Positions 1-64,000 of a stretch of 64,000 nucleotides of DNA are shown here, one piece after another. Origin of the DNA: a virus (taxonomy: Duplodnaviria; Caudoviricetes). Both the position numbers and the translations under genes were made by a program. The notes beneath the pieces were generated by a model. It was given only the letters and a program-made list of their open reading frames with translations, did no database searches and was not told where the DNA came from. The stretch lies in IMG/VR virus record IMGVR_UViG_3300035208_007487; one strand, written 5' to 3'. How positions within the stretch are numbered: position 1 is the stretch's first letter; every line of letters begins with the position of its first letter.

Positions 1-996
1 ATCTACTAATACATTACTATCAAATAATCCAGTTGCATTTATTAAAGAATATGCTACTTCAAGCTCAATATTGCTAGCTGAATTTAAGTACACTCCAGGT
101 TTTGATTCATTTAGGGGTAATTCTTTTATTTCAGTTGAACATATTTTCTTAGCTAAAGCGCCTAATCTTCTATTTAAAAATGTATTTTTTTCAACATGAT
201 TAATTAAAGCAGCGGTAATTTTGCCACATTCTATTTTTAATTTTTCTCCAATTTCTACCACTTCTGGAAACTCAGACGTTAATAATTTAGATATCCATCG
301 TTCTGTTTCTCTAGTGCTCATAGTTGCACCTAAAGATGTTTTAATTGTGGTTGGAAGTAAATATCTAGCATCATCAAAAGCTTTAGCCGAACAAGTTCTA
401 ATCCAAGCATTTTGATTCTTAAAATCACTTTCAGGAATTATTTCCTTATAATACTCAATTAATCTAGATTTAGCTTCTGAATATACTTGCATTGCTTTTG
501 CAGATAATTCATCTATAGCTTTATCAATTAAAATATAAGAATCTCCAGAAAAATCCATATATCTAGTTGATTTTTCTTGAAAAGCGGCTAATTTAGATTC
601 TTCTATAAACTTAGAAGCTCTAATACTAACACCTTCAATAGCCATCATATTAAATGCACTATCTTTTAAGCTATTATGCCCATATTCAATAGACCACTTA
701 GCCATAAATTTATTAGCTTTTTCCATTATTTTTGCTATATAATTATTAGTAGCTGGTAAATCATTAGTAAAAGATGATAATAATTGATAATATTCAATTG
801 ATTCTTCTTTAGCTAAATCCTTTAATACCTTTAAAAATCTATCTCTTAAAGATAATCCTGATCTAGAATAGCCTCCTAATAATAATCCCCAAATTGATAT
901 TGGCATATTATCAGTTGCACAATAAACATTTGAATCATTGTTGGTAAAATAATAAGACAATATAGCCGTTTCAAGCTCTTCAATTGTATTTGGCAT
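1..996 (-). CDS. thyX: Flavin-dependent thymidylate synthase, long ThyX/Thy1 type (truncated by the window edge; absent from the ORF track)
   Basis: Manual translation from ATG at 996 gives MPNTIEELETAILSYFTN..GGYSRS..IEYGHNSL..IEGVSIRASKFIE..FQEKSTRYMDF..AFDDARYLLP, which carries ThyX signature motifs. Confidence 0.85.
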   Translation of the reverse strand, partial: MPNTIEELETAILSYYFTNNDSNVYCATDNMPISIWGLLLGGYSRSGLSLRDRFLKVLKDLAKEESIEYYQLLSSFTNDLPATNNYIAKIMEKANKFMAKWSIEYGHNSLKDSAFNMMAIEGVSIRASKFIEESKLAAFQEKSTRYMDFSGDSYILIDKAIDELSAKAMQVYSEAKSRLIEYYKEIIPESDFKNQNAWIRTCSAKAFDDARYLLPTTIKTSLGATMSTRETERWISKLLTSEFPEVVEIGEKLKIECGKITAALINHVEKNTFLNRRLGALAKKICSTEIKELPLNESKPGVYLNSASNIELEVAYSLINATGLFDSNVLVD

Positions 997-1286
997 TACT
1001 TGCCCACCTTGGGTAAAGAATCGCCGGTAGCTCGTCTATGTGCCCGAATAAGCACTCTTGAGTCAATTGGATCAGTCTGAATATTATTAGATATTGATAA
1101 TACTAGCCATTCAATCCAAATTCCTTCATCATTTTTTATTTCTAAAATTTTTCCTATTTTAGCTAATTTTAATGGGATTAATACTACTGTTTGAACCACT
1201 TCATAATTAATTTTACGAACTAATGTGCATTGCTTAAAATCACCTTTAACTACTCCACTATCATTTTGAGAAGTATTTACATTCAT
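996..1286 (-). CDS. Hypothetical protein (96 aa)
   Basis: Start and stop codons overlap both neighbours in the operon. Confidence 0.65.
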   Translation of the reverse strand: MNVNTSQNDSGVVKGDFKQCTLVRKINYEVVQTVVLIPLKLAKIGKILEIKNDEGIWIEWLVLSISNNIQTDPIDSRVLIRAHRRATGDSLPKVGK

Positions 1287-1744
1287 TTCTTTTTTCCTTT
1301 TTTACTATCTATTGCTTCAAATTCCTTAGAATTTCCATACCAATTTATTAAATTAACATTATCATCACAGGTAGTTTTAACTAATATAAATGGATCATAC
1401 CCATATATATCACCCATAACTAAAAATTCTTCACTTTCAGAAACTGATGATAATTTACTATCATCTTTTAACATTAATCCGCCTTCAATAGCTTTATATA
1501 TATTCGCAACTGAAGTTAATTCATTAGAAAATCCTAATAAAATTCTACCTTCTTCATCAAATTCTTTTAATATAATATCTCTAGGATTCTTAGTACTTAC
1601 ATAAACTCCAGATGGTATATCTGGATTTATACTAATTTCATGCAAATCAGTTAAAGTGTCAAATGTATAATAATCATCAAATTCATATAGATTTAGATTA
1701 TTATGTTCATTTATCATATCTTTAATGAAATTACTTAGCGACAT
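1283..1744 (-). CDS. Hypothetical protein (153 aa)
   Basis: Coupled ORF in the minus-strand operon. Confidence 0.7.
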   Translation of the reverse strand: MSLSNFIKDMINEHNNLNLYEFDDYYTFDTLTDLHEISINPDIPSGVYVSTKNPRDIILKEFDEEGRILLGFSNELTSVANIYKAIEGGLMLKDDSKLSSVSESEEFLVMGDIYGYDPFILVKTTCDDNVNLINWYGNSKEFEAIDSKKGKKK

Positions 1745-2006
1745 ATTGCTGTAAACTTTCTACTTCATTTATTAATTCAGGATCAATATCTATTTCTAGC
1801 AATTTTGCAAAATCCACATTATATGTGAATTTTTTTTCTTTAACATTGTATTGTAATTTTAAATTAGGATCGCTTGCTTCGCTTTTACTCAAAGATAATG
1901 CATTCAATAAATCATTAAATTTAGGCAAAGTTTCTTTTCTCGAATAAAGCTCACCTATTTCATCAATCGCTTGCAATCTCTGATTCAATGTCAGGCTTAG
2001 TTTCAT
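1731..2006 (-). CDS. Hypothetical protein (probable start MKLSLTLNQ rather than 2075)
   Basis: ORF track 1731..2075; the downstream ATG reduces overlap with the upstream gene. Confidence 0.55.
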   Translation of the reverse strand: MKLSLTLNQRLQAIDEIGELYSRKETLPKFNDLLNALSLSKSEASDPNLKLQYNVKEKKFTYNVDFAKLLEIDIDPELINEVESLQQYVAK

Positions 2007-2310
2007 TGCGTTTCTTTCTAGTTTTTTTAGGAGGTAATGGTAATAATTCATTATTATCTTCAATAATTTTATCAATTTTAATAGTAATCATTTTATCAAA
2101 TTTAAATATACTAGCTTCTACGTCTTTTAATTTCCAATTATTAACATAGCTATTGTATACATCTTTGACTATTTTTTTGTCTTCGGGAGTATGATATTGA
2201 AATAAACCTGGGCAGTCATCAGAATATAGCCACCCACCATCTATCCAATATCTATATTTATCTGTAACATGACTGAAAGCAATAAATTCCTTACATTTAG
2301 TATAATCCAT
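1963..2310 (-). CDS. Hypothetical protein (115 aa)
   Basis: TGATATAAT lies 7 nt upstream of the ATG. Confidence 0.7.
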   Translation of the reverse strand: MDYTKCKEFIAFSHVTDKYRYWIDGGWLYSDDCPGLFQYHTPEDKKIVKDVYNSYVNNWKLKDVEASIFKFDKMITIKIDKIIEDNNELLPLPPKKTRKKRNETKPDIESEIASD

Positions 2311-2322
2311 ACATTAATTATA

Positions 2323-2589
2323 TCATTTATTTGAAACAGCTACTTCAACATAGTCTCCTGAATTTCCTAATAAAATAGTCGAGCCATTTTTGTTTAATAA
2401 ACGTGTCCTATCTATCGTATATTCCCCAATTCTAAATAATATTTCAGGATTAGTTCCTGGAACTTTTTCATTTATTATGCTATCTATTACTGCAATTGAT
2501 ATTGTAGGAGTACTCGTTCCACTATAATCTCTAAAAATCACAGCATCCCCTTTAGCTACGTTACACATTTCTTTAATTTCAATTATCAT
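2323..2589 (-). CDS. Hypothetical protein (88 aa)
   Basis: TAATG coupling to the upstream gene. Confidence 0.65.
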   Translation of the reverse strand: MIIEIKEMCNVAKGDAVIFRDYSGTSTPTISIAVIDSIINEKVPGTNPEILFRIGEYTIDRTRLLNKNGSTILLGNSGDYVEVAVSNK

Positions 2590-3053
2590 TACTTATCTCC
2601 ACTTCTTCTGCATACGATTACTTCAGGATATACTGAGAATATGATTGATTCTACTGTTTTCCAATCACCTCCGCCTAATCCACATCCAATCTTAAATGGA
2701 ATGTAAACTGGTTTATGTTTAATATTCACTAATTTGAGAAAAGTGAAGCATGATTTAATGGCTTCGTAGCTAGTATATAATTTTCCATCATAACCATAAT
2801 CATATTGCATGAATGCATTAACTATTTTTAAGTTATCATTGATGGTTACAATATTGTTTGTTCCTAATATTGCATCTGCTTCTCCATTATTATAATAATC
2901 TTTTATTACTTTTGAATAGCCATTAAAAATTATTGGGTATTTTTTTCTAAGTTGACCCGCAACTCCACTACCCATTCTACCCCTGCAATTAACTTGATGA
3001 ACAATAAATCCCTCATCAATTAATGTAATATCTTTTTCAATCTCTTCTAGCAT
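2589..3053 (-). CDS. Macrodomain protein (Appr-1''-p processing / ADP-ribosylhydrolase-like)
   Basis: Macrodomain motifs IVHQVNCRGRMGSGVA and IPFKIGCGLGGGDW. Confidence 0.9.
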   Translation of the reverse strand: MLEEIEKDITLIDEGFIVHQVNCRGRMGSGVAGQLRKKYPIIFNGYSKVIKDYYNNGEADAILGTNNIVTINDNLKIVNAFMQYDYGYDGKLYTSYEAIKSCFTFLKLVNIKHKPVYIPFKIGCGLGGGDWKTVESIIFSVYPEVIVCRRSGDK

Positions 3054-3065
3054 TAATTATTCCTC

Positions 3066-3518
3066 TTAATTACAATGCATTTGAATGTCGTCTTCAGTAA
3101 ATACATAAAACAACATTCCATTTGCAGTAGCATATGCGTTAGCTGCTTTAAATTTAGCATTATTCACTACATATTGCTTAGTTTCAGTCATTACAGTTTT
3201 TTTAGATCTATGCTCAGTTTTAGGCGGATTTAATTGCTTTTTTGGTTTAACTTCAATTAATATACGTTTACGTTCACCATTTTGTCCAGCTATCTCAACA
3301 TAAAAGTCTACAAAATATCTATGGATTTTCCCATCTAATGGAGACATATAGGGCACTGTAACTAATTCACTACCCCATTTAACGATATTATCATTATTAT
3401 CTAAAAACCACATCACTCTACGCTCCCAAGATGATCTAAAATTAGGAGTATGATCTCCTAAATATTTTTCTTTATTTATTGGGTGATATAATCCAATTGG
3501 TGGTAACTTAGAATTCAC
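3066..3518 (-). CDS. Head completion nuclease, T4 gp4-like (TnsA-type endonuclease)
   Basis: YHPINKEKYLGD, FRSSWE, WGSE, HRYFVDF, IEVKP; late motif CTAAATA 6 nt before the GTG. Confidence 0.9.
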   Translation of the reverse strand: MNSKLPPIGLYHPINKEKYLGDHTPNFRSSWERRVMWFLDNNDNIVKWGSELVTVPYMSPLDGKIHRYFVDFYVEIAGQNGERKRILIEVKPKKQLNPPKTEHRSKKTVMTETKQYVVNNAKFKAANAYATANGMLFYVFTEDDIQMHCN

Positions 3519-3523
3519 ATATA

Positions 3524-3664
3524 TTATTTAGAATATAATTTTTTTAAATATTCTCTCATCTTAATATAATCCAATTCAGCTTTCTTAGCTCTAATTTTAG
3601 TATCTTCTGATATTTCATCAATACTCTTCTCTGATTGAGAAGATTTTGACTTCTTTGTTTCCAT
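3524..3664 (-). CDS. Small hypothetical protein (46 aa; not in the ORF track)
   Basis: METKKSKSSQ...EYLKKLYSK* fills the gap between its neighbours exactly. Confidence 0.55.
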   Translation of the reverse strand: METKKSKSSQSEKSIDEISEDTKIRAKKAELDYIKMREYLKKLYSK

Positions 3665-3665
3665 T

Positions 3666-3977
3666 TTAAATTCGATTTAAATTAGAATTAATATCTTTAA
3701 CAATATCTAAAATAACATTTAAACTTTTATTACTTAATTTTTCTTTATTTTTAGTAGTATATTTATCAATATTAAAAATCGTATACTTAACTGAACTAGT
3801 ATATCCTAATAAAAATTGTTTTAATAATGCAACTCTAGTATATTCAACAAATTCTTCATCATCTTGTTTATTAGCAAATTGGCATAATGCTTTAAGAGAG
3901 CTTTCAAATTCATCGTAAATACCTAATTCTATTAATAAAGAATCTGTATTGTTTACTATTTCAGCTTCGTCGTTCAT
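3666..3977 (-). CDS. Hypothetical protein (103 aa)
   Basis: ATGA overlap with the upstream gene. Confidence 0.65.
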   Translation of the reverse strand: MNDEAEIVNNTDSLLIELGIYDEFESSLKALCQFANKQDDEEFVEYTRVALLKQFLLGYTSSVKYTIFNIDKYTTKNKEKLSNKSLNVILDIVKDINSNLNRI

Positions 3978-4393
3978 CTTGCTAAGATTATCCCAGATGG
4001 AGTGGTTGGATTACTAAGTAAATATTTTTTCTCTAATTCATCATATTCTTTTGATAATTTACCATATTCATTTATTAACCCAGATATTGTAACATTTTGG
4101 CTCTGAATTAATGATAATAAATTTTCAGTAGTAGTTGCATCAAAAACTTCAACATATAATGTAGCAGTTTTTTGATAATACTTTCTAAAATACATTATAT
4201 CTTCTTCATCATCAACATTAATAGTTGGAGTCCATAGTAAATAATATTTGCTTCCTTTTGCTGTAGTAGACGATTCAATTGATTCAACAAATCTATGTTC
4301 AACTGAACTACTGCAAACATAAGCCTTTTTCTTACTTCCCTCAACGAGTTCTAACTTACTACCACAAAATGGGCAAATGTAATTCTTAGTCAT
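3974..4393 (-). CDS. Hypothetical protein with an N-terminal Zn-ribbon
   Basis: CPFC..C..H; AAGGA Shine-Dalgarno (SD) and TGTTATAAT upstream. Confidence 0.7.
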   Translation of the reverse strand: MTKNYICPFCGSKLELVEGSKKKAYVCSSSVEHRFVESIESSTTAKGSKYYLLWTPTINVDDEEDIMYFRKYYQKTATLYVEVFDATTTENLLSLIQSQNVTISGLINEYGKLSKEYDELEKKYLLSNPTTPSGIILAR

Positions 4394-4417
4394 ATCAATC
4401 CTTTAATTAATTATAAC

Positions 4418-4444
4418 AAAAAGACCTCAATCGAGGTCTTTTTT
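4418..4444. terminator. Intrinsic terminator after nrdJ (possibly bidirectional)
   Basis: AAAAAGACCTC-AATC-GAGGTCTTTTT hairpin flanked by A and T runs. Confidence 0.85.
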
Positions 4445-4447
4445 GAA

Positions 4448-6922
4448 TTATCCACATTTAGCATAGCCGCAATGAGTACACATTAAACAGCCTTCAATAT
4501 ATGAAATATCTCCTCCGCAATTTGGGCATTTTTGCTTAGATGAAGTGCCATCTTTAATATATTTCTTCAAAACTCTAGCAATTATCCTAGAAAATGAATA
4601 CATATCAGATGCTTTATCCTTTTGAATTTGCTCAACTATAATATGAATCGGTGTCCCTATTCTCAATAATAAAGAAATCATTCTGGTAAATGCACCCTGA
4701 GTAGGATTCTCAAACATATTAACTACATCTTTTATTTTCCCAGTTTCATCTCCATCTGAATATACTAATTCATATATAGATAATCCATCATCATTTTTAC
4801 CGCATCTATCTAAGAAACCATGCTTAATTTTTTTAGGTAATTCAACTTTAGAAGATAGCCCTCCAAATAATTCATAAGGCTTTCCATCTAATTTACCAAT
4901 AAAAATTGTCCATGCTTGCGAATTTATTATAGCTTGATGAATATCACACTCTAATCTCTTAGGTCTAGTTATTGAATGAACTTCTCCGCATGTGCATTCT
5001 TCATTTTTAGTTTCTTTTTTAGTAATTAATACTCCATCTCGACATCCATCTCTATATACAGTGAATCCTTTGCATCCAGATTCCCAAGCTTTCATATAAA
5101 TATCTGCAACTAATTCTTTAGTTGCAGAATTAGGAAGATTACATGTTTTAGAAATACTATGACATATCCATTTCTGAGCCACAGCTTGTATTTTTACTGA
5201 AGCTAACCAATCTACATCATTGGCAGTAGCTTTATAATACGGAGATTTATCAAAATCTTCATAAGTATATCCAGTTACATCCATCCATTGCTTAAATCCT
5301 TCATGATATACTTCAAATACTTGCCATTTATCCCCCAATGAATCAATGTAATCAACTTTTTCATTTGAATTACTTAAATTTATTTTTTTACGTCTTGAAT
5401 ATTTTATTGCAAATACTGGCTCAATACCTGATGTAGTTTGAGTCATCATTGAAACTGATCCAGTTGGAGCAGTGGTAGTTAATGCAATATTTCTTCTACC
5501 AAATTTTTTATATTTTTCTTGAACTTCAATTGGTAAATTACTAATTACTCTAGATACAAACACATGGTCTTTTTCTAATTCATAATTAAATATTGGAAAT
5601 GAACCACGTTCTTCGGCTAATTCAATAGAAGATTCATATGCACTGACTTCTAAAGTCTTGTATATTTTTTCAGTCACTTCTATTGATTCATCAGAACCGT
5701 ATCTAATATTTAATGCAGCTAATGCATCACCTAAAGCAGTTATACCTAGTCCAGTTCTTCTACCTTTTAAGCAAGTTTCTTTAATTTTATTCCATAATTC
5801 TAATTCAACTCTTTTTATTTCATAAGGCTCTGGATCTGATTCAACTTTGGCTAATATTTTATCAATCTGTTCAAGCTCAATATCAATCATATCATCCATT
5901 AATCTTTGAGCAATCTTAGTTATCTTAATAAAATTCACATAATCAAAATATGCCTTTTTTGTAAATGGATTTATTACAAAAGATTTTAAGTTTTCACAAA
6001 TTAATCTGCAAGAATCATAAGCAGGTAATACAATTTCTCCACAAGGATTTGTTGCAATACTTCTGAATCCAAAATCTCCATATATATCACTTGGCGTATA
6101 TTTTAATGCGTTATCCCAAAATAATAATCCAGGTTCAGCCGATTCCCAAGCTGCAAAAATTATTTGATTCCATATTGATCTAGCGTCAACCATCTTACTT
6201 ATTGATGGATTATCAGAATCAACCGGCCATCTTTGCTCATAATCGGTGCCATTTTTTACAGCATTCATGAATTCATCAGTTAATTTGACTGATATATTAG
6301 CACCTGTAATTCTAGTCTTATCTCTTTTTATGTTAATGAATGTTTCTATTTCAGGATGATGCACCGAACATGCTTCTAATAAAGCACCTCTTCGGCCAGA
6401 TTGTGCAACTTCTCTAGTAGTATTGGAAAATCTATCCATATAGACGCCAATTCCATCAGTGGTTTTAGCAGCATTTGCTACTGGAAGACCAGATGGACGA
6501 ATATTTGAAATATCATGTCCAACTCCACCTCTTCTTTTCATTAATTGAGCTTGCTCTTCGTCTGTTCTATGTATTCCACCCATAGAATCATAAGCTGAAT
6601 CAATAACAAAGCAATTACTAGCAGACTGAGTATTATAAGGATTTCCAATTGCGCTCATTGGAGAACCCTGGGGAATTATATATCTAAAATTTTCAAATAA
6701 TCCATATATAGTATCTTTATCTAAAGAATTTGGATACTTTTTTTCAATCCTTGCAAATTCTCCAGCTAATCTTTTATGCATTTCATTAGGAGTTAATTCA
6801 TAATAAATATCACCATCTTTCAACGCATATTTGTCTGCAAAAACTTTTGCAGCCATTTCATCACCATTAAAATATTTAATAGATTCTTTAATTACTTCTT
6901 TGTAAGTAGCCATGATTTCCAT
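4448..6922 (-). CDS. nrdJ: Class II (adenosylcobalamin-dependent) ribonucleotide reductase
   Basis: SNCFV, RGGVG, RRGA, TNPCGEI, APTGSVS, SISKTCN, KGFTVYRDG; C-terminal CPNC..CTHC Zn-ribbon; no adjacent nrdB. Confidence 0.92.
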   Translation of the reverse strand: MEIMATYKEVIKESIKYFNGDEMAAKVFADKYALKDGDIYYELTPNEMHKRLAGEFARIEKKYPNSLDKDTIYGLFENFRYIIPQGSPMSAIGNPYNTQSASNCFVIDSAYDSMGGIHRTDEEQAQLMKRRGGVGHDISNIRPSGLPVANAAKTTDGIGVYMDRFSNTTREVAQSGRRGALLEACSVHHPEIETFINIKRDKTRITGANISVKLTDEFMNAVKNGTDYEQRWPVDSDNPSISKMVDARSIWNQIIFAAWESAEPGLLFWDNALKYTPSDIYGDFGFRSIATNPCGEIVLPAYDSCRLICENLKSFVINPFTKKAYFDYVNFIKITKIAQRLMDDMIDIELEQIDKILAKVESDPEPYEIKRVELELWNKIKETCLKGRRTGLGITALGDALAALNIRYGSDESIEVTEKIYKTLEVSAYESSIELAEERGSFPIFNYELEKDHVFVSRVISNLPIEVQEKYKKFGRRNIALTTTAPTGSVSMMTQTTSGIEPVFAIKYSRRKKINLSNSNEKVDYIDSLGDKWQVFEVYHEGFKQWMDVTGYTYEDFDKSPYYKATANDVDWLASVKIQAVAQKWICHSISKTCNLPNSATKELVADIYMKAWESGCKGFTVYRDGCRDGVLITKKETKNEECTCGEVHSITRPKRLECDIHQAIINSQAWTIFIGKLDGKPYELFGGLSSKVELPKKIKHGFLDRCGKNDDGLSIYELVYSDGDETGKIKDVVNMFENPTQGAFTRMISLLLRIGTPIHIIVEQIQKDKASDMYSFSRIIARVLKKYIKDGTSSKQKCPNCGGDISYIEGCLMCTHCGYAKCG

Positions 6923-6950
6923 ATCCTTGTGAGATTATTTAGTGAAAAAA

Positions 6951-7835
6951 TTAAGCATTTTTAAAGAGCTTTCTGTTAAATAAATTTAGTATTTCACTAT
7001 ATTCTAAGTTGCTCTTCATAGCCATTTCACTACTATCTGGTACTATAATTTTAACATTATTGTATTGCTCAAGTATCATTTCTTCTAATTTCTTGGGAAT
7101 AAACTCAAAATTAACTAGCCTTTGATTTAGTAAATATTGCTTATCCAATTTAATTTTAGTGAAATATGGTAATAGATTACCTTCACTTTCTGTAATTACC
7201 CCTCTAGCTTTAACTGGACCAAATCCCCTAGCTACTGGTTTAATGTTATCTCCTCGATCTCCACTAATAACCTTAAGATTAATCAACTCTCGCCAATCAA
7301 TATTATCGACTTCTTTTCTATCTTTTGCATTATAGCATCTAAAATTAGAAAATCTAAAAAGTTGATGAATATCAGCATCACCTGTTACTGCTATTATTTC
7401 TTCTTCTTCATGCAAGTGCTTAGTTAATACAGCTATAATATCGTCCGCTTCTGCGTATTTGTTATATAAAGTCTTAAATGGATATATTTTAGATAAATTC
7501 ATTAAAAATTCATCTCTAACTATAGAAAATTTACCCCAATCAACTGGAAATGCGGCTCTAGCTTTAGCTCTAGTTCCTTTATATTCTGGATAAAAATGCC
7601 TTCTCCATAATTTATTTCCATCACAAGCTATTGTTAATTTATCGGGATTAAAAAGATCAATTAAATTTACTATTTCTAATTCCATTTCCTTACATAAATT
7701 GATAAATCCGCTATCTGATTCTTGCATTAAAAATAGGTTTTTAGTATTTTTATCAAAACCTTTAGATCCTGATACTAAGGAAAAAAGTTTCCAATAACTA
7801 ATTGAGCCAGCATCTACTATTAACTCTGTAAGCAT
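6951..7835 (-). CDS. rnh: T4-type RNase H / 5'-3' exonuclease
   Basis: WRRHFYPEYKGTR, EADDIIA, GDADIHQL, GDRGDNI. Confidence 0.9.
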   Translation of the reverse strand: MLTELIVDAGSISYWKLFSLVSGSKGFDKNTKNLFLMQESDSGFINLCKEMELEIVNLIDLFNPDKLTIACDGNKLWRRHFYPEYKGTRAKARAAFPVDWGKFSIVRDEFLMNLSKIYPFKTLYNKYAEADDIIAVLTKHLHEEEEIIAVTGDADIHQLFRFSNFRCYNAKDRKEVDNIDWRELINLKVISGDRGDNIKPVARGFGPVKARGVITESEGNLLPYFTKIKLDKQYLLNQRLVNFEFIPKKLEEMILEQYNNVKIIVPDSSEMAMKSNLEYSEILNLFNRKLFKNA

Positions 7836-7861
7836 TTTGTAATTGTAACTAAATATTAAAT
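7836..7861. promoter_or_regulatory. Back-to-back promoters: early-type TACAAT (minus strand, rnh) and late CTAAATA (plus strand, NTase)
   Basis: Each motif ends 6 nt before its ATG within a 26-bp gap. Confidence 0.6.
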
Positions 7862-8590
7862 ATGAAGGTTACTGATTTTACTATCCTGGCAGAAGATGTT
7901 GATCCAGATGATATTGATATATCTTCGCTTATTTTACGCAAAGAATTAAATCCAAAAATATGGAATAATTTTAATTTAGTGCCTGATGTAGCCGATACTG
8001 CTAAAAAAATAGCTAAAGATTATTCAGATTTTATGCTGAAAAATCTAAAAGATGCTGAAGTATCTGAAATATATTTTACTGGAAGTTTAGCAAACTACAA
8101 TTGGTCTAATTATTCAGATTTTGATATTCACGTTATAATAGATTATTCAGATATTAATAAAGATATTGATTTAGTTGGAGATTATTTTTGGGATAGAACT
8201 CTATTATATAGATTAGATAATAAATTTGAAATAAGTGGATTTGAAGTTGAATTAAATATTAATAATATTACTCCTCTTAGAAAAAATGCAGGAGTTTATT
8301 CATTATTATATGATGAATGGGTTCAAAAACCAGACACTAATAAAATAATAATTGACTTCAAATTAGTTAAAGAAAAAGCCGCAGCTATTATGAATATGAT
8401 TGATGATTCCAGATGCGATTTAAATAATTTGATCAATATTAAAGAAAAAATAAGAAAAATGAGAGATTCTGGTATTGATAAATATGGAGAATTCTCTATA
8501 GAAAATTTAGCATTTAAAATATTAAGAAGAACTGGATATATAGATAAGCTTAAAAAAGAAATATCTGAATATTCTAAACTTACCGTATAA
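7862..8590 (+). CDS. Pol-beta-like nucleotidyltransferase
   Basis: GS-x-DxD motif in TGSLANYNWSNYSDFDIH; EVEL, GVYSL, GEFSIENLAFK. Confidence 0.85.
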   Translation: MKVTDFTILAEDVDPDDIDISSLILRKELNPKIWNNFNLVPDVADTAKKIAKDYSDFMLKNLKDAEVSEIYFTGSLANYNWSNYSDFDIHVIIDYSDINKDIDLVGDYFWDRTLLYRLDNKFEISGFEVELNINNITPLRKNAGVYSLLYDEWVQKPDTNKIIIDFKLVKEKAAAIMNMIDDSRCDLNNLINIKEKIRKMRDSGIDKYGEFSIENLAFKILRRTGYIDKLKKEISEYSKLTV

Positions 8591-10142
8591 CAACTGTTCC
8601 ACTAAATGAAATACTAAATGTTAGAATAATTGTGTTACTATCAACAACCGTAATACTAGGAATAATTGTTGAACCCGATGAATTAGTACAATTTACAGTA
8701 ACTGTTTTATTTAAATTATGAATAATTGTTGCAGTAGTTACATTGTATAAAGTAGTTGAATAAGTTGAAGTAATTGTTTTTTCTATTGAATTTACAATAT
8801 TATTATCAGATATCTCAGCAAAATGATCATATGCTAAGTCAACTACTGAACTTACATTAGTAACTCTTAAATTGTCATATACTGAATTAGTACTATCAGA
8901 AGTTTTTTTAGTATCTTTTTTTGAATTAGAAATATTAGTTTCAGCTAATGTTATTTCAGCTTTTTTTTCAACTAATTTTGCACTTAAATTAGTTGTTAAT
9001 TCTTTAACACGTAATGCTGCACTATCATCATCTGATATTGGCAAAAATGAACTTAATTTAGATTTAATTACATTACTTTGAGAAGATTTGATTGCTTCTG
9101 ATTCAATGGCATCTCTAGCTAAAATAGAAGCTCTTCCTCCAGTTAATGTATCTAATTCCTCACATATTACCTTAATTGCCCCTAGAGAAGCATTTGCAAG
9201 GCATGTAGAGTATTCTAATTGTGTTTGGACATACTTGCTAAGTAGACCATCTGGACCGCTTAAACAGTCTTCTAGCATCTCTTTTATTGCTTTAGCTAAA
9301 GATGAATTATTTTTTTTAGCGGAAGCTGGTAATTTTGATAGCATAGATGAAGGCAATTTGCTATCTCCTAAATCACTGTGCCCATTTTGCTTTAATATTT
9401 CGTAAAATTTACTTTCTTTATTTTTTAGAAAATCACTTATTGTAGAACTAGATTCATTGAATAATAATGCAGTATGTCCTGGTTCACTTTCATTTATTAA
9501 TGAGCTATCATTAAATTCAATATGTAACTCAGTATTTGATTGTTTTATAAAAATTCCACTTAAATTGAAATAATCACTATTATTAATATAAAACCAATTT
9601 ACTATATTATAAACATAGTCGAAATATTCAGATTTAGTTCTAATATCTATAGCTAATCCTCTTTGATGAACTGAGGTATTAGGCTTGGCCCAAGTATATC
9701 CTAATGAATTTAGTGCGGATTGAATTGAATTGTAATCAAATTCAAATAAATAATTACCATTATATTTTCCTATCAATTCAGGATTTGTTTGTTTTGATTT
9801 GTACTTTGAAAAATTAATATTTGGATTATTATCATATAATAATTTCAATCCTATTTTTGCTTGTAATTCAGGAGGAATATATGCATTTGAAATGTATGTG
9901 CTTTCTGGCATATATCTCCCAACTATACTCCAAAAATCATAATGAAAACTTTTAAGATAAGCTCCATCTAAAATTAAAGGTTGCAATAAAGGATATCTTA
10001 ATGTTTTAATACTATTATTTACACCAGATACTTCATACACTTTAGCATCGCTAATCAGTGAACTATTTCCATTTTGGAAATAACTTAAAGCGCTTGCATT
10101 AAAATATGATAGTGAAAGATCACTGCCCTTTGGATAATTCAT
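8580..10142 (-). CDS. Putative virion protein with a peptidase M15-like domain
   Basis: SVHQRGLAID..LHIE (LAS metallopeptidase pattern), then a coiled-coil and a short C-terminal beta-rich module. Confidence 0.55.
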   Translation of the reverse strand: MNYPKGSDLSLSYFNASALSYFQNGNSSLISDAKVYEVSGVNNSIKTLRYPLLQPLILDGAYLKSFHYDFWSIVGRYMPESTYISNAYIPPELQAKIGLKLLYDNNPNINFSKYKSKQTNPELIGKYNGNYLFEFDYNSIQSALNSLGYTWAKPNTSVHQRGLAIDIRTKSEYFDYVYNIVNWFYINNSDYFNLSGIFIKQSNTELHIEFNDSSLINESEPGHTALLFNESSSTISDFLKNKESKFYEILKQNGHSDLGDSKLPSSMLSKLPASAKKNNSSLAKAIKEMLEDCLSGPDGLLSKYVQTQLEYSTCLANASLGAIKVICEELDTLTGGRASILARDAIESEAIKSSQSNVIKSKLSSFLPISDDDSAALRVKELTTNLSAKLVEKKAEITLAETNISNSKKDTKKTSDSTNSVYDNLRVTNVSSVVDLAYDHFAEISDNNIVNSIEKTITSTYSTTLYNVTTATIIHNLNKTVTVNCTNSSGSTIIPSITVVDSNTIILTFSISFSGTVVIR

Positions 10143-11748
10143 TTAAAGTATTTATTATAGAAAATGTATGGTTTAAAGTAAGAGTTTCTATATTGAATTT
10201 TTTCTTTAAGTAATAACCATGCCTAGCTATATATTGTAGATTAACTCTACTTCTCCACATATTTCCTGTTCTTTTTAAAATTGATAAATCATCTACTAAA
10301 TCATAGATAGTGGCAAAATCCTTAGTTTCATGTAATCTTAATATTCTACCTATTGATTGTACAATTGTTTCATATGAGCGCAAAGATGATGCAAAAATAC
10401 AATTATGTAATTTCTTGATGTTAATACCTGTTGACATTGTTGTATAAGTAGCAACTAATATAACACCTTCTCTATCATTCATTGAAGTAATAATGGCATC
10501 TCTTTTTGTTTTCTTTATGCCACCGTATATTATTTCTGTAGTAAATTGAGGATGATATTTGTTTATATGTTTAACAATATCATCCAATTCACCATTTTCT
10601 ATTTTACTACAAAGAATTAATGTATTTTGTTTAGGTGTTATTTTACCAGAATTTATTAAATTAGATATGGTCCATAATTTTGATTTATTTAATCTTAATA
10701 ATTCAACTTCCTCATCAAATTTTATATCATTTTGCTTCATAAATTTAATGGATTTTAAATCATAAGGTAACATTACTTCAACAATATTTGCTTTAGCCAA
10801 TATTCCTCTATCTTGAAGATCTTTAGTTTCAGCTAATATTATTTTTTTACCAAACGCACCTTCTAAAGTTTTCACATACAAAGGCTCTTCAGGAATCGTC
10901 CCGGTGAATCCTAGTCTGTATTCAGCATTTATGCATGAATTCAATACTCCTAATAATGTTTTACCATCTTTTTTTGCTCTATGCGCTTCATCTAACATAA
11001 CCATATTGAATCTATTACAGAATTCTTTATCTTTTGATAGTAATCCATCAATTGAATTATATACAGCTATCATTACTGGCTTAGTTAATGCATCTGCTTT
11101 TTCAGAGGCAGTAAATTCAGAATCATATAATCCAACATATTTGTCAATATTATTCCATTTATATGATTTAAAATCTCTATACATTTGAGTAACTAATGCT
11201 ACATTTGGAACTAACAATAATACTTTAAAATCTTTATCTTTATTTAAATGCATTAAATATCTTATTAATAGATAAATTAATACACTTTTACCAGATCCAG
11301 TAGGTGATTCAAATAATAGTCTTTTCTTTTTAATAGCTAATTTAAATCCATTAATTTGAAAATCATATGGATTGAATCCATTTAATTTAGCAAAATTATC
11401 AATAAATGAATCTATTTCATCGTAATTAATATTATCTTCTAAAAATGATGTTTTAATATCATCACTAACTTCTACTTCAAATGAAGATGCTTTTAGTAAT
11501 TTAACGGCTTCAGGCACTAAGCCTAATGGCAAAGCTCCATATATTTTTTTAAATACATGTAATTTACCATCATATCTAGTTATTTTTCTATTTTTGTACC
11601 TTTTATCAAATTTATAATTTGGAGTATATATTGCAAAATTACCATCTAAATATGATAATGGATTTGCATAAGTAGATTCTGTTTCTGATCTACCTAACCA
11701 AACAAATTTAGCCCATATATTGTTTAATTTATCTACTCTAACTGGCAC
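10120..11748 (-). CDS. uvsW: SF2 DNA/RNA helicase UvsW
   Basis: PTGSGKS, DEAH, GFTGT, STGINI, QSIGRILR; adjacent to uvsY. Confidence 0.92.
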   Translation of the reverse strand: MPVRVDKLNNIWAKFVWLGRSETESTYANPLSYLDGNFAIYTPNYKFDKRYKNRKITRYDGKLHVFKKIYGALPLGLVPEAVKLLKASSFEVEVSDDIKTSFLEDNINYDEIDSFIDNFAKLNGFNPYDFQINGFKLAIKKKRLLFESPTGSGKSVLIYLLIRYLMHLNKDKDFKVLLLVPNVALVTQMYRDFKSYKWNNIDKYVGLYDSEFTASEKADALTKPVMIAVYNSIDGLLSKDKEFCNRFNMVMLDEAHRAKKDGKTLLGVLNSCINAEYRLGFTGTIPEEPLYVKTLEGAFGKKIILAETKDLQDRGILAKANIVEVMLPYDLKSIKFMKQNDIKFDEEVELLRLNKSKLWTISNLINSGKITPKQNTLILCSKIENGELDDIVKHINKYHPQFTTEIIYGGIKKTKRDAIITSMNDREGVILVATYTTMSTGINIKKLHNCIFASSLRSYETIVQSIGRILRLHETKDFATIYDLVDDLSILKRTGNMWRSRVNLQYIARHGYYLKKKFNIETLTLNHTFSIINTLNELSKGQ

Positions 11749-11778
11749 ATATAGTATTTATGCCATTATTAAAGCCAT

Positions 11779-12234
11779 TTAGTATGCCATTAATGAAGTC
11801 TTAATCAATTCAACTTGATTTGATACTTTAGCATTAATGTATTTAAAATACTCTACATAATCCTTAAGTAAATTGTATATTACTTCTAATTTTGAGATAC
11901 TTTCTCGTATTGAAATATATTCACTATCAAGGGCTATTTTTTCAAGCATTTCAGTCTTGTCAATAACTCTATGTTCATTGAAAGTTTCATCATATCTACA
12001 TTTTTGTTTTATTTTATTTTCTATAATATTTAATTTATTTTTTAATTGATTTAATTTTATAGAAGTTCTACCTAATTTTGATAACCATTTATTAAATAGC
12101 AATCCAGTACCTAGATTGTATCTCATTAAATCTTCAATTTTCTCTGGAAGTACACTATCTTTTTCAAATATATTAATGAGATTTTCAAGTTTATATTCTT
12201 CATCAAACATTATCTCAAAATCAGTCTTTTCCAT
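11779..12234 (-). CDS. uvsY: Recombination mediator, UvsY-like
   Basis: Helical 151-aa protein directly upstream of uvsW, as in T4. Confidence 0.65.
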   Translation of the reverse strand: MEKTDFEIMFDEEYKLENLINIFEKDSVLPEKIEDLMRYNLGTGLLFNKWLSKLGRTSIKLNQLKNKLNIIENKIKQKCRYDETFNEHRVIDKTEMLEKIALDSEYISIRESISKLEVIYNLLKDYVEYFKYINAKVSNQVELIKTSLMAY

Positions 12235-12297
12235 TATGTAAATTATAACTATTGTTTAATAGCTATATATAAATTATATATAATTATTTAATAATTC

Positions 12298-12525
12298 AAT
12301 ATGTTCTTTAATAATTATATATACTATAAATTATTCAATATATTGTACGAAGTACTAATAAATTAATCAATAATATATCAATACTTTTAAGATATTTAAC
12401 AATATATATTTAATTCTTTAATATGTTCTTTAATAATTATATATACTATAAATTATTCAATATATTGTACGAAGTACTAATAAATTAATCAATAATATAT
12501 CAATACTTTTAAGATATTTAACAAT
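12298..12525. repeat. Perfect 106-bp AT-rich direct repeat, two copies (12298-12403 and 12420-12525)
   Basis: AATATGTTCTTTAATAATT...GTACGAAGTAC...GATATTTAACAAT is identical in both copies; period 122 bp. Confidence 0.95.
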
Positions 12526-12534
12526 TGGATATAA

Positions 12535-12846
12535 TTTCTCTAATTCCCCCTTCCAGCCCCATTGAGATTTGACGAATCTCAGCTAGAAGAAGTACTTCTC
12601 TACATTACAAAACTTATGTCATTAAGAATTATATGTAACGCCCCCCTTTAGATACTCAGTTGTGATTTCGATGAAATCTAGGAATTTCTCTTCCTAATCA
12701 ACTACCTCTGCCATGCTCCAGTTGTTAAGATATACTTAACAACCTCCCGTAGGCGTATCTACAATGTCTATGAGCCAGCTTCATCAGCTTTGATTTCTCG
12801 TGACTCTCATAAACCTTCCTCCGATTTCTGTTAGCTCGGAAACTCT
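12535..12846 (-). ncRNA. Candidate structured non-coding RNA (~310 nt), family unknown
   Basis: GC-enriched, no long ORF, about 10 nested helices; TGTTATACT promoter at 12861-12853. Confidence 0.55.
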
Positions 12847-12907
12847 AAGCAAAGTATAACAAAAAATTTTGGTTTGATATAATTACTTAGTAGAACTAAA
12901 TAAGTAG

Positions 12908-14251
12908 GTGAGCATGAAACATTTTTTAAAATATAGCACCGAATTAATTGATTTAATTTTAGGTGAATTATCCAATGGAGCTTCAGTTAAAGATTTATCT
13001 AAAAAATATGCAATAGATACTAGACGCATATATGAATGGAAAAACAAGCATAGAAAAAAAGTAGATGTTTCAATTAAACAAGATTTAGAGATTAAAGAAG
13101 AAAACGAAAAAGTAATTACTTCAAATTCTAAAGAATTTTTAACAATTGAAGAAGTATTAAGAAAAAATGGAATATCTCAAGATGAATGGGAAGTTACCAA
13201 TGTAAAGATAAACAATTGGGAAGATTCATCAGGTGAAGTGCATTATCAAAATAAAATAAATTTAATTAAGAAAAATATTAATTTAACTTATGAAGTACCG
13301 GCTCCAATTATAATTAATAATAATTCGCATCAATCATATCGTGCAACTTTAAATACAAATTTAAAATGTGCAATAATTTTACCAGACATTCAAACTGGTT
13401 TTAGACGAGATGTTAATACTGGTAAACTAACTGCTATTCATGATAGAGTTGCAATAGATTTAGCTCTTCAATTAATTAAATATTTAAATCCTCATAGAGT
13501 TGTTTTATTAGGAGATAATTTAGATTTAGCAGAATTTTCAACTAAATATCAAATTTCAAATGATTTTTATTTTACAACTCAAGCATCTCTAGTAGAACTA
13601 GCTTGGTGGCTTGGGCAAATAAGATCAATAAATCCTAACATGCAAATTGATTACACACAAGGTAATCATGAAAAAAGACTTGAAAAATATATAAATGAAA
13701 AAGCAATTGCATTAAGCGGCTTAAAAGCTGCAAATAACCTAAATGGATTTCCTTCAATTAGTGTCGAATCGTTATTAGGTTTAGATTCTTTAAATATTAA
13801 ATGTCATTCATATCCAGAAGGTAAAGTAGCTCTTAATAGTAATTTAATTTGTATACATGGAGAAACAGCAAAAGGCCAATCTGGTGCAACTGTTTCTGAA
13901 TTAGTTAAATCAGCCAGAGTATCAGTAATTCAAGGGCATATACATAGACATGAAGTAGCTGTTAGAACTACTTGGGATGCTTATGATGATTATTATCAAT
14001 ACACTGCTGCATCATTTGGATGTTTATGTAAAATAGCTCCAGGGGTTGTACCTGGAATGAAGATACGCCAAAATTGGCAAAACGGCATTGGTATTGTTTG
14101 GTATGAAGAATCTGGATTAGAACAATTTAGATTAGAATATGTACCAATTATTAATGGTAGAAGCTTATATGATGGAGTAATATTTAATGGTAGTAATGAA
14201 TCAGATATTGTAAAAAACATAGAAAGCGACACTAATTATAAAGTATCATGA
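12908..14251 (+). CDS. Calcineurin-like metallophosphoesterase with an N-terminal HTH
   Basis: PDIQ, LGDNLD, GNHE, IHG, GHIH; HTH-like GASVKDLSKKYAIDTRRIYEW. Confidence 0.85.
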   Translation: MSMKHFLKYSTELIDLILGELSNGASVKDLSKKYAIDTRRIYEWKNKHRKKVDVSIKQDLEIKEENEKVITSNSKEFLTIEEVLRKNGISQDEWEVTNVKINNWEDSSGEVHYQNKINLIKKNINLTYEVPAPIIINNNSHQSYRATLNTNLKCAIILPDIQTGFRRDVNTGKLTAIHDRVAIDLALQLIKYLNPHRVVLLGDNLDLAEFSTKYQISNDFYFTTQASLVELAWWLGQIRSINPNMQIDYTQGNHEKRLEKYINEKAIALSGLKAANNLNGFPSISVESLLGLDSLNIKCHSYPEGKVALNSNLICIHGETAKGQSGATVSELVKSARVSVIQGHIHRHEVAVRTTWDAYDDYYQYTAASFGCLCKIAPGVVPGMKIRQNWQNGIGIVWYEESGLEQFRLEYVPIINGRSLYDGVIFNGSNESDIVKNIESDTNYKVS

Positions 14252-14547
14252 GCTATTTTAATAAAGAATCTCAAGATAATAAAATAAAAGAATCAGATTT
14301 AACTAAAATATTTGCTAAATTTCTAGATATTAATGATACTGAAGATAGATTTAAAATACATGACAATATTATTAAAGCTATCAGATTAGTATTAGGGGAA
14401 TTTAAACCAGAATACGCTCATTTTATTCAAGAAATAATTGATTTATATTTTGGGGAAATTGAAGTTCCAAATAATATCATTAATGAACCTATTGCAAAAA
14501 TAAACAAATTCGATACTTCTGAAAAATTCAAGAAATTAAAGATATAA
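14248..14547 (+). CDS. Hypothetical protein (99 aa)
   Basis: ATGA overlap with the upstream gene. Confidence 0.65.
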   Translation: MSYFNKESQDNKIKESDLTKIFAKFLDINDTEDRFKIHDNIIKAIRLVLGEFKPEYAHFIQEIIDLYFGEIEVPNNIINEPIAKINKFDTSEKFKKLKI

Positions 14548-14554
14548 TTACTAC

Positions 14555-16423
14555 ATGTCGAGGTATATTGAATTCGTAGAATGTGGTTTTAAAAATATTT
14601 TTAGATATGGGGCTAATTGGACAGTATTTAAGTTCAATAGTGGATTAACGAATGTATTTGGAAAAAATGGAATAGGTAAATCCACTATATTAGAAGCTCT
14701 TCATTATTGTTTGTTTGGTGAATCATATCGGGGGCTTACTTTAGCCAAATTAATCAATAGATCTAATAAGAAAAATTTTGAAATATATTTAATAATTAAA
14801 ATAGTTTCAAATGGCAAAGAAGTTACTTATAAAATATTAAGAGGGCTTGATCCTAAAATTGAACAATTATATATACTAGGAGATCCGAAACCAATAGATA
14901 TTAACGGTAGATTTAACAAATATATTATTGATAATTTATTAGGATTTGATGCTAATATTAATAAAAAAGTAATATCAGTTAATCCAAAAAACAATTCATT
15001 CACTACAATGTCTTTAGATGAAAGACGAAAAGTTATTGATTCAATAGTTAATCTAAGTAAAACTAAAGAATATTTGAAAAATATAAAAGATAAATTAAAT
15101 GAAGAAGCTACTAAAAAAACAATATTAATATCTGATATTGATTTTAATAAGCGTTCGGCTGAACCTTATGAAATAATGATTGCTAAAAATGACATTGATA
15201 AAGATAGCAAGATCAACGCTATTGATTTATCAATATCAAAATGCAAGAAAGAGCAAGAAGATAATAATGTAAAATTAGTAGAATTAAATAATGGATTAAG
15301 TGATTTGGATGAAAATATCAATAAATTACTTAAAGAAGAGGCTGATTTAAAATCAGTTTATTTATTAAAAAACCCAAAAGAATTAAATAATAAATTAATT
15401 AAACTTAAATCAAGTTTATTATATCTGAAAAATAAAGCAAAGGATAAGAAAAATGAAATATCTAAAATCATTCCTAATACCATATGTTCTCACTGTGGAA
15501 ATAGTTATACAGTGGATCAAGCTAATGATAAAAGACGAGAAGAAACAATAGAATATAATAAAATACTTGAAGATGGTCGTAAAGTTAATGATGAATTAAA
15601 ATCTCTTAATGATGAAATCAATGCGTTAACTAAGGAATATGACAACATTTCTAAATTAACTAATGAAATCATGGCTCTTAAAGATATAAAAAGTCAAAAG
15701 GTATATGAGATTAAAATAATTGAACAACAAAATCTATTAAGTAGTCGATCTATAGATGAATTAAGTGAAAATAGATTAGAATTATTAAAAGATAACACTA
15801 ATATTGATTCTATAAAAAATAAATTAGCTGAAATTAATAAAAATAAAATTAAATTAGATGTACAATTAGTTGAAATAAACAAGAGCATAGATAATTTGTC
15901 ATATTCGGCTAAGATGTTTTCGGACACTGGGCTTAAATCATTAATCTTACGCAAATTTTTGCCCATTTTAAATAAATTAATAAATTTCTATTTAAAAAAG
16001 TTTGAACTTAATATTACTTTCAATATTACCGAAGATTATAAGTATAATATTATTGCAGGAAATGAATATTCAGATGATTTTGATGGGTTATCAGGTGGCC
16101 AGCAGCAACGCATTAATTTGGCTATATTATTTGCACAAACTGATTTAATAAAATTAATAGGTAATTTTAAAACTAATTTATTATTTTTAGATGAATATAT
16201 TGATGGTGGAGTAGACGATGAAGGCTTAAATGCTACTATTAAAATATTAAAACAAATATGTTTAAAAGATAATAAATCAATTGTATTGATTTCTCATAAA
16301 TTAAATGCAAATATTATAAAAGAATTAGATTATTTTTATCACGCTAAGAAAATTAATGATAATTTTTCAGAATTAGTAGAAGTTGATTCGAGTTATACAT
16401 CTGAAATATTACTAGAAAATTAA
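14555..16423 (+). CDS. Recombination ATPase gp46 (Rad50/SbcC-like)
   Basis: GKNGIGKS, coiled-coil with CSHC Zn-hook, LSGGQ, FLDE, ISH. Confidence 0.93.
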   Translation: MSRYIEFVECGFKNIFRYGANWTVFKFNSGLTNVFGKNGIGKSTILEALHYCLFGESYRGLTLAKLINRSNKKNFEIYLIIKIVSNGKEVTYKILRGLDPKIEQLYILGDPKPIDINGRFNKYIIDNLLGFDANINKKVISVNPKNNSFTTMSLDERRKVIDSIVNLSKTKEYLKNIKDKLNEEATKKTILISDIDFNKRSAEPYEIMIAKNDIDKDSKINAIDLSISKCKKEQEDNNVKLVELNNGLSDLDENINKLLKEEADLKSVYLLKNPKELNNKLIKLKSSLLYLKNKAKDKKNEISKIIPNTICSHCGNSYTVDQANDKRREETIEYNKILEDGRKVNDELKSLNDEINALTKEYDNISKLTNEIMALKDIKSQKVYEIKIIEQQNLLSSRSIDELSENRLELLKDNTNIDSIKNKLAEINKNKIKLDVQLVEINKSIDNLSYSAKMFSDTGLKSLILRKFLPILNKLINFYLKKFELNITFNITEDYKYNIIAGNEYSDDFDGLSGGQQQRINLAILFAQTDLIKLIGNFKTNLLFLDEYIDGGVDDEGLNATIKILKQICLKDNKSIVLISHKLNANIIKELDYFYHAKKINDNFSELVEVDSSYTSEILLEN

Positions 16424-16448
16424 CTCTAAATAATACTGAGGTGTTATA

Positions 16449-17366
16449 TTGCGAAATGCTGAAGAAATAATCAAGGATTTAGGCGAACTCTCTCCGATTG
16501 AATGGAATTCGGCTTTAGCTAAAGAATATGATTTAAGTGAAGAAGAATTTATAAAAATAGTATCTGCATATAATTATACAGTATTGTCTGAGGATAATAT
16601 TCATCATAAAATGAAACCTGTCTATGCTATTATTTCTGAAAAATTAACAAATAAACCTATTGAAGATAATAAATCAATTAAAGATATTATTAAAATTTCA
16701 TTTGTAGTTAGAGATATTGGCGGTATTTTATTTGAATTAGGGGATGTATTAGATCAAATGATTTTCTGCGGATTTGTTATGCGTGAAAGTCAAATGAGTG
16801 CATTAATTATTAAAAATTGTATTTTCAATAATTGCACAATGGTTGGTACTAATTTTCAATCAACTAGATTCATTCAATGTAAATTTATTGATTGTGATTT
16901 TTCTGGAGCCGATTTTAGCTCAAGTTTATTTATAAAATGCCAATTTTTTGAAAATAATTTTAGAAACGCCACCTGCAATGATTTGAAAATATACGATGGT
17001 GCATTTTATAATTGTGAATTATTTGAGAGTGATTTTGATGGCTCGTCTGTTGTTAATACCTTAATACATGGCACTAGTTTTGTCAATGGATCATTTAAAA
17101 ATATTGATTTTTTGAGTACTGTTATTACTTATTGCGATTTTAAAAATTCATCATTAAAAAATTCATCATTTCTAGATTGTAATTTAATTTCAATTGATTT
17201 ACGTGATTCTACTTTGAATGGATTAGCATTAGTTGGAACATATAAAAGTGCATTATTAGTAGATGCAATGTATTCTGATTTATTTGAGGGATCTAGTGAT
17301 GATTCTGAAAACTCGGATAGTTCATTTGATGATGGAGATGAGGATAGTAGTTATGCAGATGATTGA
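16449..17366 (+). CDS. Pentapeptide-repeat protein with an acidic tail
   Basis: More than 25 tandem pentapeptides (FNNCT MVGTN FQSTR FIQCK FIDCD FSGAD...); GAGGTG SD before the TTG. Confidence 0.88.
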   Translation: MRNAEEIIKDLGELSPIEWNSALAKEYDLSEEEFIKIVSAYNYTVLSEDNIHHKMKPVYAIISEKLTNKPIEDNKSIKDIIKISFVVRDIGGILFELGDVLDQMIFCGFVMRESQMSALIIKNCIFNNCTMVGTNFQSTRFIQCKFIDCDFSGADFSSSLFIKCQFFENNFRNATCNDLKIYDGAFYNCELFESDFDGSSVVNTLIHGTSFVNGSFKNIDFLSTVITYCDFKNSSLKNSSFLDCNLISIDLRDSTLNGLALVGTYKSALLVDAMYSDLFEGSSDDSENSDSSFDDGDEDSSYADD

Positions 17367-17853
17367 TCATAATGAAGCAATGTCATTTGAATATGACCCT
17401 GATAGAATATTATTAGATTCTGGAGAAATGTATTCAGATTATATTAATAAAATAAAGAATACTTATAATTTCAGGTATTACATGCCATCAGTTATTGCTG
17501 TTAAAGGTATAAATTATGATATTGATAGATTTATCATTATATCAAATATTGTTAGATTAAAATATGCAGCATTACTGGAACTATTCATTGAAGATGAAAC
17601 TCCTGAAATTTTTTGTATAATTTTTGAAAAATATTTAGACGCATTAGCTTGCAATAAAACTGATGTAATTTTTAGAGATGGATTGGGCAATTCAATTTTT
17701 CATTATGATGCGGCTCAAGCTACTCATAGAAAAAATGCATATGAAGTAATAGAATCAGCTTTTAATAGTAACCATATTACTAAAATATCTATATTAAACG
17801 ACATTAACACTAAAGGCATTACTGTATTAGATGTAATTAATTCAAATATTTGA
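17353..17853 (+). CDS. Hypothetical protein with an ankyrin-like C-terminus (start probably 17353 or 17359)
   Basis: RDGLGNSIFHY and INTKGITVLDV resemble ankyrin DxxGxTxLH motifs. Confidence 0.5.
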   Translation: MQMIDHNEAMSFEYDPDRILLDSGEMYSDYINKIKNTYNFRYYMPSVIAVKGINYDIDRFIIISNIVRLKYAALLELFIEDETPEIFCIIFEKYLDALACNKTDVIFRDGLGNSIFHYDAAQATHRKNAYEVIESAFNSNHITKISILNDINTKGITVLDVINSNI

Positions 17854-17866
17854 TATAATTAATTTA

Positions 17867-18748
17867 ATGAACGACGAATTAGACATTAATGAAAGTTTAA
17901 ATGAAGAAGATAATGTAATTGAGGATATCTTATCAGAGATAGATTTAATATGCCCTAAGCGAAAAGCCCCCAAAATAGCTAAAAAAGTTAAACGTGAATA
18001 TGTAAATCCAGTTGAATTACGTGAAGAAATATTGAAGCATATCTTTAATAAAAAGATAAATGAAGATTATGTTATGGATAAGAAATTAGCTGTAATGTGC
18101 ATGAAAATTATTGATGAATTATTTGAAAAAGGGAATTTTAGAGGGTATCATAGTGGTTGGAAATATGAAATGAAATCCAAGGCATATGAGAACTTAATTA
18201 GATACATACATCAATATGATAGTGAATTCGTAGAAAAACCTGACTTTTTTATTAATTGGATTTATAGAGTACACACTCAATTTATTATTGATTTTTTTGT
18301 ATCTAAAGATTTAAGTTTTGATGCATTTAAGGATACATTAATTGATGTTAAAAAAAGATTCATAAAAAAAGCTAAAGATCCTAACAAAATAATCAAAGAT
18401 ACCTATAAAAAAGTTACTGCATCTGATTTTTCAGCATTTTTATCATCTAAAGGATTGGATTATGATGTAGATAAATTTAAATCATATCTATTTGAAATGC
18501 ATCCAGATTTACAAGAACAGTTTGAAGAATATAAATTAAGAAACGCTTTTAATTATGTTACTATGATGGTTTATAGATCAGCTCAACATGTAATTAAAAA
18601 TGAAAAAAAGAATAAAGAAGATAATCAAAGACTAGATGAAGCTATATTATATAGAACAGATGATTTTGATGAAGATGCAATTGAACAAGATAATAGATAT
18701 ATAACTTTTGATGAGAATAAATTAGATTATGGTGGATTTGAAATCTAA
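17867..18748 (+). CDS. Late-transcription sigma factor, gp55-like, with a ~100-aa insertion
   Basis: YVNPVEL..NFRGY..EMKSKAYENLIRYIHQYD and NAFNYVTMMVYRS..IKNEKK match gp55 blocks; near gp46/gp47. Confidence 0.8.
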   Translation: MNDELDINESLNEEDNVIEDILSEIDLICPKRKAPKIAKKVKREYVNPVELREEILKHIFNKKINEDYVMDKKLAVMCMKIIDELFEKGNFRGYHSGWKYEMKSKAYENLIRYIHQYDSEFVEKPDFFINWIYRVHTQFIIDFFVSKDLSFDAFKDTLIDVKKRFIKKAKDPNKIIKDTYKKVTASDFSAFLSSKGLDYDVDKFKSYLFEMHPDLQEQFEEYKLRNAFNYVTMMVYRSAQHVIKNEKKNKEDNQRLDEAILYRTDDFDEDAIEQDNRYITFDENKLDYGGFEI

Positions 18749-19400
18749 TAGTATTGTATATATTAATTTAGATAATGTTATGCTAAATTTTTATAAGTCA
18801 TTTAGAGTAAAGCATTATTTTCAAATACTCATAATGAAAAAGCATCCATTAGATTTTAACATATATACATACTACAATAAGCCTAACATTAAAAAAATAG
18901 TAGATGAACTTGTTTTAGATAATGGTATTGATTTTTGGATTAATTTACCAAAGACTTCAGTGTGTAAATTTTATTGGCATAGATTATCTGAATATACTAA
19001 TAGAATTTATTTCTTAACTAATTATAGAACAGAATCCGAGCAAAAAGGTAAAATAATTTGGGTTAATACTAATCTTAAAATGTATGATAACAATAAGATT
19101 ATATTTACCAATAATATTCCAAAATATGCTAAATCAAAATTATTTAATAATATTTTAATTGATAGTAATAGTAAAATGATTGATAGTTGGAATAATGCAG
19201 GTGGTATTGGGTTATTAGATTTAAATAAAAGAGCGGTTGCTAGTTATTATATAGATAAATCAATAGTTCCTCATTTAGAATTATACAAGGGAGTTAGTTT
19301 ATTGGCGGATATCCCTCAATCAGCTAGAAGATTGCATAGAATTAGTAAATATAACGAAGATATTAGGTCAGTGTCTCTAGATGATTGTAATATGATTTAA
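18729..19400 (+). CDS. HAD-family 5'(3')-deoxyribonucleotidase-like protein, degenerate
   Basis: IVYINLDNV (motif I, D replaced by N), FWINLP, ILIDS..WNNAGGIG. Confidence 0.7.
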   Translation: MVDLKSNSIVYINLDNVMLNFYKSFRVKHYFQILIMKKHPLDFNIYTYYNKPNIKKIVDELVLDNGIDFWINLPKTSVCKFYWHRLSEYTNRIYFLTNYRTESEQKGKIIWVNTNLKMYDNNKIIFTNNIPKYAKSKLFNNILIDSNSKMIDSWNNAGGIGLLDLNKRAVASYYIDKSIVPHLELYKGVSLLADIPQSARRLHRISKYNEDIRSVSLDDCNMI

Positions 19401-19416
19401 TTGTTAAAATTAAACT

Positions 19417-20496
19417 ATGGGAAATAAAATAGCCATAGTTGGCGATCCTCATATTGGGAAAAAATCAATTGAACAAGTTAAAAAAGATAAATTATTATTT
19501 TCTCAAGAAATCTTTTTTAATAATTTTTATAATTTCTGCATTGAAAATGATATAAATGAAATAATTTGGACAGGCGACATTTTTGACACTAATCAAGCAA
19601 TTGATTCATTTATATTACAATATGTAGTTGAATTATTTAAAATAAAATTTGGTGAGATGAGACATTATGTTATATTAGGAAATCATTGCCTTTATAACAA
19701 AGACAGCTTAAAAGTATCAGCATTATCTTGTATAGAGCATTTGCCAAATGTTAATGTATATAGAAAACCTACTAAAGTTAATCTATTAGGACATAATTTC
19801 TTATTTGTACCATATTTAGTTAGTTCAATTTATTCAAAGTTTGCAGATAATATTAAAAAACTTGGTTCACTTAATGAAATAATAGTAGGTCATTTTAATA
19901 TTATAGGGGCAAAAATGGAAAACGGCTTTCCTAGTCAATTTGGACTTAATATGAATGACCTATTAAATAATGTTAAATTAGTTATTAGCGGGCATTATCA
20001 TAATGTATCTCAATATATTAGAGGGCCGAATAAAATACAATATGTAGGTAGTCCATATCAATTAACTTTTGGGGATAGTAGACAAAATAGAGGTCATTGG
20101 ACTTTAGATGATAATCTTAATTTAGAATTTTTTGAAAATAAATCTAGTTATACTTTTTTAAAGATACAATCTGAGGAAATAGATAATTATAGTAATCTAA
20201 GTGATTCTTTTGTAATATGTGAATATCCTGCTTCTATATCAGAAGAGGATTTATTTACTTTGAATAAAAAAATAGAAAAACTTAATCCTATCTCGTACAA
20301 AGCTGAACCTAGAAATTTAGAGAATATTGAAGAATTAGCTTCTGAAAATGATGATAAAACAATTAGTGAAATGAGCGATGCCATAAACGTAGGTGATATT
20401 GTAAAAGTTTGCGAAGTATATATGAATGTTGAGCCTCCACCTGATAAAGCGGCGGTTATTAAAATAATTAATGATATAAAAGATAAAATAAAATAA
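19417..20496 (+). CDS. Recombination nuclease gp47 (Mre11/SbcD-like)
   Basis: GDPHIG, GDIFD, GNH, GHF, SGHYH, YVGSPYQLTFGD. Confidence 0.92.
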   Translation: MGNKIAIVGDPHIGKKSIEQVKKDKLLFSQEIFFNNFYNFCIENDINEIIWTGDIFDTNQAIDSFILQYVVELFKIKFGEMRHYVILGNHCLYNKDSLKVSALSCIEHLPNVNVYRKPTKVNLLGHNFLFVPYLVSSIYSKFADNIKKLGSLNEIIVGHFNIIGAKMENGFPSQFGLNMNDLLNNVKLVISGHYHNVSQYIRGPNKIQYVGSPYQLTFGDSRQNRGHWTLDDNLNLEFFENKSSYTFLKIQSEEIDNYSNLSDSFVICEYPASISEEDLFTLNKKIEKLNPISYKAEPRNLENIEELASENDDKTISEMSDAINVGDIVKVCEVYMNVEPPPDKAAVIKIINDIKDKIK

Positions 20497-20513
20497 TGTT
20501 ATAATTTCTTTAT

Positions 20514-21929
20514 ATGGCTAAGAATAAAAATAAAAAAAGAAAATTCAATGGTGGATATGGGCGAGGTCAGAATCCAATGGCTGAAGTTCTGCGATTGAAT
20601 AATATGTTAGCAAAAATTGATGTAAATAAAAATGTAGATGAGGCTATTAAAAAAGTTAATCAAGTTAATAATAAAATAGTTGAAAACAATACAGTTCAAG
20701 TTGCTAATCAATTATTAGAAAATAGAACTATAATTAAAGATTTTACTGAGGGAGATTATTCTATATCTAGATATGTAGAAAAAGATAAGGTGCAAGTGGT
20801 TGATAAGCCGTTAGTAGTCGGATATTTAAGGGATTATTCGGGGTGCGGTCATTTTAGAATGGTATATCCTATGAATATGATCAATACTAAATTTGCATAT
20901 TCTGGTAAAATTAATTGCACATTATTTCCAGTTACTCTAACTCAAGAAGATATATTGCCGCATGTTAGATCTTTTGTTTTTCAAAGACCTATTGGAGATG
21001 ATCAAACTTTTAAAATAAGAGCTTATAAAAAATTTCAAGAACAATATCAATATAAATTAATAGGCGAATTAGATGATTATGTCTTTGATTTACCTGAGTA
21101 TCATCCAGGTTATGAAAACAATATAATACGAAATGTTAGAAGTTTACTAGTTAATTTAAGATTAATGGATGAAATAATTGTTTCAACTAATAATCTTAAA
21201 AAAGAATTAATTGAGCTAGGTATTGATACAAAAATAACAGTTATTGAAAATACATTACCAAAGTATCTATATCAAACTGATGTTAAAAGATTTAAATTCA
21301 GTGATATTATTAAACCAAAAATAGCTTTTACAGGATCGAATTTCCACTATAACAATAGTAAGCAATTAGATGGTGATTTTAGTGGAGCTATTAAAGAGTT
21401 CATAATTAAAAATGTTGATAATTTTGAATTTGTATTTTTTGGAGATGCCCCTTATTTCCTCAAAAAAGAAGTAAATGAAGGTAAAATAATAATTGTTCCT
21501 TATACTAACACTGTCGAATATTCTACTAATCTTAAGAAATATAGAATAGATTTTGTAATAGCCCCTTTAGTTGAAAATTTATTTAATTCTTGTAAATCTG
21601 ATTTAAGATACTTAGAAGCAAGTGCAATGGGATCAGTGTTTATTGGATATAAATTCTTAAATGGATTAACTAGTCCTTATCAAAACAATAGATTAACTTT
21701 GGATGAAAATTCTACAGTTGAAGATGTTGAAAATATAATTAAGAAATATTCTACTAAAGATTCATTTAATGATGAAATTTCATCACAATATAATGAGTTA
21801 GATGATAGATGGCTAGAAAATACTGCAAACTTGCTAAAGTATATTGAAGTATATTCATCAGGAATAAAAGGTTTAATAATAGAGCAAGATCATCCTCAAT
21901 ATGAGGAATTTAAACCCTTTATACGATAG
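20514..21929 (+). CDS. GT-B fold glycosyltransferase
   Basis: SGCGHFRM, FQRP, ELDD, IVST, APL..NLFNSCKSDLRYLEAS. Confidence 0.82.
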   Translation: MAKNKNKKRKFNGGYGRGQNPMAEVLRLNNMLAKIDVNKNVDEAIKKVNQVNNKIVENNTVQVANQLLENRTIIKDFTEGDYSISRYVEKDKVQVVDKPLVVGYLRDYSGCGHFRMVYPMNMINTKFAYSGKINCTLFPVTLTQEDILPHVRSFVFQRPIGDDQTFKIRAYKKFQEQYQYKLIGELDDYVFDLPEYHPGYENNIIRNVRSLLVNLRLMDEIIVSTNNLKKELIELGIDTKITVIENTLPKYLYQTDVKRFKFSDIIKPKIAFTGSNFHYNNSKQLDGDFSGAIKEFIIKNVDNFEFVFFGDAPYFLKKEVNEGKIIIVPYTNTVEYSTNLKKYRIDFVIAPLVENLFNSCKSDLRYLEASAMGSVFIGYKFLNGLTSPYQNNRLTLDENSTVEDVENIIKKYSTKDSFNDEISSQYNELDDRWLENTANLLKYIEVYSSGIKGLIIEQDHPQYEEFKPFIR

Positions 21930-21943
21930 AATTGTTAAAATTT

Positions 21944-21978
21944 CTTAACAGCCCATAGGATAAATATAGGCTGTTAAG
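21944..21978 (+). promoter_or_regulatory. Hairpin abutting the DNA polymerase SD (candidate translational operator)
   Basis: CTTAACAGCC / GGCTGTTAAG stem running into GGGGGA-TT-ATG. Confidence 0.55.
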
Positions 21979-21985
21979 GGGGATT

Positions 21986-24900
21986 ATGTTTAAGAATATC
22001 TATGTAGATAAGTATAAAAATACTTTTAAAATTTGGAATACTGAAGATAAAGTTATTGAAAGTAAATTTCAATGCCGTTCTTGGGTAGAAAATCCTGGCA
22101 TAGATAGTCCATATAAAACGATATATGGTGTTCCGGTTATGCCGGTATTTAAGAACTATAAAGATGAATATCTAGATAGAACAGACGGCAATCTTAGGCA
22201 TGAAATAGATATTCAGCCTGAAATTAGAATATTAAGTGAATATTATGAGAAAGAAAAAGATTTAGATTTCGATATTAGTGATTTTAATATAATGTCATTT
22301 GATATTGAAACTGAAATTGGTTGCGGATTCCCTGAGCCATCTGAAGCCAAAATGAAAGTGAATCTTATTAGCTGCTATTGCACAAAGCAGCAAAAATATA
22401 TGATTTTTGGATTGCATCCAATAGATGATCAAAGATTTCATAGTTTAATTATTGAAAAAAATAAAATATATCAAGAGCAATTTCCTGATATTAATATTAC
22501 TGATAATTATACATATGTTTGCGCATATGAGGATGAAACTAGACTTTTAAATGATTTTTTTAAGTATGTAGAAAAAGCTCATCCTGACATCTATACAGGT
22601 TGGAACTGTATTGCCAAAAACTCAAGTCTATGGCTGCAAGATAGAATAATTGAAATTAAAGATTCATCATCTGGAGATAATACTTTCATTGATGGCAATA
22701 TTATCAAAACAGCTAATACTGGTTTTAAAAAAGCTTATAAAATAGAAACAGTAAATGGCTATTCAATCACTTCATCAGGTGAACATATATTTCCAATCAA
22801 ATATATTAAGGAAGGAAAATATTGCAATAATGTATCTAAATCTTTATTAAATAAGGACTGTAAAGTATCTGAATTAATTGATTTATCTAAAGAAAATAGA
22901 TTATTTTTAAAAGTAGATATTAGAAATAATACTAATAAAAAATATACATATAGGGATTTGTTAATATATGCACTAATATCTGGTCGAAATAGTAAATTAG
23001 ATATATTAATACCTGAACCTATATATACTAAGAATAGGAAAAAATTAAATGCTAATTATTCGTATAATAAAGCTAAACAATATCCTTTTAAATTTTCAGT
23101 AAATAATTGCAGAAAATTAGTAAATATTAGCGACTCTGAATTAATAGATTCTATTAATTCAATTGATGAAGCTGTGGTATTAATAGATAAAAGTAATGCT
23201 ACTATTAATTTAAATGAAATAATTCCTGATGATATTTTTAAGTTAATGGGATTAATATATACTGATGGTAGCTATTGCAGCAAGCATAAAGAATTTAGTT
23301 TTTATAATACTGATGAGCAGATATTAGATTGGGTGCTCAATTGTTTGCATTCAAATAAATTATCAAACACTAATTCATTAAGTAATGGTCATTTTTGCAA
23401 AAGAATACGTTGCACTAATTCTGCTAAAAATAATTTAATAAAAACATTAATATATAATGAAGACAAAAAAGATATTGATTTAAGTAATTTATCTAGAATA
23501 GCCTATTCTCAATTTTGCGCAATGTTTTCTGGATTAATTGACGGAGATGGATGGATTTCTAAAAAGAATTCAGCTATCGGATTTTGTAATTATAATAATA
23601 ATGACATTAATAAAATAGCTGAATTGCTACAATGGAATGGTGTATTATGCGGAGTTCATAAAAATAAAATACATATATCAAATAAATCTGTTAATACAAA
23701 GTTTATAAATTCTTTATCGTTAGTTGGTAAAAAAAGAGATTTAATAAGTAATATTAATCTAGTTGACAATAAGAATACTAAATCAAAATTATTAGATTAT
23801 ATTTTTTACGAAAATTATTACTATGTTAAGATTGATTCAATAACAGCAGTTGATTCAGTTGAAATGGTTGATATAGAAACTGAATCGCATTATTTTAATA
23901 CCAATTATGGAATTAAAACTCATAATTGTAACGCTTTTGACTTGCCATATTTGGTAAATAGAGCTAAAAATCTAGGAATGTATGAATATTTACTATTATC
24001 TCCAGTAAAAAAAGTATATTTAAGAAAATCCCGTAATGAAGAATATAATACTGAGGAATTGATTCCAGTAATTAGTGGAGTTTCTTGTATTGACTATTTA
24101 ACATTATATAAGCATTTCAATAAAGGTAGCCAAAAAGAAAGTTGGAAACTTGATTTTATTGCTAATGAAGAATTAGATGGATTAGGTAAAGTTAAATTAG
24201 GTGATACTGGATTAAATCTTGCTAAAAAAGATTGGACTGCTTTTTCTTTATATAACTTAGTAGATACGGTATTAATTACACTATTAGAACCTAGACTTCA
24301 AATGATCGAAACTCTTATAGGGACATGTTCAGAGGCTAGAATTCCCCTTGAATTCTTCTTCACTCCTAAAAAAGTGACGTTAGGATTTATGCTAACATAT
24401 ATGCACAGAAAAGGGTTGGTAATTCCATTTACTAAACCTGCGGTAAAAGAAAAATATGAGGGTGCCTATATTAAGATGAATCCAGGACCCTATAGGAATG
24501 TGTCATCATTAGATGCGAAATCAATGTATCCATCTATAATGATATCTTGTAATATTTCACCTGAAACTAAAGTAATATCTGATAAACCAATACCTGGATA
24601 TAGTAGATCAATTATTCCAAATATTTATTACAATAATGAAAAAAGAGGCATTATTCCTGAAATTGTTGCTTATATGGTTGATACTAGAGATGAATATAAA
24701 AAGCAACAAAAAATATATTCAAATCCAGAAAGACCTGAATATAATAAAACAAAGGCATCTTATTTTAAACGTAAACAGAATGCTTATAAAATATTTGCTA
24801 ACTCAATATATGGACTATTGGGTAATAATAACTTCCAATTCTATGATTTGGATAATGCGGCAACCATTACTGGAATAGGTAATAGGTTAATTCAATATGT

Positions 24901-26029
24901 AATTACTTATTTGAACGTATGGATTGACAATAAACTCGGAACCAATAAAGATTACTTTAATGAATTTGGCGAATTTGCAAATGTAAAAATAAAAGGTGAA
25001 TTAAGTGATACCTATATTAATTCAATACAAGATAATGAGCAAAAAGCTGGGCTGGGTAAATACACTAGATTGGCATTAGCGCATACTGATTCATTCTTCT
25101 TTGATTATAGTGATTTATATGAACCTTTTGAAAATAAAACTAGATCATATGAAGAATATGCAGCAATAAAAGAAAGGTTTAGTAATAAAAATAGCCCGTC
25201 ATTCAACATTCCATTAAAAAAATATTTTGAAGATATGCATGATGAACAATTGGAAAAGATGACTTTTACTGAATTCATGCTTAGATTTAATTATTGTATT
25301 TTTCAAAAAATAATAAACAAGATTACTCAAAGATGGTGCGAAACTTACTCTTATAGAGAAGATCGTATGTATTTCAAATTAGAAAAATGTTGTTCAAATG
25401 TTGTGGCATTAAGCAAAGCTCACTATATATGCTATCTGCAATATGATGAAGGTGATTTATTAATCAGACAGCCTTTTAAAAAGAGATTAAAAGCAGTTGG
25501 AGTTGAGATGATTAAGGCTGATACTCCCTCTTGGTCAAAAGCTAAAATTCTAGAAACTCTAGAGTTTACATTTACTAAAAACAATAAGCAAGAAGTTTCC
25601 AAATTTATAGGAATGCTAAAGAAAGAATATAAAGATCCCGCTAATATATCTAAAATATCTAGGCCGGTTTCGATAAATAGTTTAGGTCCAACCAAAGCCA
25701 ATAGTTTTCCAGCTCCTAGATTAGGGGCAATAAAGTGGAATGCAATTTTATCAGAAGATACTAATTTTTCAAATTATGAGCAAATAAGTGAGGGGACAAA
25801 GGTAAAATGGATTGCAGTAAAGTTGCCAAATAAATTCAATATTCAAGCTATTAGCTACAATAGCGATACTTGGCCTGTTGAATTAAATAGATACTTTAGA
25901 ATTGATTATGAAACACAATTTTACAAAACATTTAGACGCCCATTAGAGAAAATTATGGAATGTTATGGATGGGGCAATGTTTTTGATGGAAACGTAGATT
26001 CAATAAGAAGGTTCTTCGCACCAAAATAA
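21986..26029 (+). CDS. Family B DNA polymerase (gp43-like) containing an intein
   Basis: ExoI FDIET, ExoII TGWN/CNAFDLPY, ExoIII YNLVD; motif A DAKSMYPS, motif B KIFANSIYG, motif C HTDS. Confidence 0.95.
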   Translation: MFKNIYVDKYKNTFKIWNTEDKVIESKFQCRSWVENPGIDSPYKTIYGVPVMPVFKNYKDEYLDRTDGNLRHEIDIQPEIRILSEYYEKEKDLDFDISDFNIMSFDIETEIGCGFPEPSEAKMKVNLISCYCTKQQKYMIFGLHPIDDQRFHSLIIEKNKIYQEQFPDINITDNYTYVCAYEDETRLLNDFFKYVEKAHPDIYTGWNCIAKNSSLWLQDRIIEIKDSSSGDNTFIDGNIIKTANTGFKKAYKIETVNGYSITSSGEHIFPIKYIKEGKYCNNVSKSLLNKDCKVSELIDLSKENRLFLKVDIRNNTNKKYTYRDLLIYALISGRNSKLDILIPEPIYTKNRKKLNANYSYNKAKQYPFKFSVNNCRKLVNISDSELIDSINSIDEAVVLIDKSNATINLNEIIPDDIFKLMGLIYTDGSYCSKHKEFSFYNTDEQILDWVLNCLHSNKLSNTNSLSNGHFCKRIRCTNSAKNNLIKTLIYNEDKKDIDLSNLSRIAYSQFCAMFSGLIDGDGWISKKNSAIGFCNYNNNDINKIAELLQWNGVLCGVHKNKIHISNKSVNTKFINSLSLVGKKRDLISNINLVDNKNTKSKLLDYIFYENYYYVKIDSITAVDSVEMVDIETESHYFNTNYGIKTHNCNAFDLPYLVNRAKNLGMYEYLLLSPVKKVYLRKSRNEEYNTEELIPVISGVSCIDYLTLYKHFNKGSQKESWKLDFIANEELDGLGKVKLGDTGLNLAKKDWTAFSLYNLVDTVLITLLEPRLQMIETLIGTCSEARIPLEFFFTPKKVTLGFMLTYMHRKGLVIPFTKPAVKEKYEGAYIKMNPGPYRNVSSLDAKSMYPSIMISCNISPETKVISDKPIPGYSRSIIPNIYYNNEKRGIIPEIVAYMVDTRDEYKKQQKIYSNPERPEYNKTKASYFKRKQNAYKIFANSIYGLLGNNNFQFYDLDNAATITGIGNRLIQYVITYLNVWIDNKLGTNKDYFNEFGEFANVKIKGELSDTYINSIQDNEQKAGLGKYTRLALAHTDSFFFDYSDLYEPFENKTRSYEEYAAIKERFSNKNSPSFNIPLKKYFEDMHDEQLEKMTFTEFMLRFNYCIFQKIINKITQRWCETYSYREDRMYFKLEKCCSNVVALSKAHYICYLQYDEGDLLIRQPFKKRLKAVGVEMIKADTPSWSKAKILETLEFTFTKNNKQEVSKFIGMLKKEYKDPANISKISRPVSINSLGPTKANSFPAPRLGAIKWNAILSEDTNFSNYEQISEGTKVKWIAVKLPNKFNIQAISYNSDTWPVELNRYFRIDYETQFYKTFRRPLEKIMECYGWGNVFDGNVDSIRRFFAPK
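22607..23926 (+). mobile_element. Intein with LAGLIDADG homing endonuclease (440 aa)
   Basis: Starts CIAKNS; block B SSGEHIF; GLIYTDGS and GLIDGDG; ends DIE..KTHN with +1 Cys. Confidence 0.95.
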
Positions 26030-26068
26030 TAAATCATTACTTTGCTCATATTTTGATATAATTAAGAT

Positions 26069-27208
26069 ATGAGTAAACGCTTTGATATGGGAAAAATGAT
26101 AGCTGCTACTGGTAATGAATATGTTACCGCAGCAGGAGATCCAAAAGGTATAACTGATGAATATATTTCAACTGGATCATATGCTTTAAATGCTTTGATC
26201 TGTGGATCAATATTTGGAGGAATACCTAACAACAAATCTGTAATGTTTGCAGGTATTGAATCAGTAGGTAAATCTTTATTTACTGGATTTATTTGTAATT
26301 CTGCAATGAATATGGGTTATAAAGCTTTTTATTTTGAAACTGAAGGTGCAACTGATGAAAATACATTCAAGGGATTCAAAAAAACAAAAGGTGTAGATTA
26401 CGCAATATTACCAATTAAGACTATTGATGACTTGAGATTACAAGCATATCAAATTATTGATATGTATAAAGCATATTACAATAGCTTAAGTGCCGAAGAA
26501 TACCTAAAACGCCAAAAGATATTAATGGTAGTTGATTCAATAGGTATGTTAGGTTCTACTGCAAATATTAAAAATTTAGCTAAAGGCGAGATCAAAAGAG
26601 ATTTAACCAAACAGCAAGCATTAAGGGAATTATTCAGAGATATTACAGTTGATTTAAATATTTTAAAAATACCATTGATACCAGTAAATCATGTATACGA
26701 AACTATAGATCCTTATGGAGAGAAGTTTAAAGTATCAGGTGGTGGAGGTGGAAGATATGGAGCTTCTTCAATTATCACATTAAGTAAGACTAAAGTAAAA
26801 GACTCTACTAAGAAATTTCAGTTAGGTGTTATCATTAAAGCAAAGGCACCGAAGTCCAGATTCATCCAAGAGAATAAAGAAGTTGAAGTTTATTTAGATT
26901 TTAAAAAAGGATTAGATCCTTTCTACGGATTAAATAAATTTTTAGCTGATGAAACTATTCTAGCAAAAACCAAGAATAAAGAAGTTAGTGAATATTATTT
27001 AATCTATAGAGGAAAAAATGAATCTGGCGAATATGATACTGTTAAAGGAAATCCATTCAAAGATAAGCAAATTAGAGATGAAATTTTACCGTTAATTGAT
27101 GAAAAGGTAAAAGAAGATTTCTGTTTTGGTTCATCTGGATTAGGTAATGAAGATGATGAAGATTATTTAGATGACGTTGAAGTGGAAACTACAGAAGAGG
27201 TTGAATAG
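26069..27208 (+). CDS. uvsX: RecA-like recombinase UvsX
   Basis: ISTGSYALNAL, GIESVGKS, FETE, VVDSIG, NHVY, SGGGG. Confidence 0.93.
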   Translation: MSKRFDMGKMIAATGNEYVTAAGDPKGITDEYISTGSYALNALICGSIFGGIPNNKSVMFAGIESVGKSLFTGFICNSAMNMGYKAFYFETEGATDENTFKGFKKTKGVDYAILPIKTIDDLRLQAYQIIDMYKAYYNSLSAEEYLKRQKILMVVDSIGMLGSTANIKNLAKGEIKRDLTKQQALRELFRDITVDLNILKIPLIPVNHVYETIDPYGEKFKVSGGGGGRYGASSIITLSKTKVKDSTKKFQLGVIIKAKAPKSRFIQENKEVEVYLDFKKGLDPFYGLNKFLADETILAKTKNKEVSEYYLIYRGKNESGEYDTVKGNPFKDKQIRDEILPLIDEKVKEDFCFGSSGLGNEDDEDYLDDVEVETTEEVE

Positions 27209-27234
27209 ACAATCTCTTTGTTTAAAGGAGATTC

Positions 27235-28602
27235 ATGAATAGCTTAGATGATTTTAGTAATTTAACACCGACTGAAATAGAAGATATTGTTTTAAGATAC
27301 TGTTTTAAAAATCATGAAGCGGGAGATAAAATATTCCCGCTATTAACCCCTGATCTTTTTCAAGATGAAGTGACTCAAAGGATAATAGTAGCCATACAAG
27401 GTTATTTCAATGAATTCAGTAGATACCCTAGACCTAGAGAATTATATGATTTTAAATTACAAACTAAAGATGAAAAATCTAGATTTGATGAAATAGGTAA
27501 AATCAATTTAAGCTATTATACTGATGATTTAATTAAATTAGAGATAGAAAAATTCATTAGAGGTAAATTAACATACTTAGCAATCAAAAAGACTGCTGAG
27601 GAATGGAAAGCTAATAACTACAACACTATGACACCTGTTGTAGAGGAAATCAAAAAAGCAGTTAATTTCACCATTAATACAAAGGTTGGAATATCTGTTA
27701 AAAAAGATTTTGATTCTCTAATGGATTATTTACAAAAAAAGATAAAAATGGTGCCTAGTGCTTTTACTGCATTAAATGGATTAATAGATGGTGGGCATCC
27801 TGCAAAAGCAGTTACCATGTATTTTGGAGAAGCAAATATAGGTAAAACTACCTTCTTATGTAACGATGCCGCATTTGCAATAGCACATGGTTATAGTGCA
27901 TTATACGTGACATTAGAAATGCCAGATTTTGAGATATTCAAAAAAATTGCAGCTAATCTATTAGAAGTACCTGTAAATAAACTTAAAGATGCTAATACTA
28001 GTGAATTAAAAAAGAAAATGGAAGGATTATGCAAGGCTGATTTAAAGATAATCGAGTATCCTTCTTTTGAAATGACTGCATATGATTTGAGAAATATATT
28101 AAGCGAATTAGCATATAAAGAGCATTTTAAGCCTGACATTATTTTCATTGATTATGTGAACTGTATGCTTTCCAGTAAACAAAGTGGAGGGCAGCGCCAT
28201 GAAGATCTTGGATATATAATGAAAGAGCTTGAGAACATCGCTAAAGAATTTGATTTACCAATAGTAAGCTGTTCTCAATTGAATAGAGATGGGTATGGTA
28301 CATTAGAAGTATCTGCAAAAAATATTGGAGAATCAATTGATATAATTAAGTATTGCGCACAAGGTTATGCAATTATGAGAGATCCTACTATGAAATCAAA
28401 GGGATTATTTTTAGTTAAAATATTAAAAAATAGATATGGACCTAATGAATTGCAATTTTATTTAAAAGGAAGAATGGAAATAATGAAAATAACAGATGCA
28501 ACTAGGAATGAAGTTGAATCTATACAAACTTCTATACAAACACAAAATGTAGTTGATGCTGATGGAGCCACAGTGGAGAGTGTATTTGATGATCAAAAAT
28601 AA
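27235..28602 (+). CDS. Replicative helicase gp41 (DnaB-like)
   Basis: GEANIGKT, TLEM, IDYV, SQLNR, KNRYG; AAGGAG SD. Confidence 0.93.
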   Translation: MNSLDDFSNLTPTEIEDIVLRYCFKNHEAGDKIFPLLTPDLFQDEVTQRIIVAIQGYFNEFSRYPRPRELYDFKLQTKDEKSRFDEIGKINLSYYTDDLIKLEIEKFIRGKLTYLAIKKTAEEWKANNYNTMTPVVEEIKKAVNFTINTKVGISVKKDFDSLMDYLQKKIKMVPSAFTALNGLIDGGHPAKAVTMYFGEANIGKTTFLCNDAAFAIAHGYSALYVTLEMPDFEIFKKIAANLLEVPVNKLKDANTSELKKKMEGLCKADLKIIEYPSFEMTAYDLRNILSELAYKEHFKPDIIFIDYVNCMLSSKQSGGQRHEDLGYIMKELENIAKEFDLPIVSCSQLNRDGYGTLEVSAKNIGESIDIIKYCAQGYAIMRDPTMKSKGLFLVKILKNRYGPNELQFYLKGRMEIMKITDATRNEVESIQTSIQTQNVVDADGATVESVFDDQK

Positions 28603-28924
28603 AGAAAAAGATAGTTCAATTGTAAATTGGATAGATGTAATTAATGAAAAATTACTAATAATAGGGGTGTCATTAAAAACAGACATTTCTATATTAGGTA
28701 AGCATAAAATTGAGTTTAATGAAATAATTAGAGATTTATTAGATGATCATCCAAATAGTTTATTAAACAATATCATAATGTCAATGAAAGAATATTATGA
28801 AGTTGAAGAATTATATTCAATATTAGATGAGCAAAATAAATCAATATTATTGAGACATGCTAGTGAGTATTATAATATTCCATTAGTAAAGAAATCAAAC
28901 AAACGATCATCTAAAAAAAGATAA
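28589..28924 (+). CDS. Hypothetical protein, possibly a gp33-like late co-activator
   Basis: Small helical protein upstream of gp32; weak resemblance only; start moved from 28553 to the overlapping ATG at 28589. Confidence 0.4.
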   Translation: MIKNKEKDSSIVNWIDVINEKLLIIGVSLKTDISILGKHKIEFNEIIRDLLDDHPNSLLNNIIMSMKEYYEVEELYSILDEQNKSILLRHASEYYNIPLVKKSNKRSSKKR

Positions 28925-28999
28925 AATTAGTATAAATACTTATTACCCAGCAATAAATGTTGGCTAATAAGAAAATAAAAAATGAAAAAGGAAATAAAA

Positions 29000-29938
29000 A
29001 TGAAAACAAGTAGTTTAATAGCAGACATGGAATCAATTGATGAAACATTAAATGCAATAAATGGAAATAAAAAAACATTTGAAAAAGACCCTCGCCAATT
29101 TAGACCTAATTTAAAAAATGAAAAGAAAGAATATAGAGCTACAGTTAGATTCTTGAGTCAAGGGATTCAGCAAGTAGCAAAGAAAGCATATTTCATCGAA
29201 AGATGGGATCATGCATTTATTGAGAATGGACAATGGTATATCGAGCGTTGCCCATCATTAATAAACAAGCAATTAGGCGTTAAGGATCATAAGTGCCCTG
29301 CTTGCATTAGCAATCGTAGAGATTATAATTCTAAGCAAGAAGTTTTAGTTCAACGAGCACATGATCGTAAGATTAAAAAAACTTATGTGACCAATATTTT
29401 AGTAATTGATGATCCGCAGTTTCCAGAGAATAATGGAAAAATAATGTATTGGAATATGCCTTATGAAATTGTTAAATTAATTGAAATTAAATGGCATCCT
29501 GAATCTAAAAAGAGATCACCATCTAATCCTTATTGCCCAATCAAAGGCTATGCATTAGATTTAGTATTAAAGATAAATCCATCCACTGGATATGCTACAT
29601 ATGCTGGATCTGAATGGTTAGAGCCTGAGCCAATTTATGAGAATGAAGAAGAAATTGTTAAATTATTAAATTCAACAATTGATTTGGATGAATTTTTATC
29701 TGAACCTGATAAATTTAAGTCTTTTGATGAATTAAACAATCGTTTCCTTAAAGTTACATCAGGTGGAGTTATAATAGATTCTCCAATGAATACGATAATT
29801 GTTGACGATAAGCCTACTACTGCTTTAGATAAAGTTACTTCAAGTATTACTACATCAGCATTAGCAGCAGACGTTCCAGATAAGCCGGTTGAAGGTGGCG
29901 AAGTTTCAACTGAAGATGATAGTTGGCTAGAAGATTAA
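29000..29938 (+). CDS. Single-stranded DNA-binding protein gp32
   Basis: VRFL, H..C..CPAC Zn ligands, NILVIDDP..NNGK, acidic C-terminal tail; AAGGA SD favours ATG 29000 over 28982. Confidence 0.92.
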   Translation: MKTSSLIADMESIDETLNAINGNKKTFEKDPRQFRPNLKNEKKEYRATVRFLSQGIQQVAKKAYFIERWDHAFIENGQWYIERCPSLINKQLGVKDHKCPACISNRRDYNSKQEVLVQRAHDRKIKKTYVTNILVIDDPQFPENNGKIMYWNMPYEIVKLIEIKWHPESKKRSPSNPYCPIKGYALDLVLKINPSTGYATYAGSEWLEPEPIYENEEEIVKLLNSTIDLDEFLSEPDKFKSFDELNNRFLKVTSGGVIIDSPMNTIIVDDKPTTALDKVTSSITTSALAADVPDKPVEGGEVSTEDDSWLED

Positions 29939-29961
29939 TAGTAAAAAATAGTCTAAATATT

Positions 29962-29988
29962 AAGAGTGCTGAAAGGCGCTCTTTTTTT
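29962..29988 (+). terminator. Intrinsic terminator after gp32
   Basis: AAGAGTGCT-GAAA-GGCGCTCTT GNRA hairpin followed by a T run. Confidence 0.85.
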
Positions 29989-30534
29989 ATGTCTAAAAAT
30001 CCAGAAGAATTTAATAAAATAAATGAGTTATTTAATAACGGATATTTAAACCTAATAAAAAATATTCCAAATAGAGATGATATTGATTATAAACAAAATA
30101 TGAAAAAATTCATCAAACATAACTTAGATTATGATGTTAAACTAAAAAGGAAAGAACTCAGAAAGTTAACATCACACATAAGTATCAAAATTAACTATTT
30201 TGTATCAAAAATTAATTCAGAGCAATTAGATTATATTGATATTAAAAAAGAATACATTAAAATTGAAAATACTTTATATAAGTACACTGAGCATAGGATG
30301 TTTAATAATATTAAAATATGCAAAGATACCAATTTATCATTGATGATGATACAAGATGAATATAGTGATCCAACTTCTTATAGATTTAATTTTATATTTT
30401 TTTATAGAATGGCTGAAAATGGAATAAAACAAAATTATATTCAATGCAGAAATACTATTAAAAAATATGAAACTACTTTAAAGATATTAAAAAAGATGAA
30501 GAGGGAAGTTGTATACCTGAATTCGCTCTATTAG
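29989..30534 (+). CDS. Hypothetical basic protein (probable start MSKNPE)
   Basis: ORF track 29923..30534; the upstream extension spans the terminator. Confidence 0.6.
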   Translation: MSKNPEEFNKINELFNNGYLNLIKNIPNRDDIDYKQNMKKFIKHNLDYDVKLKRKELRKLTSHISIKINYFVSKINSEQLDYIDIKKEYIKIENTLYKYTEHRMFNNIKICKDTNLSLMMIQDEYSDPTSYRFNFIFFYRMAENGIKQNYIQCRNTIKKYETTLKILKKMKREVVYLNSLY

Positions 30535-30544
30535 TTATCATTAT

Positions 30545-31663
30545 ATGATGGTGACGAAATACATTCCACTTGAAGCCTATCAAGAATATCTGGAAAAGAT
30601 TGTTGAAGATGGTGCAGTAGAAGTAGCTAGTGAAAGTAAGCTACTGTTTAGATGTCCAATATGTGGAGATTCAAAGAAAAGTAAATCAAAACGAAGGGGT
30701 TTCTTATTAAGTGATGGCGAGCATGCCACAATGGGATGTTTAAAATGTGGAGTTAGAATACCATTTTATTATTATCTAAAGACTGAACATTCAGCATTAT
30801 ATAGTGACTGGATTATGAATGTTTATGTTTTTGATAAAGAATATGAAAAAAAAGAAGAAGAATTTGCAAAAGAAACATGCTATGTAGATTATTCGGAATT
30901 TTATCCATTAACCGATAAAACAGCACCAACGATACGAAATAGCGCCTTGCATTTAATAAACAGCAGAAAAATACCTAAATTAATTGCAAAAAAATTATTG
31001 TATTCTTATTCTGGAAAATTTGCAAATAGATTAATATTTCCATATTATATGAGAGATGGATCTTTTAAATATTTTGAAGCTAGAGATTTAGGAAATAATG
31101 ATATTCAAAAATATAAGTTTCCGACTGCATTACCTCAAGAATATTATAATTTAAATTTTGTTGATAAAAATAGATTATTTTTTATTTTTGAAGGATTAAT
31201 AGACTCATTTTTTATAGAAAATTCTATTACATCAGGTGGAGCTACTAAAATTGGTACATTATTAAGTGAAATAGATAAAAAATATCATAAAAATGCTGTT
31301 TTAATTTTTGATGGAGATATTGTAGGAATACGCCAAGCCTATAGATATTTTAAAAAAGGTTATAAAGTGTTTGTGTGGAATGAATCAATGTTAAAATTAT
31401 CAAAAGATGGTAAAATTGACATGAATGAATTAGTTATTAAAGGGTTCTTTGATTCTGTTTTAGATAAAAGTGGTAGAATACCTGAATCAAAAATAATGAA
31501 ATACGTTATGGTGCCTAGCATTTATAATTTGTTAGAATTTGAAATGTATTACTCAAGAATGGGTTTTGAGTTAGAGGAAAAGCTAGATGCTAAATTTATT
31601 CACAAAAGAGCAATTGAACCAGTTAAAAATAATAGGAATAAACGGAAAAGCGGGGTCCGGTAA
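30545..31663 (+). CDS. DNA primase gp61
   Basis: RCPICGDS..CLKC Zn finger, RLIFP, FEGLIDS, Toprim FDGD. Confidence 0.92.
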   Translation: MMVTKYIPLEAYQEYLEKIVEDGAVEVASESKLLFRCPICGDSKKSKSKRRGFLLSDGEHATMGCLKCGVRIPFYYYLKTEHSALYSDWIMNVYVFDKEYEKKEEEFAKETCYVDYSEFYPLTDKTAPTIRNSALHLINSRKIPKLIAKKLLYSYSGKFANRLIFPYYMRDGSFKYFEARDLGNNDIQKYKFPTALPQEYYNLNFVDKNRLFFIFEGLIDSFFIENSITSGGATKIGTLLSEIDKKYHKNAVLIFDGDIVGIRQAYRYFKKGYKVFVWNESMLKLSKDGKIDMNELVIKGFFDSVLDKSGRIPESKIMKYVMVPSIYNLLEFEMYYSRMGFELEEKLDAKFIHKRAIEPVKNNRNKRKSGVR

Positions 31664-32150
31664 GGATTTCATAGCTAAAAACTGTTATCCTAGATATTTT
31701 CAAATCGCTTTTGCTGATCATTTTAAATATGATTTAGTTGGTAAAAAAATACGCACATATGAAGATGTATATGTAACTAAGACACCTGAGACTAGACATA
31801 TCATGCAAGAATACGGAACAGAAAAAGGCCGTAATGTGTATGGCGAGGATGTTTGGATTAATTGTACTGAATCTATGATATATAATATTTTTAATAGAAA
31901 TCATATACAGGATTTTATATTTCCAGATGTTAGATATGATAATGAAGCTCAATTTATTAGAAATTTAGGTGGAATTGTTATTTCAATTGAATCAAATAGA
32001 AATTTATCAACTATGGATGATACTGCAAAAAAGCATTCATCTGAATCAGATATATCATCTGATTTATTAGATGTTATTGTTACTAATAATTTAGATGATG
32101 ATTTAGCTTCAATAAAAGATCAATTAAGTATTTGGTTACCTATAAAATAA
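31587..32150 (+). CDS. Deoxynucleoside monophosphate kinase (gp1-like)
   Basis: GKAGSGKD, FAD, R..MQEYGTE, DVRYDNE, HSSE. Confidence 0.9.
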   Translation: MLNLFTKEQLNQLKIIGINGKAGSGKDFIAKNCYPRYFQIAFADHFKYDLVGKKIRTYEDVYVTKTPETRHIMQEYGTEKGRNVYGEDVWINCTESMIYNIFNRNHIQDFIFPDVRYDNEAQFIRNLGGIVISIESNRNLSTMDDTAKKHSSESDISSDLLDVIVTNNLDDDLASIKDQLSIWLPIK

Positions 32151-32180
32151 GTAGTATTTTTCCTATAAATATTCAGTATT

Positions 32181-32882
32181 ATGAATATTGTTGGATGCGA
32201 TTTATCTATAAATGGATCTGGTTTCACTGTATTAGAATGTAATGATAATTTAGATGTTACAAATGTTTTTTTCTTAGGATTTACTAAAATTAAAAAATTA
32301 GTTAGGCATTTAAATAATCTACATATTGAATTATTGCCAAAAAATTATAGTGAATATCCGTATCATTGTCGTGGAAATATAATTTTTGATATTTTTGCGA
32401 AATATTATAATCCAGGTAATTTAGATTTTATGGTAGTTGAAGATTATTCATTTGGATCAAAGGGTAACACTTTTGATATAGCTGAGGTAATTGGAGGAAT
32501 TAAAAATAGATTTTATCAATTAAGAATTCCATATAAGAAATACTCCCCAAGCACGATTAAACTCTTTGCAACTGGTAAGGGGAGCGCTGATAAGGTTTTT
32601 ATGGGATTGGCCTTTGAACAGCTTAAAAACGGCCTTATTGACGATTCTGTTGCATTGCCTAGCTATGAATCACCTAAAGCAGATCTAGTAGATTCATTTT
32701 GGGCAGCTCAATTATATCGTCATGAATTACTATATCTTAAACACGGTGAACCATATTCCGATATATTAAAGCCATATGGTGAAAAATCAATAGCTGCTTT
32801 AATTGGTGGAAACAAAAAAGTAAAAACCGCTCCAGCTATGGAACATGAAACTATTCTATATCATAATGAATATTTAAACTAA
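32181..32882 (+). CDS. RuvC-like Holliday junction resolvase
   Basis: GCDLS..G, VEDYSF, PSTIKLFATGKGSADK, DLVDS; TATAAATA upstream. Confidence 0.85.
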   Translation: MNIVGCDLSINGSGFTVLECNDNLDVTNVFFLGFTKIKKLVRHLNNLHIELLPKNYSEYPYHCRGNIIFDIFAKYYNPGNLDFMVVEDYSFGSKGNTFDIAEVIGGIKNRFYQLRIPYKKYSPSTIKLFATGKGSADKVFMGLAFEQLKNGLIDDSVALPSYESPKADLVDSFWAAQLYRHELLYLKHGEPYSDILKPYGEKSIAALIGGNKKVKTAPAMEHETILYHNEYLN

Positions 32883-33477
32883 AGACTCTACCTTCTCTTT
32901 GGTAAGTCAATCCTTTTAATACTTCCAACTGTAATACTATATAATAATCACTGATAGCATTCTCAACTTCAGTAAATAGTAATTCACTTTTGCCTCCATT
33001 GAAAGTTAAAGGCACTTTAACTAAATTATTAAATTTATTATCATTTACATAGTAAGATTCTAAATTTTCTATTGCAATCGAGCTTAATGTATTAACTGGT
33101 TTAATATAATTTTGAGATAAACCAATTCTAATAACACTAGAATCATCAATTGTTGAATTTATCCATAATGCAATGTTTTTAACAACAGTGTACGTTCTGT
33201 TGTAGCAATAATTAGAACATTCATCTGTTATTGTTAATCCTCTAGAATTCAACGAATATTCAATATTTTTATTTAAGTTTAATTGTAATTTTATCCAATT
33301 TTCATAAGAAAATGAGCGGGATTTTAGATACGGGGCATATACTGGATAATTTAATGAATCAGCTACTTCACAGGTAGTTGCGCTATCAATTGATTTAAAC
33401 GCTAGACTAGATATTTCAAAAGAATAGCCGGATGATCCAGTTGATTTTAATAAAACAAAATTAATCAAGTCATTCAT
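32851..33477 (-). CDS. Hypothetical late protein, probably virion-associated
   Basis: ATAAATA 7 nt upstream; beta-rich sequence. Confidence 0.6.
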   Translation of the reverse strand: MNDLINFVLLKSTGSSGYSFEISSLAFKSIDSATTCEVADSLNYPVYAPYLKSRSFSYENWIKLQLNLNKNIEYSLNSRGLTITDECSNYCYNRTYTVVKNIALWINSTIDDSSVIRIGLSQNYIKPVNTLSSIAIENLESYYVNDNKFNNLVKVPLTFNGGKSELLFTEVENAISDYYIVLQLEVLKGLTYQREGRVFSLNIHYDIE

Positions 33478-33573
33478 TATTTAATATTTATTATTCTCAT
33501 ATAACTTACTATTTTAATTTAGTTATATACATTAAAGGGATTGGTCATTAATTTAAATTTTGAGGTGTAAACA

Positions 33574-34752
33574 TTGAGAGCTACAAATTCTACTTTACTT
33601 AAAACTTCTAGCATTAGATACTATGATAAAAAAATAAAGCAATGCTCTTTATTTACTAAAGAAGAAGAAATAAGTATTTTTACGTTAATGTTTAATATTA
33701 AAAAAAACATATGCAATATACTATTAAATGATATTAATATATTCAATAAATTTAAAAAAATAGCTAGCGAATATTTAGATAATGACAATTTAATGGATTT
33801 TATTTTATTTGATACTGATTTTTGTAAAACTTCAGATTTAGAGGAAATTGTTGATTTTTACGAAACAGCAACTAACTCAATTATATTATTAGAAAAATAC
33901 GAAGATACAAAAGATTATACTAATTTGATTTATTTTAGTAATGAAGCTTTTAATAGTTTAATTTGCTTATTATCAAATGAAGAAAGAGAAAAATATAACA
34001 TAGATAGCTTATTAAAAATAATTGATTCAATTAGGGATAGAATAATTGAACATAATTTAGCAATGGCAGTTGAACTAGCATTAAAATATAAAAACACTAT
34101 ACAAATCTCATTAGATGATGCAATACAGGGCGCAATGATTGGATTATCTATTGCTGTTGATAAGTTCAACCCTTTTATAAAAACTAAATTGTCAACCTCG
34201 GCTTATTCTTGGATATTCCAAGGTATTCAAAGACTAAATGATAATACTTGTGAATTAATACAAACTCCATGTAATATCATTGAACAAAGTAAGAAAAATA
34301 ATAAAATAATAAATGACTTATTAAAAAGCAAAGGATCGTTTCCTAGCGCAGATGAAATATGCGAAGCTGCCGGAAATGATTCATATCTAGTATCTATTAA
34401 AAGATATGATTCATTTGATTCAGTGGATGCAAATAATATTCAGTTATGCGATAAGATAAAAGATCCAAATATTGCAGATAATACTACTATTTTAGAATAT
34501 AATAAACTTAAAAATAAAATGAAAGATATTATTAATTCTTTGGATGATAAAGAAAAAGAAATAATTGAATTAATGTTTGGTTATAATAATAAAGAACCGT
34601 TAAGCAATAAAGCAATAATGGATAAATTAAGCATAGATAATTATTCTTTTAACAAATTAAGAACCATTGCTTTAAATAAAGTTAAAGATTTAGTTGAAGA
34701 AGAATTTGAATTCGACAATTGGAGAGAAATTTTTGAAAGCGAGGAGTTATAA
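33574..34752 (+). CDS. Sigma70-family RNA polymerase sigma factor, divergent
   Basis: Region 1.2 LFTKEEE; region 2 HNLAMAV..DAIQGAMIGLSIAVDKFN..LSTSAYSWI; region 4 LDDKEKEII; GAGGTG SD with TTG start. Confidence 0.85.
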   Translation: MRATNSTLLKTSSIRYYDKKIKQCSLFTKEEEISIFTLMFNIKKNICNILLNDINIFNKFKKIASEYLDNDNLMDFILFDTDFCKTSDLEEIVDFYETATNSIILLEKYEDTKDYTNLIYFSNEAFNSLICLLSNEEREKYNIDSLLKIIDSIRDRIIEHNLAMAVELALKYKNTIQISLDDAIQGAMIGLSIAVDKFNPFIKTKLSTSAYSWIFQGIQRLNDNTCELIQTPCNIIEQSKKNNKIINDLLKSKGSFPSADEICEAAGNDSYLVSIKRYDSFDSVDANNIQLCDKIKDPNIADNTTILEYNKLKNKMKDIINSLDDKEKEIIELMFGYNNKEPLSNKAIMDKLSIDNYSFNKLRTIALNKVKDLVEEEFEFDNWREIFESEEL

Positions 34753-35093
34753 TGTCAATAAGTGATAACAAATACACTGGTAAAAAAACTAAAACTAAAT
34801 TAAAAAGATTGATTAGTTCTTCTAAATTATTAAAAGATGCTAAACATTGCAAAACTTTTACTAGTAAAATTACCTATAGTATTTTTAAAGATGAAAAGCT
34901 GATATATTCTAATAATTATATGAGCGCAATAAATTGTTCAGACCTAAATAGTTACTCGAAAATTATAATAAATACTATAAGACTCAATGGAGCTACTGAA
35001 ATAAATTCAGATAGAAACAGAATAACAATCACATCTAAAACTTGTGATAATTTGATGTTAAAATCTTCAATTGAGTTAATAGGAATAAAGTAA
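34752..35093 (+). CDS. Hypothetical protein (113 aa)
   Basis: GAGGAG SD and TAATG coupling. Confidence 0.65.
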   Translation: MSISDNKYTGKKTKTKLKRLISSSKLLKDAKHCKTFTSKITYSIFKDEKLIYSNNYMSAINCSDLNSYSKIIINTIRLNGATEINSDRNRITITSKTCDNLMLKSSIELIGIK

Positions 35094-35094
35094 T

Positions 35095-35412
35095 ATGTCA
35101 TTAAAAAATTTTGTAGACAATTGTGTATTAATTGCAAATTTTCATCCCAAATCAACTAGAATAAGTTTTGAAAATGATATTTGTATTAAAGCTGGAATAA
35201 ATTCATTTATGAATTCATTGGAGTATAGAGATAATTATATTATAATTTCTAATTCTTTAGATGACTCTGCGGTATTTATTGAAGCAATAACGCCAATAGC
35301 TAAGGTATTAGTTTTAATTGATGGAAGAGGTACATTAATTATCGGAGATAGTGACTATCAATATTTAACTAATTATGTTAATATATTGTTTTCACAAATA
35401 CCTAAAGATTAA
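35095..35412 (+). CDS. Hypothetical protein (105 aa)
   Basis: Coupled ORF. Confidence 0.65.
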   Translation: MSLKNFVDNCVLIANFHPKSTRISFENDICIKAGINSFMNSLEYRDNYIIISNSLDDSAVFIEAITPIAKVLVLIDGRGTLIIGDSDYQYLTNYVNILFSQIPKD

Positions 35413-36173
35413 TATATCCCTATCATAGGTTGAGCACTTTCGCCAATCAATTGCGCTTCATATTTTTCTCGATCTTTTACTCCCATGTCATAAACAAATT
35501 GACCATTTACCTTGCCCCCACCTGGAAGTGGTCTATCATATAAATTTAGCACAATTCCCCATATTTCTTTTAATCTAGCAACTGCTATTTCAACAAACAA
35601 AGGGTGGCCAAATACTTGTCCTAATTCTGCTCTTCTATAAACTCTACCTATTAAAAATCTTCCACCATATGAATTATCAAAAGTAGGAGGAGGTGGAGTT
35701 ATATGTAATTCTTTTTCTCCTTTGGAATTAAATATTAATTTTGAATAATATTGAGGGCCACAAGATCTATTAATTTCAGCTAGATTCATTTTAGCGGCGG
35801 TATATCCAGCCATATTCCAATCTTGATAATTAACACTCATGGTTAAAAAGCTTTCCATAGACCCAACATCTAGCATCATAAATGGATTAGCTAGCATTCC
35901 ATTAAATGATGCATATACCTCAATAACATCTTCTACCCAATATGGTACAGGATATATAGATTGTCCAGGTATAGCTGGAATAGTTATCCAACTCATGTAA
36001 GAAGATTCATTGGCATTATGTCTAAAAAAGAAATCTAAGGTTTGATTAATTGTATCATCTAGGTGATTTCTAGGTGATATTGAATCGGGAAATAATTTCA
36101 AATCAATATTATGCATAGGTGCTCCCAATTTTAGCATAATACTCTCCGACACTTGACTTCTAGTTAAAAACAT
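35409..36173 (-). CDS. Neck protein, gp13-like
   Basis: KLGAPMHNI, KEIWG..L..Y..LPGGGKVNG, P..I at the C-terminus. Confidence 0.85.
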   Translation of the reverse strand: MFLTRSQVSESIMLKLGAPMHNIDLKLFPDSISPRNHLDDTINQTLDFFFRHNANESSYMSWITIPAIPGQSIYPVPYWVEDVIEVYASFNGMLANPFMMLDVGSMESFLTMSVNYQDWNMAGYTAAKMNLAEINRSCGPQYYSKLIFNSKGEKELHITPPPPTFDNSYGGRFLIGRVYRRAELGQVFGHPLFVEIAVARLKEIWGIVLNLYDRPLPGGGKVNGQFVYDMGVKDREKYEAQLIGESAQPMIGIY

Positions 36174-36190
36174 TTAGTACCTTCTACCTA

Positions 36191-36204
36191 TTATTTATAA
36201 ATAA
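36191..36204. promoter_or_regulatory. Palindromic bidirectional late promoter
   Basis: TTATTTATAAATAA reads TATAAATA on both strands between divergent genes. Confidence 0.7.
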
Positions 36205-36221
36205 ATACTAAGGACTATAAA

Positions 36222-37040
36222 ATGAATTCTGTAAAATACATTAATTTAAATAAAGCTAAAGTAACTCTATTAGAGACTTTAGTTGGAACTAGATATAAAT
36301 CTAAAAACAAATTCAAAAAAGCTTTTTTTGAATCAATTGAAAAAAGATTTATATTAACAGAGGGAATTAAAGAAAATTTATCTAAATTAGTTGATGATGT
36401 TATGTTCTTTTTCAAGAATACGGCTGAAAACAACAAAAGATTAGATTATTTAATAAATGTAGGTAAAAAAGCATTAAGTTTACATGGATTCACTAATGCA
36501 CCTGCATTAAATAGAACATTGCATGCATTTATTGGGAAAGAACCAACTGGAGATAGATTAAAACAATTTTTAAAATTATGGATGAATTATTTAGTTTATA
36601 GTTATGATGGCAAAAGTCCAATAATAACATTTAATATGGAATTAGGTGCATTAGAATCAGCACTTAAAGCTTTCAAAAATAATGGAGCTTTACAGGGATA
36701 TAATAACAATATTGATGAATTATTATCAGAAAATGGTTTAATATACATTTTGAAAAAACTTTCAAATAGATTAAATGATGGGGCTGAAGAATTAAAAAAT
36801 AATGCCGAATATAGAACTAATAATAAAGTTGAAGCTAAACCAAACATTTCGGATAAAATAAGTATTAAAAAGCAAGGTGAAAATAAATTAATTAAATTAG
36901 ATAATAACGAAGATTTAACAAATTTATTTACTTCATATCAAGAAAGAGAACAGTTCCCTAAAGATAAAAGATTTAAAACTTATGCATATGAATCAGTATA
37001 TAATGCTTTTATAATTGCTCTAGATACTCTGATAGGGTAA
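36222..37040 (+). CDS. Hypothetical late protein (possible internal head protein)
   Basis: Late promoter, AAGGA SD, N-terminal LLE/FFES/LTE motifs. Confidence 0.65.
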   Translation: MNSVKYINLNKAKVTLLETLVGTRYKSKNKFKKAFFESIEKRFILTEGIKENLSKLVDDVMFFFKNTAENNKRLDYLINVGKKALSLHGFTNAPALNRTLHAFIGKEPTGDRLKQFLKLWMNYLVYSYDGKSPIITFNMELGALESALKAFKNNGALQGYNNNIDELLSENGLIYILKKLSNRLNDGAEELKNNAEYRTNNKVEAKPNISDKISIKKQGENKLIKLDNNEDLTNLFTSYQEREQFPKDKRFKTYAYESVYNAFIIALDTLIG

Positions 37041-37374
37041 TAAGAGAATCTCCAAAATCTGTCACGCACAAGCCAATCTTAATAATGTTTAAATAGTCCT
37101 CATCAAATTTAATATTGGCTTCTTTACATACCCCTAATACATAATCTAACGATCCGATTCTAAATCCCTCCATATACAGGTATTCTTCAAAATATTCAAT
37201 TGAAGTAATTCTGCAATAATTATGCGCATCTAATTTTGAATTAATGGCATCCCGATATCCAATTACAAACAATTTAAGTAATTCATCACTAATCAGACTT
37301 TGATTCAATGGCTTTCCATATTCAAGTTCCAAAGTAGCTCGAATAAGAATATTCTTAGTGATCGTAACTGCCAT
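37009..37374 (-). CDS. Hypothetical protein (probable start MAVTITK)
   Basis: ORF track 37009..37392; GAGGTG SD upstream of the ATGs near 37374. Confidence 0.55.
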   Translation of the reverse strand: MAVTITKNILIRATLELEYGKPLNQSLISDELLKLFVIGYRDAINSKLDAHNYCRITSIEYFEEYLYMEGFRIGSLDYVLGVCKEANIKFDEDYLNIIKIGLCVTDFGDSLITLSEYLEQL

Positions 37375-37424
37375 GATGCACCTCGCTTTCAAGTTGAATA
37401 TAAAAAAATTGCCCTTTTTGGCAA

Positions 37425-37455
37425 CAAAAAAAGCGAAGTAGTTAAACTTCGCTTC
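37425..37455 (-). terminator. Intrinsic terminator after the major capsid gene
   Basis: AAGCGAAGT..ACTTCGCTT stem with a 7-T tail on the minus strand; second small hairpin at 37409-37424. Confidence 0.8.
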
Positions 37456-37482
37456 ATTTAAATACTGACGATTATGCTATTA

Positions 37483-38751
37483 TTAGTAGCTTAATCCTGG
37501 GAAGTAGTTGTTCAAGCCATTGAAATTCAATACTCTGTAGAATGTTCCTGATCCGAACATGTTATCAAGGATAGCATATCTGGTGCTCAAGATAATTCTT
37601 GGAGTAGCGTCTTCAGAGCCTAAAGTCTTCTGAACCATCAAAGGAATATAAGGCATATAGATGATACCGGATTGTCCAAGCTTTTCACCTTTAAATCCAA
37701 CTAAGGCGTAATCGCTAGTTGCGAATGTATCAACGTATACTTCAATCTGTGAACCAAGCAATGTTCCAACTTTAACACCCATCTGAGAACCGTTAACCGA
37801 AGTTTCGTTTCTAGTAAAGATGCCATTGTTTAAGGACTGTAATGCCGCTACTACACCTGGGCTAGCAACTACAAAGTTACCTTGTCCCTGACGAGTAGTG
37901 ATTCTCAATTTCTGAGATGCAGCTACAATTGCGTTAGCAATGGTTGCAAATCTTTCCTGTGAGAAACGTCCATCAGATACAACAGTGGTTCCACTAATAC
38001 CGGCTGTAAGATTTGGGCTTACGTCAATCGTATAAGCAGGAGCACCACCTAATGTTGGGTTAACAGCACAAGATTTCATTCTGATTAACAATTCACGATC
38101 CAACTCTTGCTGTAATTCATACTGAAGAGTTTCCATCATTAATTGCTCAATGTCCTGTCCATGAACATTAGCAATATCTTGCTGCATTTCTACAGTGTAT
38201 GATGTTTTGATTTTACGAGTTCCAGCTTCAATAGCTTTCTTCTCGATGGTTACTTTACCTTTAGCAATTTGGTTTTCTGGCTGGGTTAATCCACCTGCAC
38301 AGTTTTCCATATAGTTAGAAAGCAATTCACCCTCTGGAGTAGTCCAAGTTGATGGAGCAGATGAAACACCTTTACCAGTCCATTCAGGTTTAACGTAGTT
38401 ATAACCCATTTCAGTCTGGCTGAATGAATCAACTCCACACTCATCATAACGGAATCTCATAGCAAAAGCTAATCCGTAAGGCTGAGTTAATGGCTGAACG
38501 CTTGCGACATTCATAGCTAAAAGCTCAGGGAACATACGGCGAACTAGAGGCATAGCATAGTTCTGGTACTGTTGCATGTCTGAAGATACAGACTGTGATT
38601 CTGGTAAGAATCCTTTATTAAGTTTATACTGGTTCTCAAGCAAGGTAGCTACAGTATGAGCTTCTGATTGAGTCTTTAAAGCACGGCCAATTGGCATTTC
38701 CAAAGCGCCTTGCCATTTTTTGATTAATGATTGATTTACTACTGGTTTCAT
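37483..38751 (-). CDS. Major capsid protein gp23
   Basis: TLLENQ, PLVRR, VQPL..P.GLAFAMR, RKIKT.YTVE..QD..HG, YMPYIPL, TRYA. Confidence 0.96.
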   Translation of the reverse strand: MKPVVNQSLIKKWQGALEMPIGRALKTQSEAHTVATLLENQYKLNKGFLPESQSVSSDMQQYQNYAMPLVRRMFPELLAMNVASVQPLTQPYGLAFAMRFRYDECGVDSFSQTEMGYNYVKPEWTGKGVSSAPSTWTTPEGELLSNYMENCAGGLTQPENQIAKGKVTIEKKAIEAGTRKIKTSYTVEMQQDIANVHGQDIEQLMMETLQYELQQELDRELLIRMKSCAVNPTLGGAPAYTIDVSPNLTAGISGTTVVSDGRFSQERFATIANAIVAASQKLRITTRQGQGNFVVASPGVVAALQSLNNGIFTRNETSVNGSQMGVKVGTLLGSQIEVYVDTFATSDYALVGFKGEKLGQSGIIYMPYIPLMVQKTLGSEDATPRIILSTRYAILDNMFGSGTFYRVLNFNGLNNYFPGLSY

Positions 38752-38848
38752 ATTTTCTCCTAAATTAAGGACTATTCCTCATCCTTTAATTTATATTTAG
38801 GAGAATGATTTTAAAATTATAAAAAGTGATCAAAAAAGTGTATAAGAA

Positions 38849-39646
38849 TTATCCCCAAGTTCTCATAAATTCATTAACAGGATCATTATCATCTACTTGA
38901 TTATCTTCTTCATTATTATGCATAGCATATGCTTCATCTAATACAGTCTTTTTAAGTTTAGGAATATTTATTTTAGTATTAGGTTTGAATTTTCCATCTA
39001 ATACTGTTTTATTAGTAGCAATAGTACTATTATCTGATTCTAATAAACTATTAGCTTCTGATAGTAGAGAATCAACATCTTTATCAGAACTTTCAAATTG
39101 AATAGATTTAGCAGATTTTTCATCTTTTAGTTTAGTAACATATAATGCAACTTCTTTTAAGAAATCATCTCTACTTAATTTATCATATCTAGGGTCATTT
39201 TTAAATCTATTAATAGCAGTATTGATTATATCTTTATTCATACCAGATAAGCTGGCTTCTATTGTTTCATGTATTTCTAACATATCTCTTAAGTCCTGTA
39301 TTGTTTTAACTGCTTCCATTAATGTTGATTGCATATCAATTAATGTGCTATTGGTTTCGGTGGTATTTTCTGAAATGCTCTCTGTTAAAGTATTTTTAAT
39401 ACCTTTACCATTAAGAACAGATACTATACTATCTACAATAGGTTTATAGTATATTTTATCACAACTTTTATCTATTGATTCTAATTGAACATTCTTTTTA
39501 ATTGCTTCTGATGCGAATTTTTTTAAAGTATCATATAATTCATCTTTTAATTTATTAAAATGATCCTTATACTGACTTTCCAATAATGATTCTTTTTTAG
39601 CTACTTCAGCTTCAATTAATGTTTGCATTTCAGGTGATATATTCAT
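38849..39646 (-). CDS. Prohead core/scaffold protein, gp22-like
   Basis: Helical with repeated LxE(S) sites; lies between the protease and capsid genes. Confidence 0.75.
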   Translation of the reverse strand: MNISPEMQTLIEAEVAKKESLLESQYKDHFNKLKDELYDTLKKFASEAIKKNVQLESIDKSCDKIYYKPIVDSIVSVLNGKGIKNTLTESISENTTETNSTLIDMQSTLMEAVKTIQDLRDMLEIHETIEASLSGMNKDIINTAINRFKNDPRYDKLSRDDFLKEVALYVTKLKDEKSAKSIQFESSDKDVDSLLSEANSLLESDNSTIATNKTVLDGKFKPNTKINIPKLKKTVLDEAYAMHNNEEDNQVDDNDPVNEFMRTWG

Positions 39647-40386
39647 TATTTACCAATAGTATTTAGAAGTTTGTTAAGTGAATAATATTGAGTCTGCATT
39701 AATGTACCAGCCTTAACAGACATATCAACTTCATTTCTAAACTCTGCAATAGCTGATTCAACCAAAGGTCTATAATATCCATTAACTGATTCAGTTAGAA
39801 GTTTTTTACTAGGGGAAGTAGCTTCCATTACAGCTTGCATCATTGCATCTTTACCATAAGAAGGACGGCCAACTGCATCAATGGTTATTAATTCATAATC
39901 ATCAGATACTATATTTCTTCCACCATCTCTATAAACAGAGCCTAATCCTCTTAACGAAACTCCAATAGGAATTCCTTCATCTGCTAATATTTTTAAAATA
40001 GCCCCGCAAGGATGTTTTTCAATGACTCTGAATTTAATCATCATTCTATTGCCAACCATTTTTAACTCTTCTATAATATGGCTAACTTTTTCTAAATTAA
40101 TTTCAGTAACAGGTAATAGTTTAGGATTACCTTCATCATCTACAGGTGGATGGTTCAATTCACCTAATGCATTAAATGTTTTAATATAATTTTCATTATA
40201 ATTATTACACTCTCTCGACATTAATCTTGTAGGATATGTTCTGCCATTTATACCTGCTTCATCACATACAATAGCAGTGCCCTTCATTTTTAATCGTTTA
40301 ACTCCAGGCATTGTTCCAATAGATTCATATATTGGAGTGATTAGTGAAGTACCTTCATTACCGTCAACTAGTTTTAGTTTACCCAT
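39646..40386 (-). CDS. Prohead protease gp21
   Basis: NGRTYP, GELNHP, VSH, GVSLRGLGS, DAVGRPS. Confidence 0.93.
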   Translation of the reverse strand: MGKLKLVDGNEGTSLITPIYESIGTMPGVKRLKMKGTAIVCDEAGINGRTYPTRLMSRECNNYNENYIKTFNALGELNHPPVDDEGNPKLLPVTEINLEKVSHIIEELKMVGNRMMIKFRVIEKHPCGAILKILADEGIPIGVSLRGLGSVYRDGGRNIVSDDYELITIDAVGRPSYGKDAMMQAVMEATSPSKKLLTESVNGYYRPLVESAIAEFRNEVDMSVKAGTLMQTQYYSLNKLLNTIGK

Positions 40387-40388
40387 TG

Positions 40389-40547
40389 TTATTTACCACT
40401 TTCAAGTTCATTAAATCTAGTCGAAACAATATTGTTATATTGCTCTTCTAATACTTCAGAAAAAAGTAACAAAAAAGAGTCTAGATCTTTATTGGAAATA
40501 GACTCTATCAATATTTTCTCTCTAATTTTATCTGAAGCTAAACTCAT
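40389..40547 (-). CDS. Small prohead core-like protein at the gp67/68 position (52 aa; not in the ORF track)
   Basis: MSLASDKIREKILIESISNKDL...ELESGK*; TATAAATA upstream. Confidence 0.6.
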   Translation of the reverse strand: MSLASDKIREKILIESISNKDLDSFLLLFSEVLEEQYNNIVSTRFNELESGK

Positions 40548-40580
40548 AATAAATTATTTATATAATATTATTAAATTACA

Positions 40581-42419
40581 TTATTTTTCACTTGGTAGCT
40601 CTAAGTTAGGCGCTGAGTTCTCAGGTTCAGTTGCAGGAGCTTCTTCACCTCCGGGTTCTCCCATAGGTGCTTCTAAAGGGGCTGCGCCACCAATACCACC
40701 CAATTCACTTCCCCCTATTTCATCTCCACCAAACCCACTACCGCCACCTTCGGGTACATTTAAAGTTTGAGTTTCTTTATTTATTTCTTCTAGCCTTTCT
40801 TTTTCTCTTAAGCGTCTAACTAATTCTTTATCTCTTAATTGTAAATTCTTACTATATTGCTCATCGCTCATTTGACAGAAGTCTTTAAGAACTAATTCTT
40901 TAGCTAATATATCTTTTGGACCTCCACTAAAATCAGCGAGGAATTCAGAAGCTTTAGCTAATATATCTAATTTCATATTAATCATTTCTGATTCTTTAAT
41001 CATCTTAAATACATTAGACTGTTCAAATGTAACTTGGTATAATTTAGGATCTTTTATCTTATCATCATATTCAGGTCTAGTCTCTAAGTACATTATGAAT
41101 AAATCAATCAATACTTTACCAAAGCTAGCTTGCATGTTTTCAATAAAACGAGTTAAAATAACTTGTTCAACATCAATTTCCCCAGGTTTACCTATTGAAG
41201 CTGGTTGAGCTTGTTGAGTATTCATTCTTGAACGACTTCTAGGGTATTTTAATGCTTGATAGATTTTCTCTCTAAAATAATTCAATGGAGTTATTTCACC
41301 AATATTAGTACCGGCTGGGAGAACATCAATTTTAGAAGGGCTAGTTCCATCTGGAACTGGAACAAAGATAGATTCAGACATAGCCTGAATTCTTTCACTT
41401 CCTAATATAGTACCTTCATCTCCATTATAATAAACTTTTCTATTCAATACATTAGCTTGTCTTTGTAAATGCTCTTCTGCTTTAGGAGGCGGCATTTTAC
41501 CAGTTGAAATATAATAGACTAATTTTTCAGTACCTCTAGTTATAATGTATTTGGCATATGAATCTTCAAGATTGCCTAAAACATTTACGAATTTTTTAGC
41601 AGGTTCTAAATAAGATTGTCTATCGTTAATTCCACCCATTCCCCAACTTTGATAATCCCACCATAATATTTGATTTACTGAATAATCTTTGTAAGTATAG
41701 CGACCATTATTTGTTGCAGCTTTATCTATATTAATTCCACCATATTCATTATCAATAATCTGTCTAAATCCAACAATAACTCCATCATCTATAATTACTA
41801 ACATATTATATGAAGGTAAATGATTAACACCTGTTATTTTATTTTTTTCTTTATTATAACAAACTTCCCAAAATTGCGCTCCTTCAACTAAAAATTTAAT
41901 GAATACATTTTTTGCAACTTCATTAAAGTTAAATATTGTTTGCATGACATTACTAAAATCTTGCTGTAAATTATTTTTAGAAATATCTCCAATAGCAACT
42001 CCAGGGTATCTATCATTAATAGCTAATGATATTACTTGACCTCTTCCATTATCAGTAATAGCTTCATTAGCTATATTCTCTACAATCTCAGAAACTTCTG
42101 GATTTTTTAACATATTTCTGTATGAAATAACCCTTTGTCTTAATTTCTGATGGCTATCATCTACTATTTTATCAGCTATTAATTTTCTACGCTCAATTGG
42201 ATCTTTTTCTAATTGGGAATTTCGATATAATAAAACTGGACCTTCGGCTGTAGCTGAAATGGGCATTACTGCTCGTTCAGACTGCCCTACTTTATCTCTA
42301 TTAGCTTCAGCATCGCGTTTGGATTCAACTTTTCTAAAATCCTTAAAATCATCATATTTAGAATTATTTGTTAATTGAATTAACTTTTGTTTTCTTCTAT
42401 CTTCAGCAGACTGTATCAT
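40581..42419 (-). CDS. Portal protein gp20
   Basis: YRNM..PEV..I.NIANEA, SYLEPA..LEDS..Y.ITR..E..VYYI.TGKMP..KAE, ALKYPRSR. Confidence 0.93.
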   Translation of the reverse strand: MIQSAEDRRKQKLIQLTNNSKYDDFKDFRKVESKRDAEANRDKVGQSERAVMPISATAEGPVLLYRNSQLEKDPIERRKLIADKIVDDSHQKLRQRVISYRNMLKNPEVSEIVENIANEAITDNGRGQVISLAINDRYPGVAIGDISKNNLQQDFSNVMQTIFNFNEVAKNVFIKFLVEGAQFWEVCYNKEKNKITGVNHLPSYNMLVIIDDGVIVGFRQIIDNEYGGINIDKAATNNGRYTYKDYSVNQILWWDYQSWGMGGINDRQSYLEPAKKFVNVLGNLEDSYAKYIITRGTEKLVYYISTGKMPPPKAEEHLQRQANVLNRKVYYNGDEGTILGSERIQAMSESIFVPVPDGTSPSKIDVLPAGTNIGEITPLNYFREKIYQALKYPRSRSRMNTQQAQPASIGKPGEIDVEQVILTRFIENMQASFGKVLIDLFIMYLETRPEYDDKIKDPKLYQVTFEQSNVFKMIKESEMINMKLDILAKASEFLADFSGGPKDILAKELVLKDFCQMSDEQYSKNLQLRDKELVRRLREKERLEEINKETQTLNVPEGGGSGFGGDEIGGSELGGIGGAAPLEAPMGEPGGEEAPATEPENSAPNLELPSEK

Positions 42420-42435
42420 TTAAATTATTTAGTAA

Positions 42436-43170
42436 TTATTTAATACTTGAATATAGACTATCATATGCTTTAAGATATTTTTCAGCTAATAATTCATATA
42501 CTTTTTTAGCAATTGGCTTATTTCTTTTCTTAAATGATTGAGAATCTGGGTCGAATTTATATTCGCGTCTAATCTTAATTTCACTCTTTTTGTCTACTTT
42601 AGCTCCTTTAGTAGCTAAATCTAATAGTCTATTTCTTATTAAACTATTTTTCTTATTGAAATAACAAATATCTTGAATTAATTCAACATTATTCTCAACT
42701 CCAATAATTCTAGAGCTAAAGACTTCATTAAAATCTCTATAATTATCTATAGAAATTTCAACTAGCCCAACTGCTTCTAATATGTCAGTTCCTTGTAATA
42801 TTTTAGCTATATATTTAAAAATTCTCTCAGTTATATCTAAATCAAATGGAACATCATTAATATATTCAATTTCAGTCATATTAGGGATCAATGAACTGAA
42901 TGATTTAATTTTACTAGATTTCTTTAATTCAAGCACATCTGAATTATCTAAAACCAAAGAAGTCATTAATACCAATATTTTATTTTTTGTTTTTTCATCA
43001 ATGGTTTCACTAGAATTAACATGTTCAATTAATTTATTAATTGCATCTACATAGCCATTGGTTAATGATTCAATATATTCTCTATTGAATTTTCTATAAG
43101 GGGATTCTTTTGGAATCCCATTGACTGCTATTTCACCACTTGCTTCTCTAAATTGATATATATTAGACAT
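42436..43170 (-). CDS. Hypothetical protein (244 aa)
   Basis: Long ORF in the head cluster. Confidence 0.7.
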   Translation of the reverse strand: MSNIYQFREASGEIAVNGIPKESPYRKFNREYIESLTNGYVDAINKLIEHVNSSETIDEKTKNKILVLMTSLVLDNSDVLELKKSSKIKSFSSLIPNMTEIEYINDVPFDLDITERIFKYIAKILQGTDILEAVGLVEISIDNYRDFNEVFSSRIIGVENNVELIQDICYFNKKNSLIRNRLLDLATKGAKVDKKSEIKIRREYKFDPDSQSFKKRNKPIAKKVYELLAEKYLKAYDSLYSSIK

Positions 43171-43195
43171 ACAATTATTTATCTTAATTATAGTT

Positions 43196-44335
43196 TTACT
43201 TAATTTTCTTGCTATATGCTGTGGCAGTTGCTACATTCTTTTTTTCTTTATCTAAATTATCAATATCTCTAAAATTGCTTTGCATTTTTCCATAATCAGA
43301 TGATGTTTGGTATGGTGTATTGATAGTTTTTAATTTATCCTTAATATCTTCTTTTCCAAAAGCTATTTCTGTTGCAGTTTTTTCAGTATTAGTTATTGCT
43401 TTTTTAATTAAATTAGGTTTTAAATCATCTAAATTAGATTCTATAGTGAAAACTATTTTATTAATTAATTCATTTATCTTTTTAATATTATTAGCTTCAT
43501 TTTTATTGTATAATATTCCAATATTAATTGTTTTAACTCTTCCATCAACCTTTGTATTAATATCAAATCCAAATTTATATAAATTAGTCAATTTTTCAAA
43601 GTTCCAATCTTGGTTGTTTGAAAATCCAGTAGATAATTGTCTTGTTATATCATTTAATTTATCATTCCATTCCCCAATATTTAATTCAGTGTTATTAAAA
43701 TCAGAAGATGAACTTGGATTTAAATATCCATTTTCCATATAAGTAATTTTAGGAGGATCATATAATGTGTCTAAATTAGATACAAATGATTTTTTAAATA
43801 ATTCACCTGATTCAACTTTAGAATTTAAATAATCTATTATATTTAAATTATATAAAGCTACAAAATAAAAATAATGTCTGTATATAGCTGTAATTTTTCT
43901 GTATTGGAAGTCATCAGTTGTTCTATAATTAGCTGTATCACTTTTACCACCTGATAGATTTCTATATTCTATGGCGATATTAGTTGCAACTTTTTCAATT
44001 AAAGTAATTACGTTTTTTTGCAATTCAGATAATACTGCTAAACTTGTTTTAGCCTTATTTGACATAGCATATTGAGAGAAATAATTAATGATTACATTCC
44101 ATAAATCCATATTAGATAATTTTGTGCCAGCTAATTTAATATTTTCATTAGCCCCCATATATGAAAATTCTTCATTAGATTTAGTATATTCATTTAATAT
44201 TCTTAATGCTTCATCTTGACTAGCTGTATTGATTTTAGGTAAATTGATTTTTTCAGGGGCTTTAGTAGTAGGCTCATCTACGGTAGATGTTTCTTCTAAT
44301 AAGTAATATCTCCCCTTATATATTAATTCATTCAT
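43196..44335 (-). CDS. Hypothetical late protein (379 aa)
   Basis: ATAAATA 5 nt upstream; N-terminal LLEE. Confidence 0.7.
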   Translation of the reverse strand: MNELIYKGRYYLLEETSTVDEPTTKAPEKINLPKINTASQDEALRILNEYTKSNEEFSYMGANENIKLAGTKLSNMDLWNVIINYFSQYAMSNKAKTSLAVLSELQKNVITLIEKVATNIAIEYRNLSGGKSDTANYRTTDDFQYRKITAIYRHYFYFVALYNLNIIDYLNSKVESGELFKKSFVSNLDTLYDPPKITYMENGYLNPSSSSDFNNTELNIGEWNDKLNDITRQLSTGFSNNQDWNFEKLTNLYKFGFDINTKVDGRVKTINIGILYNKNEANNIKKINELINKIVFTIESNLDDLKPNLIKKAITNTEKTATEIAFGKEDIKDKLKTINTPYQTSSDYGKMQSNFRDIDNLDKEKKNVATATAYSKKIK

Positions 44336-44343
44336 ATTATTAT

Positions 44344-45771
44344 TTATGGTTCAGGTGGAGTAATCATCTCATCGAACGATGTAGTATTAGTTGAATATTT
44401 TATTGCTTGAGAAATATCAATAACACCTCTAGTTGTTTTTACAAAATCTCTATTAGGGGGAGTAATCATTTCTTCAAATATTGTCATGCTATTTGCAATA
44501 GTTTTTGCAGTATCAATATCATTTATTAATTTAGTTGGATCAATTCCTAAATCGCCAATCAAACCATGCTCATTTATTTCAAATCGTATATCAGTATAAG
44601 CAGAAGAAGTTTTATTAATTTCTTCGGCTATTTTACTTTCAGAAATATTAGATAAAGTATTATTATATACACTATCACTAGAATCAGACATAGTTAATTC
44701 AACTAAATCAAAATCATCTTTAGTTGGCAAATAATCGGTTGGCATTATATATATCGTACTAGTAGAGATAGTAATCTTTTCTTCAAATTCATTATAGTAA
44801 TAGAAATAAGTATTACCAGAATCATCTTCATAAAATGTTAAACTTCCACTATTAACAATATTATTATTTTCATCAAATGTATAGCTATATGCTTCATCAT
44901 ATAATATTTGAAATAATTGTTTGTTATTATAATCGCCTAATATTGAATAATAAATAATAGCTTCTTTTAGTGAATATTTGTTATTTTGTGCCCACGTTAT
45001 TAATGAAATAATAGTGTATTGTTTTTTTAAATTAATTTCACATTTTAGCTTCCATAAACTTAAATAATCTTCTTCAACAATTTCTAGATCATCTGATAGA
45101 TAAGTATTTCCAGTATAGGGTATTTCATTATCTAAAACAGTAAGTATATCATAATTATCATAAATTGTATTAAGAAAATCATCTCTCATAGTAGATATTT
45201 CATTTGGAGCTAATCCAGGATGCCATTCCCAATGAGAAAAATTAGAATACCCCGAAAATAATCCACCCCAATATATAACATATGGATCATCAACATATTT
45301 TTTTAATAAATCATTAACATCTGCTTTTACATTATAGATTATACTAGGATATACTCCAAATATTTTTACAACATTGCCATCCAATAAGTTTGCACTAAAC
45401 CAATCCTGACAAGCTTTAATAAAAGTAGTAGCAGATCCATCATCAAAATTTAAAGATGTTTTTATATAATCATTAGTGGAACTTGCATCAATTATTTGGT
45501 CAGATGTTTTATTGTAAACATTTATAGATATTGCATTACCATATAAATACCAGCTTAATCCATTTTTTCTATCTTCAAATAATGTAGTAATTTTTTTCTC
45601 ACAATACCAAGATCGTTTAGTACGAACAATATCATATGCATAAGTTGGATTATTGGCAACCCAATAATCTAAAAATTTAATAAGATGATTAACAATAGGA
45701 ATAAAAGCGCGTTTTAATTCGCTTATTGCTACGCTAGTTTCATTATATATTTTAGGTAAAGAACTATCCAT
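44344..45771 (-). CDS. Virion protein with a degenerate peptidase M15-like domain
   Basis: SWYLYGNAISI (compare SxHxxGxAxD) and WGGLF..SHWE. Confidence 0.5.
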   Translation of the reverse strand: MDSSLPKIYNETSVAISELKRAFIPIVNHLIKFLDYWVANNPTYAYDIVRTKRSWYCEKKITTLFEDRKNGLSWYLYGNAISINVYNKTSDQIIDASSTNDYIKTSLNFDDGSATTFIKACQDWFSANLLDGNVVKIFGVYPSIIYNVKADVNDLLKKYVDDPYVIYWGGLFSGYSNFSHWEWHPGLAPNEISTMRDDFLNTIYDNYDILTVLDNEIPYTGNTYLSDDLEIVEEDYLSLWKLKCEINLKKQYTIISLITWAQNNKYSLKEAIIYYSILGDYNNKQLFQILYDEAYSYTFDENNNIVNSGSLTFYEDDSGNTYFYYYNEFEEKITISTSTIYIMPTDYLPTKDDFDLVELTMSDSSDSVYNNTLSNISESKIAEEINKTSSAYTDIRFEINEHGLIGDLGIDPTKLINDIDTAKTIANSMTIFEEMITPPNRDFVKTTRGVIDISQAIKYSTNTTSFDEMITPPEP

Positions 45772-46234
45772 TTAATTCGCTTATTTTGCCATGAACCCAA
45801 TTAACGAATTCAGCTAATGAGGTTTTAGGGTCGTCTTGTGAAATGCTGTCTAATTTAGTCCAAATGTCATCTGAAAACATTTTAAACTTATCTTCATCTA
45901 CATCATTTATGCCCAATCTTGTGAAAAATGAAGATACATATTCTTTAATATTATCTTGATCGAGCATATCAGCAGTCATTATTTCTATTAAATTATGAAT
46001 AGCTGGATCATTATCTATATAACTATTAAGTACTTTACCATTTAAAAATATATCAGAATTTTTAACAGTAGATTCTTCAGGAGGCGGCGCAATTTGAACA
46101 TTACTATTGTTTGGTTCATTAGTTGAATCATCGGTAGGTGCAGGCGTTTCATCAGGTGCATCATCTGCTTCAAATATTCCAGTGACAATATTCATAAAGT
46201 CATCATTTAAATTATTATTAGTAAAAATATCCAT
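45764..46234 (-). CDS. Hypothetical acidic late protein
   Basis: CTAAATA 6 nt upstream. Confidence 0.7.
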   Translation of the reverse strand: MDIFTNNNLNDDFMNIVTGIFEADDAPDETPAPTDDSTNEPNNSNVQIAPPPEESTVKNSDIFLNGKVLNSYIDNDPAIHNLIEIMTADMLDQDNIKEYVSSFFTRLGINDVDEDKFKMFSDDIWTKLDSISQDDPKTSLAEFVNWVHGKISELNG

Positions 46235-46254
46235 ATATGTTATTTAGATAAAAT

Positions 46255-46281
46255 AAAAAAGGAGTTGCTAACAACTCCTTT
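46255..46281 (-). terminator. Intrinsic terminator
   Basis: AAAGGAGTTG..CAACTCCTTT stem with a T run on the minus strand. Confidence 0.85.
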
Positions 46282-46307
46282 CTATTAACCAACTAATTAA
46301 TAATTAA

Positions 46308-47717
46308 TTATCTTCCTTCTCTAATTATTCTTTTAGCTTCCTCTAAAAAGCTTTTAGCTTTATTTTCTACTGATTCTCTAACTACAGCAGCTTTAACTTG
46401 TGGAGTTACTGCTTTCTGAGCAGGAGCTTTTTTAGGAGTAACTGGTTTAGGAATTCCAGACGTAACAGGAATGGTTTCTTGAGATTTTCCGACATCACGT
46501 TTATCTTTAGTGAAACCTGGATTTACTTTATTGACTTCTGTTTCATTTTCAGCTTGCTCTTTAGTCTGAGGAGATACTTTCTTAGGTGCTGAAGCTAATG
46601 CTCTTAATTCACCTAATTTATATCCTGGTTTTGAAGTCTTAGGAGTTGCTTTTAATTGAAAGTCTGGATGTTGAGCACCATCATTTGCTTTAGGATCTCC
46701 ACCTTCAACAAATTTATTATTGTACTCACCAAATAATCCAATTGATTCAAAAACAGCTTCATTTTTTCCAGCTAAAGATTTAACTAATTCTTTTAATTCA
46801 TCAATCTCAGATTTCAATCCTTCTAAAGTAGCTTCTCCGCCTTCTGGAGCGCCTAATGCTTCCGAAGGTATTTCCTCATCACCTGATCCACTAACAACCT
46901 CTACAGGCTCTACCTCGTCAGCAGTGACTACTTTAATAGTATCTTCATCGTCATCTACGTTAGGAATACCGTGTTCACCATGTTCTCCACATTCAGCGCA
47001 AACACCTTCATTAGTAGATTCTTCCTCTTCTTCAGGAACTTCGGATGTTTCAACTGGATTACCTTGGGTACCGTCTTCATCACCAGCTTCTTCCGAACTT
47101 GGATCTGAATCTTCAGTTAATTTTTCCTTCTCTTCTTCTGATTTTTCTTCAGCAGGAGTTTCGCTAGCTTCATGAGAGGCATCTTCTTCTGAATTTTCTT
47201 CAGGAGTGCCTTCATTATTCTCAGCATTCTCTTCTGGAATCTGCCCACCATTTTCAAGGCCAAGATCTAAGGATTGTTTACAATATTCAATTATTGCATT
47301 CTTTTTAGCTTTTAATAATTCATTCTCTTCAACAGGAGTTGATACACTATCTTGTTCAGCTTCGCTTAAATAAGCACTAGTATTAGCAACTTCTTCTAAA
47401 ATCATCTCTAAAGCTGGTTCAGAAATGGATTCACCACTAATTTCATCAAGCATATCTTGCAAATTGCGTCTAATAATTGCCTTATCTTCATCAGATAATT
47501 CAATATCCTTTGAATCATAGTGAACTGGACTTTCAATTCCATTCTCCTGATCATCTAGGTCAACAGTATTATTCAAATCCTCTATTGAGAAGGGATCTGA
47601 AGAAGCTCCTGCTGCTTCGGTTACTGCTGATTTAGCGTCTTGTTTTCTTTGCTGATCTATTGACTCAACAAGAGCTAAAATATTTTCAGTATCTTTCATT
47701 GTGTTTAAATATGACAT
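46308..47717 (-). CDS. Highly acidic low-complexity protein, probable prohead core/internal protein
   Basis: E/D-rich with many (L/V/F)xE sites; AAGGAG SD, tandem late motifs and its own terminator. Confidence 0.7.
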   Translation of the reverse strand: MSYLNTMKDTENILALVESIDQQRKQDAKSAVTEAAGASSDPFSIEDLNNTVDLDDQENGIESPVHYDSKDIELSDEDKAIIRRNLQDMLDEISGESISEPALEMILEEVANTSAYLSEAEQDSVSTPVEENELLKAKKNAIIEYCKQSLDLGLENGGQIPEENAENNEGTPEENSEEDASHEASETPAEEKSEEEKEKLTEDSDPSSEEAGDEDGTQGNPVETSEVPEEEEESTNEGVCAECGEHGEHGIPNVDDDEDTIKVVTADEVEPVEVVSGSGDEEIPSEALGAPEGGEATLEGLKSEIDELKELVKSLAGKNEAVFESIGLFGEYNNKFVEGGDPKANDGAQHPDFQLKATPKTSKPGYKLGELRALASAPKKVSPQTKEQAENETEVNKVNPGFTKDKRDVGKSQETIPVTSGIPKPVTPKKAPAQKAVTPQVKAAVVRESVENKAKSFLEEAKRIIREGR

Positions 47718-47777
47718 ATCAATCTCCTTATTTCTATTTAGTTATTTATGAATTTTAAGTACATTTTTTATAATTAA

Positions 47778-48365
47778 TTAAATGTATTCCCCAATTATTT
47801 CGTTAATATTATCTGGCTTATTATAAATAAAGAATTCATCGAATTTAAAAGCTGCATCAAATGTAACAGGCTCATCAGAATTGAATACTTGATTAAGCTG
47901 TCCTAATGTTTCAATGAATACTCTTTTAAATCTAAAAATAGTTTTAACCTTATTGTTATTATTCATTAAACATATATCTGCATATGGGCAAAATGCTTGT
48001 TTAGCATCCCAATGTTTCATGTCTGGGGTATTTTTATCTGTACGATAAGTTGTTCTTTTATATACATCTAACCAATCATATAATAGTAAATAACTATCTA
48101 AATCTTCATCTGCAATAAAAGTAACTTGCAAAGATACTGAGCTAAAATCAGTAACTGCTGAAGTTGGTACAACAGTTGTTGCACCTAAGAATCTATCATA
48201 TTGCATTTCTGCTTCAATTTCAGGAACAGTATATTCTCTAATATTACATTGAATTGATGTTGTAGATAATGTATCATCTACAATTATTGGTAATTTAGAA
48301 AAAACTAATACTCCAGTACCTTGAACTAACGGATTAAATATTTTATTTGGTAAAGCACCTTGCAT
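47778..48365 (-). CDS. Tail-tube-fold protein (gp3 tail terminator / gp19-like)
   Basis: LQVTFIADEDLDSYLLLYDW..FRFKRVF..L..TFDAAFKFD. Confidence 0.75.
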   Translation of the reverse strand: MQGALPNKIFNPLVQGTGVLVFSKLPIIVDDTLSTTSIQCNIREYTVPEIEAEMQYDRFLGATTVVPTSAVTDFSSVSLQVTFIADEDLDSYLLLYDWLDVYKRTTYRTDKNTPDMKHWDAKQAFCPYADICLMNNNNKVKTIFRFKRVFIETLGQLNQVFNSDEPVTFDAAFKFDEFFIYNKPDNINEIIGEYI

Positions 48366-48366
48366 A

Positions 48367-51300
48367 TTACCTATTTAGCGGTAATTGATAATAATTAAAT
48401 AGCTTCCAATTTGATTTGTTTATAGGAGAATCTTGATAAGTATCAATATAGTTTGAATCTAATTTACCTATATTCTTTAATGACATTTTATATTCAGATT
48501 TTTTAACAATTGAAGACACTTCAGTACTACTTAATGTTTTATACATTGTTTTTGTTCCAGTTATAGTTGATTTTGATCTACTGCCACCGATACTATATTT
48601 ATTATTATCAATTCTTAATAGTGACATATTTAATAAATTACTATCGTCTTTATATTTAATAATGTAACCATTTTTTACATATTTTAAATTAGATATTCCA
48701 ACAGTTCCTTCAAATACATTGCTTGAAGTTGCATAGAATGATTGGAAATATGACATAAGTCCAGTAATAATATTATATGCATATTTATAATTATTTGGAG
48801 GATCAGTGGATGAGCTTCCATCTGAATAAGTAGTAGTTGTTGGAAACAATTGAACATAATTTTTATCATAATAAACATAATCGTTAGTGAATCCAGAAGT
48901 ACCCCAATTAACCAAATCAGTTTTATTTATATTAGAATATTCACTTGTCATTGTATATGAGCTAATTTGAACAACATCTGCACTATTTGAACTAAAATCA
49001 ATATCATCAATAGATGCAAAACTTGATATTGGTTTTTTCAATAGATATAATATCTTTGGATTATTAATATATGGATTAATTGAATTTAGCCCACTTACTT
49101 TTCCACTAATATCGCCGTCAATTTGCATAGTATATATTGATAAATTTCTAGCATCAGCTATTGATAAATTAGTTAAATCATAGTCTTTTAATTTTAAATA
49201 TATTCCAACATCAGGTCTATAATATAGATAATCTTTAGAATTAGTACTATTATAATTATTAACAAATTCGTCAATATAATTAATATTATCACCAATAGAT
49301 TTATTAAAATAATTAGCTACTTTTGAATTTGGTACCGTTTTATCATAATTAAAGTAGGTATGAATTATTGTAGATTTCCCATTTGAATCATTTAAAATAT
49401 TTACAACTGCATTATCTGAATAATCATAATCATATGAATTTGAATCATCATCATAAGAAGCCGCACCTTTATTATTACTTATTTTTAGGGTAATTTGAGT
49501 ATTAGTTGTTACATTAAGTTCATATGGAATTTTACCACATGAGCCAAATGTTATAGATTTAGATATTCCATTTTGGTAAGTTTCTAATATTAAACTTAAT
49601 AAATCACTAAACACTGTATTATTTTGATAGTAAGATGTACCATTTTCTTCTATACCACTAGTAGCATATTCTATAGTTTCATTTATTAAAGCATCTGAAC
49701 AATCATTAGTGGTAACAGTATCAGTTGGTGATTTTTTAGAAAAACTTGAAGAAAATTCAGCATATCCTTTGTTTGGTTTATAGTAAAAAACTGATTTATT
49801 TTTATTGTATATAAATGAGCATCTAAATGATATATCATTTATTTTATCATTTTCACTACTAAGATTAGCCATAGTAAAAACTGATTTAGGATTTGAATCA
49901 ACTGTTAATAGGTATCCCTTAATATTTTTTACAGGAAATATTTTAGATTCTAAACTAATCCCATCATTATCATAATCTTCATATAAATTATATTTTATAG
50001 AATTAATATTTAATTCATTAGTAAATAATGAATCTAATTCAGTTTTAGTTAAATTATAATTTAATGCTATATTTTGTAATTTAACGATATCATAATCACT
50101 TGTATTAGTATTAGCTAATATATATGTTTCAAAATATGGATTCCAATTTGAAATAGCTGAAATATCTACTTCAGTCGAATAGTCACTTAATAAAGTATTG
50201 GTTATTAATGAATAAATTGCGCATCTTAATCTTATTTTATTTTTAACAAAATAATACCCACTGCTAATTCTAATTTTTGAAATATTTGCATCTGTTATAG
50301 TTTTGCTGTCAAGTAAAACCTCATTTACATATAATTGATATGTGCCATTATATTTTTTTACATAAGCAGTTAAATCACTATCTTGTATTCCAAATTTAAG
50401 TACAGTAGCATTGCTTGAAGTATTTCCAATAGTATAATCTACACTCAATTTCATATTACAGTCAATTGAAGTATATGGTGTGTTTTTATTAATACAAAAT
50501 TCAGGGGGGTATTCATTTATTAGATAATTGGTATCTATGACTGAATTACTGCAAGTATTAGTAAATAAAGTTGAATAATTATATGCAATTTTATTAGTAT
50601 TTTGGCCTAATACGCACGAATGTCCATTATTTGTTTTTAGAATTATTTCATCATTATCTACACATACTTTGCTATAACTTAAATCATCACTTTTTAATAA
50701 TAATAGTAAATCATTATTTTTATACATCTTTATTTTTTCATTATCAAATAGCCCATAGTTATCAAAATAAAGTTCATTTAAATTAGTTATATCTAATTTA
50801 GCACCCTTCCCATAGAATGTGTTGAATATTTGGGTTTTAGTATTTTTAGAGATTAAAAAATATTCATTAGCATAAGTTTTTGATATGAATTTAGTATTCA
50901 TATATGTTTGATAAGATAAAGGTAAATCAATTCTAGATATATATTCATAATCAATTCCATCAATTCTAGCATAATTACCATTATAACTTAAACATATGTT
51001 ACAATAAGTACCATCAATGAAAACAACTTGCGGATACTTATTAGTTGAAATTGATTTATCAACTGTAGAATCAGAGACAAAATTTATTTTAAATTCAAAT
51101 TGGCCCCCATCACTAAAAGTTTTATCCAATACTATGAATAAAACATTTGATAAAGTTGAAGCAGAATTTTTGATAGTTATATAATGATATGTTTCATTTT
51201 TTTCTTTATTTAATCTAATTAATGAATACTTGCCTTTATTATTAGTTAAATATTTTTGTGAAATTTGTTCATATTCTGATTTATTTTGGTCGTAATTAAT

Positions 51301-51564
51301 TGGATAATAATTATCAAAATCAAATGTCGGCCATACTTTTACAGAATTAATATCATTAGAAGTTGATAGACCTAGCTCACTAAATATTGAACTGCTATCT
51401 AATGTATACTCACTTCCATCACTAAAATAAAATTCAGTTTTTATTTTAGAAGTGCCTAATAATATATTTTTTAATATAGTATATGCCTTATTTACTGAAT
51501 CTGATCTTGTTTCAACATAATCAACTAAAGCTGCTGAAGAATTACTTTTAGGAAAAACGCCCAT
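48367..51564 (-). CDS. Large virion structural / fibre-like protein
   Basis: N/S/T/Y-rich; late motif upstream; both termini resemble 51574..52302. Confidence 0.7.
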   Translation of the reverse strand: MGVFPKSNSSAALVDYVETRSDSVNKAYTILKNILLGTSKIKTEFYFSDGSEYTLDSSSIFSELGLSTSNDINSVKVWPTFDFDNYYPINYDQNKSEYEQISQKYLTNNKGKYSLIRLNKEKNETYHYITIKNSASTLSNVLFIVLDKTFSDGGQFEFKINFVSDSTVDKSISTNKYPQVVFIDGTYCNICLSYNGNYARIDGIDYEYISRIDLPLSYQTYMNTKFISKTYANEYFLISKNTKTQIFNTFYGKGAKLDITNLNELYFDNYGLFDNEKIKMYKNNDLLLLLKSDDLSYSKVCVDNDEIILKTNNGHSCVLGQNTNKIAYNYSTLFTNTCSNSVIDTNYLINEYPPEFCINKNTPYTSIDCNMKLSVDYTIGNTSSNATVLKFGIQDSDLTAYVKKYNGTYQLYVNEVLLDSKTITDANISKIRISSGYYFVKNKIRLRCAIYSLITNTLLSDYSTEVDISAISNWNPYFETYILANTNTSDYDIVKLQNIALNYNLTKTELDSLFTNELNINSIKYNLYEDYDNDGISLESKIFPVKNIKGYLLTVDSNPKSVFTMANLSSENDKINDISFRCSFIYNKNKSVFYYKPNKGYAEFSSSFSKKSPTDTVTTNDCSDALINETIEYATSGIEENGTSYYQNNTVFSDLLSLILETYQNGISKSITFGSCGKIPYELNVTTNTQITLKISNNKGAASYDDDSNSYDYDYSDNAVVNILNDSNGKSTIIHTYFNYDKTVPNSKVANYFNKSIGDNINYIDEFVNNYNSTNSKDYLYYRPDVGIYLKLKDYDLTNLSIADARNLSIYTMQIDGDISGKVSGLNSINPYINNPKILYLLKKPISSFASIDDIDFSSNSADVVQISSYTMTSEYSNINKTDLVNWGTSGFTNDYVYYDKNYVQLFPTTTTYSDGSSSTDPPNNYKYAYNIITGLMSYFQSFYATSSNVFEGTVGISNLKYVKNGYIIKYKDDSNLLNMSLLRIDNNKYSIGGSRSKSTITGTKTMYKTLSSTEVSSIVKKSEYKMSLKNIGKLDSNYIDTYQDSPINKSNWKLFNYYQLPLNR

Positions 51565-51573
51565 GCATAATAT

Positions 51574-52302
51574 TTATGATATAAATGGATCTGCAAAATT
51601 ACTTAAAGTCAATGAAGTAGTTGATATATTATATTCATTATCAGGTATTTCATATAAATCAAGAATAATCCATTTATACCCATTACTGGGAGTATTAACG
51701 TATTGAAGACTAACTTTAAATAATATTGGATATGTATTGTTGGCATTCAGCACCGGAGATTGTTCAATCAAATTGCTTAATCTATTTTTTCCAAGCATTA
51801 CAATATTACTTAAATTATTTAAATCATTTATATATACAAAATGAGTTCCTAATTTTCCTGTAGATGGATTTATTTTTATAATAAAATTAATAATATCTCC
51901 TTCATATTGTGCAGCATCTAAATTTATAGTTAAACCTTGCTCAATATCAAACTTATTATATTCAATATAATGAGTTGGAGGATAATTAGTATTATCTAAT
52001 GTTATTGTATATTTCCCATCATTATCTTTAACTGCACTATCAAAAATAGTAGATCCCCAATATTTAACACCTACTGGTCTATTTTTACTCCAATTACTAA
52101 TTTGCCCATATGTTTTTATATAATGCAAAGATGGAATTGTATAATTTTCAAAAAAAGGTTCATCTGCTACTTTTAAGACAATTTGTATATTATCACTAGT
52201 TGTCGTAGCCCAAACGGATAATTTACTTATTAGTTCTCTTGTATTAAATTGAACTATATTAAATTTATCAGCTAATCTCTCTAAGGGTGAAATAAAACTC
52301 AT
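51574..52302 (-). CDS. Virion structural protein (fibre-associated)
   Basis: N-terminus paralogous to 52302..56147. Confidence 0.7.
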   Translation of the reverse strand: MSFISPLERLADKFNIVQFNTRELISKLSVWATTTSDNIQIVLKVADEPFFENYTIPSLHYIKTYGQISNWSKNRPVGVKYWGSTIFDSAVKDNDGKYTITLDNTNYPPTHYIEYNKFDIEQGLTINLDAAQYEGDIINFIIKINPSTGKLGTHFVYINDLNNLSNIVMLGKNRLSNLIEQSPVLNANNTYPILFKVSLQYVNTPSNGYKWIILDLYEIPDNEYNISTTSLTLSNFADPFIS

Positions 52303-55300
52303 TAGCAGCCAACCTCTTGATTATTTATCTCAGTGAATCCTAATATAATACTTGATTGATTTTCAGTTGTGGAAGCAATTACTGTATTTTGAGAGAATCC
52401 TTCAAAATAGTCACATCTGATACTAGTGACATTGCTTTTTTCATTTATTATTGACAAATAATTATTGAAATTGCTATCAGAAGGATTTAATAATGAAGAA
52501 TCAATCGAAACTACATTAAAACTTCCACCTTTACTGATAAGTAAATTATTTGCGTTAAAACTTATCAAATTATTATATAAAAATGTTTTATTTAATACTG
52601 TAGTAGGAGTACCATTAGTTGATACATTTGTTAATACATATGTTCTATTATATGTTTTGTCATATACTAAGATATAGTGCCCATATTTGTAATTATCATC
52701 AGTATATAGGCCATCATTAACTTGATAATTTGTTTCAAAATTACTATCTAATAAGAATTTTTCGCAATGCCCACTGTTTGCATATACTGTATTCCAATCA
52801 AATGTTGCAAATACAAAATTAGCAGAATTATCTACTGATATTCCAACTGATTCAAAGGTAATAGTAAAATCGTTTCTATTTATCAATGTAGTATTTGAAG
52901 CATAAGCTCTTTTAGTGAACAATGATAATGCTTCAATTGGTACACTAAATCTTCCTAAATATGAGTTGTTAATATTTGATAGATTATTAGGTGAAGTTAT
53001 CTTTATTAATGCTCCAGATTTTCTAGAAATATTAGCAACAGCATTTCCATTAAAGCATATCAAAGATATTGGAAGATTAGCTGCACTATTATCTACTACA
53101 TTATCCTCTAAGCATAGATTTAATGCCACTGTATTATCAGTTGAAATAGTATCATTACTAACCACAATTTGGCTAAAATCATTTCCATTACTATCAAGTA
53201 TTAATGCGCTAACTTCAACAATTTCTGAATCATTTCCAGTATTGACAGATATTGATTCGTCACTATTATTTGTTGTTAATTTATATGAGTTAATTTTGTA
53301 TGAATATTTAGTTGATACTTCATTAGATAATATAGCATTATAACTAGTATAACCTTGATTATCAAGTCCTATTACATCAATATATGATGCTGATATGTAA
53401 TCATTGTATTTGTTAATTATTGAATTAACTACTGTAACTACTTTTGTTGATGTCACCAATGAATTATAAGTAACAGATCCCGTTGCAGTAGAGCTATATG
53501 CTAATATTAATGTGCTATTATTAATTACTGCTATTGTTTGATTATTTAATACATAAGTATTAGTATAATTAGATACATTTAATCCAGTTATTGTTAAATT
53601 AATATTTGTAATCGTAGTATTAGTAATTAAAGTAAATATTTCAAATTCAGGGATACTAGTATTATCATTTAAATGTGCAACTCCAGTATTTGTCTTATAT
53701 AAGTAAGAGGTAGAACCTGAATCATATATAAATCCTGAATTTTCAGATACTACTGAATTAGATAATATTGAACCTAATGTGCCATACGTTGGAGTTATTG
53801 TACTAAAATCAGTAGTTGAATATAATGCAGATCCAAAGAAATAGTAAGCCTTAGTCTTTATATTGTATACATTAAAATATGTATAAATTTTAAATCCATT
53901 TGCACTGGAATATATAACATTTAATTTATTCGCATATGAATAATATTGGCTAGTTCCCCCGCCTTCAATTATTGCAAGTCCAGGGTCCGCATTATTCCAT
54001 ATTCTAGTTCCAGATGTTAAAATTAATGCATGGTTACTTATACTAATATTAAATAATAACCCAATATTATAATCATTGCTTTTACGCTGCATATGGGTAT
54101 TGGTGCTAATTAGCAATATTGATCCAAAGGTAGTTCCATTATAATATGCGCCTAGACTGGCAATTTCAGGTGGATTTGATATTTTTCTAGTAGTATAAGT
54201 ATATGAATAGCTACTTGTAGTGGCAAAGTAATTAGGTAGATCTATACTTAATATTTCATTTTCATATTCATCATAATTATAAATACTAATATCAACGCAT
54301 TGATTAAACTCTGGATCAACATTAGTAGTAGTTGATTCAATTTTTAACCAAATAGAATCTTTTATTCCGCATCCACTCAAATTTTCACTAGTAATACTAG
54401 TATTGATACTTATTACTTTATCTAAAGTTAAATTATTTTTATATTTAAATTTATTTAAAGTAACTGTGAAACTATTACCTCTATCATTAGATGAACATAC
54501 TGTAACACCTTGAACATCGGAAATAAAGAAATAAGTGTTTATTTGGCCTGAATCACTTGTAGCTTGAACATTAGTAATATCGGTATAAAATGTAGAAATA
54601 GTTGTTTTATATAATGGAGTTGCATAGTTAGGAGTTCTACCTATTAAATAAGAATAAGTTTCACATATTAAATTATACTCATTTGCTGTTGAAGTTGATT
54701 CAAAATAATATACATATTCATAAACAGTTGTAGTATCTGAATTAAAAGTAGTCCAAATATATTTTTCATGAGCTGCTAATACATTAAAATCATTTGTTAT
54801 TTTAGTGCAAACATCATTACCATTAAATGAAGTGCTATTATTTATTTTTGATAATCTAAATGCTTTAATTTGATTATTTACATCATAATATCTTTTTATA
54901 TCAGATAAATTAGTTTTAGTATAAATGGGTAATTCTAAATTAGGTATAGAGACTGCACCTTTTTTAACAACAATTTCACTACTAGAACCAATATTGAAAT
55001 CTATTTCATTTGCTGATTTTACTGTTAATAAATCTTCTCCATCTAGCGTAAGCGTTCCATTTGTTCCTATGTTTAAATAGTAGGGAATTGAACTACTTTG
55101 AGATTTTTTTAAATTATCTGGAATTGAAGTATTAAAATCTGAATAAGTATTAGTATCTCTAGTTGATACATAATATTTGTCAACTCCACCCTCAACCCAC
55201 ACATCAAAAAATTTATCAAATGCTGAGGTGTCATCAGTGCTACTATTTTTAACAAAAAAGCTAAATCCTTCTTTAACACTACTTCCTAATTTTTCAGAAT

Positions 55301-56147
55301 CATTACCTGCATATGCATATTTCCCACCATCAGCAAAATAAGAAGTTTCAGTGTCATTATCATATCCTAATAAATCAAATCCATTATCATCATTTTGAGA
55401 TAATAAAAATCCTTCTGCAAAATGAAAATTAATATCTTTAGCATTTAATATGAAATCTATTCCAATATTACCTAAAGTCAATAATGATGTGCTAAAATCT
55501 ATTAAGTTTGTTTTAATTCCATCTATTTTTGTATATAATAAATATTCACCTGCATAATTAGTAATTGTTCCTGTTGAAATAGAATTCCCAATACTTATCT
55601 TATTAGAATTAATACCAATTGCAGTTGTTCCAGTTAAATTAATATTATTTGCTTTTTCTAATATTAAATCTGAAGTTAAGTTGATATTAGTGGTTCCTTC
55701 CACATAGCTAAGGGTATTATGTCTAATTATTATTGAATTATCATTTCCACTAGACGATTTATCATATATACTACTAACATTTATATGTAATTTGGGGGTA
55801 GTTGTGCTTTTTGCTACATTTCCAGTAGTGGCTACATATTCATCAAAATACCAGCCAACTCCATTTGATACGAAATCAAAATTCCAATATATATCCCTAG
55901 TTGATGTAGTACCTAATGTACCAAATATTCCACTAGATATTGATGAAAAAGAAGGAACAGTTAATGGTTTTAAATATTCCCCATCTCCAGTTGTTCCATT
56001 ATTAGTATATGAAGGTAGTGCATCAAATAAATCAAATTCTACATCTGAATCAGAAGTAGAAGCCCAAATGCTAAATTTATTTAATACTTCTCTAGCATTA
56101 TAAGTCAATAAGTCAATTGATTTTAAAATTCTATCTTCATGTAGCAT
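52302..56147 (-). CDS. Putative tail fibre / receptor-binding protein
   Basis: 1281 aa, beta- and S/T/N-rich; ATAAATA 6 nt upstream. Confidence 0.65.
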   Translation of the reverse strand: MLHEDRILKSIDLLTYNAREVLNKFSIWASTSDSDVEFDLFDALPSYTNNGTTGDGEYLKPLTVPSFSSISSGIFGTLGTTSTRDIYWNFDFVSNGVGWYFDEYVATTGNVAKSTTTPKLHINVSSIYDKSSSGNDNSIIIRHNTLSYVEGTTNINLTSDLILEKANNINLTGTTAIGINSNKISIGNSISTGTITNYAGEYLLYTKIDGIKTNLIDFSTSLLTLGNIGIDFILNAKDINFHFAEGFLLSQNDDNGFDLLGYDNDTETSYFADGGKYAYAGNDSEKLGSSVKEGFSFFVKNSSTDDTSAFDKFFDVWVEGGVDKYYVSTRDTNTYSDFNTSIPDNLKKSQSSSIPYYLNIGTNGTLTLDGEDLLTVKSANEIDFNIGSSSEIVVKKGAVSIPNLELPIYTKTNLSDIKRYYDVNNQIKAFRLSKINNSTSFNGNDVCTKITNDFNVLAAHEKYIWTTFNSDTTTVYEYVYYFESTSTANEYNLICETYSYLIGRTPNYATPLYKTTISTFYTDITNVQATSDSGQINTYFFISDVQGVTVCSSNDRGNSFTVTLNKFKYKNNLTLDKVISINTSITSENLSGCGIKDSIWLKIESTTTNVDPEFNQCVDISIYNYDEYENEILSIDLPNYFATTSSYSYTYTTRKISNPPEIASLGAYYNGTTFGSILLISTNTHMQRKSNDYNIGLLFNISISNHALILTSGTRIWNNADPGLAIIEGGGTSQYYSYANKLNVIYSSANGFKIYTYFNVYNIKTKAYYFFGSALYSTTDFSTITPTYGTLGSILSNSVVSENSGFIYDSGSTSYLYKTNTGVAHLNDNTSIPEFEIFTLITNTTITNINLTITGLNVSNYTNTYVLNNQTIAVINNSTLILAYSSTATGSVTYNSLVTSTKVVTVVNSIINKYNDYISASYIDVIGLDNQGYTSYNAILSNEVSTKYSYKINSYKLTTNNSDESISVNTGNDSEIVEVSALILDSNGNDFSQIVVSNDTISTDNTVALNLCLEDNVVDNSAANLPISLICFNGNAVANISRKSGALIKITSPNNLSNINNSYLGRFSVPIEALSLFTKRAYASNTTLINRNDFTITFESVGISVDNSANFVFATFDWNTVYANSGHCEKFLLDSNFETNYQVNDGLYTDDNYKYGHYILVYDKTYNRTYVLTNVSTNGTPTTVLNKTFLYNNLISFNANNLLISKGGSFNVVSIDSSLLNPSDSNFNNYLSIINEKSNVTSIRCDYFEGFSQNTVIASTTENQSSIILGFTEINNQEVGC

Positions 56148-56168
56148 ATAACATATTTATCAATATTA

Positions 56169-57734
56169 TTACATTATATTTTTTTCATCAAAAACATTAA
56201 CTTCACTAACTATCCAGCTTGAATTAGTTGAACTATATACTAATTTAATGTTTACTTTAGCATAAGTTGCTCCATTTAACATTGATGAATCTAATATTAA
56301 TAATTTTTGTTTTAATTTTGATGTGTAATTAGTTACATATATTTTACCGCTCCAAAGATAAACAGTTGCTGAATTAGCAGTATAATATCTCCCATCTAAA
56401 TTATCTATTATTATATTTAATTCGTCTCCATCATTTATTGTAGAAGTTGATGCAGTCGCATTGTAAATATTAAATTGAACATTAGCATTATTAATTATTG
56501 TATTATCAGTATCACTTGCTCTAAAATAATCTCCTTTGAAATAATATACATTTTTACTAGTATTACCTAGATAATACTCACTATTCATTTGAAGAAGAGC
56601 TATTGAATTTATTCCTTGCTTAATTTCCACTATTGGATTAGTTCCACTTAATTTGTTTAAATATTTACCTATTTGAGCTATTTGTAACTGTAGTTGCATA
56701 ATAGCTTCAGTTGTATTTGCTGTAGCTTCTATTTGATTTAAATAAAAATTAGTAGCTTCATCTCTTACGGTATCTACATACATATAAGCATATCCAGCAA
56801 AGCAAGGATAGCTATTAACTGAGCTTAATGATACTTGTGCATCATAAGTAAAAGAAGCAAGCCCACTGTCATCTCTAGTTTTAAAAATATCTAAAACACT
56901 ATCACTGCATAAGTCACTGCTAGTACTTAAATCAATTATTGCAAATAAAACAGGTTCTTCGTCTGCAACAGGTGTTAATGCAGTTATTAATTTATCTATT
57001 GGATCAGGGTATGTACTTTTAGTTACATATAATCCAATTCTATTGAATTTAAAATTACCAATTGAATTTGCTATATTATATGCTTCATTAGCTATTTGAC
57101 TAGTGATAGCTGGTAATTCTAATTGGTAATTCATTAGTGATACTTTAGCATCAATAGTGTCATCGGTAGTTTCTACTGCACTAAAGGATTTTATTGGAAA
57201 ATATTTACTATATTTTTTACAAGCTAGAGTAGTTGCAGTAGCTGTATCATAATAAAGAGGTGCCGGTATGTTAGATAGTGTTAATTCACCGTAATGCCCT
57301 CCCGAATATTCTCCACTACTAGCTTCTTCAGATGCTCCATATAGAACAATTCCAGTAGTTTTAAAACCATATTCTAAGCCCGCTAAAGTAGAATCACTAT
57401 AATAAGCTTGCAAAGTATTTCTTTTTGAGCATTCATCATATTCGTATTTGAAATAATTACCAAACCCTTCTGACATGTTAGTTCCAACACCATAACTAGT
57501 TCCAGTACTATTCCAAACAAAGGGAGTTTGCCATATATTAAAAATATAGTCTCCATCACTCTCGCCATCTTCATGAGTTAATATTAATTCAGTTGCATTT
57601 TCATTTGCTGGGTTATTAGTGCGTTCAGTTGAATTTACCCAAGCTAAAGCAAAATGGGTAATTGAAAACCAAGCACCGCCAGTAGTATTTGTTGAAATAA
57701 ATTGTCTACCAATATTTGTTATAGCTGATTTCAT
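56169..57734 (-). CDS. Baseplate / tail-fibre attachment protein
   Basis: ITNIG..ITHFAL..GNFKFNRIGLY..LFA pattern of tail-collar/fibre N-terminal domains. Confidence 0.65.
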   Translation of the reverse strand: MKSAITNIGRQFISTNTTGGAWFSITHFALAWVNSTERTNNPANENATELILTHEDGESDGDYIFNIWQTPFVWNSTGTSYGVGTNMSEGFGNYFKYEYDECSKRNTLQAYYSDSTLAGLEYGFKTTGIVLYGASEEASSGEYSGGHYGELTLSNIPAPLYYDTATATTLACKKYSKYFPIKSFSAVETTDDTIDAKVSLMNYQLELPAITSQIANEAYNIANSIGNFKFNRIGLYVTKSTYPDPIDKLITALTPVADEEPVLFAIIDLSTSSDLCSDSVLDIFKTRDDSGLASFTYDAQVSLSSVNSYPCFAGYAYMYVDTVRDEATNFYLNQIEATANTTEAIMQLQLQIAQIGKYLNKLSGTNPIVEIKQGINSIALLQMNSEYYLGNTSKNVYYFKGDYFRASDTDNTIINNANVQFNIYNATASTSTINDGDELNIIIDNLDGRYYTANSATVYLWSGKIYVTNYTSKLKQKLLILDSSMLNGATYAKVNIKLVYSSTNSSWIVSEVNVFDEKNIM

Positions 57735-57749
57735 ACTAAATATTTATAG
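57735..57749. promoter_or_regulatory. Overlapping divergent late promoters in a 15-bp gap
   Basis: CTAAATA (plus, 57736-57742) and TATAAATA (minus, 57748-57741), 7 and 6 nt from their ATGs. Confidence 0.7.
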
Positions 57750-60068
57750 ATGTCAACTAAAACAAAAAATCCATTTAGTAATAAAATAGATGGTACTTAT
57801 TTTAATGAATTAGAAGTGAATATTAGATCTGTTACTGATAACTCAACTATATATTATACTATAAATGGAAATGATCCTAATGAATCATCATCATCATTTA
57901 AATCTGGATTAGTTCTTACTTTTAGTAACATTGGAATAATTATATTAAAGTGCGCAGCTAAGGGAGCAGATGTTATAAATTCAGATGGAAGTATTACTAC
58001 ATATTCCTTAAGTGATGTAATAACTTTTACATATACAATAAAAGACAATACCAATTTTAATATAACTGAAACAACAGATAATTATGTAGAAACTCAACCA
58101 AACATATTAGAACCAATTGATGACAAGGGGGCTCAGTTATATGTTGATTTAACTCAATTTATTGGCGAGCATTTAAAAAATCAAGATGGATTTATGGAAT
58201 TAATTTATACTTTTCAAGATTATCTTAATAATGGATTTAGGGAAATTCCAACATATTATAAAACAATAACTTATTCTACAACAAATGATTGTGGAATAGC
58301 TACTAATAATACCTATAAAGAATATTTACCTCCTTACAATCATAGCATTGATATGATTTTAGATTATGAAAATAATTCTCAAAATTTGAATAATAACAAG
58401 GATGATAATTATAATACATTAATAGAAAAATATGATAGAAATAGAGATATTAGTACTTTTGCAATTGATGATGATGCATTAACTATATATAAACAATTAC
58501 ATCCTACATTATTAACCGATGGTGTATATTATGGATCATATAGATATTATAATAACGTAGCTGAATTAATAAAAAAAGTTACTAGTCTATATACAATAAC
58601 GCAAACTTCATATATAAAATCAGATTTAGGCGAATACTTTATACTTGCAACTAAATCTTCATCTGGTACTTATTATAAAACAACTAGTGGATACACTAGT
58701 GATACTACTGATTCAACAATTGAAGATGATACAACTACTTATGAAATAACATATTCATTAGCTAGTACATTATATTCATTTTCAGTATTTTTATCAGTGT
58801 TTGATTCATATAAAGATAATAATTCTGATTTAGAAAATCAATTTGTATTAAAAAATTCATTAGCTGCATTTTTGAGCACTTTTAATGGCTCATTTACTGT
58901 TAATGTATATTTCTGTGGATTAACAGATTTTGCCAATCATTTTACTTATAATGGGGAATTTACTTTAGAATCTACTTTTTATCCAACCTTCTATAATAAA
59001 TTTGATTCATATAACATTGAAGATGATTATAATGCTTATTCAGGTATGTATACTAAAGAAACATTACTTAATTCAAATATATTATTAAATAGATTTAGAA
59101 TTTCAATTAAATTTGATTCATATAATGAATCTATTTTTGAATCAATAAGTAGTAATAATTCGCCAATGACTATTGAATTAAATATGGAATCATTAAATGA
59201 TTTAAATTGGCTCAATACTAATTATCCTAATTACCCGTTATTAGCTCCAAAATTTGAAGTAATATATGAATGGCAAAGTCCTGAAGTATTTTATAATTAT
59301 TTTTCAAGCGAGAATGAATATAGAGTAGATGACAAAAAATCAACTATTCTAGAAAAAATACATAAAATTGCTTACCTAAAAGATCCTGATGTAATTGATT
59401 TTGAATATATACAATTTGTTGCATCTCAAATGGGCTATAATTTGGATATAGATGAAGATGATATTAATGACAATAAATACTATAGCAGTTCAGATGATAA
59501 GCAAAATGCATTAAGATCAATATTAAGAAACTTGCCTAACTTTTATAAAATAAAATGCACAAAGAATGGATTAGAGGCATTATTATTAAGTTTTGGAATA
59601 GTTGGAGATATTGTGTATCTATATACAATAGGAAATAATACTCAGCAAGGTTATGTTGATTTTATTGATAGTAAATTATTAGAAGGTGATTTAAGCGGAA
59701 TGTATGATGATGCTGATCTAGTCGCTTTTAAAGCTGCTAAAATAAACAATGCTTCTTTAGCTTCATCTGTAGCTTCCGATTGGTTTCCATCTCCACATTT
59801 TAGAATAGAGATTGATTTATTGAAACAAGATTTAAGATTAAATGCTGAAAAAATGGGATTAAAATTAATAACTAAAGCAGTAAAAAGAACAAAGCCTATT
59901 AATACTGTTTTTCAAGGTTTCTATGGAAAAATGATGGGAAATTTTGGGTATATATTTGTTCATAAACCAAAGGGTATGATGAAAGGATATGCTAAAGCTG
60001 ATATTAATCCATTATGTGGAAGTGTTGATATTTGGGATAGCCGATGCTTCAATCTAAGGATTGCATAA
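57750..60068 (+). CDS. Baseplate wedge-like protein with an N-terminal Fn3-associated (CHB_HEX_C-like) domain
   Basis: IYYTINGNDP; DPDVID..QFVASQMGY..LPNFYKIK.T..GLEALL..FG (tail protein I / gp7-like); KPINT. Confidence 0.7.
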   Translation: MSTKTKNPFSNKIDGTYFNELEVNIRSVTDNSTIYYTINGNDPNESSSSFKSGLVLTFSNIGIIILKCAAKGADVINSDGSITTYSLSDVITFTYTIKDNTNFNITETTDNYVETQPNILEPIDDKGAQLYVDLTQFIGEHLKNQDGFMELIYTFQDYLNNGFREIPTYYKTITYSTTNDCGIATNNTYKEYLPPYNHSIDMILDYENNSQNLNNNKDDNYNTLIEKYDRNRDISTFAIDDDALTIYKQLHPTLLTDGVYYGSYRYYNNVAELIKKVTSLYTITQTSYIKSDLGEYFILATKSSSGTYYKTTSGYTSDTTDSTIEDDTTTYEITYSLASTLYSFSVFLSVFDSYKDNNSDLENQFVLKNSLAAFLSTFNGSFTVNVYFCGLTDFANHFTYNGEFTLESTFYPTFYNKFDSYNIEDDYNAYSGMYTKETLLNSNILLNRFRISIKFDSYNESIFESISSNNSPMTIELNMESLNDLNWLNTNYPNYPLLAPKFEVIYEWQSPEVFYNYFSSENEYRVDDKKSTILEKIHKIAYLKDPDVIDFEYIQFVASQMGYNLDIDEDDINDNKYYSSSDDKQNALRSILRNLPNFYKIKCTKNGLEALLLSFGIVGDIVYLYTIGNNTQQGYVDFIDSKLLEGDLSGMYDDADLVAFKAAKINNASLASSVASDWFPSPHFRIEIDLLKQDLRLNAEKMGLKLITKAVKRTKPINTVFQGFYGKMMGNFGYIFVHKPKGMMKGYAKADINPLCGSVDIWDSRCFNLRIA

Positions 60069-60078
60069 ATATTTTTAA

Positions 60079-62076
60079 ATGACCATTGTAGAAGCTTTAG
60101 CATTACTTAGAACATTTGGAGTATTTGCATATAACAGTTTTTCTAAAACTGATGCATCCGAATTAGTTATTCAGAAAAATTTAATCGGTGGTAATATCAA
60201 TTTAACAGGAGCTTCTACTGAAATTGGAAAAATTTATCAATATAATATGCCATACTCATTGTATGGAAAAACATTAAAATTAAAAAATACTAATACTTAT
60301 AATGGCAATGTATATTATTATACTTCAATAGATAGTGATAGCTCATTTGTAAATAATGATTTTTCAACCACTAAAAATACTACTGTTTTAGATATTGATT
60401 CAATTTATAATCAAGTAAATGCATATTTTAATTATTTACGAAATTTAGAACAAACTGGAACTAAGAGATATACCACTGCTAATACTACATATTCATTTAG
60501 TGGAACTAATTCAATTAATTACATTAATTTAAGTACAACGGCTGAAATAAGTAATTTTAATGCAGCCACCGTATTATCTTTTAATTTTGATTCAAGTAGT
60601 ATTGTGATTATTAATATAACTACTAGCTCAACTGTAATATTTAATAATAAAACATTTTCATTAACTAATATTAACTCAAGTAATATAATATTTAATATAT
60701 CTGCTCCAAATATAAACATAACTGGAGAAGTAGAAGGAACTGTAGTTGCATTAGATAGTTCAATAATTTCATTAAATGTTGCTAATATATATGGGCAAAT
60801 ATTTGCTTATGATATTTTATCAATAGGGGCCAATACATTATACAATTCACCTTTCGCTTATTTTGATGATTTATATATACCAATATTAAATGAAAATACC
60901 ATAGCATTAACATCTGAAATTGAATCATATTCTAAAAGCATTACTATAACTAATGATAATTCGTTAGCTACTATATTTTATAAAATAAATGATCAAAGTT
61001 ATATTAAATATAGTGATACGTTTGAATTAACAAATATTGGAATTAATTTAATATCATCATATTCAAGTTTATATGGATACACTGATTCAACAGTAGTTAC
61101 CTTGAATACTTCATTAGAATGTAAATGCGCAGCGCCTGACATTATAATAAATGATAATATTGTAACATTCGTATCTGATACATTTGATGCTTCAATTTAT
61201 TATACAATAGATGGAACGTATCCAACTATTGATTCACCTAAAATAGATAATAATGGAACATTTACAATAACCCACGATGGGAAATTTGACATACAAGCTA
61301 TTGCTATAAATGGTGTTTGCTATGATAGTAATATATCGGAATCAATAATATATTATGAATTTCCTGAAACAAGTTTAACTATTAATATATTAAATGACAA
61401 AGACATAGAAGGTAATTATATTGATAACACTGGACTTGGAGTCTTAGTACAAATAATAGATGATAATAATACGGGAACTAATATTTATTATACTGAAGAT
61501 GGCGCAAATCCAATGTATTATGGAACTAAATATACTACACTTTTTTACAGTAAATCTAATAAAATAAAAGCAGTTGCTTACGCAAGTGGAAAAGGTTATT
61601 CAAATATTTTTGAAAGTGAAATAATTGAAATAGGTCATCAATCGTATATAGAACCTTCTGATTTTGTAAAGAATTCAGAATCGAAATCAACAGATTTACA
61701 ATATACTCCACAATACGGTATTGATATGGGTTGGTATGGGCCAACAATATTAGTTGATGATAATACGATATATCAAGCATTAGTTAATATATTATCTACT
61801 TCATTTATGGAAATACCATTTAGATATGATTTTGGATGCTCAATTAAAAGTATGCTATTTGAACTAACAGGTGAGCTAGATTCCACAACTTTTATAGCTA
61901 ATTTAAAAAGTGAAATTGAATACAATGATCCTAGAATAGATATATCTACTACTAATTCTAGTGCATATTTTGATTATTCAAGCAATGCAGTGGTTATTCA
62001 ATTAGAATGGACTAATAAATTAACTGGAGAAACTGCTAGAATAAAATATGATTATTCTTTAGATGGTATTTTATAA
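60079..62076 (+). CDS. Fusion protein: choice-of-anchor-A-like domain, Fn3-associated repeats and a gp25-like baseplate domain
   Basis: VIINI..NIIFN..GTVVA..GQIFA; IYYTIDGTYP, IYYTEDGANP; C-terminal QALVNILST..EIPF..DFGC..LFE..DPRI. Confidence 0.7.
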   Translation: MTIVEALALLRTFGVFAYNSFSKTDASELVIQKNLIGGNINLTGASTEIGKIYQYNMPYSLYGKTLKLKNTNTYNGNVYYYTSIDSDSSFVNNDFSTTKNTTVLDIDSIYNQVNAYFNYLRNLEQTGTKRYTTANTTYSFSGTNSINYINLSTTAEISNFNAATVLSFNFDSSSIVIINITTSSTVIFNNKTFSLTNINSSNIIFNISAPNINITGEVEGTVVALDSSIISLNVANIYGQIFAYDILSIGANTLYNSPFAYFDDLYIPILNENTIALTSEIESYSKSITITNDNSLATIFYKINDQSYIKYSDTFELTNIGINLISSYSSLYGYTDSTVVTLNTSLECKCAAPDIIINDNIVTFVSDTFDASIYYTIDGTYPTIDSPKIDNNGTFTITHDGKFDIQAIAINGVCYDSNISESIIYYEFPETSLTINILNDKDIEGNYIDNTGLGVLVQIIDDNNTGTNIYYTEDGANPMYYGTKYTTLFYSKSNKIKAVAYASGKGYSNIFESEIIEIGHQSYIEPSDFVKNSESKSTDLQYTPQYGIDMGWYGPTILVDDNTIYQALVNILSTSFMEIPFRYDFGCSIKSMLFELTGELDSTTFIANLKSEIEYNDPRIDISTTNSSAYFDYSSNAVVIQLEWTNKLTGETARIKYDYSLDGIL

Positions 62077-62088
62077 TAAATATCAGTA

Positions 62089-64000
62089 ATGGCTAGTACG
62101 ATTGTTAGTGAAAATTTTGCAGACTTAATAGATGAATTTGATATAAATACTGGGGTTTCAACTACTTCATCTGGAGCTAGCTGGAAAATTCTATTTAATG
62201 ATACTATAGGATCAGTAATAAATTCCTCGATTTATTCTACTCCAAACGTTTATGGTAATCATTTAACATACGATTCTTCATTAAAATTATATGGAAGCAA
62301 TGTAGCTGAGACTTATGAAGCATCTCCAATATATACAAACCCTGGATTAACATCTTTAAAATATAATGGATCGGTAACTAATTTAAGCTCTTTTAAAGTA
62401 ACAATAGATTCAATACCAAATAGTACTAATCAATATTACAGAAGCTATGACTTATTTGAAGAAATATCTAATGAATTTTTAGAAGATAATTATCAATTTG
62501 AAAACACTTTCATTGGTCTAAGTAATAGCACTATGAAAATTGGAGTTGTTATATTAAAACCACCTAGTAAATTAAAAATAAAAAATAAAAATCAATACAC
62601 TAATAACCTATTATCATTGGGGGCTATTGGTAAAACATCTGCATGTGATTTAGAAGATGTTTGCGAAGAATCATTAATATCTGAGAATGAAAGGATATTA
62701 GCTTTAGTGTATTGTAAGGATGGATTATATTACAATGCTAGTGGTGCTAGAATTAATTCATTTTCTGAACTAGCTGATGGATATGCTTTTAGATATTTTG
62801 GTAGTGGCACTATTACTGAATTAGATTTAAACAATATTGGTACCGATGGTAGAGTTATATTAGGAACTTTGCTTAGTAAATATACTAATACCAGATATTC
62901 TTCGCCCTTTATTAATACTAAATTAAATACAACTAATAATGTATTGAATACTTCATTTTATCCAACTAAGGATAAAAATTTAGTAATAAATTCATATTCA
63001 ATAAATTCAAATAATACTTTAATAATAAATGTTAGTCAAAAAATAATCAATAATAAATTACTATTATTATTCAACATAAGTAATGGCTTAAATGCTTATT
63101 CTTATTCATCGCTATTAATAACTTTAGATAACCCATCATTAGCATTAACACCTACTATAGAAGTAGTAGATTTTTCAGATAATCCAAGCTTAAGTATTTC
63201 TAGTGTTAATTTAACTTTTGATTCTTCAGCTACTTTAGACGATTCATATAATACTTATTTAAAAAAATATCCTGAGCCTATTGTTACTTTTTATATTAAT
63301 TCAATTCAAGTTGATTATACTGATATCATATTAACTTCATCAGAATCATTAACTGTTAAAATACAAAATATTGCAGTTAATTCAGCTATATATTATAATT
63401 TAACAGGCGCATCTACTCAAAATGGAGCTAGTGGAAATAATATTGTTACATTATCATTAAATACGCCGGGTTCATACACATTAAGTACATTAATTTCAGG
63501 TTGGACTTCTAGTATAACTAATTCAGAAACATTAGCATATAATTTTACAATATATGAGCAAGCACTTCCTCCAACTATTTCATATGTAATAAATGATTTA
63601 GGAAATAGTTTAACAAATACAACAGTTACTTTAAGTTCAACTGAAGATGTAGATATATATTTTAGTATTGATGGAAATATCCCAACTGATGATAATACAT
63701 TTAAATCTGTAAAATATAATAATGTGTGGCCTACTTTCACATTTGAGAGTGGAATTACTATCTATGCATATTCAAAAAATTCAACATATCTAACTAAAAG
63801 CACTGTAGTAAGTTTAGCTATACCAGTATCTAAAACCATTACAACAACTGAACCAATAATTACCGCAATAAAATCAAATGATAATTATTTAATAACTATT
63901 ACTGAATCAGACAGTAATACAATTGTTTATTATACACTAGATGGGTCAACTCCAACTAATAAATCAATAAAATATAATTCATCATTTGAAGTATGCCCTA
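62089..64000 (+). CDS. Virion protein with Fn3-associated repeats (truncated by the window edge; not in the ORF track)
   Basis: Starts MASTIVSENF at ATG 62089; YFSIDGNIPT and VYYTLDGSTPT near the window end; ATAAATA 6 nt upstream. Confidence 0.75.
   Translation, partial: MASTIVSENFADLIDEFDINTGVSTTSSGASWKILFNDTIGSVINSSIYSTPNVYGNHLTYDSSLKLYGSNVAETYEASPIYTNPGLTSLKYNGSVTNLSSFKVTIDSIPNSTNQYYRSYDLFEEISNEFLEDNYQFENTFIGLSNSTMKIGVVILKPPSKLKIKNKNQYTNNLLSLGAIGKTSACDLEDVCEESLISENERILALVYCKDGLYYNASGARINSFSELADGYAFRYFGSGTITELDLNNIGTDGRVILGTLLSKYTNTRYSSPFINTKLNTTNNVLNTSFYPTKDKNLVINSYSINSNNTLIINVSQKIINNKLLLLFNISNGLNAYSYSSLLITLDNPSLALTPTIEVVDFSDNPSLSISSVNLTFDSSATLDDSYNTYLKKYPEPIVTFYINSIQVDYTDIILTSSESLTVKIQNIAVNSAIYYNLTGASTQNGASGNNIVTLSLNTPGSYTLSTLISGWTSSITNSETLAYNFTIYEQALPPTISYVINDLGNSLTNTTVTLSSTEDVDIYFSIDGNIPTDDNTFKSVKYNNVWPTFTFESGITIYAYSKNSTYLTKSTVVSLAIPVSKTITTTEPIITAIKSNDNYLITITESDSNTIVYYTLDGSTPTNKSIKYNSSFEVCP

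Follow-up and report, generated by a model that had tools for sequence, protein, structure and literature searches.

In plasmid ColE1, RNA II is a pre-primer of several hundred nucleotides; its folding and a G-rich segment jointly control the formation of a persistent RNA:DNA hybrid, from which RNase H makes the primer. Purine- or G-rich RNA that forms unusually stable hybrids and supplies a primer end is also known from the mitochondrial light-strand-promoter primer, with the G-run of CSB II, and from retroviral polypurine-tract primers. The large RNAs GOLLD and ROOL measure roughly 580-800 nt. In phage T4, the origin oriF, or ori(uvsY), consists of a promoter and an A+T-rich unwinding element, and its transcript forms a persistent R-loop from which RNase H makes the primer and which UvsW unwinds (PMC3016281). 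A second origin of T4, oriE, has an early-mode promoter and iterons, active T4 origins sit where transcription diverges, and the rules of R-loop formation at T4-type origins are an open question in the T4 review (PMC3016281).

The window analyzed here is a stretch of 64,000 nt that corresponds to positions 32001-96000 of contig C18 (212,780 bp, 29% GC) from a mixed metagenomic bin. This phage contig encodes a portal protein, a gp55-like late sigma factor, and a gp23-like major capsid protein with no more than ~30% identity to any sequenced phage or isolate. Its T4-type replication and recombination set comprises an RNase H-like 5'-3' exonuclease, UvsW, UvsY, gp46, gp47, DNA polymerase, UvsX, a gp41-like helicase, gp32, and primase. 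A gap of 673 nt separates the gene for a uvsY-like recombination mediator (11779..12234, minus strand; PHROG 231, with the Pfam UvsY domain on the homologues' products) from a divergent plus-strand gene encoding an HTH-metallophosphoesterase (12908..14251, probable ATG at 12914). The gene of a UvsW-like helicase (10120..11748, minus strand) follows uvsY and was recognized by the UvsW_N domain on homologues. The gap holds the GC-enriched non-coding island that the initial annotation had described, with 33-38% GC vs 12-25% in its surroundings and no ORF of at least 40 aa. Transcription diverges at this locus, the genes on the left being read leftwards and the replisome genes on the right rightwards. 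The context is origin-like, with the coding strand switching among the genes for RNase H, UvsW, UvsY, and the replisome, and the locus resembles T4 oriF(uvsY) in lying directly upstream of uvsY, at a divergence of transcription and among replication and recombination genes.

Within the island, a structured non-coding RNA gene of ~320 nt was delimited on the minus strand at 12527..12846 on the basis of 13 homologues, covariation, a strand test, and the lack of an Rfam match. Transcription is predicted to begin near 12846, and sequence conservation breaks off sharply near 12527; the RNA is present in a single copy in the genome bin. Relatives were sought through the neighbouring protein, their contigs were fetched, the IMG/VR, JGI metagenome, and GTDB contigs were scanned, and nhmmer was then applied. 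The 13 distinct RNA copies found by nhmmer form three groups: A (the window, L002, L004, L054, and L055), B (L007, L008, and L009), and C (L012, L013, L014, L018, and L052). All of them measure 320-335 nt from the promoter to the end of conservation, and each is flanked by uvsY-uvsW on one side and by the same metallophosphoesterase gene on the other; the contigs reach 306 kb. The identity of the RNA is 54-89% inside the groups and ~40% between them; nevertheless, its length is constant. The carriers are a clade of uncultured, deep-branching T4-like jumbo phages, and the searches made here revealed no cultured phage close to that of the window. Nothing in the phage collection matched the region or a 12-kb flank at the nucleotide level, no relative came out of a single-protein search of IMG/VR, and a DNA pattern scan of IMG/VR with one RNA motif re-found only the contigs already known. 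Four matches of a G-run motif scan of IMG/VR were due to chance and were rejected by nhmmer. Searches of 61 related MAGs and of 400 genomes from the phylum yielded neither the RNA nor the neighbouring protein. Distant metallophosphoesterase relatives (28-39% identity) lack a long intergenic island, their upstream genes being co-oriented; therefore, the RNA appears to be restricted to the clade.

The minus-strand extended -10 element proposed in the initial annotation, TGTTATACT at 12853..12861, predicts a transcription start near 12846. The pattern TGnTAnnnT is kept at the same distance in all homologues of groups A and B, where it is preceded by a T-run, and group C has TAGTAT or TACTAT as its -10 without the TG, placed back-to-back with the promoter of the neighbouring gene. 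In the window, the HTH-metallophosphoesterase gene has its own promoter, TGATATAAT, at 12875-12883. The RNA is thereby predicted to have its own sigma-70-type extended -10 promoter. No MotA box was seen by eye at -30, and the bin gave no Pfam matches to MotA or AsiA, but neither did the control genomes. A plus-strand TATAAT at 12527-12535, at the 3' end of the RNA, is not conserved among the homologues. In the window, a simple terminator scan found no intrinsic terminator in the interval from the RNA to uvsY, and a second scan found none in seven of nine loci. The two exceptions are L002, with a good terminator-like hairpin directly after the RNA, and L013, with a weaker one.

Every helix named in the initial annotation is present in the sequence and occurs in the minimum-free-energy fold of the minus strand. 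The single-sequence fold has a z-score of only about -3 against shuffles on both strands, a modest excess, so the case rests on comparison. The MAFFT alignments across groups were not good enough in P1, P3a, and P4 to seed a covariance model; the structure was tested by consensus folds inside the groups and by a cross-group transfer. The group A consensus fold contains 64 pairs and has 94.6% of its cells paired, compared with 36-47% when the 3' partners were slid by 1-3 columns. Both sides have changed in 34 of these 64 pairs vs 7-12 in the slid controls, and none of 500 column shuffles reached any of the measures observed in group A. The structure derived from group A only, when transferred to group C, left 73.8% of cells paired vs 38-49% in the slid versions. 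Moreover, independent predictions for A and C share 32 identical pairs despite partial misalignment. The covariation among homologues that had been proposed as a check is thus supported in group A and across A and C.

The architecture is given from 5' to 3' on the minus strand. The hairpin P1 (12820..12840), which is the TCCGA/TCGGA arm of the initial annotation, is formed by UCCGA/UCGGA around an 11-nt loop, and all five of its pairs have changed on both sides in group A. Its loop differs by group: group A has a large A-rich one, group B the T-loop-like UUNAAAU, and group C a GNRA tetraloop, an exchange of modules typical of compact, tertiary-folded RNAs. The P2 stem (12766..12815; TATGAG/CTCATA), with five of nine pairs changed on both sides in group A, encloses P2a (12792-12799), which has a GNNA-type loop, and P2b (12777-12789; AGCT/AGCT), an AGCU-GAUGA-AGCU hairpin with a pentaloop. 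These three helices were predicted independently in group C, and groups A and C share a GANGA loop in P2b. The P3 domain (12649..12761) is closed by the long-range helix UAGAUAC/GUAUCUA (TAGATAC/GTATCTA in DNA), in which eight of ten pairs have changed on both sides over groups A and C. It encloses P3a (12720-12744), with the arms GTTGTTAAG/CTTAACAAC, and the three-way P3b (12657-12705; AGTTG/CAACT, with TAGGAA/TTCCTA and GATTTC/GAAATC). In P3a, both sides have changed in 10 of 15 pairs. P3b carries the hairpins P3b1 (12679-12696), with a GAGAAA loop, and P3b2 (12664-12678); a hairpin with a GAGA(A/C)A loop occurs in all three groups.

The junction of P3 and P4 carries an unpaired GGGGGG (12641..12646); GGGG(G) is invariant there in groups A and C, and AGGGA stands at the equivalent junction in group B. 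P4 (12605..12638) is a two-part hairpin with an outer stem UUACA/UGUAA, an inner stem CUUA/UAAG, and the loop AUGACA. It was found in the minimum-free-energy folds of all members, its inner stem (helix 9) covaries, and its loop reads (A/U)UGACA throughout group A. A conserved AAGUAC and the helix P5 follow (12547..12597). In P5, the pyrimidine strand CUUCUUCUAGC pairs with the purine strand GCUGGAAGGGG through many G-U pairs, and the hairpin P5a (12563-12581; TGAGATT/AATCTCA) lies inside. Five of ten P5 pairs (helix 10) have changed on both sides, and groups B and C have an equivalent helix; inside group B, the G-rich strand does not vary. Conservation ends with the purine-rich 3' tail GAAUUAGAGAAAUUAUAUCC (12527..12546), which carries the family motif GAG...RYRYCY, and in two group A members the 3' segment is a pure purine run of 29-30 nt. 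A partner for this tail motif was sought at the 5' end, at the P2/P3 junction, and in the P3a loop GUAUAU, and no firm one was found. The search gave only a weak 3-bp closing helix GGA/UCC (helix 2), with one-sided changes, and a low-complexity loop-tail pairing in group A. The topology of group B differs, the stem after P1 closing only after the hairpin with the GAGAAA loop, and the P2/P3 region of this group was left off the A/C structural model.

The consensus folding energies of the minus and plus strands were -44.6 vs -25.0 kcal/mol in group A, -76.4 vs -41.9 kcal/mol in group B, and -88.4 vs -50.8 kcal/mol in group C. The numbers of G-U vs A-C cells on the minus strand were 38 vs 6, 45 vs 2, and 68 vs 4, respectively, and the excess of G-U was confined to this strand. 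As for coding potential, no frame is open across the family under the standard stops or any reassignment of them. Based on the lack of a family-wide frame and on the structure and strand tests, the element is RNA read from the minus strand. These comparisons of sequences predict a real gene for an elaborately folded non-coding RNA of ~320 nt, running on the minus strand from ~12846 to 12527. The unrecognised structured minus-strand RNA with its own promoter, as claimed in the initial annotation, was therefore borne out by the homologues, the covariation, and the strand test. Compensatory changes, non-coding character, and a phage-borne location, which are generic to large structured phage non-coding RNAs, were all observed.

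The RNA was also said to be aimed at an AT-rich repeat block, and this agrees with the properties of the spacer between the RNA and uvsY (12235..12526, unstranded; about 288 nt to uvsY, 12% GC), a candidate DNA unwinding element or iteron array. The spacer is the most AT-rich segment of the contig and contains a tandem duplication of 122 nt (12280-12523). It is the lowest-GC and thermodynamically weakest window of the 212.8-kb contig at 150, 250, and 300 bp, with 11.6% GC over 250 bp vs 17.2% in the runner-up. The stacking energy is -187 kcal/mol per 200 bp, compared with -203 for the next window and a contig mean of -235. The spacers of the homologues range from 107 to 508 nt; their sequence is not conserved, and each phage has its own unrelated tandem or iteron-like repeats. 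Those of group C are less AT-rich (28-32% GC). Several de Bruijn contigs break in the spacer because of these repeats. The contig ends within the spacers of L005, L006, L007, and L012 were considered as genome termini, a reading that was rejected on two grounds: the site is bridged in another assembly of the same phage, and every break falls in a tandem repeat. The two copies of the 122-nt repeat in the window each carry the minus-strand mini-palindrome GTAC-TTC-GTAC (12345..12355 and 12467..12477), and each of these overlaps a promoter-like site TTGATT-17-TACAAT aimed at uvsY. GC-clamped mini-palindromes of the form NNNC-TYC-GNNN, with arms differing between phages, are a feature of the group A spacers: six were counted in 1.55 kb vs 0.028 per kb per strand in the contig.

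The RNA lies directly upstream of the easiest-to-melt DNA of the genome and may therefore help to start DNA copying. A tentative reading is that it is a structured origin transcript or primer whose 3' end seeds an R-loop. The RNA would be the structured 5' body of an origin transcript at a transcription-primed origin of the oriF(uvsY)/oriE type. Host RNA polymerase would start at the conserved promoter, make the folded RNA, meet no terminator in most members, and continue into the neighbouring AT-rich spacer with its repeats, where the DNA of the genome melts most readily. Purines and G abound in the final ~35 nt of the RNA, whose RNA:DNA hybrids are predicted to be more stable than the DNA duplex. 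A hybrid of the 3' end could nucleate or anchor an R-loop that spreads into the unwinding element. Trimming by the phage RNase H might then turn the hybrid into a primer for the leading strand, and UvsW would remove the hybrid afterwards, as happens in T4. The folded body may set the start of the hybrid or recruit replication factors, in a manner similar to the folding of ColE1 RNA II.

The hybrid-forming tendency was estimated with nearest-neighbour energies for hybrids and for DNA, the RNA and up to 700 nt downstream being scanned. By this estimate, the most hybrid-favouring 25-nt window occupies RNA positions 285-302 in 12 of the 13 members, and in the remaining one, L054, the window at the 3' end is second-best. 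It comprises the 3' strand of P5 and the tail, its RNA:DNA hybrid exceeds the DNA duplex in estimated stability by 7-13.5 kcal/mol, and it lies directly at the border with the AT-rich block. Owing to the T4-like place and logic and to this hybrid-prone 3' end at the AT-rich border, the origin-transcript reading was ranked first. In all groups, a predicted promoter would direct transcription into the candidate origin (an extended -10 in A and B, a -10 in C). An AT-rich unwinding-type element lies downstream, but ~320 nt from the promoter and not adjacent to it. As at oriF(uvsY), the promoter appears to fire into an A+T-rich, easily unwound segment with RNase H and UvsW encoded nearby, and the direct repeats and the early sigma-70-type promoter recall oriE. 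However, minimal T4 origins are ~100 bp long, have the unwinding element right after the promoter, and need no folded RNA, whereas a conserved structured RNA of ~320 nt stands here between the promoter and the AT-rich block. There is no sequence homology to T4.

Compared with ColE1 RNA II, a folded RNA and a G/purine-rich 3' end are present, and this end may form a hybrid. The differences are that homology is absent, that the RNA gene contains no conserved plus-strand promoter of an RNA I-like antisense transcript, and that the replisome is of the phage T4 type and does not depend on Pol I. The parallel between the G-run and RNA II drawn in the initial annotation was weakened: unlike in RNA II, the G-rich segment is the 3' strand of the covarying helix P5 and is therefore not simply free to invade DNA. 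The group B sequence GGGGGGUAAGGGGGG resembles the two-run layout of CSB II, an analogy only; in contrast to CSB II and polypurine-tract primers, the G-runs here are paired inside P5. The cumulative GC skew suggested as a further check has a minimum here that is only local and tracks gene orientation, the global minimum being elsewhere; as a result, the skew was rejected as origin evidence. The adjacency of RNA, spacer, and uvsY could be plain inherited synteny, which is conceivable because all members come from one clade. A stronger form of the origin-transcript reading, that the clade uses a dedicated tertiary-folded RNA of ~320 nt as a built-in primer or organiser of its main origin, is somewhat less likely. 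If true, the purine-rich 3' segment would be positioned by the fold so that it can seed an R-loop in the neighbouring unwinding element, and a structured origin RNA would be known for the first time from a phage, with ColE1-like logic inside a T4-type replisome. The promoter, the folded RNA whose 3' end is hybrid-prone, and the weakest duplex stand in a row that is conserved across three diverged groups, and this arrangement gives a directly testable model for an RNA structure programming origin priming in a phage.

Nearly as likely as the origin transcript is a free-standing structured RNA that acts in trans, either ribozyme-like or as an RNP scaffold partnered by a phage or host protein, and that is unrelated to initiation and merely shares the intergenic region with the control of uvsY or an origin. 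Swappable loop modules and a strict length are typical of globular RNAs and RNP scaffolds and are not known to be needed for priming, for which the fold looks too elaborate. The peripheral loops exchanged between the groups (GNRA, T-loop-like, and A-rich) and the constant 320-335 nt at ~40% identity between groups thus argue for a free-standing RNA, as do its own conserved promoter and the unpaired motifs that were kept (the G-run, AAGUAC, and the GAGAAA and GANGA loops). Other large phage RNAs without known function, GOLLD and ROOL, exist. The putative terminator immediately 3' of the RNA in L002 counts against the origin transcript and favours an RNA that ends there, although seven of the nine loci lack a terminator after the RNA. 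No partner gene is evident for a free-standing RNA, and the orientation into an unwinding-type spacer, together with the hybrid-prone 3' end, would have to be coincidences kept in three groups.

It is improbable that the RNA is a cis-acting 5' leader of the uvsY-uvsW mRNA, governing read-through, stability, or timing, with the AT-rich repeats as operator or promoter arrays. The RNA does lie upstream of uvsY on the same strand, usually without a terminator between them, and the palindrome-overlapped promoter-like site in each 122-nt repeat would suit such arrays. However, the distance from the RNA to uvsY varies from 107 to 508 nt across a spacer of non-conserved sequence, in which uvsY appears to have promoters of its own. 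In addition, ~320 nt with many helices far exceeds the known leaders of this type, and no alternative terminator/antiterminator pairing was found.

A divergent member of a described family (RNase P RNA, tmRNA, a tRNA-like or Y-RNA-like element, a group I/II intron fragment, GOLLD/ROOL, or Polynucleobacter-1) is very improbable. The P1 loop of group B resembles a tRNA T-arm (GGGGUUCAAAUCCC), and several short strings loosely resemble conserved regions of RNase P, but the T-loop-like hairpin is confined to group B, with other loops in A and C. Searches of Rfam 15 gave no match in the 64-kb window at the gathering score, only miRNA/sRNA noise (E 2-5) in 12100-13000 at E <= 10, and no match covering the RNA in seven homologous loci at E <= 1; the claim of an unrecognised RNA in the initial annotation was thereby supported for the window and these loci. 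ARAGORN detected no tRNA or tmRNA in the window, and a literature search for such an RNA yielded nothing relevant. The RNA family is new, at a locus that resembles a known kind of origin. It resembles GOLLD and ROOL as a large, covariation-supported, multi-helix phage RNA with tertiary-type motifs and without known function, and differs from them in its length of ~320 nt, the lack of an Rfam match, the restriction to one phage clade, and a fixed single locus beside uvsY and not near tRNAs. Whatever its role, this RNA family, which is large, well supported, and equipped with swappable tertiary-type modules, joins the few ornate phage RNAs; the jumbo-phage lineage that it comes from is uncultured.

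That there is no RNA at all, and that the element acts at the DNA level or is a small or recoded protein gene, is scarcely credible: some group C members have long stop-free plus-strand frames, but none is open family-wide under any stop reassignment, the substitutions are compensatory and preserve the helices, and the strand-specific tolerance of G-U is unexpected for DNA hairpins or coding sequence.

The assignment of the neighbouring HTH-metallophosphoesterase as 'gp47' was found to be wrong; the true SbcD/gp47 homologue is encoded at 19417-20496.

The AT-rich spacer between the RNA and uvsY contains a GC-clamped mini-palindrome of the form NNNC-TYC-GNNN, which was found twice on the minus strand (GTAC-TTC-GTAC; window 12345-12355 and 12467-12477). 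Such elements were also present in the spacers of L002, L054, and L055, homologous loci of group A (the set of RNA homologues that includes the window); across the group A spacers their enrichment exceeded 100-fold. The forms observed were GTAC-TTC-GTAC, GTGC-TCC-GCAC, ACCC-TTC-GGGT, and ATGC-TTC-GCAT; the arms vary from phage to phage with the hairpin potential retained, and TYC lies on the RNA-sense strand in every case. The opposite strand reads C-GRA-G, resembling the very stable DNA mini-hairpins of the d(GCGAAGC) type. The group B counterpart is the related TTGAT-GCTTCG-ATCAA. Since each 122-nt repeat of the spacer carries a TTGATT-17-TACAAT promoter-like site pointing to uvsY (window 12342-12370 and 12464-12492, minus strand), the AT-rich block may include two tandem promoters belonging to uvsY itself.

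Four Logan contigs (L005, L006, L007, and L012) stop within the spacer, just beyond the RNA. Genome termini at these ends were rejected because the breaks fall at tandem repeats and the break site is bridged in an ENA assembly of the same phage; the ends are assembly breaks. The metagenomic bin G000 combines contigs of ~26-30% and ~40-44% GC and reaches 2.36 Mb, far above its genus relatives (1.0-2.0 Mb). The phage contig C18 is phage DNA co-binned with a bacterium, and further low-GC contigs of the bin are perhaps of the same kind.

The divergent neighbour of the RNA (window 12908-14251, plus strand) encodes a 447 aa metallophosphoesterase with an N-terminal HTH of transposase type (weak Pfam match), separate from the SbcD/gp47 homologue (window 19417-20496). 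Several of its homologues (P0004, P0009, P0011, and P0020; about 760-780 aa) appear to contain an intein, and a faint LAGLIDADG match was detected in these putative inteins. The PHROG polymerase profiles cover only residues ~640-1340 of the 1347 aa DNA polymerase ORF (window 21986-26029, plus strand); the ~640 N-terminal residues unaccounted for may represent an extra domain, an intein, or a fusion. For seven large ORFs (379-1281 aa; window 43196-60068) adjoining the head and portal genes, no PHROG match was found at an E-value of 1e-5. In addition to a gp55-like late sigma factor, the phage carries a second, sigma-70-family-like one (PHROG 351); the loci of this pair are window 33574-34752 and 17867-18748, both on the plus strand.
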